Source: Octopus sinensis (lineage: Eukaryota). From it: DNA of 64,000 nt. This document shows, one piece after another, positions 1-64,000 of the stretch. The notes under the pieces were generated by a model, which was not told where the DNA came from, did no database searches, and saw only the letters and a program-made list of their open reading frames with translations. The position numbers were made by a program, and so were the translations under genes. The DNA lies in contig NC_043000.1 of the NCBI RefSeq assembly GCF_006345805.1, forward strand, positions 7,812,001 to 7,876,000, given 5' to 3'. How positions within the stretch are numbered: the first letter of the stretch is position 1; each line of letters opens with the position of its first letter.

Positions 1-31
<31 letters not shown>

Positions 32-170
32 GCAAATATATCTAAATACATATATGTATATATATATGTATATATGCAAATATATCTAAATACATATATG
101 TATATGTATACATATTTATATATATGTGCATATGTATATGTACATATGTATATGTATATGTAAGCATATA
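1..170. repeat. (TA)n/(TATG)n compound microsatellite
   Basis: Direct low-complexity repeat; the overlapping 79-aa ORF is an artefact. Confidence 0.9.
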
Positions 171-789
171 TATACTTGAATGAGCATTGTTATTTATCAT
201 GGTTACTTGTGCTAAAAATTTGAGCTTGTTAGTAAACATGTTTTTCACTAACGAGCAAAAGAAATGCAGATCTGCATTCATGAATGTCTACCCAAGAATA
301 TATTTATTCCCACATCTCAGATCGGTACGAATGAGTATCTTTATTAGGCAAAAAAAAAAAGGAAGCAAAAAATGGAAGATGGAAAATAAAAAAATAAACC
401 ATAGGCATTTATGCTTCATTTATAATCTTTTTCTTTTCATTGGATGTGAGTGTTTTTATTCTGGTAAATCATTTCAAATCATAAGAGGATATCTCATTGG
501 GCCAAATTCTGTGAGACACTCCAAGATGGCGTTAATATAAACTGCCCTTACGTAGCAAATAAGCATTTAAAAAGCAATTTGTAAATATTGTGGAGTAAAT
601 GCTTGCTTGAGTACCTAGCAATTAAGAGCTGTGTAGAATGATGTTTGTTGAGCTATAAAATAATCGATTTTAAATTATTGGTTACAAATGTATTTTTTTA
701 CGTTATTTATATTTAAAAAAATATCTCAGCTGTTTTTATATATATTCACATATTCTTTTATTCCTTTATTCTTTACTTGTTTCATTATT

Positions 790-1216
790 CCTTTATTCTT
801 TACTTGTTTCAGTCATTAGACCACAGCCATGCAGAGGCACTGCCTTGAATTTTTAATTGATTGAGTCAACCACAGTACTTATTTTTTAAGCCGGGTACTT
901 ATTCTATTGGTATCTTTTTGATGAACTGCTAAGTTACAGGGATGCAAACACACCAACAGAAGTTGTTAGTGGTGGTCGGTGGACAAACACAAGGACACAC
1001 ACACATAGATATACATACATACATACATGCATACATACATACATACATACATGACAGGCTTATTTCAGTTTCTGTCTACCAAATCCACTCACAAGGCTTT
1101 GGTCAGCTTGAGGCTATAGTAGAAGACACTTGCTCAAGGTGCCACGCAGTGGGACTGAACCTGGAACCACGTGGTTGGGAAGCAAGCTTCTTACCACACA
1201 GCCATGCTTGTGCCTA
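790..1216 (-). mobile_element. tRNA-derived CORE-type SINE, family A
   Basis: Reverse complement of the 30007-30415 copy: A/B-box head, CCTTGGGCAAGTG core-like motif, internal TA/TG microsatellite, GAAACAAGTAAA(AGA) tail. Confidence 0.85.
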
Positions 1217-1319
1217 TGTATATGATTATATATTCTATGCACATGTATGTACATGTATGTATAATGTGCTTATTGTGTATAGTGCTCAGTTGCCCTGCAC
1301 CTCATTGGGGAATGGTAAA

Positions 1320-1560
1320 AGAGGGGACAGGGATCAGTCATAAGCCAAGTAAAGAGAGAGAGAGAGTAATGATAGCTGGAAGTGCATGCACGGTGCACAA
1401 AACAAAACAGAGAAAGATGAATACGTAACAAGTAAAAGAGCTTATAGAGCAGAAAGGCTGCAGAGGCAGAAGAGAAAGAGAATGACGAATTTCAGGAAGC
1501 ATCGGGTTTTTGAAGGACACAGTGTCCTGACAGTTGAAAACAGAAATGTTAAGTTTATTC
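1320..1560 (+). pseudogene. degraded RTE-like LINE fragment
   Basis: DEYVTSKRAYRAERLQRQKRKR...VFEGHSVLTVENRNV loosely resembles the RTE APE-RT linker. Confidence 0.35.
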
Positions 1561-1572
1561 CATGCAGTGCAT

Positions 1573-1712
1573 GATGTTGAAAGTGTTTGCTTCATGGCAC
1601 TGGGTTCAATCCCACTGCATGGCGCTTTGGGCAAGTGTCTTCTACTATAGCCTCAGGTCGACCAAAGCCTTCTTGTGAGTGGATTTAGTAGATGGAAACT
1701 GAAAAGAGCCCG

Positions 1713-1759
<47 letters not shown>

Positions 1760-1966
1760 TGTGTGTGTTTGTGTGTCTGTGTTGTCCCCCACCATTGCTT
1801 GACAACTGATCTTGGTATGTTTATGTCCCCGTAACTTAGCGATTTGGCAAAGAGACCAATAGAATAATTACTAGGCTTTCAAAGAATAAGTCCTGGGGTC
1901 GATTTGTTCAAGTAATGGCTACAATCAAATGACTGAGACAAGTAAAAGAATATAAGAATAAAAGAA
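1573..1966 (+). mobile_element. SINE family A
   Basis: GGTTCAATCCCAC B-box, TTGGGCAAGTG motif, TA array, family tail. Confidence 0.85.
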
Positions 1967-2339
1967 TGTAATTAACTTATCCCCTCCCCTGGAATTGCTG
2001 GTCATGTGTCAGAATTTGAAATCAATATGGATTGCCTCCACCTATCTTAATATGTAAAAATCTTTTTAGCATAGTGATATAAACAAGAGTGCTTATATAG
2101 CAATATAAACAAGAGTGCTTATATGCACCAGAAGCCAATATGAGAGTTTCTCTCATGGTAATTATCGCAGTATTTTGTGTTTCAAAACAACATCCACTTT
2201 TGAGTAGGGATAAAATAAAAAACAATCAGTATTTCATTGTGACTAATTAGTGAAGAAAGCCACAATATAATTAACACAGCAGAAATGTGTGTCAAAAGAA
2301 AATTATGAAATGCACACTATTAAGTCTGTTAATTTAATT

Positions 2340-2645
2340 AACAAAATGATAATTAGAATGTTGCAGGAAAGAATTGCAAGACAGATTCTTGAAGCTGAGC
2401 AAACTGGCAGGAGACCTAGGGGTAAACCAAGAACGAGATGGTTAGATAATAGCCATTATTTCAGTTGTTCATAGTTGGGAATCCAACCCAGAAGTCAGTT
2501 GCTTCTGATAGGATCCTATGGAGGAGGTGCCTAAAGATTTTACCCCAACAACCCTCCCAAGAATAATGGATGAAAATTCTGGTTACATGGGTGGGTGGAT
2601 GGGTAGCTGGCAGGATAGATGGATGAATGGATGAATGGATGGGGG
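2340..2645 (+). mobile_element. RTE LINE 3' end with (TGGA)n tail
   Basis: ERIARQILEAEQTGRRPRGKPRTRWLDN...DRILWRR is the typical RTE C-terminus. Confidence 0.7.
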
Positions 2646-2651
2646 GATGGT

Positions 2652-2960
2652 GGAGGCACATGGCCTAGTGGTTAGAGCAGCGGACTCACGGTCGAGGGAT
2701 TGCGGGTTCGAATCTCAGACCAGGCGATGTGTGTGTTTATCAGCGAAACACCTAAGCTCCATGCGGCTCCGGCAGAAGGTAATGGCGAACTTCTGCTGAT
2801 TCTTTTGCCACAACTTTCTCTCACTCTTTCCTCCTGCATCTTGCAGCTCACCTGCGATGGACCGGCGTCCCATCCAGGTGGGGAACCTATATGCCAAGGA
2901 AACTGGGAAACCAGCCCTTATGAGCCAGGCATGGCTCGAGAAGGAACAAAACAATAAAAA
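2652..2960 (+). mobile_element. tRNA(Arg)-like-head SINE, 3' module 1
   Basis: TGGCCTAGTGG A-box and GGTTCGAATC B-box; first ~190 bp shared with 15627 and 53800 copies. Confidence 0.8.
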
Positions 2961-3090
2961 ACAACATGGATGGATGGATGGATGAATGGAAAATTACAGG
3001 GAGAGTTACATAGAATGTCTGGAAATTTTTGCACCAAAATTGTTTTAGTGTGATGAGACGAGAAATAAATTAATTCATATATTTTCTTAT

Positions 3091-3260
3091 AGGTGCAGGT
3101 ATGGACGTGTGGTTAGAAGCTTACTTTTCAACCACATAGTTCTGGGTTTGGTCCCACTGAGTGGAACTTTGGGCAAGTGTCTTCTACTCTAGTCTCAAGC
3201 TGACCAAAGCCTTGTGAGTGGATTTGGTAGGCAGAAAATGAAAGAAGCCCATCATAAATA
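3091..3260 (+). mobile_element. SINE family A, 5' half
   Basis: Head and core motif, ends in TA array. Confidence 0.75.
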
Positions 3261-3479
3261 TATATATATATATATATATATATCGTTTTTGGATTTAGTT
3301 TGCAAGATTCTTTATGTGAGTTTGTGTGTTGAAGCATATTCTGTTGTGTCAGAGTCAAAACTATTGAAAAAAGTTGCAAGAAATAAGTGGAAATTTTACT
3401 GGTGAGTGTGTTAAATTATAAGGCACTAAAAGAGAATGACTCTCCCCAGACAAAACAGAAAATATATATGTATATATAT

Positions 3480-3640
3480 ATGATAGGCTTCTTTCAGTTT
3501 CCATCTGCGAAATCCACTCACAAGGCTTTGGTCAGTCTGAAGTTTATAATAGAAGACAGTTGCCCAAGGTGCCATGCAGTGGGACTCAACCCAGAACAAT
3601 GTGCTTGAAAAGTAAACTTCTTACAACACATGCACACCTG
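3480..3640 (-). mobile_element. SINE family A, 5' half
   Basis: Reverse complement of the family A head and core. Confidence 0.75.
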
Positions 3641-4342
3641 CACCAAATTTGAAGATTTGGTTGCTATTTCTAGCGTAGTGATCAACCACCAAGAGATTAT
3701 TTCCATACAATTCTGGATATGAATGGTGGACAGATGGTGATACTTTAGAGTAACTTTTACTTTACTCTAAATTTTCAGATAAATACATTAGGAACAATTC
3801 TTGTTCAAACAATTGGCTTCATTTATTTGCTGCACTTATAAATCCCTTGTTGATGGTTGTTCAGAGACTGTGGTAATTTATTTTGTAATTTACTCATTTT
3901 TTATTAAATCATCTTTATTTTTATCTTCTTTAGGCGTAATACAATCAAACCAGTTCTTATTGATTAGATATCGATGGACAGATTGGATTTTGTTGTGTGC
4001 AATGTTAAGGTGCTGTTTGCCATGTCTAGAAATGTACACACGAATCGAATGTATCAGTGAATAGATTAGCTACAGTGACATGTGTGCTTGACTTGAAGGT
4101 TTCACTGAACAAACAAGAAGGCTGTCAACCCTCAGCGAGTAATGTCTACGAGTTCTTTTTTCTTTTCCCCCTGACCTGAGTATAAAAGACAGCAACCTGG
4201 TGATCGGTCAAAAGGCATACTAGCTTGTATTCTACTATTCTGTGCTTGCCTCGGGCTGATGTGCTTAACTCTCAGTGACCTAATACTATAGGTAGATACG
4301 GTAATACTAGCACCAGTCCAATGAACCATATACAGGTAGATA

Positions 4343-4935
4343 CGGTAATACCTCACATTTTGAGGACCTGCTTTATGAGACCCTGAGTTTATGAGTTTTA
4401 TTTTTCAGCTTACTATTATATGGTGAGCTAAAATTTTTCAAGCACAAAGTCCAAATTTTGAATGAATTGCAAAAGTTTCTACTACCATAATAAATGCTTC
4501 TGCATGTTACTGAGATATTTGAAGAGAGCAAAAAAAAAAAAAGCTTCTTCTAAGCAAACAACTCTAGACTTGTTTTTTAAAAAGAAATCTACAAGTCCAT
4601 GGGAGCTTGTGAATTGGCAATTGCATCTACAAGCAATGGTGTGCACAAGTCTAGTGTGAGTGAAAGTGATTCAGAAAACGATTATAATAATAATATTTTT
4701 TATTATAAATGATTTTGGCATCCTTTTTTCTTTATATAAAATATTCTTTACATTCTTCTGTTGTTTTATTGCCATTTATTTAAAGTATTATAAATTTTAT
4801 TGGTAAAATATTTTTCTGGGAATGAATTACGATTTATAACATTGCTACTATGGGAAATTATTGCTCTGCTTTACAAGTTTTTGCTTTATGAGTGGTCACC
4901 AAGAACAAATTAACTCAAATATCAAGGCATTACTG
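4343..4935 (+). mobile_element. Tigger/pogo-like non-autonomous DNA transposon
   Basis: TA|CGGTAATACCTC...TCAAGGCATTACTG|TA imperfect ~22-bp TIRs with TA flanks; internal KKKKASSKQTTLDLFFKK resembles the Tigger transposase C-terminus. Confidence 0.65.
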
Positions 4936-5384
4936 TATGAGAATGTGCAGTTCATCACTGTACAAGGACAGAGCATTTATGCTATCACTTGAAATAACAG
5001 CTAATGATGTTTTGAATAAGGAAGGATGGTTTGAATAATATAACCTGGAAATAAATAAATATATATATATAAAAAGACTGAATGTTCTTGGTTGAACCAC
5101 CTTTGATAATGGTTAAACCACATTACTCTTTAAGGAGTATATGGCCAGTTTTCTGATTTCTCTGGAGTATATACTTGTCCCTGCAAAGGCTCATATCTGC
5201 TCACTCCATTTCAGAATCACGAAGCCAACCAGCCTCTTAACATCAAATGGTCAGCCCCACAAAAGGATAAAAGGTAAAGCTGACCTTAGCAGTATTTGAA
5301 CTCAGAACATAAAGAACTAAAAGAAACACCTCTAAGCATTTTGTCCAATGAATTAACAAATCCACCAGCTCACTGTCTTAATAA

Positions 5385-5945
5385 TCATTTCTACTATAGG
5401 TACAAGGCCTGAGATTTTGGAGAAAGGGGGCTAGTTGATTAGATCAACCCCAATATACAACTGGTACTGAGGAATTTCAACAGCTACCACAACAGCTCCT
5501 TTAAAGAATCCAGTTAGCTCAAGACATCATCAGGAGGAACCACATCCAGTTTCAGCCCCTGCTCCTCTACCATTTTGACGTGGCAGGGCTCCCCCACTTT
5601 CGGAGGTGTCTTCAGCTCTGGTGTTGAGTGCATGTCTTCTTTCTTCTTCTGTCTTCTGTTCCCTGGCCTCTTTGATGTAGCGTCAACGAGTGTCAGTGGG
5701 CGACTGACCGCCTTGTTAAATTTTTTCCCTTTAAATACCTGCTGCTAGGCTCCAGCAGGCAGCCCTAGCAAGTTGTTATGTGACACTGTCTCAACTTTAA
5801 CTGACCAATTTATCGATCCTGAAAGGATGAAAGGCAAAGCTGGCCTTGGTGGAATTTGAACTCAGAAAGTAAAGACAAATGAAATGCCGCTAAGCATTTT
5901 GCCCTGTGTGCTAATGATTCTGTCAGCTCACTGCCTTTACGAATA
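5385..5945 (-). mobile_element. SINE family B split by a ~337-bp insertion (5470-5806)
   Basis: Consensus CAACTGGTACT-TAATTTATCGA is interrupted and resumes at about 5807. Confidence 0.75.
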
Positions 5946-6199
5946 CTGAGATAATAATAACTATTATGATTCCCATCGTCTTCAAAGCCAATGGCAACAG
6001 GCATTGAAGATATGCTTGATACAGCATTCAGCTACCACAAAGCTGTGAGGACTGTGATATGTAACACATTACATTGCAGATGTGTAGTGACTACTTTAAT
6101 GTAAACCACCACATACACACACATATGCAGATATAGATATATAGATAGATATATTAGTCTCTACATCATGCATGAATAGTAACTGCTTTAATACCTACG

Positions 6200-6366
6200 T
6201 ATATAGATATCTAGACCATAACAGACACATACACACCCATGTATGCACACACACACACAGACACATACATACATACATACATACATACACATATATACAT
6301 ACATACATACATACATATGTATATATGTGAGTGTGTGTGTATGTATATATGTATGTATGTATATAA

Positions 6367-6398
<32 letters not shown>

Positions 6399-6480
6399 GT
6401 GTATGTATGTATATATATATATATATATACATAGATAGATAGATAAATGGATACATAGATATATAGATAGACATATCACA
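6200..6480. repeat. (CA)/(TACA)/(TA)/(GATA) compound microsatellite
   Basis: Direct observation. Confidence 0.9.
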
Positions 6481-7149
6481 CTACATCATACACATATAGT
6501 GACTAGTGTCTACTTATGTTAGTAAACAACAACAAACATATATATTTACATACACATATACATGTACACACACATACATGTGTGTGCACACTCACACATA
6601 AAGATAGACAGATGCATACATTCTCAGCTGTCAAAAAATATTTTCATAACAAAATATATATATTTCCAATAATGGGTTTATCCCCTCAGAAGTAATAAAC
6701 TAATATAAAATAATATAGTAATATTTGTGTGTGTGTATGTATGTATGTATGTATGTATACACAAACATGCACACATACACACACACACAATTGATTATAA
6801 TTAAGAAAGAAAAACACACACACAAAGCAAAACTATAACAATCAATAGAAAAGATGGTCAAATGTTGTGGGTGTTGAATACGGCAGACAATCCAAACAAT
6901 GTAATGTTCTTAATTTAGGCTGTTTCTAGAACATTCCTGATATGAGAAAATAAATAAAAGAGAAAGATAAATGGGAAATACTGAAGAAGTAATAACAACA
7001 ACAACAACAACAACAATAATAATAATAATAATACTGATCATGACGATAATGCAATGTTGACTTGGCAAAGAAAAATTCAATGAGAAAGAAAGAATAAATA
7101 AATGAATGGGTAAATGAAACAAAATAAATATAATGGAATGGAAATGTGG

Positions 7150-7435
7150 GGAAGATGCTGATGATGAGGAGGAGGATGATAGCGATGATGATGATGATGA
7201 GGATGATGATGACGACGACGACGATGATGATGATGACGATGATGATGATGATCATATTTATGATGATGTCGATGACGACGACGACAATGATGGAAATAAT
7301 GATGTTGATGATGGCAACAATGACAATGATAATGATGATGATGTTGATGATAAAAGATGATGATGACAATAATGGTGATAACAACACCGCTGCTGCTGCT
7401 GCTGCCACTGATGAGGATGATGGTGATGATGATGC
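7150..7435. repeat. (GAT/GAC)n trinucleotide array
   Basis: Direct observation; explains the poly-D/M/H/I ORFs. Confidence 0.9.
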
Positions 7436-7625
7436 TGATACCTATCCAGCTGATCATCATGGTGACGGACATTTTTTTTTTATCTGATGACTGCAAAAAT
7501 TAACAGAACAGCTGTGAGAATATATCTGTGAGAAATGTCAGGTTATACAACGAATTCAATAATTTTTCTTTTTTTATCTTCTCAAAGTGGAAGTCACCAT
7601 CTTTGTTATATCACATACATACATA

Positions 7626-7700
7626 TGAGGTGGTATCAAAAAGTTCCCGGACTAGTTCTGTTGTGCACCACTAGATGGCAGCACATGGTTTCATGCACAG
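7626..7700 (+). mobile_element. mariner-like left end (TIR fragment)
   Basis: TA|TGAGGTGGTATCAAAAAGTTCCCGGACT resembles mariner TIRs and is followed by CCACTAGATGGC; no right TIR found. Confidence 0.55.
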
Positions 7701-7729
7701 TGTGCTGAGTGACATTGCTGTGTCCTTTT

Positions 7730-7920
7730 TTTCTGCCTTTAACCCTCCAATGGGGAGTATAGGCCACTTATAGTTGAATTCCATGTCGCATAATTTTTCG
7801 CTGCTGTACTTATATTCTGCCATGAACGTTCCCCTTTCTCTAGTTCCTTTTGTGATCTATGCCATGAGTTCTTAGGCCTATCTTTCTTTCTACATCCATA
7901 CAGATTCCACTGTAAGGCAC
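7730..7920 (-). mobile_element. RTE LINE 3' end
   Basis: Minus-strand translation ALQWNLYGCRKKDRPKNSW...SWQNISTAAKNYATW...GLYSPLEG*. Confidence 0.7.
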
Positions 7921-7926
7921 TTTTCG

Positions 7927-9202
7927 CTACTGTCCTGGTTATAAGTTACAGCTACAATATCCTTAACTGGACTCTAAATGAACTAATCAAAATAGACAGG
8001 AAAACAAGAAGAATAATGACTGGATTTAGGATGCACTACCCAAAATCTGACTTAGAAAGGTTATATATACAACGTATTGAAGGTGGTAGAGGCCTTATAT
8101 AACTAGAAAACAATTACAAAATAACCACCATAGGGCTACAGAAATACCTACTCCAGAAGCTAGGAAAACTAAATAAATAGCCAGAAAACATGAACAAAAC
8201 AAAAACGTTTTCAGTCTTTAAGGAAGCTGACAAATGCAAACAAGAAGTCATACTATCAAACTATGAAGAAAAAGAAGAATCAACGAAAGCTGTAAAACAA
8301 CTGAAATCCAAACTAAAACTAGAACAGCAACGGATCATGATAAAACGATGGCAAGAAAAGCCCCTTCATGGCAAATACTGGGTTAAACTAAACAGAAAAG
8401 AAATAGACAAAGAAAAATCCCAGCAATGGCTGAGAAGCTCAGGACTCAAAGCAGAAACAGAGGGATTTTTAATTGCAGCACAAAATCAAAGCCTTCCCTC
8501 TAGAAATTACCAAAAAAGAGACACAACAAGTAACTGCAGAATATGAGGAGATGGACAAGAAACAATAAATCATATCTCTGGCTGCCCAGTCCTGGCTAAG
8601 AAGGAATATATTTACAGAACAACTGAGTTGGGACCTATATACACTGGAAGTTATGCCAACATTATGGAATAACAACAGAAAAAAGATGGTATAGGCACAC
8701 ACCAGAAATGGTCACAGAAAACGAGAAAGCACCCATACTCTGGGATATGCCAATACACACAGATAGAGAAATTAAGACCAACAGACCAGATATAGTTGTC
8801 AGAGATCATGAAGAAAAAAAATGTTTTCTAATTGATGCATCAATACCAGCAGATGACAACATTTCTCTAAAAGAAATGGAGAAACTTTCAAAATACAAAG
8901 ACCTGGAAAACGAGGTAACTCGAATATGGAGTCTAAAAGCGGAAACAATTCCTATCATAGTAGGCACATTAAGTATGATAAAAAATATTCAGACAAATAC
9001 ATAACAGAAACACCAGGACTAGCAAGTATATATAACATACAGAAAATACCACTACAAGGCACTGCCCACATCCTACGTAAAGCACTTTCAATACAGTAAA
9101 AGTAAGAGCATCACAACAAACCACAGCACATACCCAAGGCACACGGAGCTGCGCTTGGTAGTGCAGTGAAAGCACATGATAAAAATAAGACTACTGAGTG
9201 AT

Positions 9203-9235
<33 letters not shown>
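7927..9235 (+). mobile_element. 5'-truncated, frameshifted R4/Dong-type non-LTR retrotransposon (RLE class)
   Basis: RT thumb (RLYIQRIEGGRGLI), LKAETEGFLIAAQ, zinc knuckle (CRI*...ETINH), RLE motifs RPDIVV...LIDASIP...KLSKY; 3' UTR then (TAA)n tail. Confidence 0.85.
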
Positions 9236-9237
<2 letters not shown>

Positions 9238-9292
9238 AGTTCTATATTTAAGAGATGATGAATTATGTACATTATTTACATTCGACAGATAC

Positions 9293-9378
9293 GGGCATAT
9301 GGTGTAGTGGTTAAGAGCATGGGTACTAACCCTAAGATTCCATGTTTGATTCCAAGCAGTGACCTGAACAATAACAAC

Positions 9379-9419
<41 letters not shown>

Positions 9420-9574
9420 CAACATCGAAAAATACCTTAGGAATGAGAACCCAGGTTCGAAATTTCCCCAAGACACCTGAAGAAGGCTGGAGGGTATACC
9501 AGCCAAAACGTTGTGTTAACAACAATCAAGATTAGGACAAATATCTGTTGAATGTAAATAATGTAAATAATGTC

Positions 9575-9575
<1 letters not shown>
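9293..9575 (+). mobile_element. tRNA-headed SINE with hammerhead-bearing 3' body
   Basis: TGGTGTAGTGGTTAAGAGC A-box, GTTTGATTCC B-box, internal (AAT)n, HHR at 9472-9517. Confidence 0.75.
9472..9517 (+). ncRNA. minimal type-I hammerhead ribozyme (G12>A in this copy)
   Basis: GACAC-CUGAAGA-A-GGCUGG(8 nt)CCAGCC-AAAAC-GU-U-GUGUU; stems I and II pair, stem III is the ACGU palindrome. Confidence 0.7.
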
Positions 9576-9622
<47 letters not shown>

Positions 9623-9639
9623 CCTCTCTACCATTGACC

Positions 9640-9790
9640 TATTGACCCCAGTGCTCAAATGGTACTTATTTTCTTAATCCCAAAAGGATGGAAGACAAAG
9701 TCATCCTCAGTGGAATTTAAACTCAGAATGTAAAACCAAAGAGAAATGCTACCAAGCATTTTGTCCAGCATGCTAATGGTTCTGCCAGTT
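9640..9790 (-). mobile_element. SINE family B
   Basis: Family B head and body, diverged. Confidence 0.7.
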
Positions 9791-10191
9791 CATCAATACA
9801 GCAACAGGGAAAGAACGAGAGAGGATAGGTGGAAGGCAGAGAAGGAGATAACATGTGGTTAGGTAGGCTGGCAGTGGGTGATGCAAATGTAGTGAATGAG
9901 GAGGGGGAATATGGGGAGTATGGTGGTGGAAGGGAGATAATTTGGTGGTTTGGAAGGGTGATCAATGTAAAATATGTGGGGAGAGAACATTAGAAATGAA
10001 AGATTTGTAACAGAGAAATGGTTCCTGGTAACAAGAGGAGGAAGTAGTATCAGGAAAAAATAACTGAAGGATGCAGTTCTGCTCACATTTAATTAGAGCA
10101 GAAGAATGGTGCAGATAAAGAGAGATGATGTATAAAGGGAATATCTTGAGGAAACTGGGCAGGATGTTTTATACATATGCTCACACACACA

Positions 10192-10357
10192 CATGTGCAT
10201 GCGTGAAGACGGGAAGGATGGCTTCCCTTTGCAAATACTGATAGGGCACAGAAAGTGTGTCTATAGCCAGCTGGAGGAGGTGTCCTCCTGGGGCTACAAA
10301 CTACAGTAGCATTCACCCTTAGGGGTTAGCCATATTCAAATGGCAAATATACGTCAC
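10192..10357 (+). mobile_element. HHR-family element, direct copy starting at the predicted cleavage site
   Basis: Homologous to the reverse complement of 63721-63893; terminal GCCAT-N6-ATGGC hairpin then TA array. Confidence 0.75.
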
Positions 10358-10390
10358 AATATATATATATATAGTTATGTATTTAATATG

Positions 10391-10447
<57 letters not shown>

Positions 10448-10448
10448 T

Positions 10449-10906
10449 GTGTGGTATACTTGCCATCTCAATATGGCTAACCAGTAAGGGTGGGTGTTAC
10501 TGTAGCCCCAGGAGAACATCGTCTCCAGCTGGCTTTAGGCACACTTTCTGTACCCTTATGGTATTTGCAAAGGGAGGTCATCCTTCCCTCGTCAACCTAA
10601 GTGATACGCATGGACTGCAGTTTCTAGGTATTGACCTGTCCTCAGTGTACGACAATCATCGGTTTTCGATGAAGGGGGTCCTAATGCAAATACTTATATC
10701 GTTTTTCTAGTAACTTTTCGTCACTGATCTCGAAAAACTGTCTGCAACTATAATAAATCTACAGGTTGACGAGGGAAGGATGACCTCCCTTTGAAAATAC
10801 CATAAGGGCACAGAAAGTGTGCTTAAAGTCAGCTGGAGACGACCTTCTTCTGGGACTACAAGCTACAGTAACACCCACCCTTACTGGTTAGCCATATTGA
10901 GATGGC
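10449..10906 (-). mobile_element. fold-back element: ~140-bp inverted arms (10462-10598 / 10763-10906) with a hammerhead in the spacer
   Basis: Arms are clear reverse complements; left end abuts (TA)n. Confidence 0.85.
10607..10651 (-). ncRNA. minimal type-I hammerhead ribozyme
   Basis: CGUACA-CUGAGGA-CAGG(UCAAUA)CCUA-GAA-ACUGCAGU-C-CAUGCG; palindromic stem III and GUC triplet. Confidence 0.75.
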
Positions 10907-12969
10907 TATTATACTTTACGTTGTCGAGCGGTTACTGTTTACATCTCGTTCAGAGATTTATTATATATATATATATAGTTATGTATTTAATATGTATGTA
11001 TAGATAGATAGATAGATAGATAGATTAATATATATAGATGGACAGACGGACAGACAGACAGATATAATTACCTGTCAAATAAATATTAGTTTTTGTGTCA
11101 TTAACGCAAAGAAAAAGCAATAGAAAATTATGGAACATAGGATGGGAGTCTTGTGTGACAGGCTGAGGTATTGCTTAGTGGATGATGGAGAATTCTTTGT
11201 GGAGAAATTGTTACTATAAAATATTCTGTTTTCCAGTGGTTGACTGATTTTTTTTTAACTCATAATAATCTGTGTTTATTTTTGGAATATATTTTAGATA
11301 TTGTTGTTTTCTAATTCAAACTGATAAAAATTTTACTTTCTTGCTGTGGGGAATATTTGTTTCTTAAATACATTATAGAAATTTATTTTAAGCATAAAAT
11401 TCTATGAAAATAGATTGTAGTTAGTCTGGGATATATATTCATCTCTATAAATACATTTTGGACATGGATTTCTTTTTTTAAATAGATTATGTTAAAATGG
11501 AAGGGTACTGATCACTTTGTGGGATGTTTAATCATAGGCTTTTTTCATTGGAAGATGATTTAAAGCTAATTTGGAAAATAATTTTAAAAGTAATTTTAAA
11601 ATGTTGTCTGTAATAAATTGTTTTAATATAGTAGTGTTGTGTGCATTTTGTATGACAATGTCTTGTGACCCAAACTGAAGGTCATCTGGTAAGGACTATT
11701 TAACATGGCTGCCCTTCCAGTGTTGAGAAGGTTCTTTCCTTTTGGACATGTCTTGCTTGTGGTGGCAGTTTTATTTGGCTATACTGTTGATTAAAGTCAG
11801 CAAATGTAAGGGGCTGTGTGATTGCTGATTTACTTTGATAAACACTTTACTGTGGGATTACATTAATTGATGTGAATTAGACCTTCTGTCAAGGATATTA
11901 AATACAATCAGTTTAGCAATAAATTGATTAGAAGCACGTTAAACTGTGACAATTGAAATGTAAGCATTTTCTACTGTGAAAACCGCTTAAATGTAAGAAG
12001 GGCAGTTCTTAGTAGGCTATAAACAATTGATTTGATGTCCATAGCTGATGAAGCATAGTGATGGAGAAATGCATGTTCTATGGTCTGATGACATCATTCA
12101 TGTCTCAGTGATGTGTTTTTCATACTCATTATTTATAAGGAAAATTTCTCTCCAGAGACAGGCTTTGCAGTGAAGGTTTTTCAATTTTTGTATGTGAAAT
12201 ACTATTGTACATACCTGTGGTTTGCAATAATAATTTCTTCTAATTGATAATATACAATGGTCAAAAGAAAATATTAATAGGTAACTTTTTAGGTGTGTGA
12301 GTGGGGATAGAATTATTTTGGTACTAAGGGTTAGGGTCTACCAAATATTTTTCTGAATATTTTTATACAACACATTTTTTAGAAACAACATTGAAGATCC
12401 CTAAAAAATTCTTTTAAAATACATTTAAAAAATTATTAAAATGATTCCTTCTTATGCATGATGCCAATGATCAAAAACCTTTGGTAGAAAAGTCTACATG
12501 AATTAAACCCCTGTATAAGCAACAATACAAAGACTAAATATATTTGATTCAATTCTTGAAAATGAGACTGTGAAGGTCTGGAAACCTCAAATATGGATTT
12601 AAGAACTCGACTGTTCCAAGCTAACAAGTTAAATGCTAATTGATAGTGAGAGAAGTAGTATTTGTAGCAAAAAAAAAACAAACAATCTTTAGAACATGGA
12701 ATAAGGTGTTTATTTACCATGAGAAGACCTCTCATGTGGACTCATGGTGCATAAAAGCACTCATATTTATGTTGCTGACAGAGGAGAACTGTGTTATGCA
12801 ACATCAAGTGATCTGGCAGAGGTCCTCTCAATGTAAATAATGCAGTATTCTGTGTTCTAATACGACATCCATGTTAAGTTGGATGTAAAAAATGTCTTTT
12901 GTAAAAAGCTGATAATATAAAAAATGGAAAATAAATGATAAAACTTGAACATAACCATGTATTCAATAC

Positions 12970-13260
12970 ATACATAAGCACATACATACATACATACATA
13001 CATACATACATACATACATACATACATACATACAACCCATATATGCATGTATATATACATATATATGTAGGTATGTACATATATGTATGTATATATGCAT
13101 ATATTTATATATTATCTATATTATTATATGATCAAACGCCACACATCCTTTTCCAAGTAAGTTTTATCTACATACATACATACATACATGCATACATACA
13201 TACATACATACATACATACATACATACATACATACATACATACATACATACATACATACA
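12970..13260. repeat. (TACA)n arrays
   Basis: Direct observation. Confidence 0.9.
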
Positions 13261-14248
13261 AGTCTGTATGTATATACATTAATGTGTTGTAATTGTTAGA
13301 ATTAAAGAATTCATAATTCTTGAAGAATTACTTGAAAATATAGAAAGCTTCTTTACAGCTTATACTTGAATGATATAATAGTATAGAGCAGGTGAGTGAA
13401 TATTAGATTTATGTTATAAACTATACAATATATGATGCAATATGTATATGATGTGTGTATACTTGATGTTTTTGTAAAAAATGTTTAAGGCTAAAATATT
13501 CAGCCCCATGTGACGTATAATAAAACTTGCTTTTTTATTTATTTAAACAACACCACTTTTTATATATAATGCTAAATCAGAAAATATGGGAAATGGATGA
13601 TATAGAATCCACGAAAAAAGAATAAAATATAAATTTCTGGTTGTTGATCACATGATCCCATTAACTTGAGTTTTATTCCCCAAATGTTTTTCACAGCATG
13701 ATGAAGTATGTTTGTGTGCAAACAGTATGTGGTATGCTGTAATATATAGTCAATACATGGATGCACCTTGTCAGATCAATTCCACATTGTTTACATAACA
13801 GAATATATATGTATTGAAATATCTAGTCACAACACACCAGGATGGCCTGTTGATAATTATAATTTGTTCTTTGAACTCTTGGATTATTTTCTGTCTTATA
13901 TTTGATATAGGGAAGATTTCCTGGAATATAATAAAGCATTAAACAACCTATGTGGGGTGACTCAATATTTTGTCTGTCTTTATTTATTGGCATGCATTTT
14001 GCATAACTTCTCAACTGTGTTGTTAAAGACCTCCTTAAAAATATTTATCTCATTGAAATGTCTCTCACATAGGCAAAGTTCTGCTTGGTTAAGATCAAAC
14101 CTGATGTGTAGATGATGTATAGTAGTTGTGGTTATAGATTTTGAAGAACATCTTCAAATATATATTTCCCATGATTCAGAACAACAGTTATTTCGTGTCA
14201 GTTGCCAGGGTCATTGGAAATATTATTGGAAATGTCATTTGGTTCTCA

Positions 14249-14392
14249 CAGTGGTGTAGCTAGAGAATGTGCCACCCAGGTTGGCCCTAGAATTTGTGTC
14301 TTCCTCTATACAGGCTAATATAGAAGGCCCAAAAGTGAGGCCCCCATAAAAGCATTACCTAGGGTGGACGCCATCCTCTAGCTATGCTACCA
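14249..14392. mobile_element. hAT-like MITE
   Basis: CAGTGGTGTAGCTAGAG ... CTCTAGCTATGCTACCA imperfect TIRs; no TSD recognised. Confidence 0.5.
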
Positions 14393-15179
14393 GTCATACA
14401 ATGTGGATAGTGGAAGTTCCACTCCAACAATATGTAGAGGATTAATGGCAAGTAAGAGTAATGACATGCTTGGGGAAGCTCAAGGTTGTTGACTGGGGTC
14501 AAATGGTCTGTATAGGAGAACTTTTGGGCCAAGGGCTACTCTAAATAACTCTCAGAAATCTTTAGCATGGCAGTGCTACTAAAGAGCAATACTAGTTCAT
14601 TATGGAAATTTGTTTCTCTTTAAGTTACACCAATTATTTTCTTGCTGCCTTTGCCTTAAAAGAGATCTGTGTGTATGATTTTCTGTTGACAATTTTCTTA
14701 TAATAGCATTTTTGCAATATAGTGGTATGTCTTTCCTTTTTATTATGGCCACTGTTAGGATCCTATCTTTGTTGCTCCTTCGTATTTTGAAAAAGAATCC
14801 ATAATCAAATTCTAAAGCAACTTACTTTTCTATAGATTTATCATTATGTTCATAGTGATGGGTGATGAAAGAGACCACGGGTGATTCAAAGAGCAATGGA
14901 GACAGTCATGTCACAATAGTTCACAGAAACCACTTCTGCTTCCACAGCAAGCATTGCTGTTACTATAGCAACCAAAAGCATTGATGTCACAGTCAAAATA
15001 ATTTCCTCTACTGTATTGATGTCATGCCAATGACATGCAGATAAGAAAACTTACACTGTTATTTGCAACAACAACAAGAAGTAGACTAAAAAGAAGATTT
15101 TATCTTTTTATACGCACCAAGTCAGTAGATAATGCATTTGCTCTGGGGTAAAGCAAATGCTATCAAAAGCACAAGTGCA

Positions 15180-15600
15180 ACATAATGCACCCTGGGGTGC
15201 TAATATGGCAACTGAGGAGAGTAGCACCTGGAAAGTGACTTTTAGCTATAGATGAGCCAAGTACAGAGATCAAAAGTTGCAGTATCTAATTCCAGCATGA
15301 ATTAAAAAAGGCCTTAGATGTTCTAAGTGTTGACAACAGTTGGAGTTCAAAGTGTAGGTTGCAGACAGTGTTTCAAGTATTGGTTACCCTTTGGTTTGAA
15401 TATGTAATGAGCACTTGAGGATCATTGAGGATTAAAGAGCACCTGTGTTTGTGGGAGCAGATGCAAGTGGTCCAATGTTACATCTGCAGTAAAACTTATT
15501 CCTTTAGAACTTTCTGTTACATGCTTGAGATGATGAAATGTGAGTACCTCTCTTTCGCTCTCTGCTGCTGCAGTTGACACCTTGACTACTGTCATTACAT
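15180..15600 (+). pseudogene. degraded gag-like/ORF1 remnant with zinc knuckle
   Basis: EHLCLWEQMQVVQCYICSK; similar to EEHLRIV...HICYICK at 16460-16590. Confidence 0.35.
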
Positions 15601-15626
15601 CTGCAGTGACAAACACAGCAGTGGCA

Positions 15627-15960
15627 GTGGAGGCGCAATGGCCTAATGGTTAGGGCAGCGGACTTGCGTTCGGAGGATCGCAGTTTCGATTCCCAGACCG
15701 GGTGTTGTGTGTGTTTATTGAGCGAAAACACCTAAAGCTCCACGAGGCTCCGGCAGGGGGTGGTGGCGACCCCTGTTGTACTCTTTCACTCCAACTTTCT
15801 CTCACTCTTTCTTCTTGTTTCTTGTCCCCGACTTCCTACGCAACCGCTGAGCCAGGATGCGCATTCATCCATCCGTCGATGCTCTCGGTGTCGTGGGTTG
15901 ACCTGCTTTCTCCTCTGTGGGTCTTACGAATAGCAAAGGACCATGTTTTGGACTTCTAGG
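15627..15960 (+). mobile_element. tRNA(Arg)-like-head SINE, 3' module 2
   Basis: GGCCTAATGGTTAGGGC A-box and GTTTCGATTCCC B-box; shares head and body with the 2652 copy, different 3' part. Confidence 0.8.
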
Positions 15961-15999
15961 ATGAAGACCACTTCACTCAACAAACAAACAAACAAACAA

Positions 16000-17110
16000 C
16001 AGCAGCAATAGTAGTACAGCAAGCACAACAATGATGACAAAAAAAAAAAAACAGCTTCTACTACAGACATATGACAAACAGATTCATGTAAAAGAGTCCC
16101 TACCAAAAGCGAAAATAAGAAGAAAGATCAACTGACACAATTGGGAAACATTTGTCTTACTTGAATGGGAAAGTTGGATAGATAATAAGAGGGAGACAGC
16201 AAGGGATAATGGTAGTCGTTTGAAACAGAGAGCAAGAAGCCTAAATAATGTCTCAAGAATTTGTAATGATTCAATACGGGATGATGGGTGACTCAAAATC
16301 ACAGTCAGCAACGTGCCACCCAAAGCTGACAAAACCACAGTGACAGCAAGGGTGAGGGAGCGCAGAGAATGTTAAGATCTGATCCCAACCTCCTGCAGAG
16401 CCAATTGGAAATATTAATAGATTTCTAAGTATTGGCTGTTGTCAGATATGTATTGGGAGGGAAGAGCACTTGAGGATCGTTCATGTAATCTTGAGTATTT
16501 CTGTCAAGGACTATCTGCATCTGAGAAAGCAGGTGCTGGCAGTCCTTGGCAGCAAGAAACACATCTGTTACATTTGCAAGTAAAATACAACCCCTTCTAT
16601 GGAAAGAGAAGCACTATTGCAGTGGAAAGAGAAGCACTATTGCAGTGGAAAGAGAAGCACTATTGCAGTGGAAAGAGAAGCACTATTGAGGCGGAAAGAG
16701 AAGCACTATTGCAGCGGAAAGAGAAGCACTATTGCAGTGGAAAGAGAAGCACTATTGCAGTGGAAAGAGAAGCACTATTGCAGTGGCATTCACAGTGACA
16801 GCCATGACAATAATAATAACAATAACTGCTCTACTACAAATATACCAAAAAGGTTCAAGGAGAATTGTCCCTTCCAAAAGCAAAAAATAAGAAGAAATAC
16901 TAGAAAACACTAACATAACTGAAAAACTCTTCACTTAGTCGAAAGAGAAAGTCGACAAAGAAAAGAAATTGTTTGAAAATTGCAGAGTGAAAGAGGCTCA
17001 AACAATGAAAAAGAAGGATAAGAAAGAAACCTATGATTTAATCGCCCAAATCCCAAAATTTGTTAATGCTAAGACTGAGAAAGAAAGGATACCAAACATA
17101 CAATCCAGCC
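16000..17110 (+). pseudogene. degraded gag-like/ORF1 remnant containing a minisatellite
   Basis: CYICK knuckle followed by Lys/Glu-rich degraded coding-like sequence. Confidence 0.3.
16601..16784. repeat. 23-bp minisatellite, 8 copies (GGAAAGAGAAGCACTATTGCAGT)
   Basis: Units start at 16601, 16624, 16647, 16670, 16693, 16716, 16739, 16762. Confidence 0.95.
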
Positions 17111-18237
17111 AAAGGTAACACCATTTCTGCTCAGATGAAATCTCAATTACACCTCCACTTCAGCTGCAGCTACTAATTCTTTCATTACCCCTTCTATCTC
17201 AAGCACCCTTACCACTGGTGTCATCACCTCTACTAAATCCATTTCTTCTCCTAAGCCACTATTATTGCCATTATGAATTCCTTCATTCTCTATTACCTGC
17301 ACTTAAGTCACTCCAGTGAAACTTTTTATTAAATAACTGAATTATGGAGTATTACAGATTTATCTAAGACAATAATACATGTAAAACTGCATGAGCACAT
17401 GCACGTTTATGCACTGATATATTTTTGCTTCAAGTTGAAGCAAATTTTTGAAACTTACCATTTATAAAGTTTCAGAATAATTTTTGTCTGTCGTATTTTT
17501 AAAAGTGGAAGAGATCAAAAGAGCAAAGATGTGCCATGAAGTTGAAAATGGATACGATTGCTAATTTTGTCTTTTGTCTCTTGTATTTGAGTTTGTAGAT
17601 ACGACAAGCGAAGGAGAAGATGAAGAAAAAGAAGGAAGAAAATAATAGCATCTTCTTTTATTAAGATACGATGTCTATCTGGTTTTTTTCAAATGTGTTT
17701 TTCCTGAGATTTATTTATAGTTTGATGTGAAAGAAAGAGAATAAAATGAGTTGCACTGAAAGACTGTATAAAGACAGGACAAACGAGAATAAAAAAGTTC
17801 CACATCCTGATCACAATCACGTTGTCATCATCATCATCACCATCACCACCACCACCATCATCATCATGATTATCATCATCATCACCATCATCATCACCAT
17901 CACCATCACCATCATCATCATCCTCATAGATGTTGTCATTTCAACGTCCACTTTTTCCTTACATGAAATTCATTGAGATAAATTTTCTGCAAACAGATGA
18001 CCCTACTGTTTGCCAACCCCTCTGCTGTTACCGAGTAAGGTAATACTTCTCCCTAAGTCTTTCAAACATGAATGTTCTGATATTTTTCTTATTTTTTTTT
18101 CTTGCACTTGTTAGACTATCATCAGTTACGGATTAAAAATCATATTTCATCAGACTTCTTGATTTAAGTTCTTTTGTTTCTAACTGGCCTAACAATGTTC
18201 CTTTGAACTTCTCACTTAGTTGAATACATACATACAT

Positions 18238-18325
18238 TCATCACCACCACCACCACCACCACCACCACCACCACCACCACCACCACCGCCCACCACCACC
18301 ACCACCACCACCACCACCACTACCA

Positions 18326-18386
<61 letters not shown>

Positions 18387-18392
18387 GTCATC
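18238..18392. repeat. (CAC)n(CAT)n array
   Basis: Direct observation. Confidence 0.9.
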
Positions 18393-18560
18393 ACCATTTA
18401 ATGCCCATTTTCCATGCTCGCATGGGTTGCATGGTTTGACTGGAGCTAGTAAACTGGGAAACTGCACCAGGTTCCAGTCTGATTTGGCTTGGTTTCTACA
18501 GCTGGGTGTCCTTCCTGACTGCAACCACTTTACAGTTTATTCCGAGTGCTTCTAGTGTGC
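18385..18560 (-). mobile_element. RTE-tail element, diverged
   Basis: Reverse complement of the 40700-40877 tail. Confidence 0.65.
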
Positions 18561-18721
18561 CACTAGTTTGAGTACTCTCGTGTGGCAACAGCATAGGACA
18601 CTTGCAGGCCAATCCTCTTCACCAGACGATGCAGCTCTAACACAGTGGTGGGGATGGGACATGTTGCACAGGACAAGGGCTTCTTTTAGTTTTCATGTAC
18701 AAAATCCATCTAGAAGGCTTC

Positions 18722-18942
18722 TTATTTATTTATTGCCCACAAGGGGCTAAACGTAGAGGAGACAAACAAGGACAGACAAAGGAATTAAGTCGATTACATG
18801 ACCCCAGTGTATAACTGGTACTTAATTTATCAACCCCGAAAAGATGAAAGGCAAAGTCAACCTCGGCGGAATTTGAACTCAGGATGTAACGGCAGATGAA
18901 ATATCACTAAGCATTTCGCCCGGCGTGCTAACGTTTCTGCCT
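18722..18942 (-). mobile_element. SINE family B
   Basis: Near-complete copy matching 28330-28562. Confidence 0.85.
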
Positions 18943-19139
18943 GAGGCTGTGATAGAAGACACTAGCCCAAACTGCTGATCAGTGAGACTGAACCTAGAGT
19001 GACGGTGTTTTGAAGCACACTTAATCACACAGACATAGGTTAGTATCCAGAAGATAAAATGTTATGTTGACTTCAGCAAGATTTTGAACTCAGAGTGAAG
19101 CGATACAGAACACAGAGGTACTGTGAGACATTCTGGCTA

Positions 19140-19482
19140 ATGTGGAGACCCCACCTTCGGTCATGACTGACCGTGGGATTGCACCTAGAGAGTTACCCTC
19201 CCAGGTACAAGTCTGGGCAAGGTTGTTTATGGAAGACCAGCAGTCGCCCATGCATACCAGCCTCCCCTCTCCATGCCACCAGTGTTATCCAAGGGAAAGG
19301 CAAAGACCGATACAGCTTGGCACCAATGACGTCGCAACTCATTTCTACAGCTGAGTGAACCGGTGCAACATGAAATAAAGTGTCTTGTCCAAGAACACAA
19401 CATGCAGTCCGGTCTGGGATTCGAACTCACAACCTCACGACCGTCAGCTCGAAGCTCTAACCATTGAGCCATGCACCTTCTG
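19140..19482 (-). mobile_element. tRNA/CORE-type SINE, family D
   Basis: GTTCGAATCCC B-box on the minus strand and TTGGACAAGACAC core-like motif; 3' part recurs at 33520-33690. Confidence 0.75.
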
Positions 19483-20321
19483 GCTAATACTCTATCAAAA
19501 TAAGATGCACAAACCAGAGTTATGTCATTATTAGTGCTATCACAGAAAACACTATATGTCATAAGTAGTTCGATCATAAGTCATACAGAATGTCATAATT
19601 AATGCAGTCATGACAGAATTAAATCAATGACAAAGAATGTATGTTGTAATTAGCGCTTACACAAGACATGATTCATGTCTGGATTAGTACAATCAGAAGA
19701 CATATTGTAAGTTATAATTATTGCTATCACAAAGGCGGCAAGCTGGTAGAATTGTTAGCATGATGGGTAAAATGCTTTGTATAAAGAAAACATAATTATT
19801 GCTATCATAAGACATACTGCATGTCATAATTAGTGTTATCATAAGGCAGGTGTTATAGATGTTGTAGCACCTGGTCTCAAACATATATTTTAATTCTATA
19901 TTAATATATTAATGGGGGCTGGAGACGAGACACATGTCTATGGTGAAGCGTGCAGGCTTGAAAGCATGTATATAATGTCAATATATATATATGTTGAAAA
20001 TATCTATATCTATATATCTATATATATATGTCTATATCTATATCTATATATACATACATACTAATAAAGGGTAAAATTGATTAATTAATTAATAATTTTA
20101 CCAAGTGGTTCGGTATGTTAAAAGAACCATTATCGTGAATTGTTGAGTATTGCTATCTGGGAGATTTTCTTATAGTAGTGAAATAGTTTGTTTTAAATGG
20201 TATTTCTAAATTTCGGTATGTGGTGAAGCAAATTTTTGCTGAACCCTAATTATAATTATACTCATAGTTATAAAATTTTATACATACATACAATATATAT
20301 ATATATATAATATATATATAC

Positions 20322-20432
<111 letters not shown>

Positions 20433-20464
20433 TAAATTAGAGATAATTTTTAACTTTTATATTT

Positions 20465-20635
20465 TAAAATTAATTTTATGTATTGGCTTATGTTTTTCAC
20501 TGTTTGATTTGCCTAATAGTGGTTTTATCTCTAATTTAATATAATATAATATATTTATACTATAAAATTGGATTTAATCCTAAATCTAATTTTTCCCTGT
20601 AAGTTTGGATTTATTCCCTAATATTATTATTATTA
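20465..20635. mobile_element. AT-rich TA-flanked repeat, near-identical to 62046-62215
   Basis: About 170 bp with only ~3 visible differences between copies. Confidence 0.8.
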
Positions 20636-20639
20636 ATAT

Positions 20640-20820
20640 ATATATCATCATCATCGTTTAGCGTCCGTTTTCCATGCTAGCATGGGTTGGACGGTTCTAC
20701 TGGGGTCTGTGAAGCCAGAAGGCTTCATCAGGCCCAGTCAAATCTGGCAGTGTTTCTACGGCTGGATGCCCTTCCTAACGCCAACCACTCCGTGAGTGTA
20801 GTGGGTGCTTTTTACGTGCA
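20640..20820 (-). mobile_element. RTE-tail element
   Basis: Reverse complement of the LINE tail ending in (GAT)n. Confidence 0.85.
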
Positions 20821-20991
20821 CATATATATATGCACATATATAAATATAAATGTTTATTGTGTTCAAAATGATTAAGGCAGTGTACACACACAGATACACA
20901 CATATGTTGGTGTGTATGTGTGTGTGTGTGTCTGTCAACATTTCTTGTTTTATGTTGGGACAATTTGGAAATATATACTTTATATATACAT

Positions 20992-21192
20992 TCTTTTATT
21001 CCTTTACTTGTTTCAGTCATTTGCCTATGGCCATGCTGGAGCACTGACTTTTAGTTGAAGAAATTGACCTCTGGACTTATTCTTTGTAAGCCTGGGGCTT
21101 ATTCTATGGTCTCTTCTGCTGAACTGCTAAGTTAGGGGAATGTAAACACACCAGCATCAGTTGTCAAGTGATGGTGGTGGGGACAAACACAA

Positions 21193-21231
<39 letters not shown>

Positions 21232-21396
21232 TATATACGACAGGCTTCTTTCAGTTTCTATCTACCAAATTCACTTATAAGGCTTTGGTTGACCCAAGGC
21301 TATAGTAGAAGACACTTGCCCAAGATGCCCCACAGCAGGACTGAACCTGGAACCATGTAATTGGGAAGCAAGCTTCTTACCACACAGCCACGCATA
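20992..21396 (-). mobile_element. SINE family A
   Basis: Full head-to-tail copy. Confidence 0.85.
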
Positions 21397-21477
21397 CATA
21401 TATGCATACATATGTAACATGTCAATTTATATATACACTGTCATGCACACACATAAACATATGGATAAAAATGTGTA

Positions 21478-21882
21478 TTCTTTTACTTGTTTCAGTCATT
21501 TGACTGTGGCCAAGCTGGAGCACCACCTTTAGTCGAGCATATCGACCCCAGGACTTATTCTTTTGTTAACCTAGTACTTATTCTATTTGTCTCTTTTGCC
21601 AAACCGCTAAGTTATGCAGACGTAAATGCACCAGCATCAGTTGTCAAGTGATGTTGGGCATGACAAACACAGACACACAAACATATACGCACACATCCAT
21701 ACACACACATATAAATATATATATATGACAGGCTTCTTTCAGTTTCCATCGACGAAATCTCACAAGACTTTGGTTGGCTCGAGGCTATAGTAGAAGACAC
21801 TTGCCCAAGGTGCCACACAATAAAACTGAACCTGGAACCATGTGGTTGGTAAGCAAGCTACTTACCACACAGCCACTCCTGT
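21478..21882 (-). mobile_element. SINE family A
   Basis: Full head-to-tail copy. Confidence 0.85.
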
Positions 21883-21965
21883 ATATATATATATGCGTGT
21901 ATATATGTGTATATATATGTGTGTATATATGTGTGTATATATATGTGTATATATATATATATATA

Positions 21966-22008
<43 letters not shown>

Positions 22009-22375
22009 GTATATATATATGTGTGTGTGTGTGTGTTTGTGTATATGTTTGCATCTACTTTAATATATGTACAGAAATTTTTTATAAAAGCACATACACA
22101 CACACGGATACACACACATGCATTTATCACTGTTTAACGCACACAGACACATGTTTCTGCTCACACGTAGATAGATGTATGCAGATATGAGTATGTGTAC
22201 ACACAGCTCAAATTCCCTCCCACATCATCGATAAGTGATGGTTTTGAGTTAAATAATAGATATCGCCAAGTATTACTCATTATATCTAAATCCAATTAGT
22301 AAAACCTTCTTGGTGACATTGCTGTTGCTAAGTTAGCTATACAAAATGTCCTGGCAACCAAGCAACATAATATTG

Positions 22376-22389
22376 GTTGCCATGGAAAC
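22376..22389. promoter_or_regulatory. candidate RFX X-box (GTTGCCATGGAAAC)
   Basis: Canonical X-box in non-repeat DNA with nearby half-sites; function untested. Confidence 0.35.
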
Positions 22390-22638
22390 TGAAACAGAGC
22401 TTCTGTCCTAGGAATGACAATGATAATTTTTCAGAATATTTTTTTTTTCCCATTTTCTCTTTTCTTCTGCATTTATCCTCCATTTTTATCTTTTCACCAG
22501 AATCAGGAGGAATTTTTCGGCAATGCTTACTTGGCACAAATTTCATTTTCTTAAAAATCCAAAAGGATTTTTATAGCTGATTCTCAGTTTTCCCGTTTAT
22601 CTATCTTTGTGTAAAACTACATGTGTAACACATCTTTT

Positions 22639-22639
<1 letters not shown>

Positions 22640-22682
<43 letters not shown>

Positions 22683-22749
22683 ATGCATGTGTATATGTAT
22701 GTATGTTTGTGTGTGCATGTGTGTGTATGTGTGTGTATGTGCATCTGTA

Positions 22750-22795
<46 letters not shown>

Positions 22796-22925
22796 GATAG
22801 ATAAATAGATATAGATATATACACACATAAGCACACATGCACACACACACACATAAGTATATATATATACACATACACACATAAATATACACAAAAGTAT
22901 ATATATATATATATATATATACACA
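22640..22925. repeat. (GT)/(TA)/(CA) compound microsatellite
   Basis: Direct observation. Confidence 0.9.
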
Positions 22926-23354
22926 GTTCTATTTCATATATATATACATATATGTAGGTAAATATATTTATGGTACCTTTTTGTATCTGAAATCAGAATT
23001 TTTGTTGATGTAATATATATGTGTATATATGTGCATACACACACACACATGCACACATACACATATGTGCATGTGTGTGTGTGTGTGTGTATGTGTGTGT
23101 GTGTATGTGTGTGTGTGTGTGTATGTGTGTGTGTGTGTTTAAATAATGTAACTTGAAGCAATTGCAAACAAAATAAGTGCATGTAAAATCCTGTGTAACA
23201 GGTTGGCGTATCATCGGATATTATCAAACATTTTCCTGCAGGAAAAAGTCCGAGAAAGATATTCTCCACCTACACTTGTGTAAATACACATTTTATTTTG
23301 GGCTGTGAGTGACATCACTGGATTGTAAGATGTATAGGTAAATGATGCAGAAAT

Positions 23355-23970
23355 GAGTATCCTGACTGTGTAGTAAGAAGATTGCTTGCCAACCATATGG
23401 TGCTGGGTTCAGTTCCACTTTGTGGCATCTTGGGCACATGTTTTCTACTATAGCCCTGAGCTAACCAAAGCTTAGTGAGTGGACTTGGTAGTCAGAAACT
23501 GAAAGAAGCCTGTTGTACATACATATTGTTGTAATTTGGGATGGTCATTTTTTTTTGACAAATTTATATATTTTTTCATCACTCGTTTATTACTGTTTTT
23601 ATTTTATTACTTCAACTCATGTCCATTGTCCAGAAATCTTTTGTCACACATCTAGGACCTCTTCAGCAACACTTTTCATTTTCTTGTGTGGTCTTGCTCC
23701 ACTTGCTCCATTCATAGATATATTCCTAGATTCCTATATATATGTGTGTGTGTGTGTGAGTGTGTCTTTTTTGTGTTTGTGTTTGTCCCCCACCACCACT
23801 TGATAACATGTATTGGTTCGTTTATGTCCTCATAATTTAGTGGGTCAGTAAAACGAGACCACTACAATAAGTACCAGACTTTAAAAAAAAGTCCTGAGAC
23901 TTATTTGCTCAACTAAATCCTTCAAAGCAGTGCCCCAACATGGCCACAGTCACATGACTGAAACAAGTAA
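23355..23970 (+). mobile_element. SINE family A split by a ~215-bp insertion (about 23515-23730)
   Basis: 5' half ends at GAAGCCTGTTGTA; 3' half resumes at the TA/TG array. Confidence 0.8.
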
Positions 23971-23974
23971 AGGA

Positions 23975-24017
<43 letters not shown>

Positions 24018-24674
24018 TTTGAATCAGATGAAATATATTTTTAATATATTTAACCTGTAGAAAGTCATTTTCCCTGTGGTTTGCCGTGAGGAAAACTTTT
24101 GCTTTAGGCAACAGGCATTAAAGCACCAACAGTTACTTTAGAATGCCCAGTTGTGGACTGATAAATTCATGTCTAGCTATTTGGTTATCATCAGTACCAG
24201 TTACTACAAGGGAGACAACCTTGAGATGAATATGGAAGCAATTGGTTCCTTATAGAAAATCAGTAGAAACAGTCAATTGATTGTATGTGATCAAATTAAT
24301 TGTATACTGTGCATACTAAGCAGTGTTGTGGAGTAAGCAAACTTTTAAAACATTTCAAATATGTTTTTGTGAAATGTTTTACCAGTTAAAAATCCATTTT
24401 CACTGTGGGTTACCATAGAGAAAATTCTCACTTTAAACAACAGATGTTAAAATGCACCAACAGTGCTGGATTTAAGCAAAATAAGGGTATCAAGGGAAAG
24501 AGACCCCATAGAAATGGCAAATGGTTTATGATACAAAAGAAATCGCTTGAAACAAATATCAATTAAGTGGTAGTATACAAAAATAATCATTATTTTCCAT
24601 CTCACTGTTAATTTTGTTTCATTTTGAAAAATAAAAGTTTATTTCTGGTTCTTTATTGTTTATGTTTTGAATTT

Positions 24675-25150
24675 TATATAAATTGAAGTCGATCAACATC
24701 AATGGAAATTGCAGCTGTGGTTAAGCGAACCATCCGATCGTGGTCGTTGCCAGCGCCGCCCCAACTGGCCTCCGTGCCTGTGACACGTAAAAGCACCATT
24801 CGCTCGTGTCTGTTGTCAGCCTCGCCTGGCCCCCGTGCCGGTGGCACATAGCACCATCCGTTCGTGGCCGTTGCCAGCCTCACCTGGACCCCGTGCCGGT
24901 GGCGCGTAAAAGCACCATCCGTTCGAGGCCGTTTGCCAGCTCCATCTGGCACCTGTGTGAGTGGCACGTAAAAAGCACCCACTACACTCACTGAGTGGTT
25001 GGCGTTAGGAAGGGCTTCCAGCCGTAGAAACACTGCCAGATCAGACTGGGCCTGATGCAGCCTTCTGGCCTCACAGACCCCAGTTGAACCGTCCAACCCA
25101 TGCTAGCATGGAAAGCGGATGCTAAATGATGATGATGAAGATGATGATGA
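24675..25150 (+). mobile_element. RTE-tail element with four stem-loop subrepeats
   Basis: Matches 40590-40877 and ends in (GAT)n. Confidence 0.85.
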
Positions 25151-26879
25151 TGATGATGAGGGCACCAATATCTTTTAAGTGGTTAGGGCCTCCAAGGGTC
25201 TTAATCATATATACATCATATATCAGTCAACTAGAGGTCAGTCTGAGATGACATTTACAGCTAGAAATGGAAGACATACTGAGATGACCGTTGGTCTTTT
25301 AACACCTGTCGCCTATAGTGAGAATTTTTTTCATTGAGTATTACTGTTAAAATGACCTTTTAACAGGTCAAATATGTTACAAATATATTTGAAATGATTT
25401 AAAAGTTTGTTCATTCCTCAATACCACCTTGCTTGCATACTACATTGTATGTATGTATTGGTGTATACACACTGATGTAGATAGATGATTAAATAATTAA
25501 TCCTGATTGATGAAGCTTCCCACTCCAATTGATCTTGTCTTTCTAGTATCAATCATATGATGTTTATGTGTATATTCCAAAGAGGCAGATGGGTGAGGGA
25601 AATTCCACTCAAAAGGTGACAAAAACTGAAAAATTATAATAAAACTGTGCTACCATGATTTATGTATTTTTGTGTTCCCATATGCCAATAAGATTCAAAA
25701 AAGTAAAAACAATTTCTCTGCAGGATTACTATCATGTGACCAGGGTAGCAATCTGGAATCCAGTCTGGAAGATGGCAATTTAACTGCAAGAACAAAAGGT
25801 AGGTATCCAGTTCCATCCTTGAAAAAGATTAATTTTCCATCCTACAAAAATGTATTTTCAGGAAGAACTAGAGTAAAATTACAGTTTGGCAGAGTTATTT
25901 TTTGGAATATCATCCTGCTTGTCAGCAGAAACAGAATTTGCTGTGGCCATTAGAATTTGTTGTGCCAGTTACATTTTGGCATTATAAGTTTCGTCTACAA
26001 AATCCTGACAAATAATTATTTTAAAACAATGCAACCATTATGACGTACTGTAAGGGGGTGGATTTTATTCTTATACACACTACTTTATGTTTTCAGTTAC
26101 AGGTACCTGCTTGTGCACTGTTCATGGAAGCGTCAACCACATTATGATTATAGGGTTCCCACAGTTACCTGCAATGCATGTAAAAAGCCTAGATTGTATT
26201 ATCTAAGACCTTGTGCATGTGCTGCAATAAGCTTCAAGAAACGTTAATTAGAACTTTGTGTTCGAGTGCAGCACACACTTTGAATACTTAGTGTGTTTTT
26301 ACCTTTTGATCAATTCTTCATATTCTTGATTGATTAAAATTAAAATGTGGAATACTAATTGGTATCCAAGTTTCAGTGTTGCATCAGTTACACACTTCTA
26401 GGTGGAAATGTTGTGTCAGTTGCATGTACCTGTTGCGCCACTTACATTTTACCAAATGCACCACAGCATGTATTAAACAAGAGTGTTTCATATGAAAGCA
26501 TGTATAGCATCCATACCACTTCAGGTTTCTTTTGATATAAAAATTGTTTGCAGATGTAAATTTTCTGCTCAGGGTTTCCAGCATAAATACCACCAAAACA
26601 GGTGTCATGTCTTTTTTACTGTTGCGTCAGTTAAGCAAGTATTCATTTTCCGTTAGATAAGCTAGTTGAAACATAGAATTACAATACATATGTAATAATA
26701 TTTATAGTAGACCACCGTAGTTAAAGTATTCATGGATCATTATATTTCAGTTAGCTTAAGTAACATGTCAGAAGATTTTTAGTATTAAAAAGTCCTTGTA
26801 AATGTTGCATCAGTTACAATGGAATTGCTTGTGACTTTCTCACGATGCTTCTTGTCAAATGTTTTATTCATTCAGTAAT

Positions 26880-27060
26880 AAGGTAGTGAGTTAGCAGAAT
26901 CATTAGTACACTGGACAAAATGCTTACTAGCATTACATCTGTCTTTACATCCTGAGTTCAAATACTGCTGAGGTTGAATTTGCCTTTTATCTTTTTGATG
27001 TCAATAAAACAAGGACCATTGAGCACTTGGGGTCATTCTAATTGTCTACCCCATTTCTCA
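26880..27060 (+). mobile_element. SINE family B, diverged
   Basis: GAGTTAGCAGAATC head and GAGTTCAAAT B-box. Confidence 0.65.
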
Positions 27061-27129
27061 CAATTGTTCTCTTTGTGCCAAAGTAAGAAAATCTTATTTC
27101 TTTTAATAATATTTTAGAATCAGTGTGAA

Positions 27130-27300
27130 ATCAACTCTTTGTTTTGCATCGGTTTTGAAATTTTGTTTCAATGATTTTCTGCTGTGGATGAATTGCCATG
27201 TCCCAGAATATGGTCCTTTTATCATTGTCTGGTACCGATTCTTTCTTGTTCATATATCATAATGCTGCTATAGTTTCCAGTGTTTGAAACTTCTGATTCT
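27130..27300 (-). pseudogene. old R4/Dong-type LINE fragment
   Basis: Minus-strand VPDNDKRTIFWDMAIHPQQKI resembles VTENEKAPILWDMPIHTDREI at 8708. Confidence 0.4.
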
Positions 27301-28164
27301 GTCATGAATGTTCAAATACATCATTTTAATTAAGATTCTATAACAGGACAAATTCCCTCTCTCTACAAATGATTTTGTGACACCCATGCTTTTCTCATGG
27401 CTATTAGCAGTGTAAACGATGTGACCACTTTTCAACCAGGAATTGTTACTGAATTCTAGATTTAGCTTGCAGGAAGCTTATCTCTTTTGTTCTTGCTAGA
27501 AGATGTTACATAATAATGCAATCTAATCTATTTTATGTTATACATAGACAAATATGGCTGATAATGCATTAGAGAATACTTTGTTGTGATTCACACTTGA
27601 TTAATAAGATTAGAGAAAGAGTTGCTCTTAGAAGATTGCACTTTATCAAATCATGAATTTAATTGGATTTACACCACCTAGTCAAAGATCAATGATTTCC
27701 TTTTGGTGACTTAAACTTATTGCAGAAACAAAGAGAAATTGAAACTAGTGATGAATTCTTTGAAGAGAAGAATTTCCAAACATTCAGAATGTATTATGAA
27801 TCTCAGTAAGAAATAAGAATGGTTCTGTGGCAATCAAAGAGACATTTATAAACATTCCTATTCACTAAATCTGATTTGTTATTCCAAACAGTTTATAAGA
27901 AATATCTTTAAATGTCAAAATAATTTTGCATTCTTTTTGGTTTTGCTGGCGAGATTTATGCAGCTGGTTTCGGATTATATTGATTTGTGGGTAAGAGAAA
28001 CATTAACAATTGTTTGTGACATCCATGTTGTGTGACGTTCATGACTTTCACAAAAACGTTAAGCAATACAAGTGAAATAAAATGGTTTCATTTAAGCATC
28101 GAACTTAAAGTATAAACCATATCATGAACAAGAATTACACACTAATAATAATTTCTCATATTCT

Positions 28165-28562
28165 TTTCTACTCTAGGCATAAGGCGCGAAATTTTTTTGG
28201 TGGGTGGTGGCAGTCGATTAGATCAACCACAGTATGCAACTGGTACTTAATTTATCGACCCCAAAATGATGAAAGGCAAAGTCGACCTTGGCAGAATTTG
28301 AACTCAAAATGTAAAGACAGATGAAATACCTATTTCTTTACTACCCACAAGGGGCTAAACACAGAGAGGACAAACAAGGACAGACAAATGGATTAAGTCG
28401 ATTATATCGACCCCAGTGCGTAACTGGTTCTTATTGAATCGACCCCGAAAGGATGAAAAGCAAAGTTGACCTCGGCGGAATTTGAACTCAGAATGTAGCG
28501 GCAGACAAAATACTGCTAAGCATTTCACCTGGAATGTTAATGTTTCTGCCCGCTCGCCGCCT
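28165..28562 (-). mobile_element. two adjacent SINE family B copies (28165-28330, 28330-28562)
   Basis: Both contain GGCAAAGTCGACCTCGGCGGAATTTGAACTC-type core; tails differ. Confidence 0.85.
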
Positions 28563-30006
28563 TCATATTTTCTCATATTAGCAAAATGCTAAACATTTAG
28601 AGCCAGAAGGAATACAGTAAAATTAATCAACTTTAGTATTAGACTGGTACTTACATTAATGGTCCCAGAGATAGGAAAGTTAACTCACTCTAATATTTTT
28701 AAAGTGGGAATTGGCCATGCTAAAGCACCACCTTTAAGAGGTTTTAGTTGAAAAAAATCAAGCTCAGTACTTATTTTTAAAGTCAGGTACTTATTCTGTC
28801 AGTTACTTTTGTTGAACCACTAAGTTATGGGGAGGTGAAAAACAAACACTATGGGTTGTCAAGCAATAGAATGGAGGGGATGAAGACATAAACACACACA
28901 CAGACACACACACATACACACAGAGACCTCCCACACACACACACATTTAAGTCACTATATATAGATTCAAGTAATAAAGCTCCTTAATGTATCATTGTAC
29001 AAACCATATAGAATATATACTAATATACAAAAAAAAAAAATGGTAAGGAGTATGTATGTGAATTTGTATTTAACGAAGATTTCCTTTCACCTGACAATGT
29101 AGCCCAAATTCTGCATTATTTTGAATGAATTTTTGCATTTTGTAATAATGCAGACATGTAAGTAATTCATTTATTATTAAATGATTAAATGTAAGTTATT
29201 TGCATGTTTTTGAGTTTTGAAACAAATTTGTTGTTTTCAATGACTGAGCCATTTCATTGAAGTTACCATTTGTACCTAGTTTAAGCAGTTGACACCTCTT
29301 ATTTGCAATGGCTTTTTCACAGACTGTGTCATAAGCAAAGCTAAAGACCCAGTCTGCTTTTTGTTTTTAGGGAGCCATTGTCTTGATTTTAAATTCCTCA
29401 TCTAAAATAAACGATAATTGAGAAAACTACAAGGAAAATTAGAAATGGAGAAATATAAACAAAAACATCAAACTTTTCTACTTTTATATTACTTCAAACT
29501 TTTGTTTTTGCTTTCACTTCTTTATATTTCTACTTTGCATTGTCATGGCTTCACCAATTCCTTTTAATTCTCTTCCACAAAGCTGCAAATAAATTACATC
29601 ATATTAACACATAAGCTTTCCTTGAAGTTGATAATTTGTTTGATATTCCAAGCCGTAGCTACGTTGTCTATGTTTAAAATGATGCAGTCAATGTAGTCAT
29701 AAAATGTTTGAAATTAAAACATGTGGTTTCAACTCTGAAACAGAATTTTAGAAGTTATACTCATTCAATGGTTCTCAACTGTATTTTTAAGCTCAGTGCC
29801 ACCTTTTCACTGGATGACATTTTACAAATATCCTATTACCGCGTTTTATCAGTTAGTTTTTTAATCATTGGATTGTGGCCATGTTGCGCACTGCCTTGAA
29901 GGGATTAGTCACACAAATTAACTTGGTATTTAGTTTTTTTGAAATCTGGCACTTATCCTATTGGTCTCTTTTGCCAAAATGCTAAGTTATAGGAAAGTAA
30001 ACAAAA

Positions 30007-30415
30007 TAGGCGCAGGAGTGGCTGTGTGGTAAGTAGCTTGCTTACCAACCACATGGTTCCGGGTTCAGTCCCACTGCGTGGCATCTTGGGCAAGTGTTTT
30101 CTACTATAGCCTCGGGCCGACCAAAGCCTTGTGAGTGGATTTGGTAGACAGAAACTGAAAGAAGCCTGTTGTATTTATGTGTGTATATATATATGTATGT
30201 ATGTGTGTGTATTTATGTCTGTGTTTGTCCCCCCAGCATCACTTGACAACCGATGCTGGTGTGTTTACATCCCCGTAACTTAGCGGTTCGGCAAAAGAGA
30301 CCGATAGAATAAGTACTGGGCTTACAAAGAATAAGTCCTGGGGTCGATTTGCTCGGCTAAAGGCGGTGCTCCAGCATGGCCACAGTCAAATGACTGAAAC
30401 AAGTAAAGGAGTAAA
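30007..30415 (+). mobile_element. SINE family A (best-preserved copy), preceded by a minus-strand family A fragment at 29845-30005
   Basis: GGCGCAGGAGTGGCTGTGTGGTAAG head, GGTTCAGTCCC B-box, full tail. Confidence 0.9.
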
Positions 30416-30844
30416 CCAACACAAGTTGCCAAGCAGTATTGGGGGGATAAACACAAAGACACACACACACACATACATATATATTATACACATACATACA
30501 TGTGAGTCTGTATATATATAGGTATATATATGTATGTATATGTATAATATATGAGATGGTCTTCTTTCCATTTCTCTTTACCAAATCCCTTCACAAGGCT
30601 TTGATTGGTCTGGAGCTAGAGTAGAAGTCATCTACCCAAGGCACCATGCTGTGGGACTGAACCTGAAACCTTGATTTGCAAGAAAAAGGTTGATTGTTCT
30701 AATGAAATAGAAGATAATTTTGTCAAGTGGTATAATATCTTTGCTTTCTGTTAGCCAATTCAGCATATGCTTGTTTTCAGATATTGGCATAGACTTGCAC
30801 CTCCATATGAAATTTTTAACTAAATTATTAAAGAAGGTGAGAGC

Positions 30845-31282
30845 TTATATAATGGTTTCAAACTTTGGCACAAGGCCAGCAATTTTAGGGGAGGGGTCAG
30901 GTGATTACATTGACCCCAGTGCCGGACTGGCGCTTATTTTATTGACTCCAAAAGCATGAAAGGTAAAGTTGACCTTAGCAGAATTTGAACTCAGAATGTA
31001 ATGTCAAAAGAAATTCTACCAAGCCTTTTGTCCAGTATGCTAACAATTCTGCCAGCTCACCACCCTTTTATAATTCTTTCTAATTTTGGCACAAGGCCAG
31101 CAATTTTCAGAGAAGATAGTCAATTACATCAACCCAAAGTACTTGACTGGTACTTATTTTATTGTCCCTGAAAAGATGAAAGACAAAGTCAACCTCGATG
31201 GAATTTGAACTCAGAACAATGGATGAAATACTGCTAAGCATTTTATCAAGTGTATTAAAGATTCGGTCAGCTCACTGCCTTA
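30845..31282 (-). mobile_element. two tandem SINE family B copies
   Basis: TTTGGCACAAGGCCAGCAATTTT starts at about 30864 and 31086. Confidence 0.8.
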
Positions 31283-31401
31283 AGGGCTTATATAATAGAA
31301 CTATAATACTGGACCGTGGTGCATCAGCACTCGTGTTTTAACTCACAGATGACAATGTCTGACTCATATTTTAATCTCAACAAGTATATTTTTAGAGATA
31401 T

Positions 31402-31820
31402 AGGCATAGGAGTGGCTGTGTGGTAAGTAGCTTGCTTACCAACCACATAGTTCTGGGTTCAGTCTCACTGTGTGGCACCTTGGGCAAGTGTCTTCTACTA
31501 CAGCCTCGGGCTGACCAAAGCCTTGTGAGTGGCTTTGGTAGACGGAAACTGAAAGAAGCCCGTCGTATATATGTATATATATATATATGTATGTGTGCGT
31601 GTATATGTTTGTGTGTCTGTGTTTGTCCCCCCAACATTGCTTGACAACTGATGCTGGTGTGTTTACGTCCCCGTAACTTAGTGGTTCAGCAAAAGAGACT
31701 GATAGAATAAGTACTAGTCTTCCAAAGAATAAGTCCTGGGATTGATTTGCTTGACTAAAGGCAGTGCTCCAGCATGGCCACTGTCAAATGACTGAAACAA
31801 GTAAAGGAGTAAAAGAGAGA
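31402..31820 (+). mobile_element. SINE family A
   Basis: Full copy. Confidence 0.9.
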
Positions 31821-32346
31821 GTATATGTTTAAAAAGGAGCATTGCACCTGATTTAAATATATTTCCCAGAAAAATATTGAAGTATCTAAACAATTAGTAT
31901 TCCTGTCCCACAGAGCACCATCTTGTGTGTTTGGAGTACCCTTAAGTTAACTACTGTTCAAGCAAATAGATGTCAGTTTTGGGCCATTAATTAAAGAGTC
32001 CTGCCTTAACATCCCGTGTGCAATGCACTGAACATCAGTTTGAGAGGGAAGAAGTTAAGGGGAAAATGAAAAGAAACAGAAAAAGTGATTTGAATGGAAT
32101 GCAAATTGATTCTTGCTTTAGTAATTTCCTCTCACACAAGAACAAATTAAACAAAGGACAATATTTGATTTCCAGGAATATTTGAATGCTATATTAGCCA
32201 GCCAAACAATTTAAATATAGTAAAAACAGCTGAATCCAAGGAAACTGGTGATGTAATGCAAATAGTTCAAACTGTGAAATAAATATTATGTCACAAAGAA
32301 AAAGAAAAGTCTAACATTTTGAACAGAACCACAGAACCCGATGTTG

Positions 32347-32348
<2 letters not shown>

Positions 32349-32412
<64 letters not shown>

Positions 32413-32543
32413 TGGGGAGGGGCAGGGAGAGAATGGGAGGAACTGTCAACAGGTTTGGCAGGATGAACAAATTTGGAGACATAACAGTGAAGAACATGCG
32501 AGATGTGAGGAAAGAAAGAGAGAGGATGAGAGAGAGAGAGGAT

Positions 32544-32577
<34 letters not shown>

Positions 32578-32580
32578 AAA
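32349..32580. repeat. (GA)n arrays
   Basis: Direct observation. Confidence 0.9.
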
Positions 32581-32872
32581 GCAAACATAGATCTTTATAT
32601 ATAAGACATCATTTCTTTGTATATAGTAAATTTTTGTTAGAACTGAGAGTGGATTGTTGTTTGAACTAATCATAGAAAAATATTTGACTGTGTGGCTAAG
32701 AAATTCATTTTGCAGTTGTGTGGTTTTGGGTTCAGTTCCTCTGTGTGAAACATTGGGTAAGGTCCTCTACTACAGCCCTGGGCTGTGAGTGTATTTGGCT
32801 CACAGAAACTGAAAGAAGCTTGTTGTGTGTGTATATATATACATTACATACATACATATATACATACATATA

Positions 32873-32923
<51 letters not shown>

Positions 32924-33261
32924 GTGTATGCACTCACTAATACTGACCAGTCAGAATTAGTTTTTAACACTGCATTGGTGGGTAAATATTCTTTACCTGT
33001 GTGTTAACAAGGGTAACATTGGTTTCATGTGAAGAGGAATTTAACAATTATCATTCTGGCACATAGGAATGTTTGTATTTATCTCCATTTTGGATGAAAA
33101 TACATCATCCAAATATTCTCATCCAAAATGGAGATGAGCACCAACATTTCCATGTGGCAGACTTGATAATTAAGAGATTTTGCTTCACATGAAACCGTTG
33201 GTAGCCTTGTTAACTTACAAATAAAGTGTATGTATGTGTGCATGTGTCTATTGCTAGCCAC

Positions 33262-33430
33262 TAAACCTTTTTCCTATTTTCTCTCCCTGTTTATTTCTGT
33301 ATTCCTTTCTGTTGAAGAGCGTAGGCTCGAAATGTAAAAGACTTTCTCACTTCCCAAGCATTAAACTAATAAATCTGTTTATTGTTTGCACACCTGTCTT
33401 CATCGTTTTTTTTTTTGTTGTAAATTCTCA
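33262..33430 (+). mobile_element. TA-abutting repeat with variant hammerhead; second copy at 54712-54895 (-)
   Basis: Two homologous copies, both with the 3' end against (TA)n. Confidence 0.75.
33305..33340 (+). ncRNA. variant minimal hammerhead (core CUGUUGA-A)
   Basis: CUUU-CUGUUGAA-GAGC(GUAG)GCUC-GAAAU-GU-A-AAAG. Confidence 0.5.
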
Positions 33431-34474
33431 ATATATATATATATATAGTGAGAATTTACAAAAAAGAAGATTTTTAGTATTAAAAATTCTTGTAAGTGTT
33501 GCTTCAGCTATGATGGAATTCTGAGACCCCCTTCGGATTGCACCTAGAAAGTTCCCCTCCCAGGTACAAGTCTGGGTTAGGTTGTTTATGGAAGACCAGC
33601 AGTCACCCATGCATACCGGCCTCCCCTCTCCATGCCACCAGTGTTATCCAAGGGGAAGACAACAGCCAATACAGCTTGGCACCTGTAACGTCAAGTACAA
33701 TATTCGACTTCGTTGAAACAGACCTTCACGCAAAGCAAATTAAATAAAATTTGGGATTTTTTGCGGAGGGTGAAAGTGGTAACAAGAACAGGACAGTGAG
33801 AACAAGACAGTAAAAACAAACGGTGAGGGATGTTAAGCGAAGACGATAGAAAAATTATTATGAATGCTAGGAAAACGAGCTTATGGAAGAAGACAGGTAT
33901 AAGCACGTGTCTTTAGGAAGGAAATGGGCAGAAAGATAGGTTCTCTTTTGTCACGTGTCAGCGATGAAAGAGTCAAGAAGGGAGAGTGAGAGAAAGGGAA
34001 TGGTGAAGAAGAGAGGAGAAGAATAGGGAAGGGTGGGAGAGAAAACCAGAAGGGATGAAAAACAAGAGAAGGAGAGAGATAGACAGAGAAGAGATAGTAG
34101 AGATAGAAGAAGAGTGCACATTGTAATTATTAAGATAAAACTTACACCTCTCCTTGTCTTGACATTGCACTATAATTATAAATGAAGCTCACGATCATAG
34201 TATTCTTTGTTTTCAGTCTTCTGTGAAAACGTATTTAGAGGAGACATTTTCCTTGCTTGAAACCAGGTGAATATTGGTAAAGAAAGGGCTGTAGAAACTT
34301 TGCTGCATCAAATTTCATATGACAGAAGTGGCTGTTGAAACAATGTTGGTGATAATGATGATGATGATGAGAATAAGTATTTTCTGATTGGCTAAATCTG
34401 ATTGAGGAAATATGGCAGGTGGAGACAATATCAAAATTTTAATTAATGAAAATTTATTACATAGGCTTATATAA

Positions 34475-34845
34475 GAGCAAGCATGACTGTGTGGTTAAGA
34501 GGCTTCTTTTGCAACCATGTAGTTCTGGGTTCAGTCCCACTACACAGCACCTTGGGCAAGTGTCTTCTACTATAGTTCTGGACTGACCAATGGCTTGTGA
34601 GTGGATTTGGTAGATGGAAAGAGTGTGGAAACCTGTCGTGCGTGTGTGTGTGTTTGTTTCCCACCATTTTTTGATAACCAGTATTGGTTTGTTTACATCC
34701 CCTAAACTTCACAGTTCAGCAAAAGAAACTGAATGAATAAGTACCAGTCTTAAAATAAGTACTGGGTTTGACTTGTTTGACTAAGTCCATCTTGGTGTTG
34801 CTTCAGTCTGGTGCAGTCGATTGACAGAAACAAGTAAAAGATAAA
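34475..34845 (+). mobile_element. SINE family A, diverged
   Basis: Head, core and tail recognisable. Confidence 0.8.
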
Positions 34846-36335
34846 AATCAGAGTTAAATCTAGAATACAGTGAGGAGTGAATGTGATCTTTAATGAGAAG
34901 GAAGATAACTTGGCTCAGTTTTTGATGTTGTTAAACCTCATTAGCAAAATATAGTCTAGCACAGACTGCTTACAATATATCTAATTTTGTCTTGCACCAT
35001 TTCTATCAATTCATTGCTCTTCAATTCTTCAAATATTGATTTGTTATATTGACCAAATATTAACCATCACAGTCTGTGGAATAAGCTGCAATTAAATAAT
35101 ATAGTCTGTCATATCAAATGAAAATGCTTATTTATTCCAATGTCTATAATAAAATTTATATCAGGCAGTTTGCATTTTCTGTATCAGTTTCCTTCATAAA
35201 AATTCATAAGAGAGTTTAATTACTTTTGACAGAATTGTCAGAACTGAAAATTAATTCAACTCTGAGACATAGCTTAATCATTTGTGTACACTGCTAATAT
35301 CTTTGTCACGTTTTGTATTATACTTACAGCAAAAAGAATGGCCTTGCTATGTCTGTTTGCAAGAAAAGAGAACGAAGCATTTATGAAGATTAAGATGGAT
35401 ATTAGTAACATGAATTTTAGATGAAATCTCATATACATGGAAGACACACATTTCTGTTTTGTATCTTGGGAGGGCTACTATGTCAATAATAATAAACATA
35501 CACACTGGTATAATTTAACTATTTTTATAATTCATATTCAGATGAAGATGGTGAGTTGGCAGAATTGTTAGCATACAGGGCAAAATGCTCAGTGTTATTT
35601 CACCCTTATCATACTCTGAATTCAAATTCTACCAAAATCAACATTGCCATTCATTCTTTGAAGATTGATAAATAAATACCAGTTAAGTACTGAGGTCAAT
35701 ATAATTGACTACTTCCTTCCAGCTGTAAATAAGTAACTCTGCAAAAGACTGGCGTCCTGTTCACAAGTCATGTTATGATCTTGGTAACTCACACACCATT
35801 GAAACTAGGTAACCAGCCCTAAGCAGTTCTTGGCCTCAAGACAGTAATGTGCAGGGTTTGATGAGGATTATGAAAAATTTTAGCTACAGGCACAGCTGTG
35901 TGGTTAAGATATTTACTTCATAAGGACATAGTTTCCAGTTCCATCTCACTGTTATGCACCTTTGGAAATTGTCATCTACTACAGTTTGGGGCTGACCAAT
36001 GTTTTGTAAGTGAAATTTGGTAAACAGGAACTATACAGAAGCCTCTCTATGTGCGTGAGTGTGTGTGTGTGTGTGAAGGTTAACAAGTTACCTTCTCGTG
36101 TCATAAGGGCCAGTTTCCTAGTTTCACGGAGTATTTATTCTCTACCTGGACAGGACACCGGTCTGTCACAGAATTACTCATTACTTTCAGCTCAGCCAGC
36201 TGTAGCAACATGAAATGAAGTGTTTTGCTCAAGAACACAACACATTGCCCAGTCCAGGAACTGAAACCACAATCCTACAATCATGAGTCAAACATTTTAA
36301 CCACACACCTCCACTGAGTGCATCTGTGCACCTCC

Positions 36336-36373
<38 letters not shown>

Positions 36374-36744
36374 CCCATTTGTGTTTGATTTCCTCATGCT
36401 CTCTCATTAATGCCACCTGAGCAGCAGAGCATTGGATTCTGTCTCCTGTAAATAGTAAATTCTGTAGCTCAGTAGTAGTTTGTGTAGAATCATTTGGAAA
36501 TCAATGGAATGAAAATACTTTACATGAAAAGAAGTAAGAGTTGGCAGCAAAAGTAGTATCTTGGCTACTGCTATAAATTCTATAAATTTCACCAAATCTA
36601 TGGAAAAGCATCATGATGATAATGATGGTGATGACAGTGATGTTGCTAATTACGCCAATAGTGCCAATGTCTATGACCATGACATGATGATGATGACAAT
36701 GATGATAACAATGGTGATGACTACATTAATGATGATGACAATAT

Positions 36745-36957
36745 TCTTTTCTACTCTAGGCACAAGGCCCAAAATTTCGGGGAAGGCTAGTTGATTAAAT
36801 CGACTCCAGTACACAACTGGTACTTAATTTATCAATCCAAAAATAATGAAAGGCAAAGTCAACCCCGTGCGGAATTTGAACTCAGAACGTAAAGACATGA
36901 AATACCGCTAAGCATTTCGCCCAGCATGCTAACATTTCTGCCAGCTCGCTGCCTTGT
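36745..36957 (-). mobile_element. SINE family B
   Basis: Near-complete copy. Confidence 0.85.
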
Positions 36958-37199
36958 GATGACAATATTGATGATAATGTTGATGATGAGGATGATGAAC
37001 TGTGCTTTCTTTCTATTCAACATGGACAACTAAAGCAATAAATGATACCTATGAGGAAACAGCTACAGAATGTTTCGGTTGTAATTTTTACCTTCTCAAG
37101 AGTTACAGTTAGGTTTCCATTCCATCACACCGTTTCACCATTCGGCAAAAGAAAAAAGGAAAAAAATGGAGTAGGATACATTGGATAGTGTAATTCTAT

Positions 37200-37610
37200 A
37201 CTCTTACTCTTTACTTGTTTCAGTCATTTGACTGCGGCCATGCTGGAGATCGCCTTTAGTTGAGCAAATTGATCCCAGGACTTATTCTTTGTAAGCTTAG
37301 TACTTATTCTATCGGTCACTTTTGCCGAACTGCTAAGTTACAGGGACGTAAACACACCACCATCGGTTGTCAAGCGATGTTGGGGGAGACAAACACAGGC
37401 ACACAAACATATACACACACATACACACATATATATACATATATACGATGGGCTTCCTTCAGTTTCCATCTACCAAATCCACTTAAAAGGCTTTGGTCAG
37501 CCCGAGGTTATAGTAGAAGACACTTGCCCAAGGTTCCACGTAGTGGGACTGAACCCAGAACCATGTGGTTGGTAAGCAAGCTACTTACCACACAGCCACT
37601 CCTGTGCCTT
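37200..37610 (-). mobile_element. SINE family A
   Basis: Full copy. Confidence 0.9.
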
Positions 37611-38530
37611 ATATATAAGATGGGATGGGCACTGCTGGAAGATTTTTGATCAAAGGTCTGCTCCATCAATGGCTGACCTATGGCTAAACATCATCATCAT
37701 TTAACATTTGTTTTTCATGTTGGCATAGGTTGGATGGTTTGACCGGAACTTGTAGGGCCAGGCTCCATTGTCTGTTTTGGCACGGTTTCTATGGCTGGAT
37801 GCCCTTCCTAGCACCAGCCACTTCATGAGTGCTTTTCATGTGGCATCATCACCAGTTCTTTGTATGTGACCTAGCAAAAAAAGAAAAAAAACCCTCAGCT
37901 GGGAGGTAATATTGATGGGGAATGGATTTATGTGAGTTGATGAGAGATTAAAAGTATAGAGGGACAGGGATAGGTGACAGGCTGTAGAGTAGGTACATGG
38001 ATACCCCATATGGAAGATAAAGATAAAGAGAGTGGGTGAGTTAAAGAGTAAAATAGAGAGAGCAATAGTGATAGAGATGCTGGTGAAGATGTAATGAGAC
38101 TTGCCCTCAAGGGTCATTGAGGTCGGTGAGAATAAGTGGAGTGATGCAGAGGTTTGGACTGGGTGAGTGGATAGGTTGGAGGTGACTAAAACAAATGGAG
38201 GGAAATATAGGGGTGGGAGTTGTGGTTGTGTGTAAGGGCATTGAGGGTGATAGCAGATAAGGTGAAGTGTTACTCATGCAGGGAAGAAAAGGCACAGAAA
38301 GGAGTTGATTGGTGGAGACAGTAGGCAGGGAAGGAAGTGGAAGTGTTTGGAGGGGGGTAAGGAAACAAAATGGGGATGTATATGCACAAAAAAAGAAACC
38401 CTTTGGAATAGAAGATGAACTCTCTTCTTCTCATATTTGTGTTGCAATACAAGCAGTGTATTTTGATTAATTTTGGAAACCACGAAGAATTTAATAAAAT
38501 TATAACCTAGTCACCCGTATAGTCAACCAG

Positions 38531-40048
38531 GTGATACACGAAGGAGTCATACCCAATGACTGGTGCAGCAGCATACTAGTCAACTGCTACAAAGGTAAAG
38601 GTGATGCCCTAGATACAAATAATTACAGAGGTATCAAGCTGTTGGATCAAGTAATGAAGGTTACGGAGAGGGTCATAGCCCAACTAATTAGAGAGAGAGT
38701 TAGTTTAGATGAGATGCAGTTTGGGTTCGTGCCAGGAAAAAGTACCACTGATGCTATATTCCTGGTAAGGCAGCTGCAGGAGAAATACCTAGCCAAAGAT
38801 AAGCCCCTGTACCTGGCTTTCGTTGACATGGAGAAAGCTTTTGATAGGGTCCCCCGATCCCTTATCTGGTGGTCAATGAGGAAACTAGGGATAGATGAAT
38901 GGCTGGTGAGGACTGTGCAAGCCATGTACAGAGATGCCGTAAGTAAGGTTAGGGTTGGCAACATGTACACAGAAGAATTCAAAGTAGAGGTTGGGGTCCA
39001 CCAGGGTTCAGTACTCAGCCCCCTCCTATTTATCATAGTACTCCAGGCAATTACGGAGGAATTCAAGACAGGCTGTCCCTGGGAGCTCCTCTACGCTGAC
39101 GACCTTGCTCTTATTGCTGAGTCACTATCAGAACTGGAGGAGAAGTTCCAGGTGTGGAAGGAGGGTTTAGAATCAAGGGGCCTTAGAGTCAACCTAGCTA
39201 AAACCAAAGTACTAATAAGTAGAAAGGTAGACAATCCACAAATATCTTCAGGAAGATGGCCCTGCTCAATCTGTAGAAAAGGTGTAGGTAGAAACTCTAT
39301 AAGATGTACCCAGTGTAAGCTATGGACACATAAGAGGTGCAGCAATGTCAAAGGTAGGCTAACTGGGAAGATAGTTTTTGTATGTGGCAGATGCTCGGGA
39401 GCATTAACCTCCGAAAATCTGCAGAAAACAACTTCCGTCACTTTCCAGGGGGAAAAACTAGAAGTAGTTGATAGCTTCCGTTATCTAGGTGACCAAGTCA
39501 GTAGTGGGGGTGGGTGCGCTGAAAGTGTAACTGCTAGAATAAGAATAGCCTGGGCAAAGTTTAGGGAGCTCTTACCTCTGCTGGTGACTAAAGGCCTCTC
39601 GCTCAGAGTAAAAGGCAGACTGTATGATGCGTGTGTACGAACAGCCATGCTACATGGCAGCGAAACATGGGCTGTGACTGCTGAGGACATGCGTAAGCTC
39701 GTGAGGAATGAAGCCAGTATGCTCCGATGGATGTGTAATGTCAGTGTACATACTCGACAGAGCGTTAGCACCTTGAGAGAAATGTTGTACCTAAGAAGCA
39801 TCAGTTGTGGTGTGCAAGAGAGACGATTGCGCTGGTATGGTCATGTGGCGAGAATGGATGAAGATAGGTGTGTGAGAAAGTGCCAATCCCTAGCAGTTGA
39901 GGGAACCCGTGGAAGAGGTAGACCCAGGAAAACCTGGGACGAGGTGGTGAAGCACGACCTTCGAACTTTAGGCCTCACTGAGGAAATGACCAGAGACCGA
40001 GACCTTTGGAAATATTCTGTACGTGAGAAGACCAGGCAGGACAAGTGA
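38531..40048 (+). CDS. RTE reverse transcriptase (N-truncated, no APE) with PHD-like insertion
   Basis: YKGKGD...NYRGIKLL, QFGFVPGKSTTDAIF, AFVDMEKAFDRV, GVHQGSVLSPLLF, LYADDL, FRYLG, RLRWYGHVAR, RGRGRPRKTW. Confidence 0.9.
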   Translation: MIHEGVIPNDWCSSILVNCYKGKGDALDTNNYRGIKLLDQVMKVTERVIAQLIRERVSLDEMQFGFVPGKSTTDAIFLVRQLQEKYLAKDKPLYLAFVDMEKAFDRVPRSLIWWSMRKLGIDEWLVRTVQAMYRDAVSKVRVGNMYTEEFKVEVGVHQGSVLSPLLFIIVLQAITEEFKTGCPWELLYADDLALIAESLSELEEKFQVWKEGLESRGLRVNLAKTKVLISRKVDNPQISSGRWPCSICRKGVGRNSIRCTQCKLWTHKRCSNVKGRLTGKIVFVCGRCSGALTSENLQKTTSVTFQGEKLEVVDSFRYLGDQVSSGGGCAESVTARIRIAWAKFRELLPLLVTKGLSLRVKGRLYDACVRTAMLHGSETWAVTAEDMRKLVRNEASMLRWMCNVSVHTRQSVSTLREMLYLRSISCGVQERRLRWYGHVARMDEDRCVRKCQSLAVEGTRGRGRPRKTWDEVVKHDLRTLGLTEEMTRDRDLWKYSVREKTRQDK

Positions 40049-40134
40049 GCCCAGCCCACTTATGAATGCCTTTCCTCCCTTGGACACAAAGACCGGTTGA
40101 GGCAAGCGAAGTCGATATAGAACCTCATCCGACG

Positions 40135-40592
40135 ACAGACACCCATCCCAACCCCCCATGCTTGCGAAGACATGTTGGGGCAAGCGAAATCGAGATCGAA
40201 ATCGAAACCGAATTGAACCAGCCAGGATCCCTGGCCTGGTGGTACGTAAAAAGCACTATCCGACTCGGGGCCGTGGCACGTAAAATACTCCAATGCGACC
40301 GTACGACAGGCACCCATGCCAACCCCCTTTGCTTGTGAAGACATGTTGGGGCAAGCGAAATCGAAATCGAATTGAACCAGCCAGGATCCCTGGTCTGGTG
40401 GTACGTAAAAAGCACTATCCGACTCGTGGCCGTGGCACGTAAAATACTCCAATGCGACCGTACGACAGGCACCCTTGCCAACCCCCTTTGCTTGTGAAGA
40501 CATGTTGGGGCAAGCGAAATCGAAATCGAATTGAACCAGCCAGGATCCCTGGTCTGGTGGTACGTAAAAAGCACTATCCGACTCGTGGCCGA
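40135..40592 (+). repeat. ~160-170-bp tandem repeat (about 2.7 copies) in the RTE 3' UTR
   Basis: GAAGACATGTTGGGGCAAGCGAAATCG at 40166, 40337 and 40496. Confidence 0.9.
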
Positions 40593-41371
40593 TGCCAGCA
40601 CCGCCTCGACTGGCTTCCGTGCCAGTGGCACATAAAATACACCAATCTGACCGTGGCCGTTGCCAGCCCCGCCTGGCACCTGTGCAGGTGGCACGTAAAA
40701 AGCACCCACTACACTCACGGAGTGGTTGGCGTTAGGAAGGGCATCCAGCTGTAGAAACATTGCCAAATTAGACTGGAGCCTGGTGCAGCCTTCTGGCTTC
40801 CCAGAACCCCGGTCGAACCGTCCAACCCATGCTAGCATGGAGAACGGACGTTAAACGACGATGATGATGATGATGAATAAGATTGTGTTTAAAACAAATT
40901 AAATTGAAATTTTAATGGAAGTTTCTATCATAGAACTAAGGTGGTCTCAGGCAGATTGGTAACAAAAGGATTAAATAGAAATGTTCTTTTATGTATTTGG
41001 TTTGCAAAATTCTTGATGTGGACCTATGTGTTGAATCAGATTTTGTTGTATCTTGAGAGGGTTATTTGACCAACCATTCAACAAATTAGCTCCAGGTTGG
41101 CTCTAGATTCTGGTGCAAAGAAGGCATGTCATTGATGAAGTTACAAATGCTAATGAAAGGACATAATGAACCTTGTTCATTAACTGATAGACTTAACAAT
41201 TGATTAGTTAATTGGTTACATGATTAACTAGTTCATTATTGTTTAACATCCTTATATATATATATATATATGATTAACACACAAACATACACATATATAA
41301 ATATGTATAAAGATATATTTGTATCTATCTGTCTGTCTACATAGGTGTGTGTACATACATATATGTGTATG

Positions 41372-41412
<41 letters not shown>

Positions 41413-44349
41413 AGAAAAAGAAAAATGATATATATTTAACATTGAGGTCATCTGCAAACTAGATTGGAAAAATAATAAAAAGGATATATTATTGATGTGA
41501 AGAAATATTAAATCTGTCTAGCAGCCAGATTGGATTAAATTCATGCTTAAAAATCTCTCTATGTAAAAGTTTACATTGAATTAATCCTTTTGTTTTTACT
41601 GAAGCATGTATTGTTCATGTTTCTAAAACATTACAAAAGCTGTAATATGGATAGTTATTGGTAAGTGTGCAAATAGATTAGATTATGGATGCTAGAAGAG
41701 ATATATGGTAACACACAGGTGATTTTTCAATTTTTCCCCACCACTGTCTCTAGTTGTATAATTTCATTCTGGCTGTAGTAATCAAACAAGACTGCAAATT
41801 GGTAGAAGACTTTGGTAGCGTTTTGTTGCTGTTTTTTTTTTCTTTTTGCGTAGTTTCTTGGCTTCTAATTACATTTCTTTTGTAGATAGTATGTTTTTCT
41901 CTTGTCAAAGAACTAGTCAAGCAAACATCTAAAATGTTGTTGAATTACTGAGCTTGCAAAATTATAGGTGAGTGGTTGTTTCGGATGGAATATATGGTAT
42001 AGAAAAGAATTTTAATTATTTCTCAAAATACAACGAAACATTTCATCTTTTGTAACTAATTTCATAAGAGCTTAGATGACCAATTCTGTAAGTTACCAAA
42101 TAACCAGCTGCATGATTGATAGTCTGAATTTTATTGTTGCCACAATGTTATTATCTTTGGTTAAAGCAGTTAATCCTCGACTGTTGATTCTGCTTGGTCG
42201 AAAGTCTTTACTATAAACTTAATTCATGTGTAGATCATTTATTTGTTTCAGTAACTGGACTGCTGCCAAGTTGGGGTACTGTCTTGAAGAATTTTAGTTG
42301 AACAAGTCAAGCCCAGTACTTATTTTTTAATTTTTTAAAGCCTGATATGCTTATTTTATTGGTGTCTTTTCCCAAACTGCTAAGTTACAGTGACATAAAC
42401 ACACCAATACCAGTCGTTATGTGGTGGTGGGGGGGACAAACACAGGCACAGAAATGCACACACACATACATAATACAAACACACACACACACACACACAC
42501 ATACTAGCAGAGATACCCAGTGTTACTTGGGATTGAAATGGCATAGTTTGTATATATGTATATAACAGAGTTATGTTGAAACAGGTGATATGGCAAAGTT
42601 CAGCATTGATGACAAAACTGCTGTGGAGTAAATTTTAAAGCTATGCAGAAATGACAATTTGAGTTTAGCACATCAATTTGGACAGAGTTATAATTTTTAT
42701 AAGGATGGAATGAATCATATCTGAAAGCAGCTCCAGGAATTGTGAAGAACGAATTTGTACATTGTCTGTTTCTCAGAGCTATTCTATTGGACCTCCTGTG
42801 TAATCTGGCATGATACATGTTGTTTTAATGACTCAGCGTTAAGTGCTGCAGCATGTCTTTGCTGATCTTGAGAAAGTCTCATCTCCCTTATCTCTTGAGA
42901 CTCTCACCTATGGTTTTCTGCAATCCTCCTTGCTTGATAGGTGTTTCTGGAGAGAGTATGATTTTTCTTTGGTGGCATGTTTGTTTTTCAATATTATAAA
43001 CAAAAAAATTATGAACATAGAAAAAAAATATATTAATCTCTATTTTTGTTAGCAGTTGTATGTATGTAGTACGTCTGTATTTTTGTATGCAGCATAAATT
43101 AACCAAATATAAGCAAACTCTAAGTACCTTGTAACTGCTGTGGTAATTATGGACTGGTAATTGAACGGTAGATGTGTATTTTCATATACCTTGGGCATGC
43201 CACCTAATTGTTTTTGTCAAGAATTTTGCCTCCAGCCATTCTCATCACATATGTATACATATGTGTAGATGTGTGTGTGTGTGTGTGTGTTTAATAACAT
43301 ACATAATGAATGCACAAACACACACACACTCACAGACACACATTCATATACAAAATGTGATGATACACATACATAAACTCTCACATATAGTCACATACAC
43401 ATAGTAAGAGACACATACAGGCATACATTCATGTATGTCAGTCTTCACATGTATATGTAAATGTGTGTGTGTGTGTTTAGTAACATACCTAGTGTGGAAA
43501 CACACAAAGTCACAGAGACACACACACTCATACACCCACACACGTATGCATTCATAAACAAAATGTGACGTCATCGTTGCCATGTTATAAAATGTCCTTT
43601 ACTATCTTGTACGTATCGAATGTGCAGACTCATACGCACAGACACTTACACACTCATATAAAATGACCTGTATTATAGTTAACCATAGAAAGTCTATGTC
43701 TATGAAATGTTATATTAATTTAATGGAAATGGAAAAAAATTACATATTGACGGTTGTGGGGTGTAATACTATATTGTATTACACCCCACAACTGGGTCAC
43801 CCTGACCAGCCATAATGAATAACCTCTCAGTATACACGTATATGTGTGTGTAATAAGAAATGTAGAAAATATTGTTATTTTTTAATGAGTCAACAGCCAA
43901 AATAGTGAGAAAATGAGTTGCCAACTCATTGAAACACAAGTATATCAAGGCATAAAATACCAATAATGTTTTTTGCATTCATTGTTATATAATGTGGCTC
44001 AGAGACTCTGCACTTTAGCTTATTCTTTGATGTGGTTTCTGAATTTATAGTATGTATTGTATAAGAGTTTGATATGGAGCACATTGCTGAGCACTAATCT
44101 CACTGAGTTAGTAGTGATGGGTTTAAGTCTATCTGTAGGCATGAAAAAATGAAGAAGTCATTGAGTCTTCTGGTAGTTGACTTTTTCATGTAGGCATGGG
44201 GGTATATAAAATGTGAGCACTAATAAATTTGAATCAATTCATCAGAGAATCCTACCTACTTCTCTTACAAAAACTGAACTGATATTTAAGCTAGAAACTG
44301 TTATTAAAAATATATTATTTTGAGTATTTCAAACTTGAATCAATTAACA

Positions 44350-44620
44350 AACAACACCACAGATTTGATCAGACCATCAGATGCTGTTATACACCGCTAG
44401 TCCCATATGCGCTTCAAATCCTGTCTTGACTGTGTCATTCTTTACCATCTTGACCCAAATTGCTTGACTAAATCATCTGTGATCTTTTCTGATTTCTTGG
44501 AGATCACTCAGCAACTGCACAAGTCCCTCTGTTGTCTGTGAACCTTGTGACATATCCAGCCTTGCAGAATTTGTGCTTATGCTACTCTGTGATCAGATTG
44601 TTCACTCTGCTCCATTCTTC
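44350..44620 (-). mobile_element. RTE LINE 3' end (third subfamily)
   Basis: Minus-strand KAGYVTRFTDNRGT...E*SPR..KR resembles WAGHVARRTDNRWT..EW.PR; its UTR matches the 53800 SINE tail. Confidence 0.6.
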
Positions 44621-45054
44621 AATTATCTCATTTTGAAACAAACACAGTTTATAAACATGCTACAACCTCAGTTTCTAACTATGACTGATATTTTCCAATT
44701 TTGAAATGTTCTCATACTAGTGACTACATGCTACATGTGTAGCCATTTGTTACATCTTCGTCAAAGATGTTTCAAATGGTTTTGTTTTATTTGTAGTATT
44801 GTTGTTAATTGGTAAAATGACAGAAACCTGACTAACAACTTGTCTAATCTATAGTTTGTATCCTGTTACAGATGTTTTGTTTTATCCACTTTCAAAAGAC
44901 TTTATCCTTGACATAGTACATTTTATTGCTAATAAATATAATCTATTTGTACAACTCACTATTGCAAGCAATCAGAGAACTCTAGAATTAATGTTTGTTA
45001 GCTCATAGTGCTTAGTTATTCCATTAATATCATTTGTTATTCCATTAATATTAT

Positions 45055-45385
45055 TTATAACCCTGTGCATGTGAGCGAAGCAGGGCTATTGTAGTCACTC
45101 TTTTTTGTCTGTGTGTTTTCAAAATTACTGGGAAACGGCTGAATGGATTTTCACGATATTTGGCAGAAATACTCATTGGGTGAATGGCTCAGACTCATTA
45201 AATTTTGGTTTGATTATCTTCAAACTGGTGGATGGGTGAATCAAAATTTTTTCTATGTTACATATTCATAGACAATAAGCATGGGAAATAACTCTTGATG
45301 TCATTTTGTTGAAATATGAATTCTTCTGAGAATATATTTGTTGCGTACAGGGTATGCATTGTCTCTCCGGTGCCTTTTTCTACAT
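45055..45385 (+). mobile_element. DINE-1-like (Helentron-associated) non-autonomous element
   Basis: 5' TTATAACCCTG with adjacent inverted CAGGG, GTCTGT core, 3' CAGGGTA followed by hairpin GCATTG-TCTCTC-CGGTGC. Confidence 0.55.
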
Positions 45386-47489
45386 TACTTATGGTGTTAC
45401 TTGTATTTGCCCTTTGTTATTGTATCTGTGTCATGCTAACCCAGAATAAATAGTATGCTATTTCATCTAAGGATCACCATTTTAAGGAGTTATTGAGGTA
45501 TAACTAACTTGATTTTAATGGACATCATTTGATTGATTTTGTCAATATCTAAGGAAGAAAAATCTAGAAATATCTAAAAAAAAAAAATTCTCTAGGAACT
45601 CAAATCTAATGTTGATTTAATCAGACTGTTGAAAAGTTATTGAACTACATGAATATTTTATTGGTTTTATGCTACTCCTACATAGTGGAAGCACTGAATG
45701 TTTAGCCAAAAGTATTGATTAGTCGTGTCTTTTGAGACATTGATCAATATTGCTTGCTGGTTTGATTAGGAAACATAAATGAGTGGTGAAAGTTTTGGCA
45801 TTTTTTATTTATTGGTTTTTATCATTTTTATAAACAAGAGGAAAGAGTAATGTTGAAAACCATGGGAAATGGTAAACTAAACATGAAAATTTATGTATGG
45901 GAATCAAGAAGAGTAATATTATTTATCTATTAAACCAATCATTGTTCCATAGCAATATCAAATGATATGTTAGCATTGCTAAGAAACTAACTAAATACAG
46001 TCAACATAAAGTTGATTTCAAATACCGGAAAAGGCAAATTAGTTATGATGGCTTCAGCATTGCATGAAAGTTCAGCAGTCAAGACCTAGAGTATTTTATC
46101 TTTATTGAATTATTTAAAAAGGGGGAAGAAAAAATCTGAAATATAAATGGAAAAATCAATCATTTGATATTTAGGAGAAAACATGTATTCTTAGGATTTA
46201 TTCAATAATGAAACAATTGGTTGTCTGCATTGAAACTCAAGTTGTAGCTTTAACATGATTAACAGTATAATAAGCCTCGTTGTTCAATGATGAGATTTTC
46301 AATGTGAAATTCTCTTTAAAATGTTAAGAGGAAGATAATTCAATTAATTTTGATAAATTATTCTCGGGCATGAAAATTTCTTTAAATAATTTTTCTGTTT
46401 TTCCTCTCCACTATTAAATAGCTGTATACAAACATATCTAAATTAGTTAACTAATCATTTATATTGTCAAAATTCCCATGTTAAGTAACAAACCATGAAA
46501 GAAAAGCTTAAATATTTACATTCCCATTTATGGCATCACCCACTCAACTTGCCCTGTCTTCCCATTTGTGCAAAACATCAAAAGTTTATAAGATCAACAG
46601 GCCAAGCTCTACAAATATTACATAATCATTAAGGCTTCAGACAATGAGCTCATTGCATAATATGGAAATGTCACAATGCAGTAATCATTACATACATATA
46701 AGGAAGGTGAGTATATCTGATATATTATGCATAACAGAGTAGTGAAAGTCTTTGTGCTGTAAGCAGTGAGGTTAGTGAAAATTTTCACTTGTTTATTTAA
46801 AAGTTGTCTGTTCATGAATAATTTTTGAATGCAGAATTAAGTTTAATCTAAAGTTGTCACTCATCAAAAGATCACTAAGAATAGAGCTAAGTCCTTTATT
46901 TACTGGCAAAATATGTCATAGAATGGATAACCTATTTGAATAACTTTGATTTTTTTTGTTTGAAAATATTCTTTAATATTGAACAGATTGTAGATTATCT
47001 AAAAAATTTTTTTTTAAATTATCGATTTTGGGAGCAATTTTCAAAGCTAGGTATAGACTATGTAAGAGGGCTATGATATCTCTGTATTATAGCAAAACTT
47101 AAATGAATGGAATTGATATTAAACATTTTCAGCACAGTTGCAAATTTGTAAAACTAAAAGTTAAAAAATAAAAAGTTAAAAAAAAAAGATTATTTCTTTT
47201 TTTATAAAGATAACTAATTCTACCTCCCAAGCTATGATACAGAATATCAAACATCAAAGATGAGTGTTGAACCTTTACGTAATAATCTGCATAGATGTTT
47301 GAACCTGAGGCAGTCATATTTGAAAGATCTGACTGTAGAATGTCCCTGCAATGTGTTGATATCTCATATAAAATCACATTAAACTAAGTTCAAATCAAGA
47401 GAAAACTTTGATGACCAACCAATAATTTTCTATGTTAAAACAAAAATGATAATCTTCAAATGAACAATTTGACAAATGTCTGCTTTTAT

Positions 47490-47521
<32 letters not shown>

Positions 47522-47646
47522 GTATATAATATATATGTATATAATATATATGTATATAATATATATATATATATGTATATATCATCATCATTATCATCGA
47601 AAGCGGACATTAAATGATGATAATGATAATATATATATATATATAT

Positions 47647-47732
<86 letters not shown>

Positions 47733-47759
47733 CACATTATCTATCTATCTATCTATCTA

Positions 47760-48420
47760 TCTATAAACAAGGGAAAGCAAGTTAGACAGATCAATATATA
47801 TTTCACTATATTAATAATACATGAAATACAAGAAATGTATACAAAAAATGTAAATATGTCTAAATACAAAAAGGGCTGAATTACACAGAATACAAATAAA
47901 ATAGGAGAGTAAAGGGGTTGAAGAAAAGTATTACAAACCAACAGCTGTTTCTAGGGGCTCAGTAGTCCAAAATAATGTTTGTAGATTGATTCCATCATAG
48001 GATGAGATGATCCTCCGTCTTCAGGGAAGAGATCTTAAATTTAAGGTGTTAAAAGAAAGAAGTTCAAAGGTGGAATGATTTTGTGGAGCCCTAAATGTAT
48101 TAGAGGAGGGAGTTTGGGAGGTATTCAGATAGGGAATAGTGAGAGGAGAAAATAAATATCAAGAGTGTGGGGTTAATAGTAGAGAGTTATAGTAGTAGAG
48201 GTGGAAAGTAGGAGGAAGAGGTGGGTGTCGTAGGTAGCATGTGAATGGTAGTCTATGGTGTTAGTTTGTATGAAGGGTATAGAATTAATGGTTGAGATAG
48301 TGAGAAAGGGAATGGCCATTATTTGAGGGAAATAAGTTGACTGGTTCAGTGGCTGAGGGAGATTAGTAAGGTAGGTAGAGAGGTATGAGGGAAGATAGGG
48401 GGAGTTGTAATGGAACTGGT
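47760..48420 (-). mobile_element. probable Penelope-like 3' remnant with degenerate hammerhead
   Basis: Minus-strand CUGAAGA...GAA-ACAGCUGU-U at 47938-48026; 3' end abuts a microsatellite. Confidence 0.4.
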
Positions 48421-49002
48421 TGATTCTTTACACTGTTTGGGTGCAACCAATTTCCTTTCTTTAGTTTCCAGAAACTACCAGTCAGGAACAAAAACGCAAC
48501 CTTAAAAATATATATGACTCTTTATTTTCTTATTTACAAAAGAAGTACGTTGGTATATTGGTATCCACTTGGATCGATATAGCAAGGCTGAATTTTAACA
48601 TTTGTAAGATAAACCTCACAACAAATTCAGCAGCAACAGAGCAGGTCAAATCCTAAGCGTCTGGGACCGGAGAATAGGCTGATCACATGTTTAACATGTC
48701 CTTTCTCTTCAATAGCCGTGTCTCAAGTCAACGACGCTAACAAGGAACGCGATAGAATTTTCTTTTCCAGTCTCTAGCACATGTGCATGAGGGAACTTCC
48801 TTAGGCCTTTCCAGAAGGTTCCAGCCCCGCACACGCACACTGAAGAATGACATTCTGCACACGCACACTGGGAAATGATGTCACTACAGAGTGAATAGAG
48901 TGGGGGGGGGGCTGAGTTGGCAGTCAATATAGCAGTGGTTAGTGGTACAAAGGAATTGGGTTTGTGTCTGGAGGGGGAGTGCAATGGTATGCAGTGTATT
49001 AA

Positions 49003-49236
49003 GGTGGCGAGCTGGCAGAAACGTTAGTACACCGGGCGAAACGCTTAGTGGTATTTCGTCTGTCATTACATTGTGAGTTCAAATTCCGCCGAGGTCGACT
49101 TTGCCTTTCATTCTTTCGGGGTTGATAAATTAAGTACCAGTTACGCACTGGGGTCGATGTAATCAACTTAATCCCTTTGTCTGTCCTTGTTTGTCCACTC
49201 TATGTTTATCCCCTTGTGGGTAGTAAAGAAATAGGT
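49003..49236 (+). mobile_element. SINE family B
   Basis: Near-complete copy. Confidence 0.85.
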
Positions 49237-49239
49237 ATG

Positions 49240-50400
49240 CAGAGGTGTATGAAATTGAATAGAGGGGAGTAAATAGGGAGGGGATAGAGGTTAACAGGTT
49301 AGTATCCAAAGGTGTTCTGTACCAAATGCAGGTGCAATACTCCATTGTGAGTCCACTCGAACCTTGTAGATTATCAGCAGCTGTTGAAGAGTGAAATATA
49401 TTCTGACAATGAAGAGAAGGGCCTGTCAATGGGATGATCTTGGTTGTGCCAATGATATGTTTTTGCTAGCAAGTAGATCATAAAAAGAGAAAAGTTGGGT
49501 ACAAAACTAAACGCTGAAGCAGATCAAGAATGGGTCTGAACGAACTCCATGAATACATGCCATGGTGCTGTAGTTAAATAGAAAGTTACTAATTCAAAAG
49601 ACAAAAGATATGTGGCTCCTATTAGTGAGAAGTTATGATAGATTTACATTCTAGATTTCATTGAAGACTTTGCTAATGTTTAGAGCAACAACATTGTGTT
49701 ATTTGAACTTCTCTGGCACAAAACCCCTCTGATGAGAGTAGGTTGTCAGTGGGTTTGGCTCTGCAGAAGCTGTACTGTTGGTCACTAAAGAGAGATTCAA
49801 AGTGCCAGTGTCTCAATTACCTCAGGGATACTAAAGGTGAGAGCAATAGAATGATGATTGACTGGATCAGATGGGGTTGCCTTTCTTTGGAATGGGAAAA
49901 TGCATCCTTACAAATGTCAGGGTATATCCCTGTAGAGAGTGAGAGATTAAAGAGTTTAGTAAGTATAGGAGCTGGTTGTAGGGTTCAGCTCTGGAATTAA
50001 ATGGAAGGGAGATTGTCAGGACCAGTGCCCTTGTTTGTTTGAGGCAACTGGAGATATTTTCACGTTTGGTGTATGTGGAGTGGACAGCTCAGTGGAATGG
50101 AATGAGGTAGATTTGAAGGGGATTGGCCTAATGTATGTAGGCAGCAAAGGTAAAGTGTTTATGGAGCCATTATTGCTCAAAAGAGGAAGCAAAGAGGACC
50201 TACAAATTTGGTGTAGGTACTTTTGGCTAGGAACCAAAAGGCTTGACTGCTGCTTAGGAGGCAGCAAAGCCTGAGAACTGTAATGCAGGAAGGCATCCTT
50301 TGCATACCAAATAATGACCTCACAAGAGTTACTATGCTAGATGAATGCCAACCAATTTTAGGAAGTGGACGAGTCCTGGAGTTGTATACTTTAGTTTTTG
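49240..50400 (-). pseudogene. degraded CR1/L2-group LINE RT fragments
   Basis: Minus-strand NKGTGPDNLP at about 50010-50037 resembles the KAPGPD motif; 3' TEHLW resembles RT..LWNSLP. Confidence 0.5.
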
Positions 50401-51007
50401 CCCAAACAGCTGCAGTGCATCTACAAGTAACTTATCAGAATTTTTAGTGTTGGGGATGTAAAGGGACTTGCCTAAAAGGATGATTTCAGTTGTCTTCCAG
50501 GCTGTTTGTGATGGATCAGGAGTGAATCACATTGCTGCTAAGGATAAATAGCATAAAACTGCTGACATGAAGTACCGGTCCAGTTATCTCTAGTAGATTG
50601 GGAGTACTTATTTTATTGACCCTTATGTATGAAAATTAAGGATGAATTCATCAGCGTTTTGACTCAGAAAACCAAGAAATTTGCCTTCATAACAGAAATT
50701 GTATTTTATTGTTTTTTAATTACCCAGCTTCCTTAATTATGAATTATTTGAAGAGGGTCAATGCATGTATAACCTTAACCATCACCCAGTTTAACACCAT
50801 CACCTCGCTCTTGGTTTGTTGCAAGCATTTCTTCAACCCCTCATTCCCACAAGTCTTGGAAGCTCTTTATGGGGTTATAGCCATGTTCTTCTTTCCTATG
50901 AGATAAAATTATGATGAATTACCCAGAATGCTACCTGTCTTGGATTCTGCAGTTCTTCACGATATTTATTAAAAAAAGAAGAAACAGCTCTCAATTCTTC
51001 AATATAC

Positions 51008-51043
<36 letters not shown>

Positions 51044-51439
51044 ACATGACGACTGTGAGATCTCTAGTTTCTTTATATAAGATGCAGAAACGACAAGAGA
51101 AACAAAATGAGATATATTAGATATTGACCAATTCCATATTCTCATTTATCAATTCCACTGAGAGACATGATCATGTTCATTTATTTTTTTATGTAGACTC
51201 ATCTGCTAATATTCATTACACGGTGATATATTGCACTCTGATTTGTGATACGGAAAGACTGGCGATATTTATTGCATTTTTAGATTCAAAATGATATGAC
51301 ACTAATGGTATTAGGGTTTTATTTTAATTAGATAACATGTGCACGTACATGTGTCTATATATATGTATGTAAGTATGTGTGTATATATATGTATGTAAGT
51401 ATGTGTCTATATATATGTATGTAAGTATGTGTGTATATA

Positions 51440-51820
51440 TATGATGATGAATTCCAATATTTTAGATCTGTGTTTGTCCTTGTTAATGGGGGTGACCAGA
51501 TCTACCTCATTCTTACAGCAACCACTCTCACACCATCTCGCTGTCTCACCTGGTTTGGGGTGTGCTCCCTCTTCAAGCCAACCCTCCCAATCTCCTCCTC
51601 CACCTGTCCCTTCCACATTTTCTTTGATCGACCTCACTTTTGCGGTTCATTCACTTTAAGCTCAAGCACTCTCCTCAGACCATGATCCTCATCCCTCTCC
51701 AACACATGTCCATACCACTGCACTCTATTCATCCTTGCCAGCTGTTCCACCAATTCTTCTAGCATCCCCATCAAGTCCTCAGCCCTCCTTTTTATCCAAC
51801 AGTTTTACACCACACACTTG
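51440..51820 (-). mobile_element. RTE LINE 3' end
   Basis: Minus-strand NRVQWYGHVLERDEDHGLRRVLELKV...GRSKKMWKGQVEE. Confidence 0.8.
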
Positions 51821-51829
51821 GTCTCAGGG

Positions 51830-52730
51830 AGTAGCGTCCCTGCCTTCCTGAGCTAGTTTTCCACCACATTTCTTAAAAATCATGGTAGAGGTCTTGGTTT
51901 GGGACCACTCATGTCTAGAAACTGAGGTTGGAGGTAAGCAAGGGCATGCTCCCCATAGAAAATTCAGCCCTGAGAAAGCCTTATGACAATAGCAAAGAAG
52001 CATGGGCACCAGTCAGCCCAAAGGTTAGGGTGGGCTGCATCTGTCTACCTCAAAAAGGAAGATACAAACCCTCATCCTGGGTCATGCAAGCATGACATGC
52101 CTTATAATGGCTGACGGCCTGGGAAGAAGTTTGGAGTGAGGTAGGGAAGTTGGAATGTGGGTAGTGTGTGTGGAATGGGAACTGAGGTGCATGAGGAATT
52201 GAGGAGGAGGAGGGTAGATATGTGCTGTGTGCAGGAGGCTAGGTGGAGGGGTCAGGGTGCAAGATTTGTGGGGGTCAAGGGAAGAAGGTACAAGTTGTGG
52301 TGGTCAGGAAATGGCAAGGGGACTGAAGGTGTGGGAGTTTTGATGAAGGAAGAAATCTGTAAGAAAGTAGCAGAGGTCAGGAGAAAGAGTGACAGAGTGA
52401 TGACAGTAGTGTTAGCATTTGAGGAAGAAGTGGTGAAGGTGATTTGTGGGCATGGTTCGCAAAGTGGAAAAGGGATCGCTGAGTAAAAGCAGTTCTTTGA
52501 TGAAATGGTGAGTGAATGGGACTTACATAAGATAGAGGAATTGGTTCTGAGCATGGGTGATTTTAATGGATATGTTGGGAAATGGATTCAGAGCTTTGAG
52601 GGGGTGCATGGGGGGAAATGGAATTGGGGAGAGAAATAAGGAAGGAAGGATGCTGTTGGAGTTTTGTGATGAGAAGGAGTTGTGTGTGACGAACACAGGG
52701 TTTAGGAAAACAAAGAAAAGGAAAGTGATG
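51830..52730 (+). pseudogene. RTE LINE 5' UTR and APE endonuclease, with stop and frameshift
   Basis: NVGS...VDMCCVQEARWRG...GVGVL...SDRVM...GDFNG...NKEGRMLLEFC...NTGF. Confidence 0.85.
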
Positions 52731-53765
52731 ATGATGATGAGGAGGATATATAACTTCACCTCTCACACTCTAATGAACTTACCCACCTGTTCTTCCCAAT
52801 CCTCTGTTCCTACTCTTTCTTCTATTCCCTTTTTTATACCTTGAGGATATTCCCTGACAGTTTGTCACAGCCTTCTTTGTCTCTCTTTCCAGCTACTCCC
52901 ACTCACCCTTATATAATGTGGGGTAACCATGTACTTCCTCTATAGCTTGGCACATGTTCCTATCTCTCTATAATAGTTTAGCTTCTCAACACTTGGCATT
53001 AAGCTACCCTTCCTTCCACTTTACTACATCCTAACTCAGTTGAGAGGGCATTTTGTTTTCTTGCAGGTTACTTGGTGACCTCCCTAGTGCTGGTGTCCCA
53101 TAAAATGCACCCAGTGCATTCTGTAAAGTGGTTGGTATTAGAAAAAGTATCCAGCCATAGAAACCATGCCAACACATTTTTCCAATTCGCCAGATTCTGT
53201 CAAACTGTCCAGTCCATTGCACATGGAATACAAATGTTAAAGTATGATGATGATGATGATGATGATAACAAAAACGATGATAATCTGAGTTAGGAATTTG
53301 TAGATTCCATTCCATTTCAACTCAAACCTTCCATTTGCATCCAACTTTCTATCACTTATAATCTGTCTTATATATATTTTGTACATCTGCTGGAAGTTTA
53401 GTTTCCTATAATTTTGATAAAGCAGCTTAGGATGAGGCTACATTTCCATTTACAGTATTCGGCTTAACATAAACATGTCATGGCTTGTCTCCAAGACTTG
53501 TTGGAAAAATGAACAAAATAGAAGAAAAATCATATTAGTCATCACCATCTGTTTCTTTTTTTCTCAACAGGATAGTCCCTCTGCATAGCCTACAACATGC
53601 TGGGTATCAGAGGAGCCAGTAAGTAGTAGACCATCTAATTACTTATGCCAGTAACAAAGTTTGTTTTAAAGGGGCTGTAGACGAAGAGGTCAGGGTGTGT
53701 GACTCCTAGCAGGAGTAGCCTGTAAGAAACTAATTGCATGCATGCATACATACATACATACATAC

Positions 53766-53799
<34 letters not shown>

Positions 53800-54110
53800 C
53801 ACATGATCACGTGACCGACCAGGCCATCAGAATGTTGCTACACATCGCTGGTCACAATGCGCTTCACATTGTTTTAGCCTTCAATGACACCACCCTGCTG
53901 GCTAAGCGAGCAGGCCAAGAGAAGAAAGAGTGAGAGAAAGTTGTGGTAAAAGAATACAGCAGGGATCACCACTACACCCTACCGGAGCCTCGTGGAGCTT
54001 TTTTAGGTGTTTTCACACAATAAACACTCACAATGCTTGGTCTGGGAATCGAAACTGTGATCCTACGACTGCAAGTCCACTGCCCTAACCACTGGGCCAT
54101 TGTGCCTCCA
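53800..54110 (-). mobile_element. tRNA(Arg)-like-head SINE, 3' module 3
   Basis: Reverse complement of the shared head and body; tail homologous to the RTE end at 44350. Confidence 0.8.
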
Positions 54111-54116
54111 CACACT

Positions 54117-54162
<46 letters not shown>

Positions 54163-54235
54163 TCAATAATAAAGAGTATGGAGACTTGTACATCCGCAAA
54201 AAATATATTTTATATTTATATAACCATATTACAAT

Positions 54236-54319
54236 GACCTACATGTGTTTCTGCTGCAGTGACTTCTCACTGTTGCAAATGCAACCTTGCAATATTGCTG
54301 GTGTAGCATCTTCAGAGTC
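54236..54319 (-). ncRNA. type-I hammerhead with long loop II
   Basis: GACU-CUGAAGA-UGCU(~49 nt)AGCA-GAA-ACACAUGU-A-GGUC. Confidence 0.65.
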
Positions 54320-54501
54320 CATCCGTTTAGTCATTCAGTGAAGAGTACATGGAATAATCCATTGGAAGAATTCATGGAATGGCTAACTACAAATTGTAGT
54401 CACAAACATTAAATACTGATTGTTGTGGTTAGCCATTAACTGGAAATTAATTGATAGCTAACATGATATCTGCACGGATGTTATATCCCTCAAAAAACCC
54501 A

Positions 54502-54545
<44 letters not shown>

Positions 54546-54659
54546 TATATGGGTATAAAACATCACCAACTGTGTAAACAATATGAAGTACAAAAACAAA
54601 CGAGTTAAATACACAAACAACAAGAGATAAAATGGAAATATATACGTATATATATATAA

Positions 54660-54713
<54 letters not shown>

Positions 54714-54800
54714 AGGGTTTACGAAAAAAACAAAAGACGAAGACAGGTGGTGTAGACAACAAACAAATGTGTTAGTATAACGCTCAGGAATAGAAAAAGT

Positions 54801-54836
54801 CTTTAACATTTCAAGCCTACGCTCTTCTACAGAAAG
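54801..54836 (-). ncRNA. variant minimal hammerhead, second copy
   Basis: CUUU-CUGUAGAA-GAGC(GUAG)GCUU-GAAAU-GU-U-AAAG. Confidence 0.45.
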
Positions 54837-56129
54837 GAACGCAGAAAGAAACAAGGAGAGAAAATAAAGAATGTGTAGTGGCTAACGATCGATCATGGAT
54901 ATATAAAACTGAAAAACAGTATTGAGTTTGGTGACGTGATTCTTGACACAAATTTGACAATACACAAAACAGAAGCATCTGATAACTCCACTCCAGTTTA
55001 CAAAGAATCTTCCAGTCTAAACACGAAACAAACAAAAGAGGAAGGTGTGGCTGTTGATGAAAATCGGAAGTTCTTTGTTAACATGAGTTTCTTTGATTTA
55101 TTCAATGAACACCAGAAGAAATGTAAGTAAAAGCTCCTTAGTTTGTCTTGGAGAAAGAAACCCTCACTTAAGATAAAAGACTTTACAGGTTCAAATACCT
55201 CTCAAGCATATTTGAATTGGTCTTAAGTTTGTGTTTCTTTCTATGACTAATGTGTTCCAGCCTGGCAGCCAATGTGCATTATCAGTCAATAATATTGACT
55301 GATTAACGACATAGGGAGCAGATCTTTCTGGTGAGCTCAGAATGACCTCTCTTGGTATCTGGTGCTGAAGAGAAATAACGAGTTCAAAATACATCCATCA
55401 GCAGGCTGGATGTGATTAGGGAGGATTGCCAGAGGCTTGATGTCATCTTGGTGGATGCAGAGGGGCTAACACAGGACCTCCAGGATTGGGGAGCACTGAT
55501 GGACCTGGTCAGCTCTGTGTTTAATAAAACCTCTGGGACCACTAATCTTGGATGACCCCAGCCCCGTCAGACAAAAGCATAAAGCAAGCAAGTCCAATAG
55601 AGGGCGTTCTGAGCTGGCTATGTTATATTAATGCTTTTATGTCTTAGGTGAGAAATCTTTCTTCATAACAAACTGCAGTGAAATAGCTCCCAAGTATATT
55701 CGAAATGTTCTTAAGTTAGTATTTATTTAATTATTACATAATTCATTACTGAGATTTCGGTTGGATGAGTAGCAGCTAAGTTGAGATAAAAGCGAAAGAG
55801 ACTGTTGGTGGTGCTTAAGGGAGATACCAACTTGCCTGAGACTGCCCCTGGCTCCTTGATACAAATCTCCTGTTTTAAATTTAAACTTCCCATCAAATTC
55901 CATGTTAATTTATATTCCAAGCACCAGTTTAATAATAAGAAAGTTGTTTTTAAACTAATGAAAAGGTTGCAAGACACAATGAAAATTTTAGGACAATAAA
56001 AATAATGTACATACATACACATGCAAACACACACACACACATACATACGTACATGCATGCATGTATAGGCACACACACACACACTGACCCACACACATGC
56101 GCACAAACAAGCAAAAGGGAACGCAGTGT

Positions 56130-56229
56130 AAATAATGGACAGAGTCAAAACTATTGAAAAGGTTGCAAGACGCAATGAAAGTTTTAGGACAATAAAAACA
56201 AGAGAAAAGTGGAAATTTTACCGGTGAGT
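56130..56229 (-). mobile_element. Tc1-like terminal fragment; related copy at about 3348-3397
   Basis: Minus-strand TA|CACTCACCGGTAAAATTTCCACTT resembles CACTCACCGG-type Tc1 TIRs. Confidence 0.5.
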
Positions 56230-56899
56230 GTATTTTTATAAAGCTTTCCTTGTTTTCAGAATTAATTGCAACAAAAGCAGCAGCATTCGGTCATGCTGTT
56301 TGCATGGATTCCTCTGATTTTCTCTCACTGTCCGATTCTATTACAAATTTGAATTAGGAGCTTCAGCCATTACAACTGTTTCATTACACAACCATCAATG
56401 CTTTGTCTATGGATGTGTTACAGTAACTCTCTTGATAGAGCTTGGTGATCTTGACCATTGATCTTGTAGGAGTCTGCTGATCAGCACCAGTGTAAGAAAT
56501 GTCTTTGGTTCAGTTGAGCTCTTCTGCTGCCTCTTCACATGCTGTAGTTCCATGACTACAATCTACCACTACAATCCATGACTACACTCCACCATGCTAC
56601 AGTCCCATGACTTTGGCTGAATTGGTGCTGTGCCTTGCCAAAGCATATTTTAATAGTTACATGGTAACACAAGGTTTTAAAATAGTTTGTGTGAAGTTCC
56701 AGTCTCTGAAATTCAAGGTTTCTTCTTCCTCTGTTTGCCTTCTTTTCAATTTCCACACTGCTTTTTTTTTTTCAAATATTTTTTTAAGCAAGTGGTGTAG
56801 GGTGGGGTGGGAGGAGAAAGGGTGAATGAAAGTTCCAATATTTATTCTCAGCTGTAATTAATTGATTAATTAATTCATTCATTTATTTGTTCATTTTTA

Positions 56900-57530
56900 C
56901 TCTTTAGTCTTTTACTTGTTTCAGTCATGTGACTGTGGTCATGCTGGAGCACAGCCTTTAGTCGAGCAAATCGACCCCAGGACTTACTCTTTGTGAGCCT
57001 AGTACTTATTCTATCAGTCTCTTTGGCTGAACTGCTAAGTTACAGGGACGTAAACACACCAGCATCAGTTGTCAAGTAATGTTGGTGGGACAAACACAGA
57101 CGCACAAACATATACACACACATATAGATCGTAGGGTGAGATGCCATGCTTGAGGAGACATATAAATTCAAGTAGATCAAAATCAAATGGAAATTGTAGT
57201 TGTGATCCCTGTGCTGGTGGCATGTGAAAACACCATCCGCATGTGGCTGATGCCAGCGCTGCCTTGACTGGCTTCCATGCCGGTGGCATGTAAAAAGCAC
57301 CAACTGATAGTGGTCGTTGCCAGACCCTCTGGCCCCTGTGCCAGTGGTACGTAAAAAGCACCCACTACACTCTAGGAGTGGTTGGCGTTAGGAAGGGCAT
57401 CCAGCCGTAGAAACTCTGCCAGATCAAACTGGAGCCTGGTGCAGCCCTTGGCTTCCCAGACCCCAGTCGAACTGTCCAACCCATTCCAGCATGGAAAACG
57501 GACGTTAAACAATGATGATGATGAGGAGGA
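56900..57530. mobile_element. SINE family A 3' half (-, to about 57125) adjoining an RTE-tail element (+, 57130-57530)
   Basis: Both parts match copies elsewhere in the window. Confidence 0.8.
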
Positions 57531-57558
57531 GGATATATATATATCAATTCTTCCCTCA

Positions 57559-57611
<53 letters not shown>

Positions 57612-58950
57612 GAATATATATGTATGTTTGTGTGTGTATCTTTGTGAGTTCATGTGTTGTGTGTGTGTGTGTGCGTGTGCATGTGTCTATTTGTGTCTCC
57701 TTGTCTTGGCATCATGCGACAGTTGTAAACAAGAATTGTCATTCATTTCCAATTTTCAGTGAAAACATGTCTGACCGTAGAAAATTTACCTCAACAAATC
57801 CTTTTGAACCTTGTAATATTGAAAAGTGGATGCCAAAATGGTGATGATGTTGATGATGATTATGATGATGATGATGATGATGATGATATTTATATGATAG
57901 GCTTATAGGTTTCGTATAATATCTAACACCTACTTTCATTAGCTAAAATTTTTTTACACCAAATATCTTCAAAGTTCACTCAAAAATGTTTATATGCATA
58001 TAATAATAATAAGAAGAAATTCAATGAATGAAATATTATTTGTATATATTCATGAAATAAACAGCTTGTAATTGAACACATTCTAGAAAAGTCAAAATTG
58101 TATTGGCATGTGGTTATGAATTTAATAGCAACTACTAAAAAAAATTATATTACTAAAAATAAAATATGAAATAAAAGTGATACAAAAAATTTTTCTCAGG
58201 TTTTCAAAATTTTAATGAAACTTAAGAAACATGATATATATTGATAATTCAAGAAATAATTAATTGCAACAGAATTAGACTTATCCATCAAACGGCTGGT
58301 TTAATGTGTGACAGCTATGTAATAATCAATAATCACGTCACATCAGCTCCAAAATCTTTATTGATTACGAATAGTTTTAATCAATACTATACTGAATTGA
58401 TAGAGAAAGACAAGAATTTATAACAAGAGGTAAAGTCTCACTCACCTTTGTTAATTGCTTAAAGAGAAATGATAATCAAATATTTTGTCTGTTTTTTTAA
58501 AAAATTTTTTGCTTTTGATCTTTTTTTCTCTCACAATTCTGAATTCTATTCATAATATCATAGAACAGCTTGTGACATCTGCTTCTTACAAGAGACTGGA
58601 CTGGGGAAAGTTTGCACACTTCCTTTGAGCTTTATGAATGTTTTGTCTGCTTTATTCTGAATATTTATCTCCACAACCGTTGTTATTGAAATTAAAGGAA
58701 TCCTTTGTTTTGAGTAAAATTCTCCTTTAAACTTCACACTTGCGTAAGATGATGATGTAATTGCTTCCATTCTCTTGACAACCAACAAGGACATTTCTCT
58801 GTCTTGAGAGCAATCATTGCTTAGAATTAGGCTTCAATTCTGAATTAATATTTATAGACTATTAATCTTCTCTTTGTGTTATTCTTAAATTGTTTTCCGG
58901 TTCTCCAGTCCAATACACACACACACATGAACACATACACACAAGCACAT

Positions 58951-59012
<62 letters not shown>

Positions 59013-59269
59013 CTCAATCTTTAATCTTTCTTTTATTTGTTTCAGTCTTTGGACTGTAAATATGGTGGGGTGTCATCTTAATGGATTTTAGTCGAACAAA
59101 CCAACTCTAGTACTTACATGTTTTTCATAAGTCCAATACTTAAACTATTGGTCTCTTTTGCTGAACTGCTAAGTCATGGGGACATAAACAAACCAACATC
59201 TCTTGTCAAAAACAGTGGGTGTGGTGACAAACACAGACATAAAGATGCACCCATGTAGACATATATATA

Positions 59270-59890
59270 TAGTTTGGTCAGTTAAGCACCGTTTGTGAGA
59301 AAAACAGCACTATAACGCAATTCACTCTGCCAGAAATATTGAAACAACTTGCTGTAGTGCTTGGCATTCTCACCGGAAGCTCCAATACAAACGTTTCAGA
59401 GTGTTTGGGTGTCAATCTGAGGACAGTGCATGTATCAAGAATGATAAAAATCAAACATCCACTCAACATTATGATGTTTGGCGGGGTCACTAGTGATGGT
59501 GACATTATTCCTCCATTCATCTTCCCACATGGCCTCAGACTCAACATGGAGGCCTACATCAAGTATCTGGAGGAGGTGGTGCTGCCTTGGGTTAAGAGGG
59601 TGGCTGCTGGAAGACCTTATGTCTGGCAACAGGACTCTGCACTGTGTCACACAAACAGGAGAACCCAGTCATGGCTGTCAAACAATTTCTACCACCACAT
59701 CATCCCTAACATTGTCGAAAGTTGTCTGGAGGCCGTGATTGAAGCCAAGAACAATTTTATTGAATAAATTTACTCTTTAGCATTTCACGATATTTTTATG
59801 TAATTTTGGTAAATATATCTATTAAAATGAGATGTCTGTGTTATTTTCATTTTTGCATAATTTAGATGACAATATATTCACTGCACCCTA
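59270..59890 (+). mobile_element. internally deleted Tc1/mariner (maT/DD37D-like) transposon; 142-aa ORF 59339-59767
   Basis: HTH fragment (LGVNLRTV), KHPLNIMMFGGVT..G, YIKYLEEVVLPW, GRPYVWQQDSA..H, TQSWL and CLEAVIEAK; WPP.SPDLNP motif missing. Confidence 0.8.
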
Positions 59891-60784
59891 TATATATACA
59901 CTCAATGGGCTTCCATACAGTTTCTATCTACTAAATAAATTCACTAAAGAAGCATTGGTCAACGTAAGACAGTGGCTCAAGTTGCTGCACAGTGGGACTG
60001 AACCCAAAACCATATGATTGTAAAGTGAGCTTCTTAACCACAGCCATGTCTTCACCTAATATTTACCTAATCTTAAGAATTTATAACTTTATTTCTAAAT
60101 CTACTATCACTAAGCTACTGTTTCATAGGATAATAATAATAATAAAATAGTTACTGTAGTGTAATGCAGTGATAAACATAGAAAGATGAAATATAAGAAA
60201 CCATCCAAGCAACAACTCATCTTATATAGTTGGTTGCATCTTGATTTCTGCTTTCAGCTTGATTAATAATCCTGTTTTGCAGACAATAAGGCATTAAAAA
60301 AAGTTGTTCATGGTAGTTTTTGTTTTTCTTTCGTCTTTAGATCTCTCTTATTTCATTATACTATTTTCAGTTTGAGACTTCAGATATTCCAAGAGCAGAT
60401 TTTTATGACTGGGTACCCGTTTATTGTCTGTTACCAAATAACAGACTACAATTTTTTTTTCCTTTTGTTAACCTAAAGTAAAAAATGAATTTTTAATTTT
60501 TTTCCAATGGCTTGGTTAAGAAGAAAATGCTCTGCCCACAGCCTTTTTAGGTTTTCTACTGCAAGAAAAATCGAAAACTAAAAGAAAAAGAAGAATATAA
60601 TTAGAACAAAATACAATGCTTCTAATATTGTTAGTACTTTTATAAATCCATATCCTTTCATCTTAATCATTGCCGATAAATATTTCGTAAATTCACAGAA
60701 AAGATATTTCTGAAGAGGGATGGTCATTTATTCAATCTTCACTTAAGTTCTTATTCATATCATTTTTAGATTATCACACCAAGA

Positions 60785-61200
60785 ATCTTGTAAAAAAAAT
60801 GCATGCCTATGTGGTAAGAAGCTTGCTTCCCAACCACACAGTTCTGGGTTCAGTCCCACTGCATGGCACCTTGGGCAAGTGTCTTCTAAGATAGCCTTGG
60901 GCTGACCAAAGCCTTGTGAGTGGATTTGGTAGATGGAAACTGAAAGAAGCCTGTCGTATATATATATATATATATATTTATGCGTATGTGTCTTTGTGTC
61001 TGTCACCCCACCATTGCTTAACAACTGATGGCGGTGTGCTTATGTCCTTGTAACTTAGTGGTTTGGCAAAGTGACCAATAGAATAAGTGCTAGGCTTACA
61101 AGGAATAAACCCTGGGGTCGGTTTCTTTGACTAAAATCCTTTAAGGTAGTGCTCCAGTATGGCAGCAGTCAAATGACTGAAGACCTGTAAAAGAATAAAA
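60785..61200 (+). mobile_element. SINE family A
   Basis: Full copy. Confidence 0.88.
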
Positions 61201-62212
61201 GATATTTCTAAAATTTTACATATGTTTCAGTTAATATATATTATGCTATTGTGGATAGACTCTCTCATCACTTCATCATATCAGAGCTTAATAACACAAA
61301 GGTGCAAGTGTTCATAGTTCAATGAACAAAGTGTGATGGTGTTGGCGCTAGTGCCTTAGTTTGTTGAAGTGCCTGAGTGATGCATATTATCATAGTGGGT
61401 ATGGTTTGTGCAGAGCCAGTCCTCCTCCCCCATTCTTCAAGCTATAATACCTTGGTCTTGCCTTTTGTAGTTGTCAAGAAGGGGTGGGGAGACAAACACA
61501 AACACCAGACATGCACATATATGCAAATATATCATCATCATCATAGTTTAACATCCATGTTCCATGCAGGCATGGGTTAGATGGTTTGACAAGATCTGAT
61601 GGTCCCAAGGGTTGCATGGCTGCTTTTTTCTCCAGTGCCTGCTTTGGCATGGTTTCTATGTCTGGATGTCCTTCCTGATACCCAGCACTTTACAGTGTGT
61701 ACTAATGCTGTTTCTGTTCCACTAGCACTAGTGAGGTCGCAGTGGAGCTTACAAGATCATGAGATCCAAAGGAGCCAACTTTATGCTAGAAGATGAGGAG
61801 TAGAAAAGGGTAAAGAATATGAGAGAAAAAGACTGAAGCAGAACCAGTTTCTTACTGTGGAGGAGCTACATGGCTACTTATAGTTTAGGAGAGAGGGTAG
61901 GATTGATCAGGTGGAACTGAAAAGCAATAAAAAATAATGACGATGAGGTGTACACACCACTCTTGGCCCCTGCACTCTGCTCATTCCAACCTGTGTGTGT
62001 ATGTCTGGATGTCCTTATATATATATAGTATATATAATAATATAAATTAATTAATTTTATGTATTGGCTTATGTTTTTCATTGTTTGATTTGCCTAATAG
62101 TGGTTTTATCTCTAATTTAATATAATATAATATATTTATACTATAAAATTGGATTTAATCCTAAATCTGATTTTTCCCTGTAAGTTTGGATTTATTCCCT
62201 AATATTTTATTA

Positions 62213-62244
<32 letters not shown>

Positions 62245-62250
<6 letters not shown>

Positions 62251-62470
62251 CCTGCTGGGTTTGGCTGCTCTACATTGATAAGGGGCAAATACCCAAAAAC
62301 TAGTCTGCAGATGCCTGACCAGCAAGGGGAAGATGCTGACCTCCCCTGTTTGAAGGTTATAATGGACACAGGTTTGTTTGTCACATAGCTAGCTAGAGGC
62401 AATGACCACTTGGAGCTAATCAACGGCAGCATTCATCCTATATTTCTGGGCTGCCATATTAGCTTGGTGA
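62245..62470 (+). mobile_element. diverged member of the HHR/TA-targeting family
   Basis: GACCTCCC...GGACACAG...AGCTAGAG...GCAGCATTCATCC...GCCATATT resembles 10763-10906; TA arrays on both sides. Confidence 0.6.
62269..62311 (+). ncRNA. degenerate minimal hammerhead
   Basis: UCUACA-UUGAUAA-GGGG(CAAAUA)CCCA-AAA-ACUAGU-C-UGCAGA. Confidence 0.55.
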
Positions 62471-62829
62471 TAACTATTAATATATATATAATGTCAGATC
62501 GTGCTTGGGTACTACTGGTAACATGTAACCCAGTACAACTGTTGCATGGTCGGGATGTTGGTAACTAAACTGGCAACACCATCAAGCTTGGTGAGGAGAG
62601 TGATTGTTGGACACCCTGCGGGATGAAAAATAAGACCTGTCAAAAGGCAGATGAACTCATGAGCAGTCAACAGCCATCCAACAATATGTGTATGTATGTA
62701 TGTATGCGTGGGGTCTTGGAAACTACCTAGGTTGGTTTCCAGGCATGTGGTTGGCCCACTAGGAGTGGGAGGTCCCTCTCTTGTCACAACATCTCTCTAG
62801 GTGATGGAAGCTCCGAGAGAAAATCTGCT

Positions 62830-62999
<170 letters not shown>

Positions 63000-63000
<1 letters not shown>

Positions 63001-63330
63001 AACTTGTTTCAGTCATTAGACTGTGGCCATGCTGGGGCACTGCCTTGAAGAGCTTTTAGTTGAATGTATTAATTTCAGTACTTAGTTTTTAAAGCCTGGT
63101 ACTCTTTGCTGAACAGCTAAATTACAGGGACATGAACAGACCAGTACTCCAGACTGGTTGTCAAGCAATGGTGGGGAAACATGCACATACACAAGACACA
63201 CACACACACACGACAGGCTTCTTTCATTTTCCATCTACCAAATCCACTCACAAGGTTTTGGTCAGCCTGGGGCTATAGTAGAAGATACATGCCTAAGGTG
63301 GCATGGAGTGGGACTGAACCCAGAGCCTTG
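63000..63330 (-). mobile_element. SINE family A
   Basis: Tail, body and part of the head. Confidence 0.82.
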
Positions 63331-63377
63331 GGGTTGGGTTTATATATATATAATTGTGTGGGTTTGTATATATATAT

Positions 63378-63700
63378 AGGCATGTGGCTTAGTGCTTAGG
63401 GTATTTGGCTTGCGATTGTAGAGTCACAAGATCAATTCTTGGTGGTGCATTGTGTCCTTGAGCAAGACACTTTATTTCACGTTGCTCCAGTCCACTCAGC
63501 TGAGAAAAATGAGTAGTAACTGTATTTCATGGGGTTAACCTTGTCACACTCTGTATCACACTGAATTTCCCTGAGAAGTATGTGAAGAGGTATCTGTGTC
63601 TGTGGAGTACTCAGCCACTTGTATGTTAATCTCGCAAGCAAGCTGTTCCATGATTGGATCAACTGGAACCCTTGTAGTCATAAGTGACAGAGTGCCAGTT
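63378..63700 (+). mobile_element. tRNA/CORE-type SINE, family C
   Basis: GGCATGTGGCTTAGTG head and TTGAGCAAGACACTTTATTTCAC core-like motif. Confidence 0.7.
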
Positions 63701-63720
63701 ATATATATATATATATGTAT

Positions 63721-64000
63721 AAAGTGACGCATATTTGCCATTTGAATATGGCTAACCCCTAAGGGTGGATGCTACTGTAGTTTGTAGCCCCAGGAAGATA
63801 TCTCCTCCAGCTGGCTATAGACACTCTATCTGTGCCCTCTCAGTATTTGTGAAGGGAAGTCATCCTCCCCGTCTTCAACTCATGATACACATGGACTCGA
63901 GTTTCAAGGTATTGACCTATCATCGGCGTGTGACAATCATAGTTGTCGATGAGAAGTCAGCTCCCTTCACAAATACATATACTTTTTCCAGTGTCGATTG
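63721..64000 (-). mobile_element. HHR/TA-targeting family element, runs off the window edge
   Basis: Homologous to 10449-10700; terminal hairpin at 63737-63752 next to a TA array. Confidence 0.8.
63888..63932 (-). ncRNA. minimal type-I hammerhead (U4>C in this copy)
   Basis: CACACG-CCGAUGA-UAGG(UCAAUA)CCUU-GAA-ACUCGAGU-C-CAUGUG. Confidence 0.7.

What the first reader, a model, noticed from the sequence alone, without database searches (positions are those of the whole stretch)
10607..10651. Hammerhead ribozyme inside an apparent MITE, with covariation across three divergent copies
Seen: the fold-back spacer reads on the minus strand stem I-CUGAGGA-stem II-GAA-ACUGCAGU-C-stem I. Homologous positions read GAA-ACUCGAGU-C at 63888-63932 and AAA-ACUAGU-C at 62269-62311. 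Stem III differs in each copy yet is always a perfect palindrome followed by the GUC cleavage triplet. Stem I also covaries (CGUACA/CAUGCG, CACACG/CAUGUG, UCUACA/UGCAGA), and several of its mismatches fit CpG decay. Known: Penelope-like elements carry minimal type-I HHRs with short palindromic stem III that cleave as dimers. Inference: this is an ORF-less, ribozyme-processed retroelement family (PLE-parasitic or retrozyme-like), not a DNA MITE, and may be uncatalogued.
Basis: partly seen in the sequence, partly recalled or inferred. Interest (0 to 1): 0.88.

Follow-up and report, generated by a model that had tools for sequence, protein, structure and literature searches.

The report
Decayed hammerhead ribozymes in a retroelement
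Three diverged copies of a small self-cleaving RNA motif (a hammerhead ribozyme) sit in a short repeat that was copied through RNA, in the manner of Penelope-like elements; this is a real but already familiar kind of animal-genome parasite, and the copies here look mostly dead.

Summary
The minus strand of 10607-10651 reads as a complete type-I hammerhead: stem I, CUGAGGA, a 4-bp helix II, GAA, the palindrome ACUGCAGU, then C. A generic descriptor hits only this site in 64 kb and none of 300 shuffles. Stems I, II and III covary.

Only copy 1 has an intact core. Copy 2 has U4->C. Copy 3 has the known U3/A8 core variant but G12->A. No Rfam hammerhead model scores any copy.

The "MITE" is not a DNA transposon. 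It is a head-to-head pair: one unit carrying the ribozyme and one inverted, 5'-truncated partner. Their arms are 93.6% identical, and a perfect 40-bp target duplication flanks the pair. One partner carries an extra 47-nt tail. Other copies are truncated at different 5' points, and 3' ends abut (TA)n. These are published hallmarks of Penelope-like element (PLE) insertion.

Best reading: decayed pseudo-LTR-like or non-autonomous PLE-type units. Their master copies use a ribozyme that works as a dimer.

Not shown: that the family lacks an ORF, that cleavage occurs, or that the family is uncatalogued. It is a new member of a known kind, of modest interest.

The parts
10607..10651 (-). Hammerhead copy 1. 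All 12 core positions are intact (C3 U4 G5 A6 G8 A9 G12 A13 A14 A15.1 U16.1 C17). Helix II is AGGU/ACCU with a C.A mismatch at its base. Helix III is AC-UGCA-GU. The predicted cut is after C at 10613/10612. Stem I has 4 of 6 pairs.
10652..10762 (-). 5' region of unit B. The part at about 10656-10694 pairs with the start of the 3' arm and extends stem I by about 40 bp. The proximal ~68 nt is shared with copy 2.
10443..10606 (-). 3' arm of unit B, ending in the hairpin GCCATATTGAGATGGC (10477-10462) and AAGTATACCACAC.
10399..10442 (.). (TA)n tract between the left target duplication and the 3' end of unit B.
10763..10915 (+). Arm A: an inverted partner copy, 5'-truncated at AGGTTGACG, 14 nt downstream of the predicted cut site. 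It has no hammerhead. It is 93.6% identical to arm B.
   Evidence: (I1, I4)
10916..10962 (+). Extra 47-nt 'tail' beyond the usual 3' end, present only on arm A. It is unique in the window. Its last 12 nt (AGATTTATTATA) recur at the 5' edge of unit B.
10359..10398 (.). Left copy of the 40-bp target-site duplication: ATATATATATATATAGTTATGTATTTAATATGTATGTATA.
10963..11002 (.). Right copy of the 40-bp target-site duplication, identical to the left copy.
10204..10358 (+). Solo arm C. It is 92% identical to the arm of copy 2 and has no hammerhead core. Homology begins at about CATGTG (~10190), at or near the predicted cut site, right after a (CA)n run.
63888..63932 (-). Hammerhead copy 2. The core has U4->C (CCGAUGA). 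The base of helix II is U.U. Helix III is AC-UCGA-GU. Stem I has 5 of 6 pairs.
63724..63887 (-). 3' arm of copy 2, followed by TTTATACA(TA)n.
63933..64000 (-). 5' region of copy 2, forming the left strand of a strong ~40-bp extension of stem I. It is cut by the end of the window.
62269..62311 (+). Hammerhead copy 3, the oldest. It has the U3/A8 core variant and G12->A. Helix II is GGG/CCC with loop CAAAUA. Helix III is ACUAGU. Stem I has 5 of 6 pairs.
62312..62474 (+). 3' arm of copy 3, 73-76% identical to the other arms.
62240..62268 (+). Short 5' region of copy 3, which pairs with the start of its own arm. The copy is 5'-truncated about 30 nt upstream of the ribozyme. A candidate 16-nt duplication, TATTAATATATATATA, lies at 62211-62226 and 62475-62490.

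Best explanation
These are decayed genomic copies of a short retroelement unit of about 320-360 nt. The unit resembles the pseudo-LTR of a Penelope-like element (PLE) or a non-autonomous derivative of one. Its sense strand carries a type-I hammerhead ribozyme at the tip of a long hairpin.

Inferred mechanism in the master copies. Transcripts carry the ribozyme. Its helix III (2 bp plus a palindromic tetraloop) is too weak to fold alone. Two ribozyme copies therefore pair through the 8-nt palindrome and cut after GUC. The released RNA runs from the cut site to the 3' hairpin. A PLE-type reverse transcriptase/endonuclease nicks (TA)n targets and copies the RNA from its 3' end.

When both target strands prime synthesis, the result is a head-to-head pair with both 3' ends facing outward, an optional tail on one side, and one target duplication around the whole. 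That is what lies at 10359-11002.

Shown here: the motif, its covariation, the polarity of 5' truncation, the 40-bp duplication, the inverted sister copy, and the (TA)n association.

Inferred: cleavage, dimer action, and the PLE as the mobilising enzyme.

After insertion the copies decayed neutrally, largely at CpG sites, so those in this window are probably inactive or barely active.
For: The motif is unique in the window and absent from shuffles.

The three homologous copies keep all three helices. Six pairs change on both sides, and the slid controls are far lower.

Copy 3 carries U3/A8, a core covariation already described in Schistosoma PLE hammerheads.

A 2-bp helix III with a palindromic tetraloop, and a U.U mismatch at the base of helix II, are both described for retrozyme hammerheads of invertebrates and axolotl.

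The ribozyme lies on the sense strand as defined by the shared 3' end and the variable 5' ends.

Arms A and B are 93.6% identical to each other and 81-86% identical to other copies.

A perfect 40-nt direct repeat flanks the pair. None of 3000 background window pairs reached 40 nt.

Three of the five 3' ends lie 2-13 nt from a (TA)>=6 run, while 5% of random positions lie within 30 nt of one.

Published PLE anatomy matches: heavy 5' truncation, an adjacent inverted 5'-truncated copy, an optional 30-40 bp tail at one end, and a (TA)n target bias. The PLE enzyme cleaves and extends both target strands.

In all three copies the flanks of the ribozyme pair into a roughly 40-bp extension of stem I. 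Palindromes at the 5' ends of pLTRs are reported for PLEs.
Against: No Rfam hammerhead model matches any copy, even at E<=10 on 91 nt.

The G10.1-C11.1 pair, which Cervera and de la Pena call highly conserved, is absent from all three copies.

Only one copy has an intact core, and that copy has two mismatches in stem I next to the core. Its monomer hammerhead fold scores +0.5 kcal/mol against an MFE of -8.2.

The evidence rests on three sequences. One compensatory pair can be explained by two CpG decays.

No PLE reverse transcriptase or GIY-YIG ORF was found. The only clear RT is LINE-type with a PHD finger. A hand-picked subset of the other ORFs of at least 70 aa gave no Pfam hit.

The 40-bp duplication is longer than the 8-10 bp reported for Adineta PLEs.

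No further copies could be fetched from any collection.
Confidence: 0.65

Rival explanations
1. The copies are the ordinary 5'-truncated 3' ends (solo pseudo-LTRs) of an autonomous Penelope-like element (PLE), not a separate ORF-less family. The ribozyme is simply the pLTR hammerhead of that element.
For: PLE insertions are heavily 5'-truncated, solo pLTRs are common, and the hammerhead lies in the pLTR. Neither long copy can be followed upstream. Unit B is cut by its inverted partner at 10762, and copy 2 is cut by the end of the window.
Against: No PLE ORF is in the window. The last 12 nt of the tail recur at the 5' edge of unit B. This hints at a short, circularly permuted or tandem unit of about 360 nt. 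That is only one 12-nt match.
Confidence: 0.3
2. The family is a SINE-like retroposon that carries a hammerhead, as Schistosoma Sm-alpha does, and is mobilised by a LINE that recognises the 3' hairpin and the (TA)n tail. No PLE is involved.
For: The 3' hairpin GCCAT...ATGGC is conserved, with (TA)n at the 3' end. LINE fragments are in the window: the RT ORF at 38498-40045 (Pfam RVT_1) and, by eye only, endonuclease-like ORF fragments at 52145-52841 (the one tested, 52551-52841, gave no Pfam hit). 5' truncation and long duplications also fit LINE target-primed reverse transcription.
Against: The head-to-head pair consists of two copies of the same 3'-terminal segment, both with their 3' ends facing outward. 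LINE twin priming instead inverts a different, upstream part of the RNA. An optional tail on one partner is described as unique to PLEs. No 3' similarity to the window's LINE was seen.
Confidence: 0.15
3. The element is a DNA fold-back or MITE, and the hammerhead-like spacer is a chance resemblance.
For: Long inverted arms (98 nt at 92% and 53 nt at 96% complementary). No Rfam hammerhead hit.
Against: A 40-bp duplication is far beyond those made by DDE transposases. Single-arm copies with variable 5' ends exist: arm C and copy 3. The inverted partner is truncated and lacks the centre. The motif is absent from shuffles and covaries across copies.
Confidence: 0.04
4. The conserved feature is the long hairpin (a palindrome at the 5' end of the unit), used for priming or as a promoter. 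The hammerhead core at its tip never cleaved in this lineage and is a non-catalytic relic.
For: The extended stem is present in all three copies. PLE pLTRs have 5' palindromes. In the Anolis PLE, hammerhead cleavage was not needed for insertion in vitro, and no reads began or ended at the cut site. The 10.1/11.1 pair is never Watson-Crick here.
Against: Helix III keeps its palindrome through a GC-to-CG swap, and helix II covaries. Neither helix is part of the large hairpin. Copy 3 keeps the paired U3/A8 core change.
Confidence: 0.15

Closest known systems
Hammerhead ribozymes in the pseudo-LTRs of Penelope-like elements (Cervera & de la Pena 2014, PMC4209133; Craig et al. 2021, PMC8557442; Arkhipova et al. 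2013, PMC3846280)
   Same: Type-I topology; a short palindromic helix III that implies action as a dimer; U3/A8 core covariation in one copy; paired motifs or copies on opposite strands; heavy 5' truncation; an inverted 5'-truncated partner; an optional tail of about 30-47 nt on one side; insertion at (TA)n; a palindrome at the 5' part of the unit.
   Different: Helix II is 4 bp, not the 6-8 bp of the min-HHRs. There is no G10.1-C11.1 pair and no single bulged nucleotide 5' of helix II. The duplication is 40 bp against 8-10 bp in Adineta. No PLE ORF is seen nearby.
Metazoan non-LTR retrozymes with type-I hammerheads (Cervera & de la Pena 2020, PMC7229834; Li et al. 2026 preprint, 10.64898/2026.07.22.740005)
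   Same: [quoted passage not shown]
   Different: Retrozymes are defined by tandem repeats with a ribozyme in each unit. No tandem array of this unit is in the window. Copies here are dispersed, truncated or inverted. Circular RNA was not tested.
Schistosoma Sm-alpha SINE-like hammerhead repeats (cited in PMC4209133; loop sequence recalled from memory)
   Same: A dispersed short retroposon with a type-I hammerhead in which stem I continues past an internal loop. Loop 2 of copy 3 reads CAAAUA, which I recall as the canonical metazoan loop 2. I did not verify this.
   Different: Sm-alpha ribozymes have G10.1-C11.1 and are active. The copies here are degenerate and show PLE-type insertion anatomy.

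Membership tests
Hammerhead ribozyme (type I) | Conserved core: C3 U4 G5 A6 N7 G8 A9 ... G12 A13 A14 ... A15.1-U16.1, H17 | tested here: met
   Copy 1 has all positions. Copy 2 fails at U4 (C). Copy 3 has the known U3/A8 variant but A12. The majority consensus of the three copies has the full core.
Hammerhead ribozyme (type I) | Three helices around the core, with helices II and III closed and helix I open | tested here: met
   81.8% of cells are paired and six pairs change on both sides; slid controls give 11-50%. Stem I extends into a roughly 40-bp hairpin.
Hammerhead ribozyme (type I) | G10.1-C11.1 closing pair of helix II | tested here: not met
   The pair is C.A, U.U and G.A in the three copies. 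A U.U at this position is documented in about 60,000 axolotl HHR_Amex2 motifs, so this weakens but does not exclude membership.
Hammerhead ribozyme (type I) | Match to curated covariance models (Rfam Hammerhead families) | tested here: not met
   No hammerhead hit at gathering score on the window, nor at E<=10 on 551 nt, 91 nt or 1.8 kb.
Hammerhead ribozyme (type I) | Site-specific self-cleavage after H17 | not testable with these tools
   Needs in vitro transcription. The monomer hammerhead fold is unfavourable (+0.5 against an MFE of -8.2 kcal/mol), while the helix III self-duplex is -11 kcal/mol.
Penelope-like element insertion (pLTR or non-autonomous derivative) | Variable 5' truncation with a common 3' end | tested here: met
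   Five copies share the 3' arm. Their 5' ends lie at the start of the arm (A), near the cut site (C), about 30 nt upstream of the ribozyme (copy 3), and at least 68-111 nt upstream (copy 2, B).
Penelope-like element insertion (pLTR or non-autonomous derivative) | An adjacent inverted 5'-truncated copy (head-to-head) inside one target duplication | tested here: met
   Arms A and B are 93.6% identical. A perfect 40-nt direct repeat flanks both.
Penelope-like element insertion (pLTR or non-autonomous derivative) | An optional 30-40 bp 'tail' at one end | tested here: inconclusive
   A 47-nt extension follows arm A only. With a single instance I cannot show that it is encoded by the element.
Penelope-like element insertion (pLTR or non-autonomous derivative) | Microsatellite, (TA)n, target bias | tested here: met
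   Three of five 3' ends lie 2-13 nt from (TA)>=6 runs, against 5% of random positions within 30 nt. The bias is published for Naiad PLEs and proposed for Neptune PLEs.
Penelope-like element insertion (pLTR or non-autonomous derivative) | A cognate PLE RT plus GIY-YIG endonuclease that shares the terminal sequences | tested here: not met
   None was found in the window. The only RT is LINE-type, RVT_1 plus PHD, and a hand-picked subset of the other ORFs of at least 70 aa gave no Pfam hit. The rest of the genome could not be searched.
Non-LTR retrozyme | Tandem repeats with a type-I hammerhead in each unit | tested here: not met
   Tandem Repeats Finder finds no array of this unit. Only three ribozyme copies exist in the window, and they are dispersed.
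Non-LTR retrozyme | Expression as small circular RNAs | not testable with these tools
   No transcriptome is available.
MITE / DNA fold-back transposon | Terminal inverted repeats with fixed ends and a short (2-10 bp) duplication | tested here: not met
   The duplication is 40 bp. Single-arm copies exist, and the inverted partner is truncated.

The most novel reading that the evidence does not exclude
This is an uncatalogued, ORF-less unit of about 360 nt that depends on a PLE, in what is probably an octopod genome. Its hammerhead caps a 40-bp hairpin. Some genomic copies begin at the ribozyme cut site; arm C starts at CATGTG, the first bases after GUC. If that pattern holds genome-wide, it would be direct genomic evidence that hammerhead cleavage sets the 5' end of the RNA that PLE enzymes copy. 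That point is still open, because cleavage was dispensable for the Anolis PLE in vitro.
Probability: 0.15. Interest if true: 0.55.

Novelty: new member of a known kind. Interest (0 to 1): 0.33.

Why it matters
Type-I hammerheads with a palindromic helix III are already known by the thousands in invertebrate genomes, inside PLE pseudo-LTRs and retrozymes. The existence of this family would not surprise a specialist.

Its value is as a clean, fully resolved example. One locus shows the whole PLE-style insertion signature around a ribozyme-bearing unit: priming from both strands, a head-to-head pair, a tail on one side, a 40-bp duplication and a (TA)n target.

It also shows that an apparent MITE can be a retroelement artefact, which matters for repeat annotation.

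If 5' ends cluster at the GUC site genome-wide, the family could test whether hammerhead cleavage takes part in PLE-type retrotransposition in vivo.

Tried and rejected
Rfam. I scanned the whole window at gathering score, and three sub-regions at E<=10. No hammerhead family matched. The hits were microsatellite artefacts (mir-297, RUF21 and similar).

Getting more copies from outside the window all failed:
- A profile of the open antisense frame of the arms against 5.8 billion proteins gave nothing.
- The exact pattern AGGTCAATACCTNGAAACT in viral contigs gave one chance match with no ribozyme context.
- GGTTAGCCATATTSARATGGC in metagenomes gave two chance matches inside a bacterial gene.
- The arm pattern in viral contigs, and the arm pattern and an extended HHR pattern (AGGTCAATACCTNGAAACTNNAGTC) in GTDB genomes, gave nothing.

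Sampling the same genome through its LINE RT also failed. The best database relatives are only 74-76% identical and lie on contigs of 1.5-2.7 kb, so the species is not represented.

Rejected idea: a second, stem-II-deleted hammerhead on the plus strand at about 10717-10760 belonging to arm A. Homology between A and B stops at AGGTTGACG, and the covariance model finds nothing there. That stretch belongs to the 5' region of unit B.

Rejected idea: the 40-nt repeat is part of a segmental duplication of arm plus flank. Arms C and A are only 81% identical, while the flanks are 100% identical.

There are no tRNA-like heads and no tandem array of the unit.

Full report
**1. The observation**

The minus strand of 10651->10607 reads CGUACA CUGAGGA C AGGU CAAU ACCU A GAA ACUGCAGU C CAUGCG. 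This is a complete type-I hammerhead layout:
- the stem I 5' strand;
- the C3-A9 box;
- a 4-bp helix II with a tetraloop;
- G12 A13 A14;
- a helix III that can form only 2 bp plus a UGCA tetraloop as a monomer, but is an 8-nt perfect palindrome;
- C17;
- the stem I 3' strand.

Site 63932->63888 (minus) reads CACACG CCGAUGA U AGGU CAAU ACCU U GAA ACUCGAGU C CAUGUG. Site 62269->62311 (plus) reads UCUACA UUGAUAA GGGG CAAAUA CCCA AAA ACUAGU C UGCAGA.

I wrote a generic descriptor requiring the core, at least 3 bp in helix II, a palindromic A...U helix III, a non-G at position 17, and at least 4 of 6 stem I pairs. It hits only the first site in 64 kb and none of 300 dinucleotide-preserving shuffles. 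With one core mismatch allowed and the U3/A8 variant accepted, it hits exactly the three cited sites. Shuffles then average 0.16 hits and never reach three. The descriptor was written after I had seen the motif, so these numbers are an upper bound on significance. Even so, the coincidence of three hits with three homologous positions of one repeat family is not chance.

**2. Covariation**

On a gap-corrected alignment of the three copies, the hammerhead structure pairs 81.8% of cells. When the 3' partners are slid by 1-3 columns, the figure is 11-50%. Six of 15 pairs change on both sides:
- four in stem I, including one position that is G-C, A-U and C-G in the three copies;
- one in helix II (A-U to G-C);
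- the central GC-to-CG swap, which keeps helix III palindromic.

Between copies 1 and 2, identity in the ribozyme (about 81%) equals that of the arms (81%). The copies are therefore decaying neutrally. The compensated differences are best read as differences between the active source elements of two subfamilies.

CpG observed/expected is 0.32, with TG/CA at 1.33. Restoring CpGs gives a perfect 6-bp stem I, CGCACG/CGUGCG. The same effect weakens one of the 'compensatory' pairs, because two CpG decays can turn G-C into A-U.

**3. What argues against an active ribozyme here**

- Only copy 1 has every core nucleotide. Copy 2 has U4->C and copy 3 has G12->A.
- In copy 1 the two stem I pairs next to the core are A.C and C.A.
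- The 10.1/11.1 pair is C.A, U.U and G.A.
- No Rfam hammerhead model matches at gathering score, or at E<=10 even on a 91-nt stretch.
- The monomer hammerhead fold of copy 1 scores +0.5 kcal/mol against an MFE of -8.2, while the helix III self-duplex is worth -11 kcal/mol.

Two of these oddities have precedents:
- U3/A8, as in copy 3, is a core covariation reported in about 1,300 Schistosoma PLE motifs.
- A U.U mismatch at the base of helix II, with a 2-bp helix III plus tetraloop 'similar to invertebrate HHRs', describes about 60,000 axolotl retrozyme ribozymes.

I conclude that the motif descends from a real hammerhead and that the copies in this window are relics.

**4. The family and the 'MITE'**

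BLAST and nhmmer find five copies of an arm of about 160 nt and nothing else:

| Copy | Coordinates (strand) | Hammerhead |
|---|---|---|
| B | 10440-10714 (-) | yes |
| A | 10763-10915 (+) | no |
| C | 10204-10358 (+) | no |
| copy 2 | 63715-63995 (-) | yes |
| copy 3 | 62250-62487 (+) | yes |

A covariance model built from the three ribozymes, run with filters off, finds only those three.

All copies share the 3' end, a conserved hairpin GCCAT-loop-ATGGC followed by AAATATACGTCAC. They differ at the 5' end:
- A starts at AGGTTGACG, 14 nt after the predicted cut;
- C starts at about CATGTG, the first bases after GUC. This boundary is ambiguous because a (CA)n run abuts it;
- copy 3 starts about 30 nt upstream of the ribozyme;
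- B and copy 2 run at least 111 and 68 nt upstream.

A common 3' end with variable 5' truncation is the signature of target-primed reverse transcription. The ribozyme lies on the sense strand defined by that polarity.

**5. The fold-back locus**

Arms A and B are 93.6% identical to each other but only 81-86% identical to C and copy 2. C and copy 2 are 92% identical to each other. A and B are therefore sisters from one source.

The pair is flanked by a perfect 40-nt direct repeat, ATATATATATATATAGTTATGTATTTAATATGTATGTATA, at 10359-10398 and 10963-11002. None of 3000 random pairs of flanking windows shared 40 nt.

It is not part of a duplicated arm-plus-flank block, because the arms next to the two repeat copies (C and A) are only 81% identical. 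It is therefore a target-site duplication around a single insertion of two head-to-head copies, both with their 3' ends facing outward.

A carries an extra 47 nt (10916-10962) between its usual 3' end and the duplication. B has a (TA)n tract there instead.

Copy 3 is flanked by a 16-nt repeat, which is weaker evidence (1.6% background).

Three of the five 3' ends lie 2-13 nt from a (TA)>=6 run, while 5% of random positions lie within 30 nt of one.

**6. Comparison with the literature**

Every one of these features is described for Penelope-like elements (PLEs):
- a high degree of 5' truncation;
- an inverted 5'-truncated copy immediately adjacent, forming inverted repeats;
- a 30-40 bp tail at one end;
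- duplications obscured by a strong bias for (TA)n;
- in Adineta, direct plus inverted pLTRs head-to-head inside one duplication, a 31-bp tail on one of the inverted pLTRs, palindromes at pLTR 5' ends, and pLTRs sufficient for mobilisation in trans;
- an enzyme that cleaves and extends both target strands, with the tail explained by two reverse-transcription start sites;
- hammerheads located in the pLTRs.

LINE twin priming would invert a different part of the RNA, not a second copy of the same 3' end. DDE transposons do not make 40-bp duplications. The 40 bp is longer than the 8-10 bp reported for Adineta, and that difference is unexplained.

**7. The hairpin**

In all three copies the sequence upstream of the ribozyme pairs with the start of the arm. 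The duplex energies are -44, -29 and -22 kcal/mol, and the z-score is -5.5 for copy 2. Stem I (6 bp) therefore continues, past a small internal loop, into a helix of about 40 bp with the ribozyme core at its tip. Copy 3 does this with a different sequence.

**8. What is not established**

- I could not show that the family is ORF-less. B is cut by its partner and copy 2 by the end of the window. The copies may be solo pLTRs of an autonomous PLE.
- No PLE ORF is in the window. The 505-aa RT at 38531-40048 is LINE-type with a PHD finger. A hand-picked subset of the other ORFs of at least 70 aa gave no Pfam hit.
- The last 12 nt of the tail (AGATTTATTATA) recur at the 5' edge of unit B. This would fit a permuted or tandem unit of about 360 nt, but it is a single short match.
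- There is no tandem array, so the defining feature of a retrozyme is not met here.
- No outside copies were found. The species is not represented in the protein collection, where the best RT relatives are 74-76% identical.
- From memory only, one of the other repeats in the window resembles a repeat I associate with octopus genomes. I could not verify this.

**9. Verdict**

Its sub-claims are unproven: that the family is ORF-less, that it is processed by the ribozyme, and that it is uncatalogued. This is a new member of a well-known kind, and the copies seen are probably inactive. Interest is modest.

Noticed in passing
window 10190-10215 (+): The 5' end of solo arm C coincides, within about 2 nt, with the predicted ribozyme cut site (…(CA)n|CATGTGCATGCG-TGAAGACGG, against GUC|CAUGUG in copy 2). 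It could be a cDNA of a cleaved RNA. It could equally be a copy whose core was deleted between the two stem I strands.
   Followed up: partly
window 10951-10965 (+) and 10774-10755 (-): The 12-mer AGATTTATTATA ends the 47-nt tail of arm A and also starts the 5' region of unit B. This would fit a circularly permuted or tandem master unit of about 360 nt. It is a single match in AT-rich sequence.
   Followed up: partly
window 38498-40045 (+): A 505-516 aa open LINE-type reverse transcriptase with a PHD/C1-like zinc finger after the RT domain. The closest database relatives are 74-76% identical and lie on short contigs, one of them labelled as a bacterial MAG (Herbaspirillum), which is probably animal contamination. 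Named relatives are from Hydractinia, Mercenaria and Branchiostoma at 51-59%.
   Followed up: partly
window 40197-40591 (-/+), also 24758-24979 and 57043-57387: A tandem array of a 159-nt unit (2.5 copies, 98% identical) lies directly downstream of the LINE RT. Related 58-nt repeats occur elsewhere. All translate to recurring 'LPNANHSVSVVGAFYVP'-like frames. It may be a 3' UTR satellite of the LINE or a separate SINE.
   Followed up: no
window 20997-21876; also about 930-1650, 29956-30174, 31395-31783, 34460-34715, 37260-37650, 60758-61039, 63113-63400: A very abundant short interspersed repeat with at least 8 copies, including a 485-nt near-tandem pair. Copies end in microsatellites. ARAGORN finds no tRNA-like head. 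From memory it resembles a repeat I associate with octopus genomes; I did not verify this.
   Followed up: no
whole window: There is strong CpG depletion (observed/expected 0.32, TG/CA 1.33) and an extreme microsatellite load: 42 (TA)>=6 runs, many (CA)n and (TACA)n runs, and a (CCN)n tract at about 18220-18400. GC content is 36.5%.
   Followed up: partly
window 59273-59764 (+), 52145-52841 (+), 8181-9001 (+): By eye these are fragments of other mobile elements: a mariner/Tc1-like transposase C-terminus, LINE AP-endonuclease pieces, and another retrotransposon ORF remnant. None passed Pfam at E<=0.01 as fragments.
   Followed up: partly
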